A DNA stretch of 64,000 nucleotides from Moniliella sp. 'wahieum' (GCA_003971905.1 RSEE01000048.1:124001-188000); one strand, 5' to 3'; shown: positions 1-64,000, counted from the stretch's first letter. Numbers and translations are program-made. The notes: generated by a model from the sequence alone, not told the origin.

Positions 1-252
1 TAACTACGGCACCAAGACAGCGGGCAAGTTTTTGCGCATTGGAAGGAGTTGGCTACCAAGTCTCAGTGGAAATGGTTCCTCGCTCGGATGTCAACCACGT
101 TCATCCGTGTCCACACGCGCTTCCTAGGGTACGGGACCGTGGCGAGAGCCGGAGGTCCTGATATCCTGGCGATCCCCCTGGTTCCTTGACCTTAGTGCGC
201 TTCCAAGTAACCCCACAAGATGAACGGTTCGGTTTAGACGTAGCGTTCCCCC

Positions 253-283
253 TGTCCCAGGATTAAGCTCTGTCAATGATATG
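253..283. repeat. Short dispersed repeat; second copy at 44224-44254, in the spacer of the foldback element
   Basis: tgtcccagGAttaagctctgtcaatgaTatg (253-283) vs tgtcccagCCttaagctctgtcaatgaAatg (44224-44254): 28 of 31 identical by eye. Confidence 0.7.
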
Positions 284-805
284 AATTCAAGAAGGGAGAT
301 ACACAGCTCGTAAAGTCAGTCGTGCGAGTAATTTTCAAATAGTCTTGTGCAAATAATATATGAGACTCCAAACCGTGGGGGTGGTGAGAGGTCGTTATAG
401 ACCACAGGGAGCAGGCAACAGTTGTTGGTAGTGTATTGCATTGCACATGAGCTACAGAGAGGCTAGAGAATATTCCTGCCCGCCAGGAAGGAATATTGTA
501 AGGAATGAACCGAAGGTTCCGGACTTGGGCTACCGGCACCACTACACCAGTGTGGCGTCACATGCGTCACAGAGGTACTGCTTACATCACAGCGGTACTC
601 TTTTTGCTATGGAAACCAGTGGCTCTCATTCCATATAACGAAAGAGGCATCGCTAATGAGATGTATGAAGCGACAGAAGTTACGAACCATCATTGCCAAT
701 TCCTCTGCATGTGCTAATGGATTTTGGTCGATGAGGACAGCTTTAGGACATTATCCATCCGCACAGACATATAGAACCCCAATGTTAGATGCACTTCACA
801 GTGTT

Positions 806-2384
806 TTATACACCATCTTGTTCAACCGTGCGGGATTTATTCTCTGTCCGGACAGGGATGCGTGCTCCTTGCTGTGCCAGCTTGCGAGCCAAGGGTGTGG
901 TTGGACACTGACCAGGGAACAGACGGGGCGGGTAGCACTCTGTGTCAAAACCATGAACATGCCTGGTCAGCGTGAAACATAGGGTCATATGATAGCGCGA
1001 AGTGTGTAGAAGGCCATGCCCTTTCAACATGCGAAAGATAATATAGAAGTGAAGAAATCGGAGAGAAGCGTAAAGCGTACCGAACTCGGGAGTGTACATT
1101 GTCGTCACAAGGGGCGACACCCCTTCATAAGCAGACCCGTTATCGTTCAGGGCAGAGAGGGAGAGCAACAGCCTGTATCTTCCCTCCTCACGAACGCTCA
1201 GGTCGGGTAGAATGAAGAAAATGTCGAGATTGTCGTCCACGTCTTGACACAAGTAAGCGGAACTCACGGGGGTGCCCAATAGGTTGCGGATGCGGAAGTG
1301 ATTATGGTTATTATTGCTCGTAGAGTCTGAGACCAAAGGGACGGCAGCATGGCGGGAGGTGTTGCCATCGGGAGCACGTTCATGTTCCCCATCAATCGAA
1401 TTCCTCGGGAGCGTCGTGAGAGCACGCGAGGAAACTCCAACAGAATTGGAGTGCACAACAGAATGGACCCCATCCGTTAGGCCATCATGCCCTCTTGAGC
1501 CTTTGTCATGGGAGGGACACTTATTCTTACTCCCGATTGTTCGGCGTCCGGGGAAGTTTGTGTCCAATCATAGTGCCCATTGATGATGACTCTCTTCTTC
1601 CCGTCTGAATGGTCCATGGTATCATCCACGCAATGATATCAATTGTCAGTGCTACATGTCGACGTGAAGTGATGAACAGCTATTGAGAGAGTGCCTCAAA
1701 CAAGACTTAACATAAGACGTACCTTCTTCGTTTCGTTGTAATGTGAGCAGCGTGGCCGACGTTAGGCGATCTCCATCGACCAGCTCAGCCGACAAGGTCA
1801 AGAAGGACGTGTCGAATTGGCTAATGAAAAAAGTTAGAGTGTGAAGGAAAAAAAGTTAGATAGACCGTGTTCCACACTGTACTGTACCTTGGCTCGATCT
1901 TCATCCGCGTGCTTTCATCGTACATGCACATTCGAACAATGGTAACGGGAGATAGAGGTCGTCGGTCCTGTGTAGAGAAAGAAATTATTGGTTAGGTTAA
2001 TATGCACGACTTGCACTTTACCAGGGACGAGTTGCCTGTCAATTCAACCATAATATAGTTCTTACGATCTCCCCGACTGAGAGTGGACTATACTGAGGGT
2101 GAACCGGAGAGTGTGGAGAATTTGGGTAGGCAGGAGGCACATACCTTTTCACCATAAGCTGCAATACGTCCGCGAATGGGAGACTGCTCGAGGATCAATG
2201 AGATGATACTGGGGAGAGAAATGTAAGAAGTCAATCATAGGGGGCTAAAGTCATGATACAAGTATACCCACAGTCCATTGCATCGCCCCTCAGCGCGAAC
2301 AGCTGAGTCCCTTGGAGGAATAGGAGTCAGACTTAGGCCATCGAGTCGGTTGGTAAATGAAGGGACGTTGGGCAGGTTGGTCAT
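806..2384 (-). CDS. Velvet-domain transcriptional regulator (multi-exon, with internal insertion)
   Basis: Spliced reading gives ILEQSPIRGRIAAYGEK|DRRPLSPVTIVRM (velvet N-terminal motif), RNLLGTPVSSAYLCQDVDDNLDIFFILPDLSVREEGRYRL, and C-terminal CYPPRLFPGQCPTTPLARKLAQQGARIPVR. GT-AG introns are visible (gtgggt, gtatgt, gtacag donors). ATG at 2384. Confidence 0.88.
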
Positions 2385-4226
2385 GAGGATTTGACGTGCC
2401 GATATTGAAGATATTCTTGCCTCAGGGGAAAGAGTGAGGAGCACAAAAGACAACGCTGGTGGTACGGAGACAAAAGACTGAGCTGGTTGTGCGTACGCAA
2501 GTCTTAGGGCTTACTATTAAGCCCCATGGGTTCTCTTCACGCAATTCTAGATTTCACAACACCCCTCTCATCTCTTCCTGAGCTGCGTTGTGGGGGTTAA
2601 CACAAGTCGAAATATGTATGATGCTTCAATGTACCCCTCGCACCCAAATGCTATCCCATGAGTTGGTACACATGCACGAGTGCGTAGTGCTATATATACG
2701 ATCCACAAATTGCCGGCTATATCAGGTACAGCTCCTCGCATGGAACAAAGTGGATCAACCCTTTCCACAGCAGTGCCTATTGCCGCGGTTAGCTATGATA
2801 GCGGGGAGGCAAGTACAGATTTGTCTGTGAGCGCTGTGAGCAATCTCTTGATGGACGTGAGAATAATCGGAAAGTATATGTGAAAAGGCAAGAGCGTCAT
2901 GGGACGGTCAGTAGAAGACGACTCCGTAGTAGCGCAACTGGTGACTCAGGTAGTACTAGACCTCTCTTGTGATCAGATCTTTACCATAGGAACCAACTTC
3001 TTCCGTCGGCTACAAATATAATGCTAATCGGCAAACACAATCCAGCCACGCAATACACCCTTTTCCAATTTGATTTTCGAAGGCTGCATGCGCTTTAAAC
3101 ATATGTGCTCGCACATGAGTAATGTCTTGGAATCACATAGAACCGGTAACCCACACCCCCATCCCCTAACCCCCACCCCCCACCTTCCTTCTCCCTCCCA
3201 CAACCGGGTTTGGGAACTTGCCACAATTGAAAACGATGCCAGAGAGAGGGTTTATCCAATTTATATCCGTGTATCTATACCAATATACCCTCAAGAGTTC
3301 CGCACACTTTTGCATATATCCACAACAGTCCGTCGTTTGGGAAGAGCTCTAGTAGGAACTGCCTGTCTGTATACAGAATGACGACACAGAGTCTCTGTAC
3401 TATGATATAGATTTTAGGATACGATACTACGACGGCTGTGGTCCATAGAGAGTAGCGATGGCAAACTGAAGGATGTGCGCATGAACATTCCGGCCATATT
3501 TTCTTCCTGGCTTACGCTATATTGAGGCTACAACAGGTATACCCACCACTTTTTATGTTGCGAGGGCCTCTGTTCGCGAAGAACCTCTTACGTGTCCCTG
3601 TCGCTTGTGAGTATTCAAATATTCTGCCGGACGACTTGAGCGTGTATTTGTCGCTTCACAGCTTCACTCAAGTTCTGTAAATGTGTTCATCGGTTTCGGT
3701 ATATTAACGACGGTCATCGCTTTTCCTGTGACTGCTTAACGCCGTCGATATATCCGGAGTCCATGCGGGTCGTACTGCTCCACTGTTAGATCTTTGTCGC
3801 TGTGATGGCTCCACTCATTGGTCTCAGCTGCTGGCCTCCATGCTAGTGCGGATAAATATGGCGGTAATGTTTCTCAGAACAGCCTGCGACTCTAGAAGAC
3901 CCCCCGTACGTTGAATGTACCGTAGGCTCAATTTCAAATGAGAGCACTGTGGCCACGGAGGGACTCTAAGCGACTCGGTACTCTCTGATACATCATGATG
4001 CATCATCGGCCACCGATCAGGCAAGCCTCATCAGGCCTCAGGCCTCAGGGGCCTCAGGGCCTCAGATCTCAGACCGCATCGACAAGCCAGCATAAAAAAG
4101 CCTTGGGCATAGTATACGCAGAAGTGATTTGTATATAGTAGTGTTGACTATTAGTACTTAGTGGTTGTGTGCGCGTGTTGTGCTGACTACCGGTACAAGA
4201 TCGACGAACAGTCTAATGGGTAAGAC

Positions 4227-4441
4227 ATGATGAGACCTGGAGTCCTCGAGGGTGATGCAATCGTACTGGTGGCGGTGGTGTGGCAACCAGCAGTGCCTAC
4301 AGAGGAACATCAAGCAGCGAATCGCCATCAGGGGCTAAGCTGCAGGGCAAGGAGATAAACAGGAGAGGGAAAACAGCGGAACTCCTAGGCTTGAGGAACT
4401 GAAGGGATATTGGCCAAAGTACGATGAGCCACCCAGCTCAA
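4227..4441 (-). repeat. Diverged duplicate of the RPB5 5' leader/promoter region (23828-24055)
   Basis: Collinear shared blocks: atgatgagacctggagtcct, gatgcaatcg, agaggaaca, caagcagcga, taagctgcag, aggcttgagga, ggaactgaaggga, ttggccaaag, atgagccaccc. Confidence 0.85.
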
Positions 4442-4904
4442 GAAGAAGATAACCCAGTGGCGAGTTTAATCAGAAAAGTGTTATTGATAAACCAGAACTG
4501 GATCTATGCATCAGGAGGGGATGAAAAGGAGAGGACTGGGCTTAACATATACTCTCAAAAAGAACACGGGATCAGAAAAAAGTTAATAAATGTGGGGAAG
4601 AAGGGCCCCACTTATAACGAACGCATCTTCCATTTTCTTCCCATCTTCTTCGCCTCTAACTGAGATAGAGCCCAACCATTTTATTCCCGCACATGACACG
4701 AAGCCTCCGCCAGTGCGTTTCGACTCGACCTCTCCGACAACTCGTGAAAAAGAGATGCCTACCGCGGCGAATGAGACCGAAAAAAGCTGGGAAAACTGCA
4801 ACGGTGAACGGGAGTGTTGGGGCGATGCCCTAATCACGCCATCCTGCGTGATAGTCATCACCCCTCTTATCCGCCCGGAAGCTTCCTCAGCTCCGCGGTA
4901 CCCT

Positions 4905-5075
4905 CGTCTATATAAGGCCCTACCCTTCTCATAGCCTCCTGTACCTCTCCTCAGAACCACATCCTCCATTCCACTCCTCCTTCAGCAGGTTTGAGCCCAC
5001 TTGCGTGGGGGCGGCGGCTGCTAGCTGACCCCCACCCGCCCGCTGTGCCGCCCTTGAGCCGCAGCACCCGCTGTG
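4905..5075 (+). repeat. Promoter/leader-like segment paralogous to 13490-13770
   Basis: Both have a TATA-like motif (tataag), a pyrimidine tract, the exact 19-mer tcagaaccacatcctccat (4951-4969 and 13565-13583), a cag|gt site, and gcagcacccgc further downstream. Confidence 0.6.
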
Positions 5076-5122
5076 CCGCCACCGAGCCGCAGCGTTCCCC
5101 ATCAACGCGGTCACTCAATCCC

Positions 5123-5210
5123 CCTCCCAGGAGCTGGTCGACCCACCCTCCCAGGAGCTGGTCGACCCACCCTCCCAGGCTGGTCGACCCACCCTCCCAG
5201 GAGCTGGTCG
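5123..5210 (+). repeat. Tandem repeat, about 24-bp unit cctcccaggagctggtcgacccac, about 3.7 copies
   Basis: Seen directly; reads PSQELVDP repeats in one frame, and the third unit is 2 nt short. Confidence 0.9.
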
Positions 5211-6238
5211 CTCCTCCCCTGCGGCAACGCGCCCTGGCCTCAAGACACGCTGGCCGATACAAGACCGCCGCGAAGGCACAAGTCCTTCACACGAGGCACC
5301 GGCTCGGTCCCGGCGCAGACCGCATAGCTAATCGAAATGCTGGTAACAAGGTTCCGGATAGATATGTGAGGACTACGTACAAAATTCAAGGTGGGCAAGG
5401 CTGTGCAAGATTGTGCGCAAGAAATTTCGATTAGCCATGCGCTAAGCCCTTCACCACGAGGCACAAGCCCTTCCAACGTCTTCCTCGCCTCGAGCTTGTT
5501 GCCGCCAGCCGTCAGCGCCTTGCCCTCCGCGACCAGCTACCCTCCCTCGCCAAGGGACAGGGGGTCGACCGTTTTCTCTACCAGCGCCGACGTTTCCGTC
5601 GGGCTGCAATTGGTTCTTCAACAATTTATGGCCCTGCCCCTTGACAAGAATCGCCCCTATATGCGCCTCCCCCCCTACCGACACCCGCCTCCACATGGGG
5701 GGGCTGTCTGCGCGTATGGTGGGGGCTGGCCGCCGCATGGTGGGGCTGCCCAACACTTGTCTATTTTTACCAAGGCCATCTTCCCACCCACCCATCCTCG
5801 TCGGCGGGCCCATGGTCCAGACGGAAGAGCAATGGTATATGGCCTTTCCCTTTCAACTGGCTACGCGCCGTCATGCTGCCGCCTTGTCGCTCCAGCACAT
5901 ACAGGCCAACGCCGCCTTTGGGCCAGCAACGCTCGGTGCACGCCTCGCAAACAAGGCCGCCATCTCACGCTCTTCCCACCGCCCGCCCGAGGTCCCCCCT
6001 GAGGAGGGGGGAGGCAGTCAAGAAGATTTTCCCATCTCGACGACCTTCATTCTGCGACCACGCCTGTTCTCCACACGAGGCTGGTGGGGCTGTTCGACCA
6101 CGGCACCTCTGCCGTGCCGTTCTTCATCGCCTCGTCCGCATCCGGTCGTGGTGGGGAGTCACTATAGTCACGGTGACCTTTGACTGGACCCCTGTGGAGG
6201 CGCGGGGGCTTATGGGAAAATGGTATGCCATTCAATAA
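5123..6238 (+). pseudogene. Possible degraded or frameshifted low-complexity gene with a bZIP-like basic segment
   Basis: Overlapping + strand ORFs downstream of a TATA motif. With one frameshift near 5341 the text reads RIANRNA-VTRFRID, resembling the bZIP NxxAxxRxR motif. No clear leucine zipper. Confidence 0.2.
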
Positions 6239-6947
6239 TATTCAATAGAGGAGTGACTAGTGACTAGTGACTAATAGTGAGAAGCGAGCCTCACTGCGCA
6301 GCTGAGCGGTGGGCTGTTGATAGTGGCGCATAATGGGGATAGAAGAAGACTCACGCGCTCACATGCTTGTGGAAAGAGGCATCTGTCCCCCCTGGAGCAT
6401 AAATAAATAGTATCTTGGCATACGAATAAGGGATTCAGTGTATGAATCCTACCCGTTCCTGTGGCGCCGTATACTAATGTATATGTAGACGGCACGGAGG
6501 CACCCTCTGTGATCCACGCGTTCTGAGACTCCTCAGCGCTATTGAGAGCTGAGCGTTGAGCGCTGAGCGCGCTGACGTCGTCACGATGTTGCGTTTCGAG
6601 GGAAAGGGCATCTAACAGGTATGGCTGATTGTCATGACCGTTAGCGCATTGAACGTTAAACCAACATCCGGGGTTTCACATGTCACAACGTTTTGTTGAG
6701 CTAACGCTCTCAACCCTTCTGCCATGTACCTCTCTATATCTCTTTCACTGTTCACTCACGAATAGCCGTTCACTCACTAGCCATTCACTCTCTATAGTAT
6801 AGCTGCACGGTCGCTAGCCACTATAACAGTAGTTCCATAATTGCGATCGTCATTAGAATCAGTCACGCCCGCCGCCTTCCTGCAATCTCTCCTCTGCCAA
6901 ATCACTTTTCCCTGTATAGAAAAGTGAAGCCCACCCAACATCCATGA

Positions 6948-7259
6948 CTATATTTTGGCACTCAACTTAACGTAGGGACGAAGAAATAGCGTTACTAGGA
7001 TCGCACATCCGGCATGCGCTGGTTTTGCTCGTGCTAAATCCAAATGAAAGGCCAGTGGAGTCGCCAGCAGGCCGGGACCATATGGTTCCCGCCATTCACC
7101 TTCAAAAAGCGAGATGAAGTGCAAATGAACACCAATGCGAAGCGGGGTAGATCTGTGAGCGATGAACGCGTTTGATGAACCGCGTCTCCACTGGTAAGCC
7201 TCCTCCGAGCAGTAAGGCTTTTCAGTCCTCAAACATATTGTGGTCCGTTTTGGCGACAT
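6948..7259 (-). pseudogene. Possible degenerate HMG-box ORF
   Basis: RRGSSNAFIAHRS...ISLFEGEWREP resembles PRPPNAWILYRS...ISVLWKNEP of the intact HMG gene on the same strand; the resemblance is short. Confidence 0.3.
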
Positions 7260-8319
7260 CGTTCCCGTTCACCGTCATATGACCGTCATACCTGGGGGAA
7301 GAATGGCTCGTATGTAAGAATGACGTCCCTGGTATTGGGCCTTAGGTTCTTCTTTCACATTCCGCTTGCTCACAAATAGCTGATATAGCTACTTCCCTCG
7401 GTGTTCCACAAAGGTGCTACTGTCTCCTCGTGTATATCATCTTTTCCGGTCCCAGTATACTACGCGCCTTCTATGTATTATGATTCTGGTGTGTCGATTG
7501 TGTCAACATTTCCCAGTTCCCTAGACAACGGGGAGGTCGTGACGTTGCCAGCCCCTCCTATACCTCGCCCTCCGCGTGCATGAAACGGTGGACCATGCAA
7601 TGAAGAAGAATCTCGGCGGTTATAATGTCATGGGCGAGCCCTGGACCGGAGCCCGATTCATTGTCCAGGGGTGCTTTCTCTTGGAGAAGGACAGACCGCT
7701 CACAGTTGATCGATCCCGAACACTACCGGTCCGATCCAAGCTAAGGCCGCCTGCTCCGCACATGCCCAGTAGAGCGTGCTCCGCAGGCCAACCAAGTGTG
7801 ACGATCATGGTTGGTTAAATTAAGTACCGTGGCCCGAAGGGCCATGCACCTGCGCGACAATAGTCGCCCCCCGCCCAAGTCCAAGTCGAAAGGCCTAAAT
7901 ACCACCGAGCTTCCGGTATCTTTGCGACCGTCGCCTCCGTACCCGCTTCCTTACCACACACCTCTGTCAGCCTTTAGTGAAGGGAGTGCCATAAACAGAA
8001 AGTTCATCCGTCATACTAAAAATAGTCAAGCTATATACTATAACGAAGCGCCGATGTGGGAGAACAAAAAAATCATAAGATGTGGACAATTATTACGGCA
8101 GCATATTGTGAACAAAAACAAAAAAAGAACTAACATAAGAGGGCTCCGCCAAACAGATTAGCAAAACGACGATGGCACTGAGGAGCCCGCATGCAACAAT
8201 GACAGAAAATAGTGTTGTGGAAAGGGCGAGAAAGGAGCGGACGGATGTGGGAGTGGAGAACTAGGGAGACCGTGGACCGGGGGGGGGGCGAAGGAGCGAA
8301 GGAGCAGCGACAAGATTAA

Positions 8320-10013
8320 TCAAACCTGAAAAGGACTGAGGGTACCGACAGAGAAGCGAGTTTTTACGCGTGCAAATTGGGGAACAGAAATGGTGAGGTA
8401 GAGTTGTCTGGGACATGAGTGGCGTGAGGTGGGCTCGTAGACAAGAGGGGCTCGTCCAAACCAACGGGAAGATCCGTAGAGAACGTGACGAGCCCAGCAG
8501 GGTAAGATGCCGAGAACTGGGATTGGATAGGTAGGGTCTTCAGGCTGGACAAGGGGAAATGCTGGTCCGACTGGTCCGTCGAAGATAGCCAATGGAGAAA
8601 AGGATCTGGAAAGATGGAGTCCGTAAAAGGGGACGGGAATGGCTTGGTAGGTGGCAATCCGTGCCAAGACTCGAGTAAGGTCTCCGTTCTCCACCGACCA
8701 GTCGGAGAGAACCGGATTGACGGCGGGGGTCCATGAAGTAACGGAAATTGGGCTGGACAAAGATCCACTGTTATCGACCCCGGAAACGCTCGTGGAAAAG
8801 GTGCTGTTTAGTGATTCGAAGGGCGACGGGACATCCGAGAATGATCCAACAGGGTCCGACAGAGAAATACTGTATGCGTTCGCTTCCACCTCGTAACAAC
8901 TTCCTTTGGACCCAATTACTTGGGGCGTGCACGGAAGCAATGCCATCGGTTGACCAACCCTGGGAATGATGAGTGGCTTGGTAGTAGGGGTACTATGCGC
9001 TTGGAAAGGCAACCCAAAAGGAGGGAATGGATTCGTAAACGTGGGACGGGAGAAGGAGGTGTCTTAATTGCCGGAGGAGGCGGAAAAAGCCAGGCAAGGA
9101 GTGACGGCCATCAGCATACCGAGGAGAATGAAGCCGCGCAGGGGATGACAGTGACAGCGTAGTTGGAGTGCCTGAGTCAATTGTGGTAGGAAAAGTACGG
9201 CGAGCAGAGCGGCGGAGGCTTGTAGAAAATTTGATTGAGGGAGGGAGCGAACCAGAACGGCGCAAATGAACAGTGGAAGCGGGCTCATAGCTGTGAGGGG
9301 CCGTATTAAAGGGAGTAGGGGCCGAAGCATTATGTACGGAGGAGAGTAGTGCGCAGGGCCACTCTCTCGACGGGCGGCAAACTGAATCTTGGTAGCAGGG
9401 GCGGAATGAGGGAAGGGATAGGGGTTTCCACCCAATAAGTCACAAAGTACATGTCCCGAACTTATTGCGTCCACACTAGAGGGCCGTGTCAGGATCGGGT
9501 CCAAGAAGCAATGACGACGCAAGGCGTAAATGCTCCGACTGTTCTCCACAGCACGGCGCCTCGGGCGATACGTGTAGTTCTGCAAAAGCTTTGGTAAGTA
9601 TATTATGGGGATTTTATCGAGGATCAAAAAGATCATGAACACACGGGATAACGTTGCCGATGAAGGGACCGTGCCTTTTCAGCCTTGCGGGCATACTGAT
9701 CCTTCACGCTCTGTGGCTCATTCTTCCACAACACCGAGATCTCGCGCGACATTTCGGCTTGACGATGTCTACTGCTCATAGTTCCTTTTCCCTCAGCCTG
9801 AAGAGAAAAGCGACGCTTAAGTTCTTGACTCTTGTCGGACCGGTACAAGATCCAAGCATTGGGTGGGCGCGGGGCCCAACCATTATTTTCTTCCGAGCCG
9901 GCTGGAGGGGTGGGATGAGACGGGGCCCTGACGATGGTCGGGTGGGTCCCCTGTACGGGCGAACGATCAATTTGGCATGAAAACGGTTGTTGGAGCTCTT
10001 CCGGCATGGTCAT
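8320..10013 (-). CDS. HMG-box transcription factor (MATA_HMG/SOX-TCF type)
   Basis: APRPPNAWILYRSDK...QAEMSREISVLWKNEPQSVKDQYARKAEKARSLHRQRYP|NYTYRPRRR across a gtgtgt...ttgcag intron (about 9581-9644). Ser/Pro-rich frameshifted C-terminus; 3' end approximate. Confidence 0.9.
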
Positions 10014-10385
10014 TGTGCAAAATGGAGGACCATAGAGGTGCTAGAGGGAGGGGCCAGATGGAAACAAAGGTTAGCATATGCGCTTCAAAGCTTGGTCTTA
10101 GAGAGAGCACACGGACTGCGTGGAGAGGTATGGGGTACTGGAGAATTTGACGGAGGAAAGTATTGCAGGATACCGAGCACACAGTGGTTGTGGAAGCGCT
10201 GGGGGACGAGAACCGGGTGAAGTTGGAAGAACGGGTGGAGGGAGGCGTGCGGTGCGGCCTTCAGTGTAAAGAAGGCCAACGTACCGGTTTTAAAAGAGCG
10301 ATGCGAAATGGAGAAGAAAGACGATGATGGGAGACAGATGAGAAAGAGCAGAAGGGGAGTTAGTTGGGCGGATATTAAGAACGAT

Positions 10386-10463
10386 GGAGGAGACCACTGT
10401 TGGGCCTACGGCCCGGTCAGCTGGGGCTTCGCCCCAGCTTGTGGTGCTGCATCGCCACCGTAG
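10386..10463 (-). mobile_element. Solo arm of the 44-kb foldback element (double hairpin)
   Basis: Minus strand reads tacggtggcgatgcagcaccacaagctggggcGAAgccccagctgaccgggccGTAggcccaacagtggtctcctcc, nearly the same as 44428-44507. Confidence 0.85.
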
Positions 10464-10519
10464 TAAGAACGAATGTAAGCACACAGCTGCGCGTCAAAGG
10501 GCAAAGCCATATAAGAGTT

Positions 10520-11620
10520 TGACATCAAGCTTCAAGCTTCAAGCCTCCTTGGCCGCACCAACCCAAGTTTTCTTACTAGCCTGGGGCGAGACAAGGCGCT
10601 GCGGGCGATGTGGGCGAAGCTATCCGGCAGCGCCATAACGCATAAGGCCTAAGGCCTAAGGGTTAATCGACACTACCGTTTAACCGGTGCTCGGTCACCG
10701 GTAAGGCCTAAGGCCGGCCGCCACGGCCGGTGAATTAAAAGATCTAACGTCTGAGATCTGGATCTGAGATCTGAGATCTGCCACCGAGACCAGCAAGCTT
10801 TCGCGGGCTAATATCCAAGGGAGAAGGGGGCAGGGGGCGTGGATGTGTGTGGTGACGCGTGACGCGGTAACGTGAGGGCCGGCGGCTGCGCAGGGGCTCC
10901 GCCTGTGCCATACAGTTGAAGTAGCTAACCCTATACACTATGGCCTAAGACCCAAGGCTTAAGGAACCTTAGGCCTTAGGCCTAATAGGCAGGCAAGCGC
11001 CAATTCGCATAGTGCTGGAGATGTCTCGTCTGAGAGATCTGAGATAAGAGTTCTGTTGAACGTTGAACGTACTGAACGTTGAGATAAATGTGATCGATGA
11101 TCGATGATCGATGATCGATGATCTGAGATCTGAGATTGCGTCGCGCTCTGTTGTGCGCTGGAATGCGGGACACGGACGCCTGATTCATGATCGATGATCA
11201 TTAATCATTAATCATTCGTGGTCGCGTGTTGGTGCCTGTGGTGGTAGCGTCGAGTGCAACATACTTAAGTACCTAGAGGCGGCTGCCAAGCCACGCAGCA
11301 ACCGGCGGCAACAGACTTCCTGTACCAACTTTCCATACGGCCGCGAAGTGCGTATATCGAACGCAGCTAAGGCCTAAGGGCGCTCAGGCCTGAGGCTCAG
11401 GCCTCAGGGTGAGCGGCGCTGAGGTGCGAGGACACGCAATGCTGCAAACAAGGTCACACAATAAATGAATGGTCGATCGTTTAATTTCATGTCCCACCTT
11501 GTTCCACTCGCCCACCTCTGATATCTGAGATCCCCATGCTGGCAGGACAGGGCAGCACTCTGAGTACGGACCTCTAACTCCCGACATGTCTGACATCTGA
11601 CACTTGGTACCACCTCTCGC
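10520..11620. repeat. Cluster of 7-bp tandem arrays (6-bp palindrome + 1 nt)
   Basis: AAGCTTc x2 (10527), AGGCCTa x2 (10645), AGATCTg (10755-10780), AACGTTg (about 11058), ATCGATg x4 (11093), ATTAATc x2 (11200), AGGCCT variants (11369-11406). Confidence 0.85.
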
Positions 11621-11929
11621 ATATCGCATGCTCACAATACAACTGGCAGTATGACATGCAATGACAATGTAAGGCTGTGCCTTGCTCGGTGTGCCCAGTG
11701 ATATATAGTCCAAACACTTGAAAAGCATCCTCGCCGTTCTTCTCTCATTTATTATTGTTCTCTCTGCGTGTGGCATGTTGGTTCATTGGATGGTTTCAAA
11801 TCCTTCATACACTGAAACTTCCAACAATTGCTACTACAATGGACCGCATGCGGATGATGCAAGCGTCAAAAGCTGGCAGGCTCATAAACACACGTTGCTT
11901 ATGCGATCAAAAGCACTCTTTACACACAC

Positions 11930-12120
11930 GTTTTATATGTCAGGAAACTCAGCACAGAGGTACTGAGTACTTGTCTCACAGTACAGTGGCTGCAATAACA
12001 ACAAAACTGCCTGGGTAACATATATTTCAACAAATATATATGCCAAAGTGGCCATCATGACAGGGTATCTTTTTTGATGCAATTCTTCTTCATCTTGCAC
12101 TATATAGAAAGGTCCACGTT
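11930..12120 (-). mobile_element. Possible relic of a hAT transposase C-terminal dimerisation domain
   Basis: AT-rich island. Minus-strand HQKRYPVMMATLAYIFVE resembles the hAT dimerisation motif (WWxxHxxxYPxLxxLA...SxxVERxFS). Heavily degraded. Confidence 0.2.
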
Positions 12121-14249
12121 CAACAGAACTCGTCTTCACATTAACTTGAAGCTTGACATGCGCTTGACATTCAATGACAATCTCTTAAAATGAAAGGATG
12201 AGGCTTTTTGCTCTTCAAGCAGCACACTTTACAGGGTGTTGTATAGGGCCGGCGCGTATAGCCCACACAGGGCTCAATGGAGCCACAAGGTATTCGGGCC
12301 CTCGAGCTTTTCGGCCTCTCCTGAGGCCGAAGGCCGAAGGCTCTCAGTATCTCAGCTCATCTCCTTGCCCCCCCCACATATTGTTCTTCCCGGGTCTGAA
12401 GATTTTTACACTCTGATAACTGCGTGGTCACTCTCTTCGCGTGTTTTGAGTATCGTGGTCACCGTGGTAGGCTAAAATGAACGTACTTTCAATGGTCGAC
12501 CTCCGTGGATTACCAAGGGGGGTCCAAAAGGGCTATTCACCTGTTACATGTTAGCTATGCTATATCCATGCAGAGATCAACATGTGATCCTTTCTCCCGA
12601 AATATGACCACTGAGCTGAGGGTCCGGGAGATCCCAGGACGGACCCTGTCAGGTTCTGGACCAGCTATACAATGGCGTGTTTCATCCCTAATTCAATAAT
12701 ATTCGTTCCTTTCTATTTTTCCCTTTGGGTCTATTATAGTCAGTTGTCTAATGGCGCCCCACTAACCGCCACTATACAAGAAAAGGGAACACGCCCCCAC
12801 TGTGTTCCTTGCATGCCCTTGCTTCCCCCCCGGCTCCTATTGATGTAGGCGTAAGAGGAGATTACTCGTTACGACCGTATTATATTGTGATCAGGTCGAT
12901 CATCATGTCGGGATGACATGATGACATTATGATCAGCAACGAGGCCATGAGATATGTGCATATGCGATGCACATGATGAGCTCATGAACGTTGAACCCTC
13001 TCCCCCGTCCGCGTCAGGGACTCACACATATTAGTAGAACAAAGTGCGTACTGAGTAGGGTATAATATGCAATCTTCTCGCGCGCGGGAGCATGTCATGT
13101 TTCATGCTGCACTGTGTGCCCACAGTTACCAGTTACTAGCTACATGTTACTGAAAGCAATGAGTTAATGGTGGTGAAGGCGATACATAGTTATGGCATTA
13201 TCGTTGGTTCTGTAATTTCCTCAAGAGAGGGTGTATACCTCATCGCACTTTTTGCTATTAAAACGTTGATACAGAACGACTGAAGCAGACGCAGCAAGGC
13301 GAGTCCCAACAACAATCACCCGATAGCACTTCCTTGTTGTGTATTGAGAACAAGATTATCTCCGCAACGACTCTACCCCAAAAACACAGATACACGCGGA
13401 CGAGAAGCGATGAAGAGTGTGTCGTGATAGAGCAGAAGGTGCCCCACCAGCCTTGGATGGAGGGAAGAGGAAGGAACGTAGGGCATAATGGCCCACGAGA
13501 TGTATAAGTATCTTGTTCATAGACATCACCCCCTCTCTCCCTTCCCCTTCCCCCTCGTCCCATATCAGAACCACATCCTCCATCCCCTCCCCCGTATTAA
13601 TACGCCAGAAGCTTGGCCGTACACCACTACCAGGCTATTTGACCTGCAGGTACGTCAGGTCCTCCATGCCGGTTCCATAAGGTCAGCGGGTATTGATTCT
13701 GGTCCACCCGGCCGACTCTCAGTGTGTTGAGCCGGATGGCCGCAGTCACGGCGTTGCAGCACCCGCAGTCCGAGGGCCTACTGTAGGATGCAGACCGACG
13801 GAAAAGCAGCATCACCCATACGGTCCTCATACCGGGCTATTGGCCCGTGGTCCTCTCATTTGGAGTATGGAAGGTGTGGAGGCTGCTTAGGCTATTGACC
13901 CTACTTGGCTCTTTTTGGTTATAATCCTGCCTGAGCTCTACTGAAGTCCAAACCCGAAGAAGTTAATCAGGCGAATCACTCATCACATGTCACCCATGAT
14001 ATGTGATGTGTTGCATGTGACATGTGATGTTGCAAGTAAAGACGCCAGCGCTTATCAGCATTCTATGGCTCCAGAAACGACTGGACGGCGGAATTGCTCA
14101 TGTAAGCGCATCGCTGCCCCGGGCGGGATTTGGAGGTGGTAGCTGGGTGTGGATCCCCAAGGGGTGTACAACTAGCTGTAGAGCCGGCAGTTGCGATGTT
14201 GGCGCCTCTCCCTTAAGCCCTTTCGCAGCCGGTACGCTCCACCCCCACC

Positions 14250-15186
14250 ATGTCCATCGGCCAGTTCGAAGAGGCACGCCTCTTCACCACCAATGCCGAG
14301 CGTGAACGTTGGGAGACGCAGGCCACCCTCTTTTCTGTCATTGTGTCGCTGGACTTCTGGAGCGCGCATACGTTCGTGGAAGCGTACCCGAATCGGAGTA
14401 GGTCTTCCCTGTTGCTTGTCGTACTTGCGCTTGGGATCGGGTTGACCTTGTCTTGTCTCTCTTCTTCAATCCAGCTACACTCCCGCATGCAATAAGATGC
14501 TGACGCAGTGCAAAACGCTCCTAAACCTCATTACGTCTGAGCAGCAATCTACCGACGTCCGAGCGGGTGCTCCGCCGCCCATCACGAGCGTGGAGGATTT
14601 CATGAAGCATTATCGCGTATGTCGACGACGACTGGGGACTTATGGGATTCTATTTGCATTACTAACCGCCTACATACTCTGCCAAAGATGGACCATCCAG
14701 GCGCGCTGCACCGCCTCACAGTGGGTGTTCCAGCTACTGTGGAGCATGCGTCGGCTGGGCAGGGATCTGCGGCGGACCGCGCCAAGTGGGTAGCCGAGAT
14801 GACGCAAGCATGGATCACGTTAATGGACGCTCTCAAGCTCCGCATGCACGCCAAGGACCAACTTCACCCCTTCTCTCTGAGTTGATGGCGACCTGGGCTC
14901 GGTCGGAGTCACAGGAGGACAGTGAAGGTCGGGGAAGGATGCTGCATTGGTAAGGAGGCATTTTCCTTTCCACATGCGTTCAATACATTCGAGTACTGAC
15001 CTTTTTCCAGGCTCATTACTCTTAACCAGATGAAGGTCAGCGATGAGCTGTCAGAGGAGCAAGCACGACAGGTAAGTCCTTTCATCCTTTCTACCAAGGG
15101 GCGGTGCTGACTATTTAATCTGCTAGATGCGGTACGAAGTGGAGTTAGCGTACAATGCTTGGTTCCACAGCTTGCAGTCGAGCTGA
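14250..15186 (+). CDS. VPS28: ESCRT-I subunit Vps28
   Basis: EEARLFTTNAERERWETQATLFSVIVSLDF; MDHPGALHRLTVGVPATVEH; WITLMDALKLRMHAKDQLHP; W|LITLNQMKVSDELSEEQARQ|MRYEVELAYNAWFHSLQSS*. Four GT-AG introns. Confidence 0.95.
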
Positions 15187-15691
15187 TTGCTTGCCCTTCA
15201 GCCCGCGACGGCCTTCCTCGGCGACGCTGTTGCTTGTACTTGTATACCATCTCTCACTCACATTCATGTCATTTCGTGGGTGGTTCTAACAACACTTCAT
15301 ATGTATGTACCTGTTAGTTGACATTGCTCTCAGTGAGCTTTGATTCAATTGTCAAGTCTGGCTTGCAGTGTTGGAGAGCAACTAGCGAATGATAGTAAGT
15401 AGAACATTTGTACGGGTTATACACACCCCAATTTTCAAGATGTTGCTCCAACAAGTTATCAATAAAAGACAGAAATGCATCTAAGAGTTCACCTACGTCA
15501 GAAGCCCACCCTTCCTTCAGTTCCTGACCGAAAACTTTTCTTATTTATACGCCATGCGGATCATGTGATGAGATCGATGAGACCGCTGTCATGATTACCA
15601 CAACATGCATGTGTTATCTTCTTCCGAAGTGAACTGGGCATAGAAATGAGGTGCCATACGGAGTAAGAAACAAACACAGGTTACTCCCGCC

Positions 15692-17447
15692 TTAGAGCTT
15701 TGGTGTGGGCTCTCCATTAGTGTCAGAGGCCAAGTTCACGTGGCGGTAGTCCACCCGGTCTTGGGTCGCACGATTCAGTCCCAGCGGTAAGCAGCTGGAA
15801 GAAGAGTAGCTTTTCCCACTCTACGGATGTGAGATTAGACGGCAACCCAGCCCAAGAACGCTGCATCAGCCGGGCCACCCCACGGGCACAGGTCGAGGCT
15901 CGTGCCATACCATGTCCATGAAACCCGACACAGACAAAGAGATTCGAACTTGGCTGGGCTGAGACTTGTAAAGCACCAGTATGAGCCAGAGGAAGCTCAC
16001 CAAACGTACCTGCCAAGGGTCAGTACCAGTATCTATGCACGATTCATCAGGACTCACGGGAGGCTATCCTTAGTATATCCAAGGATGCCAGACCAGACCC
16101 GCTCCAGACCTTCTCCCGCCGAGCGTCCCAATCAGTAAAGTGCGTTCGGGAAGGAAGAGAAAAAATTGGCCACTCGTGTCAGGGCATCCCGCACTTCCGG
16201 GTCTTGGGTTCCCGCCACATCCTGCCAGACCGGGAGAGTCATCGATGGATGAACGAACGACTTGGTCATTGTCAAGGCGGAATTTGCTCCGCCCAAGATC
16301 CACGTCCCATCGGAACCGAGCGGACGTGGGACAAAATACTCGTAGCCAAACGTGCTGTTTTGAGAGACATCGTATAGGGGAGCACACCCTTCCGCGCATA
16401 GCCACCTTGTTGTTCAGGCAGTCGCGCCATGCCGCTGAACGATTGAGAAGGGACGATGGCACTGCACCAGGCACGACGTGGGTAAACATGCTTCTGAAAA
16501 ATAGGAAGAAGATGAGGCGTGTAGGCATTTGTAGCCACTAGGACTTGCCGCGCTCGAATTGTCCCCCCTTTTGGCCGGACCCGAGGCGAGAGTGGCTTTC
16601 CATGTACCGTCGGAAAGCTGAGCAAGTTGGTCGACGGGTGCCTGGGTGTATACATCCAGCCCCCTCTGGATTAGCCGCGCGATGAGGGAGGTGACAAAAC
16701 GGTAAGGGAACATACTAGCCGCAGGCCAGGTGACCATCCCCAACGCGTCCTTTACCCGGGTGACCTGCTGAGCCTCCTCGGCATCCTGACAAAATCGTAC
16801 TTGCGGATCGATGCCCCCCCACTGAGTGTACTTGTCAAACGCATCCCGCTCACGCTCCAAAGCCCCCTTGTGAGAAAGACGTCAATGGTGGTACAAGGAG
16901 TAAAGTCACACTCGATCTGTTCGGCAGCCACAAGCCTGGCTAAATATGCCAGCGTCTCGCGCTCATTGAGCAGAACCTTGTGCGCCATTTCTTCGCCCAA
17001 GACAGCGGAAAAGCGAGGAAAGGAAGAAAATGCATCTGGACGCACATGCCCTCCATTGCGCCCGTCGCTCCCGAGCTGACCTCTCGCGCTTCCAGCATCA
17101 CCACACGAGGCGGGACCGGAGCTTGCGATGAAGATGTCGGCGCAGACCCGCTCACGTCGGTTTCTGACGGGGTCAGCAAGTTGTAAGCCGCCACGGTGCC
17201 GGCAATGCCGGACCCAATGATCAGCACGTCTCACCTCCTCTGGAAGGGGCTTGTAGGCGTTCAAGCCAATCAGACTTTGTGCCTTGCCCCTAGCCAGCCA
17301 GTAGGAGATGCTGCCCTCCTCATGTGGCAACCCAGTGGCGGAGGTATAGCCCTGGTCCTTGGAATCGGGGCCATTGGGAGGTGGTGGCGGTGGCGGTGGA
17401 GTATCTTCAGCACTCGTATCTACACAGCTATTACAGAAAGCACCCAC
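15692..17447 (-). CDS. FAD-dependent oxidoreductase, DAO family
   Basis: IIGSGIAG (Rossmann), VVMLEAREVSSGATG(R)NGGHVRPD, FPYRFVTSL, VLVATNAYTPHLLP, VGFHGHGMAR. 3' end depends on a frameshift (15692 or 15723). Confidence 0.88.
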
Positions 17448-17729
17448 ATATAGTGAGTCCTACTTTAATAGTTTGAGTGGCCCGTTCGCAGCCGCGAGGC
17501 CTGGACCGTGTAGAATTGGGGCACTCGCTCACCCTCACCGGCGAGGTCACCGGTCACCGCACACACCTGCTTCAGACTGAAATGTTTCGTTTGATTGGCG
17601 CAGGCGGTCTAATAAAAACCACTTCGACACAAGGCTCATAGTGCTCACAGTGCCGACACCGCAACGACGCCATTACTTCTCATTCGGAAAAGGTGCTTTC
17701 TCCTCCTGGAGATCCTGTGTGTGACAGCT

Positions 17730-19995
17730 TCATAGTCCGGGAGGCCTGCTCACGCTCGGCCTTGAGTGCGGCAAAAGATTTGTTGCGCACAGTCGAAGTT
17801 TGAGTGATGGGCCGGATGGCAGGCGGCACGGGTTGTCAGCTGCTTGGTCCTCCCCCATGGCGAGCCCAAACGTGAAGGTGCGAGTCGATGGCGGGCGGCA
17901 GGGCTTCTGATGGGGTGACCACGCCATGCTTTCGCAGAGCAGAGGGGGTGGAGATTCCATTTCCTGGATCAATGGCTTCGGGAGGAGGAGGTGCCACCGG
18001 TTCTGGTACCAAGGTTTCTGGAGGTGGGGATCAATCTCCTGGATCAAAGGCGCAGCTTTTCGAATGGGGCGTAGAACGATTGGCAGCAATACTGGAACGC
18101 CCTCCAAGAGCAGGCCGGCCGCGTTATTGGAGATGTACTCCTCTTCAAATCGCTCGGCCGCACGGAACCCAGCCTCAAATTCAGTACGTTGCGCCTCGGA
18201 TTCGAGAGCGGTACGCTGCGTTTGCAGCTGACCCATGACCGAGCGCGGTTCCTCCGCACACCAGCACTGATGAAGGAGGGAGCGGGTTCAGGTAGGGATC
18301 CATCACCAGATAGGTAGCTGCCAAGTAGAAAAGCCACTTGCGTTGCATCATCTCCCCCGTCCGATGGCATGCTTAGACCGGCGCGGATGAGGGCCCTGTC
18401 TTGTCTTGTGTAACCGAAGATCTGCTGCAGAATCAGGCATGTGGGTGCCAAGAAGTGGTAGAGATCGTAGCCATGCTCAGGAGAAGTGGATATGCTCCTA
18501 CCTTCCTGCACCACCTCTGCATCGGAGAAGGAGGGGCGCTTCGGCTGTGGTTGAGTGCAACTCCGACATGATCCATCCAGTTGTTCGTCGGTAGCTTCTT
18601 TACAGCACCGTCATTCACCACTTCTTGGATGTGCGACCGAGTTAGGAGTGTTTGAGCGTCAGCCAGTACGTCTTGAAGAAGTCAGAAGGGCCCCTCCTCG
18701 CTCTGTGCCGTGAGCGGGGAGAGAAAAAACTGGCATGCTTGTTCCACGTTGGATAGCACCATTTCGCTCACGCGCCGTTGTGATGCCGCCAGCTCCCTGA
18801 TATTGATAGATTCTTCTTCGATGAAGGAGGGACGAATGGTGTGAGAAACGGGAGCAGACGGATGAGGACATCGAGCAAAGCCTGGCGAGTCGGTCCCTGA
18901 AGCTCAAATGAGCTCAGATGGTGCACGCCCACCTGACGGACACAAATGTGTATACCAAGACAACATAAACCACATTGAACCGTAGTCAGGGGAGTAGCGC
19001 CCCCTGAACGCTCTCATTTCCTTGAGCTTGGATAGCATGGCCTCCCGGCTCCGCTGCACATAGTGCGAGTGAGCCGTTGTAACGATGCATCAAATTCCTT
19101 GGCATCACTTGGGGTAGAAGGCAGGTGGAGGCGAGAGGAAAGCTAGATGTCACTCCAAGTCGTGCTCGGCTGTCCACCAAGGGCCGTCGTCCTCTTGCGA
19201 CTTGACAGCGTCGGTTGGGATCGTAGCTTCTGGCCGTGGTGGTTCAGATGTGGTACTTTCCCCTTCTTCCTCGGGTATACCATCGATAAGGGCACGCTGA
19301 TCGGGTCGTTGATGATGGCCTTGAACTCTTGACTTCTTCCGGCTCGAGAAGGGACATGAGTTGCTCATCCGTGAGTGAATCTGAGGGAAAAGACAGTATG
19401 TTAGTTCCACTTTTTGATTCGAAAAAATAGCAGACATACCCTAAGTCTTGCTCTGTGATCTCTTCGGTCTGACTCGGTCTTCTCTTCGGGGGCAGCACCG
19501 AAATTTTCCCAGTCCAACTGCTCCAGACGATGCAAGGATCGCCATCATGCGCCCGCTCTCCCTCCTCAGCGACGGAGCGGGCCTGGCTCTCTGCGCATCG
19601 CCATACGCTCTGGACCCAATTGCAATGGACAACGAAGCGTTGTCGTTGTTCTGGGTTCGCGCGCTCATGTGCAGCCAGAGAGCGGCCTGAGCAAGGGACT
19701 GCTGGCCAAAATGTTCAGCACATTTTCCGTGCGCAGGGCTGGTATAGCATGCCTTGCTGCAGTAGGGAACATTACAATGGGGACAGATGTACTTGGCCTG
19801 CGCGATACCACAACTAATAAGAAACGCATCAGTCAGCTGGTCAACAGCGCGTAGGAATTGCAAGCACGTACAGACCACATAAACGTCTAGCAAGCGCTTG
19901 AGCTCCCTGGACTTTGCCTGGGACAGGCCTGCACCGACACCCTGGCTAACACGCTCCTTGCGCAAGGCGCGGCGGATGTTTAACAGATCTTCCAT
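17730..19995 (-). CDS. zf-HIT zinc-finger protein, ZNHIT2-like
   Basis: CGIAQAKYICPHCNVPYCSKACYTSPAHGKCAEHF (HIT finger), EQLMSLLEPEEV, PWW, DLYHFL...VAFLL. Introns near 19830-19880, 19390-19440 and 18930-18975. Several frameshifts. Confidence 0.8.
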
Positions 19996-20789
19996 CTTCC
20001 GTTGCGGGTCTGTTTAATGTTGGTTGCTCCCTTGTCCAGAGGCATCCCTGGGCAAGGTGGTGGATGGGGGGATGTTGGCGCCGTCCAGCCTTGCCACAAA
20101 AAAAGCCGACGGAGCAACACCATCCGTTTGTTTCAACATTTAAATTATGCAACTAAGTTGTGGGCCAGGGTTTGAAAGGTGGATGAGCGTCGACAGGCGC
20201 CGGCAGGGCGCTATGCTGATGCACGATGAGCGCGTCGATGTCAATCGTCGAGATAAGTACTAGGAATTGGGTACAGACGAGCAGAATGGAAAAGAAGGCT
20301 CGATACGCACGGCTTGACTTCTCCCGTTCATTTACCCACCCAAACTCAATAGCATAAGGAGAAAAACAAAAAGGCCGCAAGAGAGGAAAAGAAAGAGAAG
20401 GCACGCATATGCATTTTGCAGTGAGGTTGAGGTATCGGATGCGTGCGGGGTAAGGGGAGAAAGAGAAAGGGACAGAGATGAAGCAAGACGCACAAGCGCA
20501 GTGCCACGGAACTGGAATATGCGGCCTGATCTCCGAAAGAGCTAAAACAAATGGCAGTGTTGGGCCTACGACCGTCCTAACGTCCTGAGCACTGGCACAG
20601 GATCCTGCGTTGTACCCGGCGCAGGCGAAGGAGTAGATGTTGATCGGGAAGAACGCCACGGCAGCCAGGAGGAAAAAATGGTGAGCCGCGGCTTTGGCAC
20701 TTGGGTGCAGAGGGGAGAAATTGAAGCCTGGCCTAGGATCCTCGTCTGTGCTTCCTGTCCCCGCTGCGGAAACCAGGGGGGATTTGTGA

Positions 20790-22686
20790 CTAGAGGCAGG
20801 ATCCGTTTCCGCCCCTAGTGGCGATCCCGGTGCCTTTCGAGCAGCGGGTGAAGGCGCGTACTTTGACGAGGGGTGTGAGCTGAGCAGCTGGAACAGAATG
20901 TTCGTTGTTCTGTGCCCCACCGCGGTTTGTGGACTGGCCAGAATCCACTCCTCCAGGCGAAAGAGGGGGTTGGGGTCCCAGGCGAGACGGACGAGGGGGG
21001 CTGGAAGGTAATTTAGGCGACAAGGAAGATAGGGCCGTGGGTTTTCCGGGCGGCAACACGCGGATGGAGGAGCCAATCCAGGAGGATGGCCTGCTCGTCG
21101 CGGCCGAACTGAGAGGGGAACCAGGACCGGAGGAGGGTACGCGGAGGCGAGTGCGCGGGGAGGATCGAAAAGAAGGATGCCCGATGCTGGTGGGAGTGAA
21201 GGGACCCGGGTCAGAAGTGTAGGTGACAGTCAAGTTTTTCAAGTTGGGCAATATAGCGCGCAGATCTAGAACGGCCATGCCGAGCTTTCGCAGTAAGTTC
21301 TCAATATCCTTCTCGAGGAGGTACGGCATAGTCAAACCGATACCGCTCGTGCTCCCCTTCAAGGTAGAGTGGGAATACCCTGGGGCCTAGTTGAGGGGAG
21401 ATGTCATCGTGCACCACCCCCCAGCTTCCAGCTTGTGCCATATCGTAGTGCAGAGGGATCCCCAAGTACATGGACAGGAGCGTGACCAATTGCACTACCA
21501 GCGCCAAGCCTGAAGCCATATTGTTCGACTCATAACGCGCGCTAGCAGTCGCTCTGGGTCAAGGGGATCGGAGGAGGTACGCGATGGGGCGGGGGGCGGG
21601 GGCGTCGTCATTGGAAGGTGCAACAGGGACAGGTAAGAGGATACCGTGGATGCTGAATAGTAAAGCCGATGCATCGACAGGTACGATGGGATAGACTTCT
21701 TCCAGTTTTGAACGAGCAATTGGCGCCGCAGATGGATGTGGTGTTCAATTTCTTCTAGCTGAACCCGTTGGGCATCCACTTTTTGTTGGTATCCTGTCGC
21801 TTCTCGCTCTACGCCCAGTTTGAGCAATTTCTCCCGGGCCTGGGTTAATCGGTTCCTCCGAGCGGCTAGGTCCGCCTGGCGAGAAGCTACCTTGTAACGC
21901 AACAGGGCCAGATGTGACTGGGAGGATCGGGAGAGTGACTCCGCTCGACGCACCATGCACCCTCTCCACCGTTCCTCCGATGGGGGCTCCCATCGGGGTA
22001 GATTGTCCCTTCGATTTGCGCGAGCCTCGTCCTGGTTAGATTGGCCTGAAGAACATCCTTCCCATCAGAAAGAGCAGGGCGAGGACCGGTGCAGGAAGAT
22101 GGGGGACTGGACGACTCGTTAAAAGCCCGCTCCACGTCGTGCTTGGCCAGAACGGCCTGTTCGATTGCCGCATCGCGCTCGAGCGTGGCCAATTGCCACT
22201 CGGCCTGGATCGAGAGGAGTTTCTTCAGTTCCTCGATCGTGTACGTCTCTGCCTCTGCGCGCCGTGGTGGAGGGAGCAGCAGGCGGAAGTGGATCGAGCT
22301 GGGACAGATCGGCCGACGAGCGCGCAGACATCCGGCCTTGGCTCGTGAGCGGAAGCACCGATGCGGCTGGTGCTCCTGATGACGACAGGGCGGTGATGGC
22401 GATGGCGATGGCGATGGCGAGGCCGATGGTGGCGGGGGGTGGTCGGCTTCAAGAGGCATGAGTAGCCAGACAAGGGGCGGCTGCTCCTCGATTGAGCGGC
22501 AGCGGCGCAAGAAGGGCGCCGGTGCGGATGGGGCTGATGCAGGGTTGGTTGTCGCGGGCCAGGCCAGGCGCTGTCTGAGAGATACAGCTGTGACAGTAGC
22601 GACAGCCTCTGCTGGTTAGACTGACGCATGGCTGCTACGGGGGTCAGCAGGTCCCGCCTGTTCCAGCCAGGCCAAATTCCGCTCAT
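20790..22686 (-). CDS. Vps38/UVRAG (Atg14-family) PI3K complex subunit
   Basis: Coiled-coil segments followed by ALVVQLVTLLSMYLGIPLHY and RVFPLYLEG..RYRFDYAV(Y)LLEKDIENLLRKLGMAVLDLRAILPNLKNL, typical of Vps38/UVRAG. Confidence 0.8.
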
Positions 22687-22892
22687 TGCCGGAAACGTTC
22701 ATTTTCTGCGGGCTACCCTGGTCGAACCCCTCCTAAGAGTCCCACACAGTGTGCTCACTGATATATATAACTGATAGCTCTCTTGCGCCTGCCCGCTCTT
22801 GCATCGATCGCTCAGAACATCACCCTCACAGGAAATGCCCCTCACTCGGGACGGGGTTACACGAGAACATGGAATGCAGAAGATGAGGTCGT

Positions 22893-23817
22893 TTAGTAGC
22901 AGATGCGGTAAGAGCAGTATCGCCCAGCCGTCTCGGACGCTGATAAAAAAGAACGGACGGATCAGTATTACTGACTGATCCAACAACTTTCCAGCAGGGT
23001 GAAGGACACGTACGCCGAATGATCCGAAACTACTTGCCCCCGGGCCAGGCCAAAGTAGCGAGCAACCGGGTCCGTGGGAAGGATACGGGGAAGCTGATTT
23101 TCCTTCAATCGGCTGAGAAACAGAAGTGGGGCGGGTGCATTAACCGGTGAGCGATTATTCCAAGATCAGGGAGGGTATGGGACTACTAGCGGGCAAGCAG
23201 CCTCCTTCTCCATGGAGTCATAACTTCGTGGGTAGGCACAAGTGTATGGGGTGATGTTGACCAGGAGCGAGGCCTCGTCGAAGTCCTCGAGGACAAACTG
23301 GTGCTGCATCCCTTCCAGCACTTCTTCGCTATCGGGGTCATTTGGACCAAATAATGATTCCCCGGTGGATGTGTTGCTGCTCCAAAGCACCAATGAATTG
23401 GCGCATCGTCTTGATACCCACATTCGGTTCGTCAGAGTAAAATACATAGATCTTCTACATCCCCGAGCCGTCGCCAGTCGCGTGGAGCGGATCATTTTTA
23501 TCTGCCTCGGCAAAAAGTGAAGGGCTTTCCGGTCCACGTTGCCGCTGGGGGCAAATGCGGCTTGGAATTCTGCAAGCGAAATGTTGATCTCCTCGTCCGA
23601 GACTTGGTAGCCCTACCAAAGCCGGAAAAAAGCTGGAGTCAGCAGCCCATTTCGGTCACGCATACCTATCTCCCTCTGGTATCCCCCCCCCCCCGCCCAC
23701 ACACACCTCAGCGCATGCAAATAGCACACAATGAAAAGAACATACCCGATCCCGGACAAGCTCGTGGATGGTGCGGTTGACGCGCCAGAGACGGGCAACC
23801 TGCTTTTCCTCTTCCAT
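22893..23817 (-). CDS. RPB5: RNA polymerase I/II/III shared subunit Rpb5 (RPABC1)
   Basis: [40 protein letters not shown]...VGIKTMR...[11 protein letters not shown]...[22 protein letters not shown]...[14 protein letters not shown]. Confidence 0.96.
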
Positions 23818-24384
23818 GATGTGGTGGATGATGAGACCTGGAGTCCTGATGGTCCTCGAGGCGATGCAATCGCATGGTGGTGTGGTGGTGGTCTAAACCA
23901 ACAGCAACGCCTAGAGAGGAACAACAAGCAGCGAGCACCAGGGGATAAGCTGCAGAACAAGGAAAAACAAGAGAGAGAGAAGAGAAAACACGAACCCAGG
24001 CTTGAGGAGGAACTGAAGGGACATTGGCCAAAGCATGAGCCACCCGATGGCTCAACATATGAAGGACAAGTGGCTCGCGTTGGGCTCTTAATCTTTAAGC
24101 TTTCCCAGGCAATTTTGCCACCTCATTAATCCTTCCGCCCCTGTTGAAAACTGCGAGGGAGGGATTCGTCACACTTACATCACGTGAGGCAACATTTCAG
24201 CAAGCATTTCTCGAGCGTGGAACGAGGTCAATCGATTGAAACTGAGCATACGCGCGGGTCGCGCCAGGACGCGCCTCGGTTGATTAACTTCAAAAAGGCT
24301 TCGAAGTTTGAAGGCTCTTGAGGCTCAGCAATTCTCTATGCGCTCAACGCTCAACCACCAACCGCAACACATTGCTTTCGGATT

Positions 24385-25282
24385 ATGGCCTCATCCCAGG
24401 CCACACCCGCCAAGCGTACTACACATTCTCCCATGATGCATCACATCAAGGCGGAGCGCATACCCTCCCACGAGATGCTCCACATCCACGCGTGGCCTGT
24501 ACTGGCTGCACCAATGTTTGGAGTGCTCACCCAGAGGGAGACCGGTTGAAGAGCTATGACATGGACTAAACCACAGATGTACCAGGGACCATGACCCTAA
24601 AGGGACATTTGGAGGTGATGGACACGAGCTACGCACTGGATCTTGTCCCGTTTTGCGCCAGATGGATGCCTTTTTCCTTGCATATGACGCCTTTGTCATG
24701 GGCCGACTTGGCTGGGGCAGAGATGTTGAGGGACGAGCAGGCGGGAGAACTGGGCAGAGTAGCCCAGAGCAAGGCCAAGGCAGCCGCGCAGTTGTGCTCA
24801 GTCATGGAAGAGCAAGAACGACTGTGGGCCGATGTTGCACAACAAGAAAGAGGACGAACGGGAGCGGGCAAGCATTGGTCGTACCCGCGATGAACCATAA
24901 GACCTGGCGCGAAGGATGTTAACGGAACAAGGAGGGGTAAACGCATTGGAGGCACAGCAGCAAGCCAAGGTAAACCGATTGGAGCAAAGCAGGAGGATCT
25001 GCATCGTGCGCGGTGCTCGACCCAGCAAGATAGACAAAGGCTGGAAGAGCTGGTCTGGGTCAGGATCGGACCCCAACATGGGGGGACCTGCGCAATGTGA
25101 TCCCAAGGCACAAGCGTCGTTTGCACTAGAGATGCGCGAGCAAAGGGGCTACTCTGGTACGTGCTCCTCCTTTTGTTGTGGCTGTGGGAGACTCCGTCGA
25201 GGATGAGCTGACGGAACAAGCTGCAGTTGGCCACGTGAAACCCACGCTACCCAAGGAAAGCCTGGATAGGTTGACAAGGTAG
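24385..25282 (+). CDS. Hypothetical protein, divergent from RPB5
   Basis: Chain of overlapping + strand ORFs from MASSQATPAKR to ...KESLDRLTR* with helical-looking segments; no family recognised. Confidence 0.45.
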
Positions 25283-25979
25283 GTCAATCGGAACTGGGAT
25301 CCCTGGCGCTTGGCCACAGTTTCGTGCCCAGGCCGAGCGGACGGCGGCCGCCGCCGAGGCGGCGGTGGCGTATTAAAACCCTATCCGATTCCTCGTCTAT
25401 ATGTTTTTGTTTCGGATGCATGGCGTATACACAGCGTCTTGGACGTGCTGCGCGCTGACGAGACGCCGCCGAGAGGTGAGCAAGCAGGCATCCGCAGCTC
25501 GTCCGGGCGGTTTGGTGTGTGCGCGCAAGCGAACCTCCGCGCGCGGAGTCCCGCGGCTGGCAGGAAAGGGTGAGGACAACAGTGTTGGCGGAGGGCGGAA
25601 CACTGCATGTGGGGGACCAATTCAATCCCTGCGCCGCTCGCTTATATTGTTCTGCTTTACACATGCGCCCGCAGCAACGCAGCAAAGTGGATTTCCTGCC
25701 GTGGGAGGCTTGTGCCGGGGACAGGTCGGTTGGCTCTGCGGTCTTCTGTGCCGACCATGCGCCCAGTGCCCAATACCCTGCGCCATGCTTCCCTACTGCA
25801 TCCCTTGCGCCCCCCCCCCGCCCCGTGCAGCACCCCCCCTGCATGGCAGCCTCCCGATCTAGGTATCTATATATAGCTCAGTCAGCCGACTCATTGCCTG
25901 CCTTTCCCCCCCCTCCCCCCACCCCCCTCCACCTCTCACCCCTCTCTGCTCCACCGCCAGTACCCTTGCCTTGTCCGCT

Positions 25980-28900
25980 ATGTCTGACACCAACTACGGC
26001 GTCCCCCCGCCTCCGTCCACGGCACCCCGCCGCTCTCACCTCGCACCTTCGCCATGGGTGCCACCCCGCCCAAGCGGCCTGGCTATGCCCAGTCCCAAGG
26101 CACCCTCTCGCCTCGCCCTGTCTCCTTCGCCTCTCGCCCGACGGGATATGGGCAGGCGGCCATGGGCGCCGATCTGTCCTATCATTCCGAATCCTTCCCC
26201 AACAGCTCGGGCCGTGTGCCCTTCACTCCGTCGTCCGCCGGTTCTCGCCCCGGCTCCATCTCTGGTATGGGCGAGTACTTTGACCCGGTCCAAGCCGGCC
26301 TCTCGGCCCGGCACGAGGTTGGCACGCGCCGTGGGTCGGATGCTTCCCACGCCTCGCTGCCTCGTTCGCGCATGGCCAAATTTGGTTCGATGGGGGGCGG
26401 TACTTCAAGCTACGGCACCGGTGCCGCTCCAACTCTCGCCGACCTGGTCGCCTTGGAGCGCTCGCAGCAAGTTTCTTTGTCGAATGGCCCAGGGGGCCAT
26501 GGAATCAATCCTGGCTCCCCGGCCATGTCCCACGCCTCGTCCCCCGGTGTGGGCAATGGGATCGGTATCAATGCCACTGGCCATTGGCCCGCCAGCCCCA
26601 CCCTTGGTGGCCGTCCCCTCTCTACTGGTGCAGGGGCCGGGGGTGGATTGGTTCGTCCTGCGAGCCCTGGCCTTGGTTTTCGTTCCGCCAGTCCAACCAT
26701 GAGCGGCTTCCGTCCGGCTAGTCCTGGCCTGGGCGGTTTCCGTCCCGCTAGTCCTGGCACGGGCGGCTTCCGTCCTGCTAGCCCTCGCCCGGGTGGCTTC
26801 CGCTCTGCGAGTCCTAGCGTGAGCGGATTCCGTCCTGCAAGCCAGCCCTTGGGGCATCAAACCCTGGTCTTAACACGACCAACAGTGGTCCATGATCGCA
26901 GCTGAAGCAGCTCCCGGCGGGTTTGTTGCTCCTACTGGCCCGCAGGGATCGTCGGATCACCACGTCTTTATCTTTGGATCGCAAGGACCGGCCCGCTTTG
27001 CCCAAGTTCTCCTTGCAATGGTCGAAAATGCCTCCCTTGGTCCTGCTCTTACAACTGGCACCAACGGGTATGCCAACGGCCATGGCCATGCCGGAAAAGC
27101 TCAGCCAAGCCATCCTTTGATCGGGTCGTTGGCGCACGTCGCTACATTCTTTCAGCTAGCTCAGGAAGCACTTCAGGAGCAGATTGAATCGATCCAACAG
27201 CCCGCCGATTTAACTGCCATGCCCAACATTAGTGCGTTCAAGAACCTAAAGACGCTCTGTCAGTATCACATTGAACTGGCTACGAGAATGCTGTTGTCAA
27301 TGGGGTTCTCCTTGTCATCCTTCAAGTCGCCCAAACTCTTAATGCCACAACCAAGTGGGAAGAAGAGGCCACAGCACAAGCTTCCCTCGACGGTACCAGT
27401 TCTGTTCTGACGCCGGCACCCTTTTTCCGGCCCGAGACCCATTTTGTCGGCTTCTGCACTGGGAACATCACAGCCATTCTGTTGGCCGCTGCCGATGGGG
27501 GCATCTGGTCCATCATCCGTCAGGGGATTACGGCACTTAAGGTTACTTTTTGGATCTCACTTCGCTCGGCCCTGGCTGCTGTAAGCTACCAACGTGAGCA
27601 AGCTCAACATGGTGCCCACGAACATGCACATGTTACCACTACTGCTGCCAAAGGGGCACCTGTAATCACTGGTATTGCTGCCTCCGCCTCATCTGCGAGC
27701 AGAGAAACAACTCCTGCATGGAGTTACGCGATCACGTCCGCATCGCTCGACATGGCCATGAAGTGGATTGGAGACTTCAATGACCGTATGGTACGTTTCT
27801 CTTATCCTATAAAACAGCATATTCTGACCATCTTTCTTATACAGGCCTCTGCAGAAGACGACAAACTTGTCGTGACAGCTGTCACCGCCAACAGCGTGTC
27901 AATTGGTGGTCCTCCTAAACGGCTTGAGACGTTTAGCGAAACCTTCCACGCGATTGCCCAAGACGATACTGCGGCCGCGGCTCGCTGCCTTCCTCTCAAA
28001 ATTCTCTCCTTACCATCACATGGCTCAATTGGCCACCGCTGTGAATGCCGTTAAAACCGACTTGGCCGCGCTTGACATCTCCATCTTGGGAGGACACCAA
28101 TCGGCCCTGGCCCGCAAGGTGTATAACATTCTTGACGGCAACTTGCTGAGCACGCGTAATTTGTCCGACGCCCAACTCATCGACTTCCTCGTTCAATCTA
28201 ACTTGAGCGACGTGAACCGCTTCGACTTGGTCACCGACAACTTGGCCTCCGAGCTCGCCACATTGGTTGGCCGTGGGCACGCCACTAGGATTGAGTTACA
28301 CTGTACTGCGCCCAGTGTGGGACTCGCCAACTCGATTCAAGCCGCGGTCCACAAACTCTTGCCTGAACATGATGGTCCAGCATCGGCATGGCATGCGCCC
28401 CATCAGTCCCACTCTCAAGCTCACCCCGACATTATTGTGCAAGACTTGAGCGCCACAGAGAAGGTTGGATCAATGGCGTCAACGGCCTATGTTACAACCG
28501 AGATGAGGAAGTGGCTATTGTGGCGATGACTTGCCGGTTGCCTGGGATGTGAACTCGCCCGAGGATTCTGGGCAGCCCTAAGGCACGCCGATGCACAGTG
28601 GAGGAGATCCCCAAACACCTATTTGACATCAACAACTACTATGGCGATGGGGTTAATCAAACACTGGCACGGCACATGCATCCTTTGAAGGAGGGTGTTA
28701 CTACCACCATGGATCTTCGCATCTGTAACATCTCACCCAAAGAGGCTGACCAGATGGACCCACAACACCGTTTGGCCATTCTGTGCGCCTACGAGGCACT
28801 CGAGAAGGCCGGGTACGCGCCCAACGCCACGCAAAGTTACGATTCTCGACGTATTGCGTATTTCGCTTGTGCTACGTCAGACGACTATCGCGAAAACGTG

Positions 28901-31900
28901 ATGGGCGGGCAGGGCATTGGGAGCTACTTTGTCTCAGGTTGTATCCGCGCCTTTATCCCAGGCATGCCCTCGTTCAGCTTCAAGTTTGAAGGGCCATCCA
29001 ATTCCTACGACACGGGCGAGACTAGTTCATTGGTCACGCTTGAGCACGCGGTACACGCGTTGAAGGCTGGCCAGTGCGACGTGGCTCTCGTTGGTGGGGT
29101 CAACGTGATGACCTCCCCCCACATGTTCATCGGACTCGATGCAGATGGGTTCCTGTCCCATTCGGAGCAGCAGGGAATGTTCTCTGCTGACCACCAGGGC
29201 GTAGTGCGAGGCGACGCCGCTGTTGTTCTATGTCTCAAACGTTTAGCGATGCTATTGCCGAGGGTGATGAGGTATGTCGACTCTACCTTCCCCATGACCA
29301 CTCCATTTACTGACCTTTTTGTCCTATGGGTATAGGTTCTGGCTACGTTACCAACGAGCCTGCACCGCACGCTTAGTTCCAAGATGAGCGCGGACGAGCA
29401 GGAAGTTGGCTTGCGCCAAGCCCTTTCGCACATTGGCATTTCACCTGACACTGTCGCATGTCGAGGCCAGTGGGTATTATGATGCACACGTCGAGGCGGC
29501 CGAGTTTCAAGCTGTCGAGGCCGTGTTTGGTCTCAGCGCAGATGAAACTCGGGCTGTAACCGTAGGAAGTCCCAAGGCCAACTTTGGCGCCTCGGAGGCA
29601 GCCATGGGCATGGTGCAAGTGATGAAAGCTGTCCTCATGCTCCAGCATGACCGTGTGCCTGCCCAGCTTCCTGTTCAAGACCTCAACTCCACCATTCGCT
29701 CCATTCACGATCAAGGCCGGGTTGTTCTTCCCTTTTCAGAGCGTACGTTGTCTAACGTGGGGCCCGAATCAGTGGAGCAACGCAAGACGATCGTCCATGG
29801 CCTGCTCAAGCGGGTACACAAGCCGTCACGCTCGTGACTGCTCCGCCTCGCCTTGCTCGTCCCGGTCCGTGTATCGACCAACGTCAAAGCCATATGTTTG
29901 CTATGTCAGCCAAGTCGCCCGAGTCATTGGAGATGATGCGGACTGCGTTGTCCAACTATGTGACAGAGTCAACGGACCTCCTGCGCCTGAGCTACACCCT
30001 GTCCGCCCGTCGCAACCAACATCCATTCCGTATCGCCTTCGCGGCTTCTTCTGCGACTGAAGTCAAGGCCAAACTTGCATCACTCCCATGGTGGAAATCA
30101 AAGCTCAGGGAAACGAGGTCAAGGAACCGTTGCTGTTTTTGTCTGGAGGCTTGCCCATGAACTATTGAGACGCTGGCCCAAAGCGACCCGGCCTACTCGT
30201 CTATGGTATCCGACCTTTCTAAGGTGGGCCAAAGTTTAGTGGGCCGCTTGCTCAATCGTCGCTTCCTCTAGCGGATTATTCGATGTTGATGGGCCTGGTG
30301 GGGGATATGACACTGGTGTCGATGATCCGCCACTGGGGAATCTCTCCTACCTTGATGGCGACCGGCTCGGGTGTATTGGCCGCACTGGTGGCCGCCGACG
30401 GTCTTTCTCCCTCCGAAGCAATGTTGGCTGGCATCTTGTCTCCCACGGTGGACCTTTTACGGACTGTTCTAACAAATTCCGGCACGCGCCCTCTCACGCT
30501 TTCGATTCAGCTTGTTGCAACAGGCAAGACGATCGGAGGTGACGGGAAGAGCATGGTCGCGGACCTGGTGGACGTTCTCATGGAGGAGATGATGGGAACA
30601 AGCGAAGCCACCCCTGTGTTCGGGCCGCAATGTGTTCTACTCGATATGAGCTGTGCCCCGCCCTGGCTTGCCCTGGCCACCTTTCTCGCTGATCTGCACA
30701 ACGCTGGGATCGAGGCGAATTCTGTCGAGGTGTATCGGCAGTACTTGCCCCAGCTCCGCTACCTTTCCGATCTTCCCACGTACCAGTTCAGCCTGACGCG
30801 GCACTGGATTGAATATACGGACCGCAACTTAATTCGTGATTATGACATGTTCGCTACGGAGATGGGTTCAGCTATGGGAGATTCGAGGAGTTTGACACGA
30901 GGAGGCGCTCACTCCCCCTGTGTACCCCATGCTGGGCAGAGTGGTCAAGTTCGCATTCTCAGACGAAGGGTAGACCATGGGTTTGGCCTGTCGGATGTGG
31001 CGGTGTACGAGTCGAGTATTCAAGCGGAGCCCATGATCCGCTTCATTCAAGGTCACTTGGTCAATGGGACGCCTCTTGCGCCAGCCACGCTCTATGCCGA
31101 TCTGGTTATGGAGGCAGCAATCGACGTGTTTACTCGCACGGGTATGTGGAACCCGGACAAACTAACGCCCGAGCTGCAAGCCCTCGACATGGTCCGCCCC
31201 CTCACTGTGAGGGGCGAAGCGGACGATCCCACCGTTATGGTCATCCGCGTCACCCGGGACTTCCACTCAGACCGGGTGTTTATCGACGTCAATTCGCGAA
31301 CGCCCAAGGCGGGGGGTGGCTGGACGGACACGAGGCATGCCAGTGCTCATGTACGACTGGTTGACCCAGCGGTATGGAAGACCACTTGGGCGCGATTCAA
31401 CACTTTGATTCACTCTCGCTACCGTGCTGTGCGGGCCAACGAGAAGGCTGACATTATCGGAGCCAAGCTAGCCTACTCGGCCTTTGAGTCGGTCGTGTCC
31501 TACACCCCTGGATCGGGGTTCCGTGGCATGCGGTCGATCGCGTTGCTTGAATCTACGTACGAGGCAGCAAGCAAGGTGGTCATGTCACCCCAAGCGCCTG
31601 CGGATGTGTTCCATATCAACCCGTGCTACATTGATTCCCTGGGGCAAATCACAGGCTTCATCTGCAACTCGCTGGCGGACCAGGCGCACGTGTTTATTGC
31701 AGATGGGGTAGGGATCATGCGCTTCACCAAGGCGTTGGCCGTCTCAGCTGAGAAGGGGGAAACGTTTGAGGTGCACTGTCAGATGGCTCCAACGAGCGAC
31801 GCCCAGACCGAGTTCACCGGCGATGCATTTTTCATGCGCGCCTCAGATTCGGCCATTGTGGGTGAGATGGTGGGGTGCGGTACAAGAAGGTGCCAGCCAA

Positions 31901-33893
31901 GGTGTTGCAGACCCTCCTCCCACCGCCGGGGGCTAAGGCCAAGAAGAGTAAGCCTAAGCGCCAGCTGCGGCTGCTGTGGCTGCACCCGCGGCTAGCTCTG
32001 CGCGGTGGCCACTGCCCCGGGGGGTGCGAGCGCAGCGGGGATCAGTGCGGTTGACACGTGTTCTCCAACATTATGGGCGTCATCCAAAGCGAGCTGGGCC
32101 TCGATTCGGCCATTGATGGATCCGCTTCGTTTGCCGATCTTGGATTGGACTCGCTTATGGCCATCGTCATCCTGGGCGGCTTGACGGACGTTCCGGTAGA
32201 GTTACCGCCGAGTCTCTTCCTCGATTGTCTTACTCCCAATGACTTGCGCACCTATCTCTCCGAGCCATGGGCGACGCTGGTCAGGTTGTGGTGGGCGGCG
32301 GGCTACGGGGACCGCCTCAGAGCCGGCGATCGTCATTTCGTCTGCCTCGCCGACAGGTGCGGGTCCTGGGCTACAGTCAGGCGGCAGCAAAACAGAGGAG
32401 GTGGTGGGCAAAATACGCCAAGTGATTACCACCGAGCTGGGTGTGGAGGATTCCGAGTTGACCGACTCGTCGGACCTAGCGGCGATGGGCCTCGACTCGC
32501 TCATGGCACTTCTCATCCTGGGCAATCTGGATTCGGAGCTGGACGTGGAGCTGGCCCCCGACTTGTTCATTACTTGCAACTCGATTAGCGATCTTCGTGC
32601 CCACTTTTCCAAGCTCCTCAAAGATTCTGCCCCGCCTGCACCTGCCCTGCCCCTGCCCCTGCACCTGCATCCGCACCTGCGCCAGCACCTGTCTCTGCTG
32701 TTGCACCCTCATCCGTGGCCAGCCCGCCGGCGGCAATGGTGATGCCAAGCGCTCCAGCTCCCGCAGTGGCACAGCAGCTCTTCCGACGATGTCTATGCCG
32801 GCGCCCCCCTCCCGGTCGTCTCCACATCGGTTCCCACTTCGACCATGATGCCGCAGATGGCCCGCGCGTTGGGAACGCCCCAGGGTACCGGCCCCCTTGA
32901 CGGCGCCTGCCCCCACCCCCCTCCTCCCCAGCCCGGCCGCGAAAGTACACGCCTCCTCATCCAATCCCCACCCCTCGCGAAGCATCGGCGGTGCCATTCG
33001 GAGTCGGTTCTGCCGCCCAGACGAGCACGACGACAGAGTTGGATACGGACCGTCCCCCGCGTGCTGGGGAGACAGCTGAACACTTGGCCGAGATTGAAGG
33101 CATTCGGATTCTGCCACCCCAACTGCTGTTCAAGAGTGACAAGCCCGATGCCCACAACATCTTCCTTGCTCCTGACGGGAGTGGTGTTGGTGCGGCCTAT
33201 GCCCAGCTAGGCGGCGGGCTGGGTTCGTGCAACATTTATGGCTCAACTCTCCGTTTGTGACCAACACGAAGAAGTGGACGGGCGGGGTGCGCAAGATTGC
33301 GCTAGCCTACCTCAAGTCAATTCGTACGATCCAGCCACAAGGACCTTACTACATCGGGGGCTGGTCCTTTGGCGGCGTGGCGGCGTTTGAGATGGCGACA
33401 TTGCTGGGAGGGTCATCGGATCCGTCGGACGAGGTCGGGGTGTTGCTGCTGCTGATTGACTCGCCACCGCCGTGCCGCTACCCACCTCTTCCGATGTCGA
33501 TGGTGGAGTGGATCACCACGTCGGACATGTGCCAACGCCGCCGACGCTGTCGGACCGTCTCTTGGCCCACTTCCAAGCGACGGTGGACAACTTGGCAGTG
33601 TATGGTGTGCCGCCGCCCATCTCCTCCTCGCTCTTGCGTCGGCCCAACCGCGTGGTCCACATTGCCGCCCGGCGCGGAGTGAAGTTGAGCGAGACGGATG
33701 TGCAACCAGACTTGGGCCATGAGACGATCAACTGGCTCGTCAGTCCGCGCCAGGGCTTGGGCAGCAATGGCTGGGACTACATCTGCCTGACAACATCATC
33801 GAGTGCAAAGAAGTCGATTCCAACCACTTTACCCTGGTCTACCCCCCGACCAGCCTCATGCTCGCCAAGCTCATTTCGCTCGCATGCCAGTAA
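25980..33893 (+). CDS. Non-reducing type I polyketide synthase: disordered N-terminus-SAT-KS(inactive)-AT(degenerate)-PT-ACP-ACP-TE
   Basis: SAT VFIFGSQ, GFCTG, PYHH. KS ISPKEADQMDPQHRL, GPSNSYDTGETSSL. Linker LPTYQF. PT IQGHLVNG...YIDSLGQITGF. ACPs GLDSLM x2. TE APDGSG, GGWSFGG, DSNHF. Introns 27791-27844 and 29272-29335. TATA at about 25868. Confidence 0.92.
26651..26846 (+). repeat. Coding tandem repeat, about 30 bp, encoding GFR[P/S]ASPxxx x7
   Basis: VRPASPGLGFRSASPTMSGFRPASPGLGGFRPASPGTGGFRPASPRPGGFRSASPSVSGFRPAS; codons vary synonymously between units. Confidence 0.9.
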
Positions 33894-34798
33894 CCCCCCC
33901 TCCTTCCTCCCCCTGTTACACCTGTTATGGCTTTCTTGTTTCGGCTTCGTTTGAACCATCCCTGCTTCTGGCACATTTGATGGCATGTTGATAAGACATG
34001 AATTAAGATTGGGTACATTGAACATGCTTGGCGGCTGTGGGCTCTGCCACCGAGGGGACTAGTACTTGGTAACTGAGGGGACAGCAACTGATACTTGTGC
34101 TCAGCGCGCGCTCAATGGACAGAGGTGCATCTTGAAGCTTGAACCTTGAACGACCAGATGGGCGAGGAAGGAAGAGACGCTCCTCATTAATCATTGATCA
34201 TTGTGTACACATCCTCCACCAATCCCACCTGGAATGGGGTGTGGCCAAGGCTTACTATAACTAGTGTGGCCCCGTTCGACGTGAGCGTTGGACGTTGAAC
34301 GTTGAATTGAAGGGCGCTGAGGCTGAGGGTTTGGCCCAGGCGCACTGGGCTTGGCAGAAGCGAATAGCCCACAGGGACGTTCAAGCTGGACCCTGCGCCG
34401 GCGCCCCCGACCTGTGACGGTGATCGGTGGCCGGCGCCGATACTCGGTCTGGAGCAAGTGTGGGCAAGACGTGGCGCAGGCCAGACAGATGCGCTGGAGG
34501 CCTGCGCCGGCCGGTTGGCGCCGCGGAGCGGCCAGCGGATGCTGGAAACACTGGCGTGGTGCGCTGCGGCTGGCCCGTGGCTGATGTCAGCGGGCGTGGA
34601 GGCAGCATCAGGCATCAGCCATCGGTGACGCTTCGTTCACGTTGAAGCGTGAGCTGCGAGCACAGTTGAAAGTTGCAGCGGGAAGCAGGAAGCGCGGCAG
34701 ACGCAAACCCCAAACCCAGCCACCGCCCCGTCCGCTCCACTCGACCCGCTTGTTTTCTGCCCGCCACACCACCCGCCCCCGCCTGCCCCCCTCCCCCC

Positions 34799-36496
34799 AT
34801 GGCCACCGGCGTCCGCTTGCTGCCGTCCCGGCCGTGTCCGCTACGCCCGACCCCCTCCGCGGCGAGGCGCCGCCTGACGAGTATGCCGAGCCAGCTGCCA
34901 TCGCTCGCATGCAGCGCACCATTGCCTCCTGGCAGCGCGTCCCGCCCTTTGTGCGCTACATCCTCTCGCGCGCCCTCACCGCCTCCTGCCGCCTCGAGCT
35001 CCACACATCCGTCTCGCTCTCCATCCAGCGTCTGCGCGCCTATCAGTGGACCCGCCAGGACAAATTCAAGTACACCTTCATGGTTGCCCTCTCCATCTTC
35101 AGCCTCTTCATCATGAAGGTGCCTGGCTTCCCGCTCAAACTGCTTTCCCCCTGCTGTATGCCGTTGCCATCCTGGTGCCCGTCACCAGCCAGTTCTTCCT
35201 TCCTGCCGCCCCATCTTGTGCTGGCTTCTTTTCTACTACTCCTCCCAGTTCATCCCACCTGCCGACCGGCCCCATATCTGGGTCTCGCTCCTACCTACTC
35301 TAGAGACCGTCTGGTACGGTGCATCCATCTCTGAGATCCTTACCAACTTTGGCCATCCTATCCTCGACATTTTTGCCTGGATTCCCTATGGCCTTGTTCA
35401 CTTTGCTGGGCCCTTTATTGTGGCGGCCCTCCTCTTCATCTTTGGTCCGCCCGCCAGTGTCAAGTTTTTTGCAGCGGCTTTTGGTTTCCTCAACATCTTT
35501 GGTGTTGTCATCCAGATCTTGGTGCCATGTGCGCCGCCTTGTATGTACCTGCACCCCCTCTCGATACCATTTCACTGACACACTTGGATGCCAATAGGGT
35601 ACGAACTCCGCGAGGGCTTGACCCCGGCCAACTATGGCATGAAGGGCTCCCCAGCCGGCCTCGCGCGGATTGACCGCTGTTTGGTGGACATGGCTACACC
35701 CTCACCTTTACGAATGCGCCAGTACCGTTTGGTGCTTTCCCCTCGCTTCATTCGGGTTCGGCCACGATGGAGGCGCTGATGCTTTCCTACTTTTTCCCCG
35801 TCGGCGTCACACTGTACAAGAGTGCCAAGCGCCACGTTCGACTCGACATGCGTGTGGTCTACTGGGCATGCCAGTTGGCTGTACTGGTGCACCATGTACC
35901 TCATGCACCACTATCTCATCGATCTTGTTTGGCGGCTGTTTGGCAACGATCTGTTTCTATGTTTTCCTCTCGGATGAGATGCGCGAAGCGATGGAGCTGC
36001 ACTACGCTTACCGTTCATCCTCCCCGGCACCGCTATCGGCCGCGCCTGGTGTGCTGCGGCCTACATCGGCCTTTGGTGTGCGACGTGATGGACGAGTGGT
36101 GTTGCCGGACGCGGAGGACTATGCTTTACCGCATACGATGTCCCGGGGAGCTCGGATTTGGACCCCGAATCCGGCGCCCCCTACAAGCCTAGCACCCTTT
36201 TCGCCCTGGACGACCCCGACCTGGACACGAGCGGGGACGGGGAAGGAGAACAATTGCAGATGGCCCCATTGCTCGGAGCTCGGTCTACCGCCCAACTCCA
36301 ACCCACTGTTTCGCCCCGGCGTACCCCTTCGCCCCACCCTTGCACCCGCTCGACCAAGACTCTCCGAGCCCCAAGGCAAGGTGATTGCTCGGCCCTGTCA
36401 TGCACCCACTTTGCCCATTCGGCCTTAGACCTTCCAATCTCTTTAAGTCTGCTCCCTGGCCTATGTCCTACGGTGTGGCCCGTTCAATTGGCATGA
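34799..36496 (+). CDS. AUR1: Inositol phosphorylceramide synthase
   Basis: RPHIWVSLLPTLETVWYGASISEIL, ILDIFAWIPYGLVHF, PCAPP|WYE (intron 35541-35597), GSPAGLARID, FGAFPSLHSG, MYLMHHYLIDL. Confidence 0.95.
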
Positions 36497-36574
36497 GTTT
36501 TGTTTAAAAAAAAAACCCGCGCGTCTCGATAGCCATCGTTAGATGCTTCTTTGATTTTGGAAAGCTTGTAGTTC

Positions 36575-39167
36575 TTAGCCACTGCCTGTGATGGGCTCGA
36601 CAAACGCTCTGGCCACCAGCGCATCCACATCTGTCACGCGATTGCGCGGCTCGGCAGGGATGAGGCCCAACTCAAGTGCGGCAGCCAGGTCAGCCGACCT
36701 CACATCCTCGTCCTCATCCTCATCCGCAGCCGCCCCCTCGGCCGACGAGGGGGAAATGTGAGCGGCCCACCAAGTGCGACCCCAAACGGAGCGCGCCAAC
36801 CAGCGGCGGAGCGAACGGAGATGGGTGTTCCATTGCGGTGCCACATCTTGCTCGCGCGCCTCGAGGCGGGCACGACGGAGGCACTTGCGTACCACGCGGT
36901 CACTTGCCTTGGGCTCTGCCGCTGGCTCCGCCTTGCGTGCCAACAACAATGCCACCACCGTCTGAGCCATGCGCTTCATGGATTCGGCAATGTCGCCCAA
37001 CTGGTCCAACGCCACGTCGGTATCAAACGCACCAACCGGATCGGAAAGAGGGTAGGCCAGCTCGATCTCCATCTCGTCGCGTTGCAACTCCCTCGTCTCG
37101 GGCACCTGCTCCATCTCGGCATCTTCGTACCGCGTCTCGTCCGGGTCAGCTGGGACAGAAGGAGGGGTACCCATATGCGCTTCGTCTCTCGTCTCATCCG
37201 GGTCGGAAGGGGCAAAAGGGGGTTCTTTGGCGCGTTTGTTGGGCTCCTCTGCTTCGTCCTGGGGTCGCTTGTTGGGACGAGCACCGATCGTACGGACCTG
37301 AAACGCGTCCCGTGCCTGGGCCAAGGCCGGCGCAGCCCTGGAGGACAAAATCGGGGGGGTGAAGGTAGCGCGTCAATTCAGAAAACGGCGCCGGAGCAGG
37401 CTGGTCAGGGAAGGTGGCACGATGCAGGGTGAGCTGGTTGACGCGCTGGACATTGAAGCTGTACGCCTCTTCCACGTCAAACCAAGATTGACCATTGGCC
37501 TCTCGCAAGTCCATTGCCTCCACCAGTTCGTCCATCGAGCTTTGCTGGCTCTGCCCCGCCCGCTCGCATCATCGTTGGCGGGAGGGGAAGAGGTGGGAAT
37601 GCATAGTCGCGCATGTCCTCCCGGAAACTCGTGGTGACCATACAGAGTGCCTCAACGCGCCCGGGGCCGTCTTCCACCGCAGGAAGGATGGTGGGGAAAA
37701 GCACCACCAGTTTCGGGTCGGCATTGGCACGAGGGACGTAGCGTGCAAGCGCATAGTCCTTTTCATTCTCCAGGGCTTGCACCAGTGCCGAAAACGTAAT
37801 TTGCGCCCCCGGCACACCTGAAGCCACCACATACGAGGCCGAGCCTAGCATCCACGGACGATAGTACTTGTCTTGATGCCCAAACCGAAGAATTTCAAGC
37901 CCTGGTTTGGTTCGTGCCACTACCATCTCTTCCTCTGCCAACGGAACAATGTCGGCACCAAGTTTGAACCCCTTGAGGCGCACCGTGTCGAGTGGAAGCG
38001 CAGGCAAGTCTCCCTGGCGTCCCAAGGCAACTGCCTCCGACCATTGTGCCAAGTCGTAATACACCTCAGTCCGCGTGATGGGGTTGACTCCTTCGCGCTG
38101 GGCCTGGCTAGGCCGGGCTGAGCTCGGATTCCCCCGCGCGAGCCCAGAGGCATGGTTGCCCCCGTTACATCAACAGAGGAGGACAATTGGGCAGTGATGC
38201 CCGAGGGCAGAGTGATGGCAGTGGAACCGAAAGCTTCTTTGGCCACTGGTACGTCAACCAGGTTTCTTGGGCATCCGGCACGAGGGTTGCCAGCTCGGTG
38301 CGGGAAAGGGGTCGGGAGGCGGGTCCAAGTATGCACTTTGACTGGGATTTGCAGCACATCCGGGGTGGAGTGCCCATTCGAGCCATGGTCGTATCGCCAA
38401 AGGATAAGCTGGTGCTGATGCCCACTGTGGAGCGGGGCATGATCATCGGCATGTGCGCCTGGGCCACCGCTTCGTCGGCCCCGACCAGCGTGCCGGATTC
38501 GGCCAGAGGTTCCAAAAACTGATCCCAAAACTGCCAAGCTTGCCACTGCTTGGGATCCACTTCGTTCTGCGGAGCGCCAAAACCGACACCAATCACTTTG
38601 ACTTCAATCTCCTCGGCCATGAGCTTGCGCTGTACTTGGGTCTGATCCTCAGACGAGATGGGCCCGAGGCCATCGGTGATAATGTATATGGTGCGCGTCC
38701 AACTTTTGCGTTGAGCGGTACCAATCCCAGAGTGGTTCTTGTCCAGCATCGATGTGATAGCGCAGACGAGGGTGTCAATAGGGTCGGCCGCCTCGGGGTC
38801 CAGGTGGGTGGCGGGGTGGATGTGGGAGAGGGAGCGGGCGAGAGCGATGGTGGCGGGGCGGGGGGCCAGATTTCGTTGATGCCGCCGTAGGTGCCAGGCA
38901 GAGCGGGGTCGCTGGCGGCCAGGTTGTTGGTCACGCCCGAGTTGAAGAGCATGATTTCCACCTTGTTGGTTTTCTTCTGGGCCAGCAGCGACATCTGGAC
39001 CTTGTGGATGACCCACTGCATCATGTAGGCCAGGTGCGTGATGTGGCGCGTAGTCTTGCGCACGCCGCCGGGGCACTGGCATCCTCCACCTCCTCCTCCA
39101 CCGCGCGCATGCCGCCCATCGACGGCGACACGTCGATGAGGAAGACAGAGATATGGCGCGACGCCAT
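36575..39167 (-). CDS. KU80: Ku80 DNA end-binding subunit
   Basis: vWA start ISVFLIDVSPSMG, IYIITDG; Ku core KGFKLGADIVP, TKPGLEILRF, FSALVQAL, ALARYV..DPKLVVLFP, FREDMRDYAFPPL; C-terminal helical domain KCLRRARLEA...WNTHLRSL. Confidence 0.9.
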
Positions 39168-39564
39168 GGCGGGCCCGAGAAGAACGCGCGGATGGCCGGC
39201 AGCGTGAGCGCGCCGAGGGAGCGTGTCGTGTTGGTCGCCCGCTGGGGCCCGCACAGTAGATTCCGCCCGTTCCGCCCGCCTGCCCCGGCTGGCCGCTCCA
39301 CGTGGCCGGAGCGAGCTTGAAGGATTACATATTGACACCTGCGCGGCGGCGAGCGCGCGCACTGCACTGGGCCAGTGTGCACCGCTGGCCACCCCTCCGG
39401 CCCCTGCGTGGCTCCACGCATTCAATATTCAGATTCCGATTCGGACTGGACTCACATTTACGATGCTTCAGATGCTTCACACTGCTGATGCAGATCTATC
39501 GCACACCGCCCAGCAACGCAACCCCCTCCACCCGCGGCCCCCCACCACCGCCATCTCCGCCGCG

Positions 39565-42500
39565 ATGGGCCCTGCGTCGCCTGCCCCGCAGCCCCCCCCA
39601 GAGCCCGCGCCCTCCGCCGCCCCCCGCCGCCACGCGCCACCCACCAAAAGTCGGTGCGCAGCCTGACGCGCGACTACGAGCAGCAGCACACGCCGGCCCC
39701 CGTCGCCCAGACCGACGCTGCCGCCGCCCGCAACTCCATCCTCCTCAAGATCCACCGCCGCAAACAGAGCCAGGAGAAGACGCAGCGTGAGTGGGCTGCT
39801 CAGCAGCAGCAGCAGCAACAACAACACACAGCTCCCCTCCATCCACGCCCCCCCTCCGACGATGAAGCGGAGCACGAGCATGCGCACGAGCAAGGCGATC
39901 AGCTCGCCGACTTGCCAGGCGTGGCACGCGCATTGTCCCTCACAGTTCCCGGTGTGCACGCCGCGTCTCCTGCACTCCCCCTCCCCAGTGCACCCCTCTC
40001 CCCAACCCAGCGGCGCGCCCACTCCCGTGCCCACTCGCGCGTGCACTCGCGCAATCTCTCTGTCTTCTTCCCCCGTCCCGGGACCGAAGCCGAAGCCGAA
40101 GCCGACGCAGAACGGGCCCGGGCTACTTACCTTGCCCCCGTGCACGCCCGCACGCCATCCACTGCTCATGCGCGCACGCCCAGTATGTACCAGCATGTGA
40201 CTGAGACGCCTTCCTTCGTTGCGGCCCCCACCCCTCCCTCCAAGTTGGGTCTGGGCACTGCACCGGTCTCTGCGCCCTCTGAATTGGCCCGCCATTCTTC
40301 CTTGACCATCTCCACCTCGGCCAATGTTCTACGTCCAGCAGGCGCGACCAAGCACTGGAACGATCTCCCTCGTTCTGCTTCCTCCGAGTTGGCGTCCCCG
40401 GGCCTGACCCTTCGCCCTCCCAGAGCCGGCGCAAATCCCACCCCCACCGGGCCTCGGTGATGTATCAATTTGAAGCCACCTCGCCTTCGGCGCTGGCCAC
40501 GCCCCAAGCCCCAACACTAGCCGCCAGTCCCTCGGCCGATTCGTATGGCTCTCACGCGCACGATCACGCTCACGCTCATGATCACTCTGCCATGCCCCAG
40601 CCATCCACCCAGCCCACAGCCACGCCCACGATCCTCATCACCATCATCATCATACCCAAAGCACACTGGCCAAGGGTGACAGTGCCACGATCCGGTAGTG
40701 GAAGCCGTCCAGTCAAGTTGGTACACTGGCATTTTACCTTTGCTGCGCGGCCCCAGGGCGGCCGTGCGTTGTTTGGCACAGTCCATTTTCTTCTGGGTGG
40801 TGCACTGTGGGTGATGGGGCAAACCCGAGACTCGCTTGCGCTTGCTGGGTTGGGGTACCTCGTCGTGTTTGATGCGATGGGAGTCTGGTCCGACGTGGTG
40901 GCCCAACTCTCCGAGGGCCCGGCGACACCTCCTCCTGTGGTTGACGCCAATGGGAAAGCACGAGCGGAGGCGCTGCGCAAACCCTATGCCCGAACCAGGG
41001 ACGAGACAGTATGGCAATTTGCCCAGGTCGTGTATCTTTTGTTTGCCGTGTGTACGTGATCAAGGAGTCGGTCGAGCATGCGCTCGTGGCCGGGTCCAGC
41101 GGCGATGATACAGCGGCCTTGGGTGGCGGGGAACACCATGCCACTCCTCATGCCGAGTCGGATGTTGGGGTCGAACTGCCAACCAGTATGATTGCGCTCT
41201 CGATGGCCATGTGTGGGTTTGCGCTCCTGGTTCTGCGCAACCATGCGTCTCTCTCTGGCCGCATCCGGTATGAGCACCGGGCCGGAGGATCGCTGGCCGG
41301 GAATGGGTCCAGTCATCGTCGCTCAGGTTCAGTTTTGGGGACGGCATCAGGTGCGGTGGTGGCAGCGCCAGTGCTGCTCTGTTGGCCAACCCGTTCGGAA
41401 CGCTGGTGCTTTTCTTTGCTGCCTCGCTGTTGGCCGCCTCGCTGGCCATGCCACTGGCGCAAGTTGCTGCGTGCGCTGGACAAGGTCTTGGCTGGGCTCG
41501 AGGCGGTCGCGATGCTGTCGATTGCCTCGCCAGCGGCCAAGCAGCTGGGACTCGTTTTGCTCAGAGTCCGCCGCCGCCAATGCAGGGCAGTACGTGCAGC
41601 TGGTCAAGGCGCTGCAGAACCTGCAAGACCACCCCCTCGTTGCTTCTATTCCCCTCCCAAGGTGTGGCAGCTGACTCCACCTGCAGCGGGGGCCAGCGCT
41701 GGGGCATCGACGGGTACAGGCCTGCTTTCCAGTTGGGCTGCTCGCCAACGGGTCCCGCCGCCAACGCATCGCTGATCGCCCATGTTACAATCTTTGTCCA
41801 GCCCGATGCGAGCGTGAGCGACGTGGCGACGATTACCCAATTGGCATGGGAACGCTGTGCGCCGTCGGTGGGGGCGCTTTCGGCGGCCGGCAGCAAGTTC
41901 CTGCGCCACCAGGCACGCGTCTACGAGGCTCGCTTCGAGCTGGCGAGCTCCTGGTCTCTGTCTCGAGGTGGGGAGCCATGGAGCAATTTCGTGAGAGTTG
42001 GGCGTGATGCTATGGACCATGATCACGGCCATTGTGATCACGACCACGATCACGATCACGATCACGATCACGACCATGGTCATGATCATGATCATGGCAT
42101 ACGCATGGGCATGGGCATGGGCATGGCATGACCACCAACATGGCCCTGGGCACCACCACGACCATGGCCATGGCCATGACCACCCGCATGACCCTGCTCA
42201 CCATGCTCATGCTCATGCTCACCCTCCTGGCGTCGACGGAGCAACCCACAATCATTCCCACGTCTCCCCCCACGCGGACGGGCACGTTCATGGGCAGGAG
42301 GTCCATTCCCATGACCGCTATGCCCCCCTCCACGCCCACTCTCATACTCTTGGGACCCAACACGATCACCATGGCCATGCGCCCGAGTCCGGTCCACATG
42401 AAGCTACGCTACACACAGCACTACGGCCCACGCCCACGCTCCAGCCGGCGCACCGCGTCCCCGAGTCAGTGCTGGGCCTCGGGGTCACGCTCACACGGAC

Positions 42501-42630
42501 ACGCAGATTGGAATGCCGTTGCTGTAAGCGAGATGGGGAACCAGAACAGAACGGTCGGCATCGCCCTCGCTATAAAAGAGCTGAGGGGGAAGGGGGCTGC
42601 GTTTTCCTCCTCCCCTCGCTCGGCATTTGA
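39565..42630 (+). CDS. Cation diffusion facilitator zinc transporter, Zrg17-like, with long His-rich tail
   Basis: RRAHSRAHSRVHSRNLSVFFP; HFLLGGALWVMGQ..SLALAGLGYLVVFDAMG; QFAQVVYLLFA..YVIKESVEH; His-rich C-terminus. 3' end approximate. Confidence 0.82.
42017..42400 (+). repeat. His-rich low-complexity tail, (gatcac)n / (catggc)n
   Basis: DHDHGHCDHDHDHDHDHDHDHGHDHDHG...HDHQHGPGHHHDHGHGHDHPHDPAHHAHAHAH. Confidence 0.9.
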
Positions 42631-43043
42631 CACGCATTTCACACCTGGAACGGAGACGCAGTACTTGTGCTTACGCACATACGCATATACAGACGCCGCG
42701 GTGGCGGGCCTCTCGTAGCAACGTGCTGGGCGCAGGCGGCGGTGGCGCGGTGGCGGCGCGGCGACGAAGGAGGACAGTCAGAGAGACGCCGCCAAACCCA
42801 CGCGCCCTCGCCCACCCCGCAGCACAATGTGAAGCTAGACATCCCACGTTGACACAGGCGCTGCGCCTTCCTTCAGCCGGTGATTTCATCATGACGTCAT
42901 GTCCCCGATGCTCGCCGCGGTTGCCGCACGTCCCCGGCCACTACTCACATACTTATGCATCCGCAGATGAGCCAAAATTCACGCCGCCCCAACCCCAACT
43001 CCAACTCCAACCCCCACCTCCACCCTCACCCCCACCTGCCCCC

Positions 43044-43721
43044 ATGCTCGCATGCCCAGTCAGCCCCTCGAGCCACGGAACCTGCCCAGTTTCTGCTGCG
43101 CCCGGCTCTGTCCAGCTCCCGCGGCCGCACCTGTGTCCCCCTCTGGCGAGACGAGCATCGAGAGTGCTATGGGCAATGCCACGCCCGAACCGCGAGCGGC
43201 GCTGGGGCGAGACACGCTTGCATTCGCGTCGCAGGTACGTGTGCTATACTTTGCGCTTGATGGGGGTGGTTGACTGACACGCGACACACGGGGCGCAGAT
43301 GTTTGATCTGGCAAGGGCAGGCGATACCAAATTGCTCGCCTACGTTGCTGCTGGGTTGCCCGCGGACCTCACCAACCAGCGGGGCGATTCGCTGTTGATG
43401 CTGGCGTGCTACTATGGCCATCTGGATCTGGCACGAGGCCTTCTCTACCCACCCCCGCTGTCCAGGGGCGAGGGCCAAGCGAAGCCCGCCAATCCCAACC
43501 GGTTTAAACGGCAAGGGCCAGTCCATCTTGGCCGGCGCCGTGTTCAAGGGCGAGACGGACGTTGCTCGTCTCTTGGTCGAGGCTGGAGCCGACCCGTTGC
43601 TGGCACACCCAGTGCTCAGGACACCGCGACGATTTTCTCGGCTCAGACAACGTATGAGGCACTCTTTGCTTCGGCCCCAGGGCGAGGCAAGGGTGCCGTT
43701 GAAGCACCAGCGGAACTTTAG
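43044..43721 (+). CDS. Small ankyrin-repeat protein
   Basis: TLAFASQ|MFDLARAGD...GLPADLTNQRGDSLLMLACYYGH...NGKGQSILAGAVFKGETDVARLLVEAGADP; intron 43215-43298. Start approximate. Confidence 0.85.
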
Positions 43722-43966
43722 GACCGGCTTGCGTGCGTCATGGATGGTACCCCCCCCCTCCCCGGAGATTCGTACAATCGCTCATAAAACTTGTCATCAG
43801 GCTGGGTCACCAGGCTCGTTCATCCGGTCGTTACTGCAGCTCACGTGCCTAAAACCCCAGTAGGCACCCTATAGCGTCGCCAGCAGGACAGAACCCTCTG
43901 GTTCTCCCCTGCTCTGGGGTTTTCCAAATTGGATGCAGTGCAAAAGGGTACGCAGGCATGGTGACG

Positions 43967-44523
43967 GGCATATCCTACAGATTATATTATTCCTCCACGA
44001 GGAGGACCACCGGGCCCACGGCCCGGTCAGCTGGGGCGAAGCCCCAGCTGTCCCCAGCTGTGCTGCGTCGCCACCTTAGCCACCGTTCCACCACGCTGGA
44101 ACCCTTCCACGCTGGAAAGACGAAATAATATCACCGATTGTTGCTGCTGGCTGGGACGGGTGGCTGACGTGAGGCTTATGTAAAAAGTGCACAGGCGTTT
44201 CCCATCGCTATATTCTCTAGGGTTGTCCCAGCCTTAAGCTCTGTCAATGAAATGGACGTGCTCTAGGGATTCGCCCTGTGCACTTTTTACATCAGCTGCC
44301 CCGTGCCACGTTCCACGCCACCCCCACCCGCAGCCAGCAGCAAGCATCGGTGATATTATTTCTTTCTCTATGTCGGTGTTGGCGACGGTGGAACGGTGGC
44401 TACGGTGGCGAAGGGGGAACGGTGGCTAAGGTGGCGACGCAGCACAGCTGGGGACAGCTGGGGCGAAGCCCCAGCTGACCGGGCCGTAGGTCCGGTGGTG
44501 GTCCTCCTTGTAAGCGATATGCC
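43967..44523. mobile_element. Non-autonomous foldback/MITE-like element with about 240-bp imperfect inverted arms
   Basis: Left arm blocks ggcatatc, aggaggaccacc, ggcccggtcagctgggg, gtgctgcgtcgccaccttagccaccgttcc, gaaataatatcaccgat, tgctgctggctg and atgtaaaaagtgcacagg recur as reverse complements in 44275-44523, around a spacer of about 60-80 bp. No TSD seen. Confidence 0.85.
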
Positions 44524-46139
44524 AGCTCCACCGAGTATTCATATGTCCAGCTGGATATATTTCCAATGGCCTCCGCCTGGTGGTCTCGGCCTGGTGGCAT
44601 GTGGTATGTCCGCCGTTGCCACGAAAGGTAGAATAGAATTGAGTGCGCTTAATCGAATGGTCTTTGGCATCGGTCTCACATTGACGTAATGCTCAAGGAG
44701 ATGCAGCACCTTCTCCCTGTGTTCCAACAGTGTCGGGTTCTTCCCGTTCGCCCGCTTCCCATCCTTCGTGCTAATCATTACTTATACCCTCTATAATATT
44801 GGTTCCGCTGAAGGGGGCCTGGTCCCCAGTCTACCTCCATCCTGATTCCTTCGCACGCTCTCGGTCAAGCATGGTACGGGGGGCAGTCCGTGTATGCTCG
44901 ATACTCCCCTCCCAAGCTGGGCTTTTTCAGGCTTGCTCCACGACCTCTCCTGCGCGTGCAACAAGATCCTAAGGAAGTGCACAGATTCAAAAGGATTGGC
45001 TCTCGAACTCGTATATACAACCCACTCTTGCGCGGGTGGGCAAGCAGCATGCATTTGTTGATCTCTACTTTCTATATCGGAGGGTGCAAAAAAATGCCAA
45101 CAACCCCATTGCCCGCCGACCTGCACGTGAAGGGTGGGCGGGGCTGGTGATGTGGAGAGCAATTGGGGTTTGTGGGACATAAAGAGGGGTGGGACAAAGG
45201 GGATCGGCGGAACAAAGGAGGGGATGGAGCAAGGATGATCAGTGGACAGGTCCATGTAACGTGAACTACGACGACCCTGTCACAGGCGAGCTCCGCCAAG
45301 GGGCGCACCCAGGTTTATGGGGCACAATCCCTTTGGGAGGCCTTTGCGCGTGAAGCCGTCGTGTGGCAAGGCTGCGTATACACCGCGGCTTGGGTCGTAG
45401 TACTAATGTGTCTGAAGCCTGCGGGGCTTAGGGACGAGTAGAGGCAGTGGAGGACAAATACTGCCAGAGTCGAGGCTGGGCAGGGATGGCTGTCGACATG
45501 GCTGGAAAGGAACCCACGCGATATGCTGTGGTACGGGGAATCGACGCGGCTGAAGGAAGGCTCGCGCGGCTGGGCGAATGGAGAACTGGAGGACGAGGTT
45601 AGAAGATGATGAGGAGGCAGCTAAGCGGAGACGAGAGGTTGCCCGTATTTGATTGGATCGATATTGGCTGGAAACGGTCAGGAGTTGGACAGGAAAAGCG
45701 GGAAGGGACGAGAATGAAAGGTGGGGTAAAGGATCCCCACTGATCAAGGATGCTGACTGTTGGCTGAGCGCTGTGATCCTTTTTGGTAACCCTCTCATGT
45801 CTAAGCCCATCGCACTGGTAAAGAAGTTGACAGAGCGAAGCAGACGAGGCAAGCGAAGGCTGCGAAGGCACTAGTAAGAATATCATCCGATAGTACTTCC
45901 TCGTTGTGTTAGACAGCGGCGGCAGCTGGAGACACACTTGCATATTTACGACGCACCCTGGTGTTCCAATGCGGCCTGTACGAACGTCTGAGGGCTTGGA
46001 GGAGAAGAGGCAGAGGGTCTCGAGTCGGACTTGGTTAAAGAGTCGGACAGCAATCGCATACCGCCTAGTGTACTCATATTGCCGGGAACGATAGTGGACC
46101 GGTCCGTCGACGTTGAGAGAGCTGCGAGACTGGGAGCAC

Positions 46140-47260
46140 GCAAGGTGTTGAACGTTGAACGTTGAACGTTGATAGTAACTGAAAACAGCCACTATACTAT
46201 ACCACAATTCGTAGAGAGCCTACTAGTTAAGCGTTAAGCTTTAAGCGCACTCGCTTATAAGCTCTCTGTGAAAATGACAGGAACTAATGCAACAGTAGGA
46301 TATTATACAGACTGGGAAGGATGTACGATACGTATGGGCAAGACTGGAGAAGGACTAGGTACTAGGGTGGAATCCCGAGGTACCCGGACCCGTCCCGGAA
46401 ACGCGGAAGACATATGAGCGGCCTGTGGAGTCTGCTAGAGGTGAGGATGGGCAATGTTGTGACATAGCGCATGATGCGTGATGGATGATGGATGATGTGA
46501 CACGTAGCCACATCTCGTGTGGTGCATGTGGTGTCGCCTGGTGTCGCAGTCTTAGGTTGTTGACTTGCCGGTTCGGAATTGATCCAATTGAATAAGCGCC
46601 AAGCGCATCATGCATCATGCATCACTAGCACGACGATGTACGGTGACAATGTGCTGTGTGTGAGCATGTGACACGCATGTGACACGTGGCCTACTATCCG
46701 GATCCGATCTCAGAAACAACCGTCTGCGCCTTTCTGCGCCTCTGCCACAGCCCGGCCTCGCGGGATACCGTTTCAAATTATGGCCGCGATCATTGGTCAC
46801 CGGTTACCGGTCTACCGGTCATCGATCTCAGCTGTGGTTTTGAGATCTGAATTCTGAATTCTGAATTCTGAATACCTAACCCTAATCCGTAACGCGTAAC
46901 GCGTAAGGCGCGTAAGGCCAAGGCCTAAGGTAGCGTAGGGCCGGAATATGAATCTTGAAGCTCTTGAAGCTTGAATCCCGGCTCCAAGCTGTCTGCCGCC
47001 ACTGTGACATGTGACATGTGACATGCGCCCGGGCATATGGCCAGTGAGATTACGCGTTACCGGCTACTAGGGTTCTTCAGCGCCTCAGCCTGAGCCGCTC
47101 GGTGCCAGCCGCCCTGGCATCTGCAAGCAGACTGGAAGCTAGTAACTCGCTGAACGTTCAACACGGTAAGCGGGAAACGTTCAGTTGAACGCTTCGCTTG
47201 CTTAGATCTTAGATCTTACTGGTAGTGACTAGTTTTTTACGAGTTGCTAGTGACACAAGT
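46140..47260. repeat. Second cluster of 7-bp palindrome+1 tandem arrays
   Basis: AACGTTg x3 (46151), ATGCATc x2 (46610), ACCGGTt x2 (46799), GAATTCt x3 (46849), ACGCGTa x2 (46892), ACATGTg x2-3 (47007), AGATCTt x2 (47204). Confidence 0.88.
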
Positions 47261-48292
47261 GACTGTGCTAGTACCAGGGCGTAGCGATCCATGAATTGTG
47301 AACGGAATCATCAATCTGCTGTGTGACATATGTGCTAAATGGCTTCCAGCGTGCAAGGGCGAAAGGGCGAATGAAGTCAGGGGCGGGCACAAGGGTGTGC
47401 GTGCCCCTCGCAGGGGGTGGCCGGTGGACAGAGTGAGCGGCTGAGATCTGAGCGATGCATGGCACGGCCCTGCACTGCTCTGGTGTGACGATCACAGCGT
47501 GGAGGCGAGGCTTGACGACGGCAGCAGGGCGCCAGTATGGGGCGCAACCCCACACCTTGGTCTGGGCCAGCGCCTGCCTGCACGGGGCGCAGGAGGGCGC
47601 AGGGGCAAGGAGAAGCTGTGCGCATCTCAGAGGCAATTCAGTATGCAGGGCCAAGGCTGCGCAGGCCGGAGGCGTGGCGAGGCAGACCCTGGCAGACCCA
47701 GCGTGGCAAGCCAGGCGCAGGATCAGTGTGGAGCGTACGTACTCTGTGTGGGGCGGTTCAGTGCGCCCACCGTTCCCGTTCACTACAGCAGGTGAGGACG
47801 TTGAGCATGTGCACGCATTCTGGTATGACGTCGAGGTGCTCACATGAGGGCCTGCTGGGGCTTGGTGTGGGAGATGTGGGAAACGTGAGGACTGAGACGA
47901 GTTCGGAGAGCATTGTCGCATGTGCATGTCATTAACCACGGGAATAGCGTTTGCGGCCAAGCGGACAGAATGGCCGACTGTTCACACCGTTCAGATCTCG
48001 GACTCTCGGCCGTCGAGATCCAAGCGAGTGCCCCAGCACAGCCCCCACAGCGCCCACCCGTTCGCTGCGGCTCTGCCTTCGCTTGCTGGGCGTTCGGCCC
48101 CCTTCCCACCCCGGTACCCACCGTCCCCACTGCTGTCGTCGGCCAGCAGCCACCGGCCACCCTGCTCCGGTTCGGTGCATGCACCCATCATCCATCTGCG
48201 CATCAGCCCTCTCCCCCCCCCGCCCTTCGCCCACCACAACGCCTGCTGCCCTCGGCGCCGCCTGCCCCCTCCTCCCCACCGTCGCCGGCGCG

Positions 48293-51200
48293 ATGGCTGC
48301 CACCGCCGACAACCCCACCCTGCTGCGCGCCCAGCTGCTCAACCTCCGCTGCGCGCCCACCAGCCCCCTCCTCAGCCCCGCCCTCTGGCCCTCGCCCTCG
48401 CTCTCGCCCTTGCCCTCGCCTTCGCCCTCACCCCGCCCTCACCCTCGCCCTCGCCCTTGCCCTCGGCCCGAGGCACGACGAGCATGGCAGCCCAGCCACG
48501 AATCCTTTGTCTCTGCCCTTGCCCTCACCCCCACCCCCACCCCAAGCACCGCCCCTGCATCCGCCCATGGCCGTCGCTTCCTCGCACCATCCCCCTCCCT
48601 CAGGCGCACCCCGAGCCCCCTCAGCCCCGCCTTACACCCCAGCAGCCACCCCTCCCCAGCCACCCCGCTCTCCGCCCAGTCGGACACTGGCCATGATGGC
48701 CTGCACACATGTCCCCTCCCCCTCCCTCCTCCGCTGCCCGGCTCAAGCCCCATTGCCGCACGCTATGCATACAACATCCCTGCCATCTTCCCCCCGGCCC
48801 CCTCCTCCGCCGACGCTATCCCCGCAACCGCCCCGGTGCAGACAGCCTCCACGCCCGCACCCGCACCCGCACCCGTGGCCCCGCTCCCCTTCGTCCTCGT
48901 CCCGGGCACAGTTCGCCTCACGTGGCTGAGCAGCCCCAGCCCGTCCGTCAAAACAGCCCGCTCTCGGTCACCTCCACGCGCCAGCATCGCCCGCATCGTG
49001 CCAAGGCCCACGGACCGCGTTTGCACAAACACAAAAAGCAGGCCACTCCATCTATACCAGTGCCTAATGCGACGGAGAAAGTGAGCAAGCAGCAACCTGC
49101 CGCAACTTTTCCTTCTGCCCCTACCGCCACAGCCGCGAGCTCCACTGCCCCCATCCCCACGTCAGAACATGGGCGCAAGGGAGTCGGTGCACGCTCCGTC
49201 TCAATGCCCAGTTCGCCTGCAGCGTGCACGTCGGAATTCCCGACCGATCATGAGGGGACAAGGAAAAACTGGGAACATCATCCGTGCCTTTACGCGCCCA
49301 ACAAAGGCCGCCTCTTCCACCTCCCTTGTAACTGCAGACACCGAAGCCACCGTTCCCCGTACGTTTTCTCGAGTTTGGAGCTATTGACCAACCAGTTCAC
49401 TAACATGATTGCTTCAGGTGCGGCCGATTTGCCGTCAGATCTGCTACCAACGGCCACTGGGTCGACCAGTGCGCCAGGGCTGTTGGCCAGCAAAAGAGAG
49501 GACCCTATACAGAAGACAGCTTCCCCCCCAAAGGCAATCCCATGCGCCGACGCGCCAAGTGCCTTCAAGAGCAATGACCATGGACCGAATCCTGGACCCA
49601 GCCGCCTGGGCCGCGTTGCGACTCACCTGATCAGGCGGACCCATGCGACCCCAATTGAAACAGGCAAGCAAGGTCATCTGTCCCATCCCGGGCTGAGACG
49701 GGGGTCCCTGCACCGGAGCTCAAGTGTGTGGACACTCCACGTCCCCCATCCTCGCACCAGCCCCCACCCACGGCGCGGTCAGGTCTGCGTACTTCGCCTA
49801 TGAGCGGAGGGGCGCGACCAAAGTGGGGGACCCCCCGGCGGCGGAGGAGCGTCTACTCCCTCCTCGACTTTACCCGTTCCAACGTGGATGAATCAGGTGG
49901 GACTAAGACAGCGAATGATCCAGAGCCGGCGCAGGAGCACCAGGGTCCCACGGGAGAACCAATTCCCCCGAACCCCGATTTCCACGCCATCTCGTACTCG
50001 GCCTCTCCGCATGCGCACACCCTCCCTTGCTCGCTCGCCAACCGGGGTGTGCAAGCGCTCAGCAGTGCCTTGACCCGAGCTGCCTCCACTACACCATCTG
50101 GCAAGCGCTCGGCCAAGACGGAGAAGAAGAGGCGGCCGAAGATGCCCCCTCTTCGTTTGTCGTCACCTCCGCCCACCGTGTCCCTCGGCCTATGCCTGCC
50201 ACCCCTCAACGCCCAGTCGCAATCTAAGGCGCAGTCTTCCCCTACTGTCTACGTCGCCCTCAGGTGCAGATCCGAAACGCCCGCAGTCTGCCACTGCACT
50301 ACATGCATATACCATCAAGCCACCCGTGTCACACCCTCCCAATCCGCTGGCCGCCCCTTCGTCCGATTTCTCGTGGATCTCTGGGCCGAACTGCAACAGG
50401 CACGGTTAGATGGTCCGAGTGTCTAGGATTGAGCTCAATCGAGCCACTTCCCCCTGTGTTCCCATCGGTCGATGGGCAACCGTCCGGATTGGATTCCTCC
50501 CTCTTCTCTCGCTGGTCTCCTGAAAACAAGGGGGTTCTGGAAAGTGGAACGCGGGACGGCAGGCTGCCGCCGCCGCCGGCTCCTGTCAAAGCACCGTTGA
50601 ATCCGTATATCAGCTGGAGCACCAGGCCGGGGCCGCCCTACACTGCTCCCGCTGTGCCCAACACCCCTCTCCCATGCGCAGGGAAGGGCAGGTCGTTGCC
50701 TACCTCCCACTTTGGCCACCCTCGATCTCAGCCAAATCTCGGACGACCAGGCCTTTTTGGCGCTGTTGGAACGATTGAGAAACTTGCACCGTGCCGCTGC
50801 CGCCGCGGGCACGCTACCTCCCCCTGCTTCCAGTGGTACTCCGGCTCGGACAGGATCAACGGGAAGCCAAACCAGCATGTCTCTTCCACCACAGCTTCCA
50901 CTGCCTGCTCCAACTTGTCGCTTGAACCCAATCGTACGCTGTCCAACTCAACCCAGGCCACGGCCTCTTCCTCCTCGACCGGTGGAGCATCGGGTGCAAC
51001 CAAGCTCATGCCGGCCATCCCACCCAAGTATCTCGTCGGTTGCACCCGAGTACCAACGTCGCCGACCCCCCACTCCTCCCCCCCCGGACCACCGACACGC
51101 CGCTCGAGCAGCATGAGCACGTCTTCCCCGTCTGCCATGACTTCTCCCACACCCCCTTCTTGCTCATGTGGGCCAGGCGTCGGGCCAAAACGAGCACGGT

Positions 51201-52170
51201 GGCCCCCAGGGGGAGTATTTGTCGACGATACAGCGTGGCAGAAAGAAGTTCGGGCCCTCTTTGTGCTCCGCGAGTTGGTGGCCAGAACGCTCCTATTCTC
51301 GTCACTTGGACGCGCTCTTGCTCGCTGTCAAGGAAATCGAAGCACGTTCGCAACCGGCCCCCCTCCCCGTCCATCTCCGTTCGCTCGCCGACGTGCTTCC
51401 CATGTTCCTCTCCATCTCACGGACCGTCTCAGACCACCTTCGAGCCGACTTGACAGCCTCTGGCGTGGCTGCTGCGTTTTCGGCTGCGGCACCAGCGATG
51501 GAGGCTACGTTTGTCGCTTGGTCCTTTGCCGTTCCCGATATTATGGCCGGCCTGCGTGCCGTCGAGCATGGCTCGCACGATGGGGAGCCCTCGACCGTGT
51601 CCTCTCCCCTTGTTGCATCCTCCAAGGAGGGAAAGGAAGGGCATGATTCAACCGACATGGGTCCTCCAAGGTCCGTATGGCGTCGTACCGCATCGGCTTG
51701 GTCCGCCCGGCCCCCCTGGCGACGGCCGAAGGAAGAGACTCCCCCTTGGGCGCGCACTTGTCGCCCGACGACGCTGAACCCTTCGTAGGCCGGCCCGCGT
51801 TGGACTTGGTACGCCCTCGACTGGGCCACAACAGTCCGCCTCGCTCTCGCCCACTCCGGTCTGACCCCGGCGCCGGCCCCTTCAACACCTAGCTTGGAGG
51901 ACAAATGTCTCTCTGCCCTCGACATTGTCATCATGCCGTACGTCTCCCTCCTCCCCCCCCCCCCCCCGTTCCGATTCCGAACTTGCACGAATGATTAACA
52001 CTTTTTTTTCTGCCAATAGGACCCAGCGGTTGCCTCGCTACATCCTTCTCCTTCGCGACTTGCACAAGGCCACGCCACCGGGCTCCTTGGCTTCCGAGCA
52101 TGTCGCGCACGCATTGGCCATTGTCGAGCGACTGGCAGCGTTGAGCGACTTGGCCTCGCTCACTTACTAG
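48293..52170 (+). CDS. RhoGEF (Dbl-homology) protein with long Pro/Ser-rich N-terminus
   Basis: KEVRALFVLRELVA(T)ERSYSRHLDALL; MEATFVAWSFAV; LSALDIVIMP|TQRLPRYILLLRDLHKATPP...ALAIVERLA. Stop at 52170. Start uncertain. Confidence 0.8.
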
Positions 52171-54881
52171 CTGCGATCCGGCATGATGCATGACATTCGA
52201 TCGACCTACCCACCTCATATACCCCCTTCCCCTCTCCTCTCCGCGTCCCGTCCGCGTCCCGTCCCGAGTGCCCTCGCAACCCCTCTCTCGTTTAGCCTGA
52301 CTCTAGCAGCTCGTTGTGCCTCCTCTCGGTCTTGCCCCCCATTTCCCTCCCACGTACACATTGCACTGTTTGAACCTACCTATTGCCCTCGCCGTCGTGC
52401 CTGTCAGGTGCGCTGGGCGAGACGACGACGAGTCGGCGTGGCTTCCGAGCCCCATGACACCTTCATTCACGTCCTTCTTTTTAGCATTTTTTTCGTTGGG
52501 GTTCCCACACTGCTCATGTTGGGCTTGAGTCCCCCCTGGGGTTTTGTCCTTCGACCGTTGAGGCAAGTCATGTTCTGCGTTCGGAAGGCCAGGGACCTAG
52601 GCGGGGCAGACGCAAAGGCTTAGATGATGTCCCCCGATGTTTCCACGTGAACCGTTGAGGGATCGGTTTGGGCAGGGTGGTTCCAGGCTTAGTCGCGTCC
52701 CTGTCATCGTCGTATATACTGTGAGAGTGGGACCTTTTCTTTTAGGGGGGAGATTCAATGTCCCAGTTATGATTTTTTGGACTGGGTGTCCGGAGGGAGG
52801 ACATCTGCTTTTTCCCCTCTTCCCCTCTAGTAGTAACCTTCCTTGCGCCGTCTTGTGCCACCTCGCAATGATGCTGCGCTTATTGCCTCCTCGGTTCGGC
52901 TGTGCCGCGCATCAGAAGACGGAACGGGAGAGGGAATTCTCATCGATATCAGGCAGGACGCGGAGTTCATTTCTCCGACGGCTGTGCGGGCCGAATGGAA
53001 AATGGCAAGCCCGGAGCCGGGGCGAGGTAGGAGGGCGCCCGGTTCGGAGGATTACAAGCTTACCCCCGTAGGTGTGCAACCGCTCAGACTTGGGGCGGAT
53101 GCAGGCGTCGAGACCGATGGTGAAAAATGACGCGGACGCGTATAGTGACGGAGGACCAGAATCAAGGTCCGCCCCCGCCGGACCGGAAACTGGTCGGGGC
53201 GCAATGCTTAATGACGAGCACAATAACTAAGCCGGCAGGACTGGGACTCGTGACCGCGTGACCGGAACCCGTGCCCATCCCAGTGGCATAATTGATTGAT
53301 TGACTACTGAGTGTGCTGTGTACGAGCATGGTTGAGTATTGAATACTGTAGCAGCTTTCCGTACTGAGTACTGGGTAGTAGACTGAGAGTACGGTCAGGC
53401 CGGTCAGGCGACCGGCACGCACTATCCGACCAAGATCGAGGGAGACATGTTCCTTTGCAGCAGTTGAAACGACACACGGAACCGGGGACCGGTAATGCAT
53501 GTAATGCGCAGTGTGCCTCCAGCGCGGGCAAGAAAGGCGAGCCAAAACTGGGTACTCGCGGACACCGACTGGGAGTGCGGGGGAGAGGGAAGAATAGGGT
53601 AGCTTCAAGCGTTGGAGGAGTCAATAAGCCAATGCATCCGTCTTGCCTTAATGTAAGTCAGCTGAGCAAGCTGACATGCAACGGCACTGCTCAGTTGGCC
53701 AGCGGACTCAGCCTGAGCACTCATTCACTCAGTGCTCGGTACTCACAGCTATAGTGTACGAGCACACAGCAACTAGCAACTAGTAACTAGCATCCCATTT
53801 CTCGACTGGTACTGAGCTCGGAGTACTGAACGTCTGGAGTACAGAGTGCACGAGCCCCTCGAGATGGGGTGGATACGTGCAGAGCCGAGCCGAGGAAACG
53901 TATTAGCGGAAGCATCCTGGAATTCTCTTGCCGCTGTCCTTTGGGCCAACTTCAAGCTTAGTGTCACGCGTCACGCACCACGCGTCAGGTCTCAGGCCCC
54001 TTGTTCCCCGGGCGAGGGGGCAGTGTAAGAGACAGCGGGGGCTCCGCATGACGCCAGTCCCAGGCAACCCTTGACCTGAGTGTGACCGCGTGACCCGAAC
54101 AGACCGGCAGTGTCGCAGCTGTGATGTGGTGTGACATGGGCCGCGGCCGCCGGCTCACCGGTCACAAATCACGTGCGCCTCTTTCAGCAGACAGGATAAT
54201 CGATCAAGCGCTATATAAGCAGGATGGCGTAAATTCACGAGACCTAGCTAGCCACTGCCTGTAACGTTATGTGTTACGCGTATAACAACCGGCTCGAATG
54301 GCCCAAGACTTGAGGCCAATGACGTTTTTGTTGTCCCAATGGAGGAGCAGGTAGCTAGGCAACAATAGGGAAGGGGTCTCCCGTGGAGTGCTGCCTCTTT
54401 GGCTGCCCCGCGCACAACGCCTGGGGCGGTACTAGGTACTGCGCAATGCTTCGCATGTCGCATATTACGTGCCACATGCCACATGTCACTGGCATCGCAT
54501 CATCACAACCGGAGCAGCTGTGTCCACCTGCTTCTCTCGCCTTCCCGTACCTGAGACTGCCCCGCACCCCGCCCAACCCACTTTCGCGTGACGCGTAACG
54601 CGTTACAGCAACAAGATGCCGGCCACGCATTGCAGTTTCAGGCGGGACGCAGCATGTCAATGGCTCAGTATATATGTATCCCAACTGGGGCCGGCCGGGT
54701 ATTACAGATGCACACTGCTCCCTCCCTCTGTTCCCCACAACCGGCCACAGCACCATTGTCCATCCTCCTCTCCCTCATCGCCATCCAGCATTTCTTCGCC
54801 CGTCCTCTTAACGTGTAAAGCAGAGAACCTAGAAACTTGGTTGCAACCCTTTCCCTCCACCACACTGAACCCACCGTGAGT

Positions 54882-56371
54882 ATGACCAGTACTTGCAACC
54901 GCCAGGGCCTAGCACCACCTGCCACCATATCCATGCCGATACATCGAACCAGCCTGAGCTCAAAGAAGCTCGGCATGGAAGCAGCCACCACCAGTTCCCT
55001 TCCTCGACTAGCAGTCTACCCATCAAGTGTGACGGACCCTCTCCCGTCCGTGGTGAACGCGCCGCTTCGCCTCGGCTGGAGGCACGGACGTCCCCACATC
55101 ATCGTTTCCGTAGCGCTCCTGCATCTCCCACGTCCTCTCCACATCGGCTAGGTCGATCCACACATGCTCGAGGATGCCGGTCGCAGGCTGCAGTCGCTCG
55201 AGGCTTGTTCTCATTCCGATTCGCTAACCAGCCTCAGACGGAAACACGGAAGCTCCCCCTCATCTCACCCCTCTACCAAAGTAGGACTACAGCAAGCGCA
55301 AACACCCCAAAACATTCTAGACTGGAGGTACGAAAGAAGTCGGGGGAACTTGTCAAATCGTCCCAAGACAGGCCTCATCGCTGCGTTGATGCTGCACCTG
55401 GCCTTTCGTCCGTTGGCTTTCCCGGGCCAAGAACAAGTGTAACTGGACCACAGGGTTGCCTTCACATCCCCTACAAAGGCGGTTCAATTTGACTCCCACT
55501 TGGAAAAGGTCAAAGTGTTCAACTACCGAGCTTGCCCTTCCTCTGTCAGCGACAACAACGATGCCGTTGCTGATCTGCTGACCGAGACTGAAACCGAAAG
55601 CGAAGCCGAAAGCGAAACGAAAGCGAAACTGAAACTGAAGCAGAGAGCGAGAATCATGCGTCTATCAGTCGCATACGCTACACCCGCATGAGACTGCGTC
55701 GTTTCTGCACTCCTTCCTCTCCTCCCCTCTGTTCCCTCTGCGCCGTTCCAACCGATTTCGTGCCTGCCTCACCGTCCGTCCCAGGGAGAGGGGAGGCAGG
55801 AAAGATGGTGCTACGCTTATCCAATTTTCGTTCTTCGATCCTGCGTTCCTCCTCCACCCTCTCCCGTCCAGTCTTGCTGGAACGCATAGCCCTATCGGAT
55901 GACGGATTTAGCCTGCATGGAACAGTGCAGGTAGAAAACCTGGCTTTTGAGAAGTGGGTTGCCGTGCGCTACACCCTAGACAACTGGGTCACGGTGCGCG
56001 AGGTGGGATGCACCCATCAAGAGACCATCCAGCACGGCCACGTGGACCGATTTAAGTATACCATTCGCCTCCCTCCACTGCTGGAGGGCTCTCACGATTT
56101 GGAACCGGGAGCGGTGATCCATTCCTTGTCCCTATGTCTACGCTTTTCCGCTGCGGGGCAAGAGTATTGGGACAACAATGACGGTCAAAACTACCAACTC
56201 GACGTGATCAATGAGCCTTCATCTCAGCCTTCTCTTGCCCCAATCCGTGGCACCCTACAACCTTGTCGATTCCAGTATGAGGAGGACAAGTGGGCTATCT
56301 GTGGCGACCCCAATATGGCGGTGACACAGGCCCCTCTCCCATACTGGACCTCTATGGGCTTCCTTGATTAG
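54882..56371 (+). CDS. Glycogen-targeting PP1 regulatory subunit with CBM21 domain (Gac1-like)
   Basis: VRKKSGELVKSS; KAVQFDSHLEKVKVF (RVxF-type PP1 docking motif); LHGTVQVENLAFEKWVAVRYTLDNW; EYWDNNDGQNY. Confidence 0.9.
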
Positions 56372-57834
56372 TGTACGGCCTGCGTACACCGGGACTCGTT
56401 GAAACTCATAGCGTGCGCATCGTTGCTCTCCTTCCTGAACGCTCGCATCGGCGATGTACATTCGAAACTAGACATATGTGATACTGTGTAATGGATCAAA
56501 CTGTTTCCCTTTTCTACCTCCAGCCAACCACCTTCTATCATTGCGCCCATACAAGTTTGCGCCCGGGTCGTATCTGGTCATTATCATTTCGCAACAGTAA
56601 CGAGAAAGCCACCGTATTCAGTTTCCTCAAGCACCCTGGCATCCCTTTTGGACTAACGTGTAACACTCTTGTCACTTCTCAAACACGGGACCAACTTTTC
56701 CTGGCTTTGGCTCATCCTATTGGTGTTGGAACAAGGAAATACACTCTCCGTTGCCAAAGGGGATGTACTGCTGGGGCCTTTCAGGACGTCGAAGTGGTTT
56801 GTGCCTTCACTTCTACGAGGCTCGAGGACAGCTTGAAGCAATCACAGGGTAGACATGGACTGGTACGTCAGCAAAAGAATCGCTAAAGCTGGTGATGGAG
56901 GGAGGCGAGAAAGAGAAAAGATATCGCTTCATGAAGATGGCCTAAATATGCTCCAGCGGGAGCCGACTTCGTGGCATGCTTGACAATAAAGTGAACTATA
57001 ACGTGAAGACCTTTTGCTGTCAAATCCATGCAAATGCGATCGTGGTTGTAGAGAAACACGTCGCACACATGAAACCAGCCAATGACGTCCGGCTTCATTG
57101 CATCCAGGCTGTTCCTGCAGGATCTGGGCCTGGGGCAATGCTGTCGGCACGCATGTCCACCGGAAACGGTGTCGCTGACAGTGACTATATTGAAGATCAC
57201 CACATCTTTTGGTTGGTGACCATACTATGTTAAGGGCCAGCATTGCATGCACGTAGGGGGTCTTGCCACGGACCCCTCAATGATGCATCGCTGCGCTAGA
57301 AGACGTTGTATGTTTGCTCTGCATATACCTTTTTGTACTATGAGAGGCGTCTGTGTTATTCCCTCCCCCGCTTTTTGTTATGCTCTTCGCTCATGCAGAT
57401 AAAACAGGGGTGGTGGCGTGCCAACCTCAATGTGGAGACTGGGGTGCAGCTGCATGACGTATCTCGGCACGTTTGCTCCCATACACTAGTGTTGCCTATC
57501 TACCCGAATAAGGCCAATCGATAATCATTCGTGCGAGCATCGTCCCAGCGTAGAACAACCCAGCACCTCGTGGTTGCGTGCCTCTGCAGCTAGGACGTGC
57601 TGTGGCGCGGGGAGTACGGTCCTTCTGCCATCCCGCTGGAGACGGGTCTGAAGGCGAAAGAAGAGTACAGTACAGTATAAAAGGTACAAACGGCACCATC
57701 GCATAGACACGGAGCGTGTGTGGTGTGCAAGGGAGCATGGTGGCAGTAGTAGTATGGGATGCTAGTGGTGTAGAAGGATGCGTAATCGTAGTAGGTGTGG
57801 AACGGGTGCCAGGCCAGCACGAGGCTGCGGGACA

Positions 57835-59425
57835 TTAGAAAAAGACGCGTACCGCCTGACCTACCGTTGACTCTGAGGGGCAGTAAGGGCACTTGACTCT
57901 ACGATCCGGGCTGACGAAAGGGGGGTTAGTTGCTGCGCACATAGGGCAACAGCCAAATCAACAAAAGCAGAATAAAACGTACGAGCTGCCTTTGGCCAAG
58001 TTGATCAAAGATTCCTTGCAGACGGCGTGGCCACAGGCCATAGCCATGGGCGGGTTCTTGCTCGAGCCTTGTTCCTTGGACACGGGGCAGCAGAAGATGA
58101 GTGAAGATGGAAATGGAGGTGAGGAGGCAAGGGTACTTCTACCGGCAACTCGTCCGCTTGGCTCCAATCCGTCCTCGATTCCTTCATGACAGTCCGAACG
58201 CGGAGGATTTTGCTCAACGTCCCATTGGCGCCAATGTCGGTGGCCACCTTGAGTGGGGAATAGCGCGATATGCCGTTAACGCGGCAAAAGGCTTCGACAA
58301 AGAGCGGGGTGAGGTAGGGTGCGTGGACACGATACGGGTCAAACATGTACCGGTAATGAAATGGCAGAACCGAAATCACGTCCTCTGTGTCATAGGCCCC
58401 GTGCAGTCGGGCTCTTCCCAGAGTGAGCTCGTCTCAAACGTCCTGCCTTCAGGGATACACGTGTTCAAGAAGACCAGCATAGCAAACAGCTTCTGGATCT
58501 CAGGCAGATACGCATTGGAAAACTGGGATAGGTGCTTGCGCCCATACTGCATCGCCAAGTCCACGTTGGTCGAACGGTAGCGGACAGGGAGGTGTGGGAA
58601 CTCTGGCAGATGCGGAATGGACGACAACAGCTGCTCCGAACCTGATTGGCGTGCATCCATCATCCTTATGTCCGCCGCCTCCTTCCCATCTGGAAGACCC
58701 GTTGCCGCCTGAGAGATACCTCGTACATGGAGTGCAGGATCTCCCTCAGCATCCTCGCTGGGGGGCGCATATCCCTGAGCGATGGAGATGAAGCGGCTGC
58801 GGTGCAACGCATATTCAAGAGGGCTTCCGTGGAGTGCGAGTTCAGCCCGATGCGTGCTGGCCCAAGCGATGGCGAGATCGAGATGGCCTTGCTCAAGCGA
58901 CTGCTGGATGACATTGAGCTCCGAATAGACGTCATAGACACTTGGGTCGAGGGGGATCCCAGCTTCGTCAGAGAAGAGACGAAAGAGCTCTTGGTCTCCA
59001 TTGCGTAAAAAGTGGTCCAGGACTGTCAGCTTGAGTGCATCCTGAGCTTCCTTGGAGGAGAAGAGGTCTGGATCGACAGCATCCGAGGCTGAGATGGGGA
59101 ATGCCTTTTCCACTGCCTTGCCAAACTTGGCCAAAGCGCCATACACCTCTTTCTGGCTCGTACTGACGGTCTTTTGCGAGGCATCAACGGCAGACTCGAG
59201 CTGAGTGGCAATGCCTGACAGGTCGGGTGGCGGCGGCAGACCATGGGCGGGGAGGGGCGCGTCGGGGTGCCAGACGGCCAGCTGAGCATCCGCGCGCTCA
59301 AACTGCTCGATGAGCGTGTCGAGCGCAGTGAAGACGCCGGGGCGCTTGGACGCGCCAGCGGAAGATTGCTGAAGGTAAGGGAGGCGCTTCTGGAGCTTGT
59401 CAAGTTCTTTCTGGATCGCATCCAT
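57835..59425 (-). CDS. RMD5: GID/CTLH complex RING subunit Rmd5/RMND5
   Basis: LisH (VLDHFLRNGD), CTLH (LAIAWASTHR...LEYALHRSRF), SPLKVATDIGA, ELPVEVPLP, FCCPVSKEQ..KNPPMAMACGHAVCKESL, |VKCPYCP...VRVFF*. Confidence 0.92.
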
Positions 59426-59941
59426 CGCGGGCAGCGGGCGCAGGCAGATAGGGGGGGATGGTGGCGCTGGGGGGTGGGACTGCGATAGCACTTTGGACCC
59501 GTTGGCGGCCGCCCTGGCCTGCTTGGGCCCAGCGGCAAGACGAATTGCAACATTGAATTCACACCAGGCACCCCATTTCCCTCCCGACCGCCGTCAGCAG
59601 CGGCGGAACGCCCAGCCTCCGGCCCTGGCGGCGGAATGGGGGGGTGATGGTCGATGCTCAAGCGCAACACATCACCTCACTGGTCCCCCCCCTTCCCATC
59701 ACATGCATGCCACATCTGATCACACGCCAGCAGACCCCCTTTTGGCCTTTCCCTCTCCGATCTCAACGCAGCAAACCAGGCTTGTACCGCCCTCAAGCTC
59801 CCACCAGCAGAATACAGGATCATTTCGGTTCCATCTTCTCTTCATAGGACATCAGAGAGGTTGCGCGATGGTGGCTTGCTAATGAAGCATCCCATCGTCA
59901 TGGCCACACCACAAGCATCAATACTCCTGCCCCTTCCGACG

Positions 59942-61870
59942 TCACTTGGACGATCGGTTGGGCTCGCGACGGTCCAGCCCATCCCCTCGGCCACCGTAGC
60001 GGGAGGGGCGGCCAAACTCACGTGGGCGGTCCGACCGTGGTGGTCGTCGAGACACGTCAGTCTCTCGGCCAGGGACACGATCGGAGCGGTGACGCTCCCA
60101 ACGACTGGTCCCCTCGTCACGGCCCTTCCGCGGATGGTACGATCCATGGCGAGAGTCGTGGCGTCGGTGTGAGTCGGGAGGTGGGCGCGACGGAGCACTG
60201 CGGCCCCAATTCATGCCCGAACGATCCGCATACCCGCGCTCCTCATTACGACGCATCATCTCCATGTCCTCATCTTGCCGCACTTGGCGCGCCCACGCGT
60301 GCCGATTTTTCTCTTCCCTCGCCCTGGACCGAATGGGGTCGTTGATCACCCCAGCCGTACCATCGCGCGTGACATCCAAACCGTCGTTGTCTGCCTCACC
60401 CCGAGGATCGAGCACCGCATAGTCACCTGCTTGGAGCCCGTCCTGAGCAGCGGTGTTTTGGTATCTTGGAATTTATGCCCCAAAAGCTCGGCCCAGCTTG
60501 CCTTGCCACCCTTGAAGCCTTTGGTGCCTGACTCTGTATCTGAAGAAGAACCATACTCACGCATGTCGGGATCGATCTCCACATCATCTTCGTCATCTTC
60601 GTCACGTTTGGTCGGTGTTCCCGAGTCGGAACGCTCAGCGTGCTTAAGCTTGTGCGGAAGAATTGAGACGGGCCAAATGTCAACGTCTTTCGGCTTGGAC
60701 TTGCTGTACTGCGCCTTTTGTTGATCCAGCCAGGAACGGGCAGTATCAGTGGACGCTTTGAGTTTGCCCTTCTTATCCTCGACCGCCTTGGGGGGGCTAT
60801 GTGTCGCAGGGCGCCCCGCTTTCGTTCCGAGAAGCGCCGCTTCCATACTTTGAAGGTCTTGATCCGGCAGAGCCGGGGAAGTTTGAGATGGAGGCGTAGG
60901 CGACCGTCGTGGCACCGGGGAATCCAACTGATCTGAACGCGCGGAAACGGGTTCGGAAGGTGCAGAGGAAGGAGGGCGAGTGTCTTTGGACGGTTCCGGT
61001 GCCTCTACCAAACCAGGGGCGGCCAATTTACTTTTGTCCAACTTGATCGCTCCCGTGTCCAACGTAGGGGCAGCCTTGGTCCTTTTCCCCTTGACAGGGA
61101 GCGGCGACGCGTCCTCTTCCTCATCGCCTCCAAAACTCAACAGAACTTTACGCTTCTTGGTTTGAGCTTTGAGCTGAGCTTGCTCTTCGGCTTTGCGCTG
61201 AGCCTTGCGGCCTTGGCCTTGGCCCGTGCTTTCTCTTGTTCGGCCCGCTTGACTGTTTGGCTGATACGGGGGACAATGTCATCGAACGGATTGTCCACCA
61301 CTTCAACCTTGTCGATCCGCGGTGCCTTGTCCTTGGGGATCGGGTGGCCTTCCTCGTCGGTCTCCACCCCCTCGAGCAAAGCAAGCAGGGTGTACATACT
61401 GGCCCCGGCTACTCGGCCAAAGAGGGTGTGCTTTCCTTGCAGTTCGGGACTCGGGCCAGTGTAACAAAAAACTGGGATTGGTTCGTGTTGGGCGCGTTGG
61501 CATTGGCCATGCCCAGCATACCACGCTTGTTGAACCTCAGGCGGGGATGGAACTCGTCGGGGAAGTAGCCCTCGTCCGAGTGAGACAGGTCGCGACCGTC
61601 GGGCGCAGACCCGTCGGGAAGAAGCGGGGCATAAATGGAGGTGCCACCGCGACCGGTTCCGGTGGGGTCGCCAATCTGGGCAATAAAGTCGGGCACCAAG
61701 CGATGGAAGGCAAGCCCATCGTAGTAGCCCTCGAGACTGAGCTGGATCAGATTGCGGCACGCCTTGGGCGTCTCCTTGCTCCACAGGTCAATATCGATAG
61801 AGCCCTGGGTAGTATGGAAGCGCAGTCGTCCCAAAGGAGGAGGCTCCGCCTGCAGCGGATCGAAATCCAT
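59942..61870 (-). CDS. CWC27: Spliceosomal cyclophilin Cwc27
   Basis: EPPPLGRLRFHTTQGSIDIDLWSKETPKACRNLIQLSLEGYYD..FHRLVPDFIAQIGDPTGTGRGG; DEFHPRLRFNKRG; ELQGKHTLFGRV; NPFDDIVPR; LSFG; DPR; Arg/Asp-rich tail. Confidence 0.93.
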
Positions 61871-62229
61871 GCCGCGAGAGCTGCACAGACGAGGGGGTGG
61901 CGCGAGCCGACGTCAGACGCTGGACGGTGTGAGCAGCCGACGAGGTTGTTGGCGTCGCCCCCATCTCAGCAACAAGTCGAGGCCTAGGTTTCAGTGTTTC
62001 ATTTCAGAAATTTCACGCTTGATCTAAGTTCCCATTTCCAACTGCGTCAGGCCTCACCTCAGGCCGGCCAAGTGCAGGTCCTTATACTCGCTGGCTGTGC
62101 CAACATACTGTTTGTCTATGGCAGGGAAACAATGGAATGGGTTATGCAGATCCATGATCATGGAAAGAACAGACACACAGAGATGAACTAGATGAGTGGA
62201 AATCAGTGCAGGCAAACAAGGCCAACAAG

Positions 62230-63514
62230 TCAGTCAAACGTAATCTTGGTCCCTTGGCTGCCCTCAGCAATTGCCCCCGACTGCTTAGCCACTGCCGATG
62301 CTACCGTTGGAGGATTGGAGGGGTTGTCGGTTCGGCCGGGCCTCCTCCGAATCCGACTTATCGTCATCCCATCGCACACGCTTGTTTTGGCTCTTGACTG
62401 GCGTTTCAGCTTCCTCCTGGGCTTTCGCGAGGCGCTGGCGCCGCTCCTCAACCATCCGCATCCGGCGATCAAACATGATCTTTTCCGACGTAGTCATCTC
62501 CCGTGCGGCGCCTTCCATGGGCGGAAGCAGAGATTCGATGGTCTGCTCTTGTTCATCCGGAGGGGGGACACTGAAAGGACGCCGGAGTAGACTGCCATGC
62601 AGCGTAAGCATGTGCTTGGCGACGGTCATGCTCACGATAGTGAACGTCAACTTGCCGTCTGCGCCGCCAAGGCGCGAGAGGTCGTCCTTGTTCCGCCAGT
62701 AGCCAAGGGAATGAGGTGCATCTCCTCTTCATCCTGGTCAAAGGGCTGCTCCGCGGCAGTGTCATTCTCATCCTGCTCAGGCGCCTCCGATTCGTCATGG
62801 ATAAACTCCCAACGAGTGAGGTCAATGTGCTGCGAGCTGATCGACGCGTTGAACAAGCCATCGAGCAACAGCGACACATGCGATGGCGACGACAAGATGA
62901 TCTTCCCCTCCACCTTCATGCCTATCCTCGGGCTCCACACTAGACATCCGACTTGGATGGGGACCAATCCGAACGCGCCATCGGCCTCGATCCGGCCGGT
63001 GGGACGCTGGAAGGACTTGGGGGTGGCGTGGTGGGTAACAAGAACACCTTCAAGCTCAGTACGTACCTGAAAACTCCCGCGTTAGTCGCTCAGATCATCA
63101 AGACAAAGGGGGAGTGGGATCAGAGGGAAAAAAGCAAAACGTACTGGCAAGAGCATCGTGTCGAACAGCTCGGCCACCGCTTGGGTTGGGTCGGCTGCAA
63201 AGACGGGGGGATAGCCATGTGAAGGGTAGGGTACATTTTGCGGTAGCATGACACTGCCCCTGAGGTCTCGTCCGAGTCGACATCGTCAAGCGGGGGCTGG
63301 TCGGAGGCACGGGGGCGGCGACTGCTCTCTTCAGAGTGGGAATGGACTTGGACTTGGAATGGGACTTGGACTTGTGGGTCTTGCTGCTGCTGTGCTTGTC
63401 GCTGGAGCGGGGCTTGGTGTGCTTGTCTGATTTTCCTTCGCTGGTGCGGGGCTTTTTGGACTTGCGCTCGGCGGGCGAGGGATTCTTGCGCTTAGATGGC
63501 GCGTCTGAAGACAT
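62230..63514 (-). CDS. RPA43: RNA polymerase I subunit A43
   Basis: Lys-rich N-terminus; YVLSLKGVLVTH; CLVWSPRIGMKVEGKIILSSPSHVSLLLDGLFNASI; FTIVSMTVAKHMLTLHGSL; basic C-tail. Confidence 0.88.
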
Positions 63515-64000
63515 GGTGGTGGTAGGGTTGGGGGGGCGGGTGGCAGAGAAGGTGTGGAGGGGCGCAAATATTTTTTCCTGGCTGGCTGGAGGACGCGGAT
63601 GTGAGGGGGGGGATGGGTGTGACGGCGTTGCACCGAACAGGGGTCTTGCGAAGGCGATGCAGTTTAGCATCTGAGATTAGATTTCAGATTTCAGAGAGAA
63701 GCTCCAACGCGCGCGACGGCACTGGGATACACATCATGCATCATGCATCAATGTTTGCGGCGGGCACAGTGGCGCTGCGCTGACGACCATTTTTTTTTTT
63801 TTTTCGTTCCGCCGGCGGTCGTAGGACCGTTTTGCTTGAGTGCGCAAGTGCGGGTCTGGCCGCCGGTCTGTGCGCTGGGCTTGTTGGTCTCGTCACTTTT
63901 TGCTTGTGGGCCCCTCAACGCCAAACTTTTGCCACCACCCTTCTTCCTTACCACCCCACCATGGCTGCTGAGGTTCCTACATTCAAGCTTGTGCTAGGTG

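Follow-up and report, generated by a model that had tools for sequence, protein, structure and literature searches.

The window, by which we mean the whole 64,000-nt stretch of Moniliella sp. 'wahieum' DNA that was analysed, carries on its plus strand a gene with the build of a non-reducing polyketide synthase (NR-PKS), in the order SAT, dead ketosynthase (KS), AT remnant, PT, ACP, ACP and TE (Table 1). The gene would encode a multidomain protein of ~2,200 residues, from a likely ATG at 26892 to a TAA stop codon at 33891-33893, and residues 10-2029 of the 2030 residues of the homologue P0002 align over 26964-33890 in a protein-guided DNA alignment. A gene start at 25980, as in a preliminary description of this DNA, was rejected, since homology begins at 26964 and the likely ATG lies at 26892. 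The Pro/Ser/Gly-rich ORF immediately upstream is in a different frame from the PKS and includes a 30/60-base tandem repeat at 26675-26843; we found no Pfam family in this ORF, no homology to P0002 and no atlas match. The preliminary description had counted this ORF, at most a putative part of the PKS, into the gene.

Table 1 Features of the NR-PKS-like gene and of the ORF upstream of it, in window coordinates
Feature	Position	Strand	Basis or description
Upstream Pro/Ser/Gly-rich ORF	25988..26905	+	Different frame from PKS
Whole gene, NR-PKS-like putative carrier half	26892..33893	+	SAT, dead KS, AT remnant, PT, ACP, ACP, TE
SAT	26964..28040	+	Pfam SAT, E 8e-11
KS0 (dead KS)	28499..29807	+	Pfam ketoacyl-synt, E 1.9e-45; Ketoacyl-synt_C, E 2.8e-13
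Intron	29272-29335	+	64 bases, GTATGT...TATAG, inside KS; protein-guided alignment to P0002
KS-AT linker	29810..30110	+	Pfam CurL-like_PKS_C and RhiE-like_linker
AT remnant	30110..30860	+	~250 residues; profile homology to real ATs
PT	30973..31869	+	PksA PT (3hrq/3hrr), E 6e-9
ACP1	32055..32264	+	Pfam PP-binding, E 1e-10; Ser 32151-32153 in GLDSLM
ACP2	32410..32604	+	Pfam PP-binding, E 6.3e-14; Ser 32497-32499 in GLDSLM
TE	33093..33890	+	Pfam Thioesterase, E 4e-11; PDB NocB 6ojc and PksA TE 3ils (E 7.5e-8)

Reading through the whole gene requires the correction of ~26-28 single-base frame breaks and the removal of one intron; as assembled, the gene is untranslatable. The intron inside the KS is the sole convincing spliceosomal intron. 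The alignment with P0197 extends as far as 29277, and that with P0001 begins 3' of the intron. Two further candidates, at 27045-27104 (GC..AG, 60 bases, in frame) and at 32715-33092 (across which P0001 aligns), were rejected, each being a lineage-specific insertion or a low-complexity linker. Protein-guided alignment to P0002 over 26964-33890 gave 26 frame breaks, all of one base (21 missing, 5 extra), and alignment to P0001 over 29384-33890 gave 21. Three in-frame stops in the first alignment (28550, 30158 and 32846) were rejected because the homologous residues lie in neighbouring frames, and neither the rerun protein-guided alignment nor a three-frame view contains any in-frame stop once the frame is corrected.

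Similar breaks, with no intron-sized gap, interrupt CWC27 and RPA43, two housekeeping genes in the same window. For a neighbouring Ku ORF, searched with the aim of counting frameshifts, no homologue was scored. In the closest relative, two ORFs, of 1501 and 425 residues, run without interruption. Because CWC27 and RPA43 have breaks of the same kind, we conclude that the frame breaks are most likely assembly errors, as judged by this comparison, and not a sign of gene decay. The preliminary description had named real stop codons as evidence against a working gene and had overlooked the frame breaks; taken at face value, these breaks would count as such evidence, but the neighbouring housekeeping genes carry breaks of the same type.

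Each of the three catalytic residues of the KS is replaced. The sequence at the DTACSSS position is DTGETSS (29009-29029), with Glu in place of Cys (GAG, 29018-29020); that at the EAHGTGT position is EASGYYD (29463-29483), with Ser in place of the first His (AGT, 29469-29471); and that at the KxNxGH position is KANFGA (29574-29591), with Ala in place of the second His (GCC, 29589-29591). In alignments to PDB entries, DTACSSS of CTB1 (8cg6/6fij; KS E 6e-40) aligns to DTGETSS, and EAHGTGT and KSNIGH of DEBS (2hg4) align to EASGYYD and KANFGA. The NSF..GGN (gatekeeper) loop is also altered.

The AT region retains homology to real ATs at the profile level, and its GHSxG serine position is Gly (30364-30366). 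Pfam Acyl_transf_1 has no match in the gene, and a PDB sequence search with the AT remnant gave no match. The Pfam AT is likewise absent from P0002, P0004 and P0023, and is present in P0007, which served as control. A profile of the AT remnant matches P0007 at residues 920-1058 (E 1.5e-13) and 1196-1284 (E 7.4e-16); between the two matches P0007 has ~137 residues where the profile has ~38 positions, such that the remnant lacks most of the middle third of a normal AT. We conclude that the AT of this protein, as far as can be read from its sequence, is dead, a gutted domain that still shows its homology to real ATs.

The catalytic residues of the other domains are retained. The SAT has its Cys (27455-27457, in GFCTG) and His (28014-28016, in PYHH), and both columns are conserved in all aligned relatives; a PDB sequence search with the SAT piece gave no match. 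The PT His (31054-31056) and Asp (31633-31635) align to GHLVDG and VDAITQ of PksA (3hrq), and Pfam PKS_DH_N and PS-DH match the PT weakly, slightly below their cut-offs. The TE keeps its Ser (33365-33367, in GWSFG), Asp (33458-33460) and His (33825-33827, in NHF). The preliminary description, which had reported a Glu/Ser/Ala triad in the KS, a dead AT, and intact SAT, PT, ACP and TE residues, was therefore accurate on these points: the codon check and the CTB1 and DEBS alignments agree exactly on the triad, the AT has lost its serine, its Pfam match and most of its middle, and the remaining catalytic codons were checked, with the PT residues aligned to PksA. Canonical NR-PKSs such as PksA and CTB1 have the same domain order and homologous domains, but they have the KS triad and the AT serine, both of which are absent from the window's protein, where only a remnant of the AT is left.

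We compared the protein with its relatives, which we assigned to clades A to D. The KS exon was searched against 1.84 billion representatives; the best 150 matches were mostly multi-module bacterial PKSs, and among them P0197 alone was useful. All three KS triad positions are replaced in 23 of the 23 full or near-full relatives, which belong to clades A, B and C and to the Ustilaginomycotina, and both partial relatives are likewise replaced wherever a position is covered. At the Cys position, clades A and C have Glu and clade B has Asp; sequences of all three clades also have an altered NSF..GGN loop. Clade D keeps the Cys and the first His, and has Tyr or Asp for the second His. Catalytic residues of the SAT, ACPs and TE are kept in every aligned row that covers them; the PT His/Asp dyad has been lost from clade C, with clades A, B and D retaining it.

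Conservation across the aligned relatives differs between domains, with invariant columns making up 85/402 of KS0, 34/232 of the TE, 22/310 of the SAT, 12/71 and 10/69 of the two ACPs, 5/177 of the AT remnant and 0/267 of the PT. Similarly, identity to the Tilletiaria protein is 62% for the KS as against 31% for the AT remnant. Since no other domain is as well conserved among the relatives as the dead KS, and since all 23 of them have lost the triad, we conclude that the dead KS, on the evidence of these alignments, has been maintained as a pseudo-enzyme domain and has not arisen by decay. The earlier suggestion that selective loss argues against a pseudogene is strengthened accordingly, the loss of both KS and AT chemistry being a conserved trait of the family, present in 23 of 23 relatives.

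In a KS tree (FastTree, LG+gamma, 486 columns, 32 rows, with the partial sequences P0001 and P0197 left out), the window's protein sits within an Ustilaginomycotina clade of AT-less, triad-less NR-PKSs. Support is 1.0 for clade A, which holds the window's protein, 1.0 for A+C, 0.995 for A+B+C, and 0.998 when clade D is added. Clade C, the sister of clade A (1.0), consists of 16 Ustilaginaceae proteins with SAT, dead KS, no AT, ACP-ACP and TE.

The textbook view of iterative PKSs in fungi is that each is a homodimer complete in itself. In Ustilago maydis, according to the accessible part of a preprint, Pks3 (UMAG_04105) and Pks4 (UMAG_04097) yield orsellinic acid only when co-expressed, deletion of either abolishes all products, and Pks3 has an NR-PKS build in which no AT is detectable (bioRxiv 10.1101/2019.12.28.889758). 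A review, in the part available, describes the two as acting jointly as heterodimers (PMC10098057). A second pair, Pks1 (UMAG_06414) and Pks2 (UMAG_06418), involved in teliospore melanin, is proposed to form one complete synthase; the accessible text of the same source gives the adjacent pks1/pks2 pair as widely conserved in Ustilaginaceae and the Pks3/Pks4 cluster as known only from U. maydis 521 (PMC13208730). The caution in the preliminary description that U. maydis pairs could lower the novelty of the finding is thus well founded, with Pks3 and Pks4 shown by experiment to cooperate and Pks1 and Pks2 proposed to do so.

The likeness to Pks3/Pks4 is that of a split fungal PKS, shown by experiment, with an AT-less half. 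The likeness to Pks1/Pks2 is that of an NR-PKS pair of the smut lineage, and the clade C proteins from Ustilaginaceae share the carrier-half build. Our homologue searches turned up no U. maydis sequence. Clade C is most likely Pks1 or Pks2, because the available part of PMC13208730 finds only PKS genes of the pks1/pks2 type common to those species; this assignment draws on taxonomy and on statements in that source. There are differences: the Pks1 and Pks2 genes are neighbours in U. maydis, whereas no second PKS lies near the window's gene, and clade C has no PT His/Asp, whereas the window's protein keeps both. In the literature on smut PKS pairs, as far as its text was accessible, we found no mention of KS-triad loss and no demonstration that two such halves physically interact; the available part of the Pks3/Pks4 preprint names the missing AT alone, and the words 'active site' and 'cysteine' are absent from it (bioRxiv 10.1101/2019.12.28.889758).

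Taking these results together, we consider it likely, if well short of certain, that the protein is the carrier half of an NR-PKS made up of two proteins; judged by its retained residues and its relatives, it is probably a real and functional one. The preliminary description had proposed a two-protein fungal PKS; U. maydis bears out that such systems exist, but the division of labour between the two proteins is one that we infer. The carrier half alone would be unable to load malonate or to condense. A separate, putative ACP-less NR-PKS would supply the AT and the KS that load and extend the two ACPs of the carrier half, which may use its own SAT, PT and TE for priming, cyclisation and release. 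The dead KS would be a contact surface, and may replace one KS of the usual homodimer by pairing with the live KS of the partner; alternatively, it may dimerise with itself and then dock to the partner. By analogy with the smut teliospore melanin pair, the likely product would be an aromatic pigment precursor. The putative partner would be encoded elsewhere: Pfam detected no PKS domain in the 136 ORFs of at least 130 aa outside the gene, tblastn with P0002 across the window gave a match at 26946-33890 only, and the 26 kb upstream and 30 kb downstream of the gene hold no other PKS.

If the frame breaks were real mutations, the Moniliella gene would be a pseudogene, in decay here although its family remains functional in other organisms. 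The numbers of breaks against P0002 and P0001 and the lack of a partner PKS within the 64,000-nt window would fit such a reading. However, every break is of a single base with no in-frame stop after correction, the ordered domains are still 74-84% identical to P0001 and the linker 65%, all catalytic residues expected for the family are retained, and conserved housekeeping genes of the same window have the same type of break. We therefore regard decay as improbable. We give similarly little weight to a stand-alone, non-condensing enzyme, with SAT, ACPs and TE that would handle an acyl group made elsewhere and with no dedicated KS-AT partner. Such an enzyme would account for the family-wide retention of SAT, ACP and TE residues, even in clade C with its PT dyad lost, and for a gene that stands by itself among housekeeping genes. 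Nonetheless, it offers no reason for the dead KS to be more conserved than any other domain, and the AT-less Pks3 of U. maydis, going by the accessible account of it, is productless alone and productive with Pks4. A carrier half that depends on a partner remains our preferred reading.

In type II PKSs, a chain length factor (CLF) with the KS fold but without the catalytic Cys is the obligate partner of a live KS, and Gln occupies the Cys position of type II CLF and KSQ domains. We reasoned that KS0 might similarly retain a chemical role, CLF-like or KSQ-like and decarboxylating, in which its carboxylate would act in priming or in chain-length control. The strong conservation of KS0, the non-random replacement of Cys (Glu in clades A and C, Asp in clade B) and the substitution at this same position in CLF and KSQ speak for such a role. 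Against it, malonyl decarboxylation needs two His residues that are both absent, the gatekeeper loop is altered, and the Gln of type II proteins is found neither here, where the residue is Glu, nor in relatives, where it is Glu or Asp. We think a retained chemical role unlikely. Note also that CLF is small, forms a protein of its own and has Gln, whereas the dead KS of the window's protein, with Glu and with both His gone, is part of a 2,200-residue multidomain protein.

Bacterial trans-AT PKSs offer another comparison, with AT-less modules, non-condensing KS0 domains and an AT supplied in trans. Their KS0 domains usually keep the Cys, lose one His and still pass the chain on, a pattern nearer to that of clade D, which keeps the Cys and the first His, than to that of the window's protein. 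The available part of the Pks3/Pks4 preprint likewise draws a comparison with trans-AT PKSs (bioRxiv 10.1101/2019.12.28.889758).

A more specific form of the carrier-half reading, which we put forward tentatively and hold to be possible but rather doubtful, is that the dead KS is a CLF-like, 1:1 partner of the live KS of the ACP-less synthase, and that the family arose by stepwise pseudo-enzyme evolution. On this scheme, the AT and the second His would have been lost first (clade D, which reaches the chytrids), followed by the Cys, the first His and the gatekeeper loop (clades A, B and C), and finally by the PT dyad (clade C).

The design is already known from U. maydis, and the Moniliella protein adds a member to the conserved carrier halves of the smut type. 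The smut pairs mean that one synthase can be split across two large proteins, and the gene, together with its 23 aligned relatives, separates the parts that a carrier half retains from those that it loses. Genome mining is affected too: software that relies on counts of KS, AT and ACP domains will either annotate such genes as complete synthases or reject both halves as defective. The dead KS, as the best conserved domain, provides a testable idea of how the two halves find each other and, if the CLF-like pairing were true, this would be the first iterative type I fungal PKS with an obligate KS/KS0 heterodimer.

Pieces of one NR-PKS-like gene lie on the forward strand at approximately 26.9–33.9 kb, with the reading frame switching between pieces. 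Pfam analysis of the gene identified SAT, N- and C-terminal ketoacyl-synt, KS-AT linker families, two PP-binding domains and a thioesterase; PKS dehydratase-type matches were weak, scoring slightly below the cut-offs, and Acyl_transf_1 was absent. The preliminary description had claimed that the KS Cys-His-His triad is replaced by Glu, Ser and Ala, and the positions it gave proved exact: the codons agree, and PDB alignments pair DTACSSS of CTB1 (8cg6/6fij, E 6e-40) with DTGETSS, and EAHGTGT and KSNIGH of DEBS module 5 (2hg4) with EASGYYD and KANFGA. A gatekeeper loop close to the KS end, NSF..GGN, is also altered. The codons, an alignment to the PksA PT and the family alignment likewise bore out the claim that the catalytic residues of SAT, PT, ACP and TE are retained.

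Catalytic positions in the NR-PKS-like gene
Feature	Position	Strand	Residue or basis
KS Cys position	29018-29020	+	GAG = Glu, within DTGETSS
KS first His position	29469-29471	+	AGT = Ser, within EASGYYD
KS second His position	29589-29591	+	GCC = Ala, within KANFGA
SAT Cys / His, kept	27455 / 28014	+	codon check and family alignment
PT His / Asp, kept	31054 / 31633	+	match PksA PT motifs in alignment
ACP serines, both kept	32151, 32497	+	
TE Ser / Asp / His, kept	33365 / 33458 / 33825	+	

At the GHSxG site of the AT region the gene reads ATGSGV, in which Gly (30364) replaces the serine, and the region matched no PDB sequence, even at E 1. We built a local profile from the AT-remnant region of the family (match threshold i-E < 1e-5), and this profile matched real AT domains in 130 of the 246 other proteins collected. 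In P0007, an active fungal NR-PKS (proteins from our searches carry such handles), it matched residues 920-1058 and 1196-1284, the ~137 residues between these stretches corresponding to only ~38 profile positions. P0007 matches the Pfam AT model at 114 bits; three family members, P0002 (from Tilletiaria anomala), P0004 and P0023, have no match to it. Together, the matches to real ATs, the glycine at the serine position and the shortened middle indicate, at the level of sequence, a true AT remnant that has lost its nucleophile and most of its middle, in agreement with the dead AT claimed earlier.

To place the frame breaks, we used a custom protein-guided DNA aligner that permits introns, 1- or 2-base skips and stops. 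Against P0002 (residues 10-2029 of 2030), the gene required 26 single-base frame corrections (21 missing and 5 extra bases) and one canonical intron (29272-29335), with no in-frame stop. Against P0001, the closest relative (73% identity), it required 21 corrections across 29384-33890, again with no stop. Three in-frame stops in the initial alignment were artefacts of the penalties, since the homologous residues sit in neighbouring frames. P0001 is an unbroken ORF of 1501 residues that begins right after the intron position, and P0197, also among the closest relatives, is an unbroken ORF of 425 residues that aligned up to it.

So many breaks, against either relative, are what would be expected if the gene were a real pseudogene and the breaks true mutations. 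However, conserved housekeeping genes in the same window are broken likewise. On the reverse strand, the PPIase domain of CWC27, a spliceosomal cyclophilin, passes from the ORF at 61412-61912 to that at 61140-61787, switching frame at ~61440-61472, the same place in both ORFs, without an intron-sized gap (Pfam; PDB 4r3f, 5z56). The OB domain of RPA43, an RNA polymerase I subunit, is similarly divided on that strand between 62650-63081 (profile 1-69) and 62288-62728 (profile 72-115), halves whose coordinates overlap, so that the frame changes without an intron-sized gap (Pfam). The breaks in CWC27 (61140-61912) and RPA43 (62288-63081) point to single-base assembly errors at about one per few hundred bases. 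Because these genes show the same type of break, and no in-frame stop interrupts the PKS gene, we consider a pseudogene improbable and conclude that the PKS frame breaks are most likely assembly errors.

The Rpb5 gene (22600-24200, reverse strand) is also fragmented, into three or more stretches that lie apart (N domain profile 1-21, N domain profile 22-58 and C domain profile 28-55), through a mixture of an intron-sized gap and likely frame breaks. A Pro/Ser/Gly-rich ORF (25988-26905, forward strand), with a tandem repeat of 30/60 bases at 26675-26843, lies in a different frame and terminates right at the PKS start; we found neither a family nor relatives for it, and possible identities are a leader, a gene of its own or an N-terminal extension connected through an assembly error. 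The forward-strand region 47889-51643 (GC 0.63-0.67, strong negative GC skew) contains long ORFs (255-472 aa) that overlap and lie in different frames, has no Pfam family, and is probably a large low-complexity gene split by the same assembly errors.

Of the 161 stop-to-stop ORFs of at least 130 aa, 25 overlap the PKS region; we ran Pfam on the remaining 136. Domains outside the PKS were velvet, HMG box, zf-HIT, Rpb5, PAP2, Ku, CBM21, CTLH, cyclophilin and RPA43, and none of the 136 ORFs in the 64-kb window contained a PKS domain. Within the window, tblastn matches to P0001 and P0002 were confined to 26946-33890. We therefore conclude that the window contains neither a second PKS nor an obvious tailoring gene. 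Two genes on the reverse strand, one for a velvet factor (809-1567) and one for an HMG-box protein (9636-10040), are located 17-26 kb upstream of the PKS; in other fungi, velvet proteins control secondary metabolism.

With the long AT-remnant/PT exon as query, 8 of 7999 scored candidates reached E <= 0.001, and Pfam AT is missing from all five best. Searching with the KS region of P0005 gave at least 27 fungal SAT-containing proteins without Pfam AT among the best 120 of 842 matches. To those 27 we added P0003, the conceptual protein of the window, three active NR-PKSs and two partial sequences, P0001 and P0197, and aligned the whole set. A KS tree (FastTree LG+gamma, 486 columns, 32 rows, omitting partial P0001 and P0197) separated the entire AT-less family from the three active outgroups with support of 0.998. 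Clade A (support 1.0) comprises the window's protein, Tilletiaria and P0003; clade C, 16 aligned Ustilaginaceae proteins (e.g. P0023, P0050 and P0070), joins it with support of 1.0; and clade B, containing Thecaphora, Pseudozyma flocculosa, Tilletia horrida and P0009, joins both with support of 0.995. All 23 aligned members of clades A, B and C have Cys replaced by Glu/Asp, the first His by Ser/Ala and the second by Ala. In clade C, the PT His/Asp dyad is gone too and Pfam gives no PS-DH match, with SAT, ACP-ACP and TE intact; this loss, on top of those in KS and AT, suggests that catalytic domains were lost stepwise in the carrier half, that is, the synthase that keeps its ACPs without a working KS or AT. 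Clade D comprises Geranomyces (chytrid) P0054, P0059 and P0084, Botryobasidium P0058, Violaceomyces P0080 and Tilletia maclaganii P0103. Its members retain the KS Cys and first His, have Tyr/Asp at the second His and have also lost the AT serine. This tree places clade D as sister to the other AT-less NR-PKS-like proteins. Given that it is AT-less and includes Geranomyces, the AT-less design seems to be older than the smuts and more widespread, extending to chytrids.

Among the 23 triad-less sequences, 85 of 402 KS columns (21%) are invariant, compared with 12/71 for ACP1, 34/232 for TE, 10/69 for ACP2, 22/310 for SAT, 5/177 for the AT remnant and 0/267 for PT. Identity between the window's protein and Tilletiaria is 62% for KS, 49% for PT, 43% for SAT and 31% for the AT remnant. 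In the KS tree, clades A and C lie 1.7-2.0 from the root, clade B 1.3-1.4, and clade D together with the Xylaria outgroups 1.0-1.3; the root-to-tip distance of the third outgroup, P0006, is 1.36. These distances amount to a moderate acceleration, not free decay.

The preliminary description had mentioned cooperating PKS pairs in Ustilago maydis, and the relevant sections of a preprint support this: pks3 (UMAG_04105) and pks4 (UMAG_04097) are each needed, and Pks3 or Pks4 singly gives no product, with orsellinic acid formed upon co-expression (bioRxiv 10.1101/2019.12.28.889758). Neither 'active site' nor 'cysteine' occurs in that preprint. In a review passage the pair is said to 'work together as heterodimers' (PMC10098057). 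Homologues of pks1 and pks2 are described in 13/15 and 15/15 other Ustilaginaceae, respectively, and pks3-5 as confined to U. maydis 521, in the sections of another paper that concern them (PMC13208730). Among the texts searched, which did not extend to the final AEM paper or to Islamovic et al. (2015), we found no description of KS triad loss in these proteins.

The pattern of lost and retained chemistry, and the conservation of that state, are direct observations. The best supported reading, and in our judgement a fairly probable one, is that the gene encodes the carrier half of a two-protein NR-PKS. The AT and KS of a partner would work on the ACPs of the window's protein, the conserved dead KS would provide the contact surface with the partner, and the carrier half's own SAT, PT and TE would join in priming, cyclisation and release. 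Contact might involve either a heterodimer of the triad-less KS with an active KS or two docking homodimers. We conclude that the finding is real and that the gene belongs to the same, already described kind as the split PKSs of U. maydis; the family-wide loss of the triad, the stepwise decay of domains and the chytrid relatives may be new.
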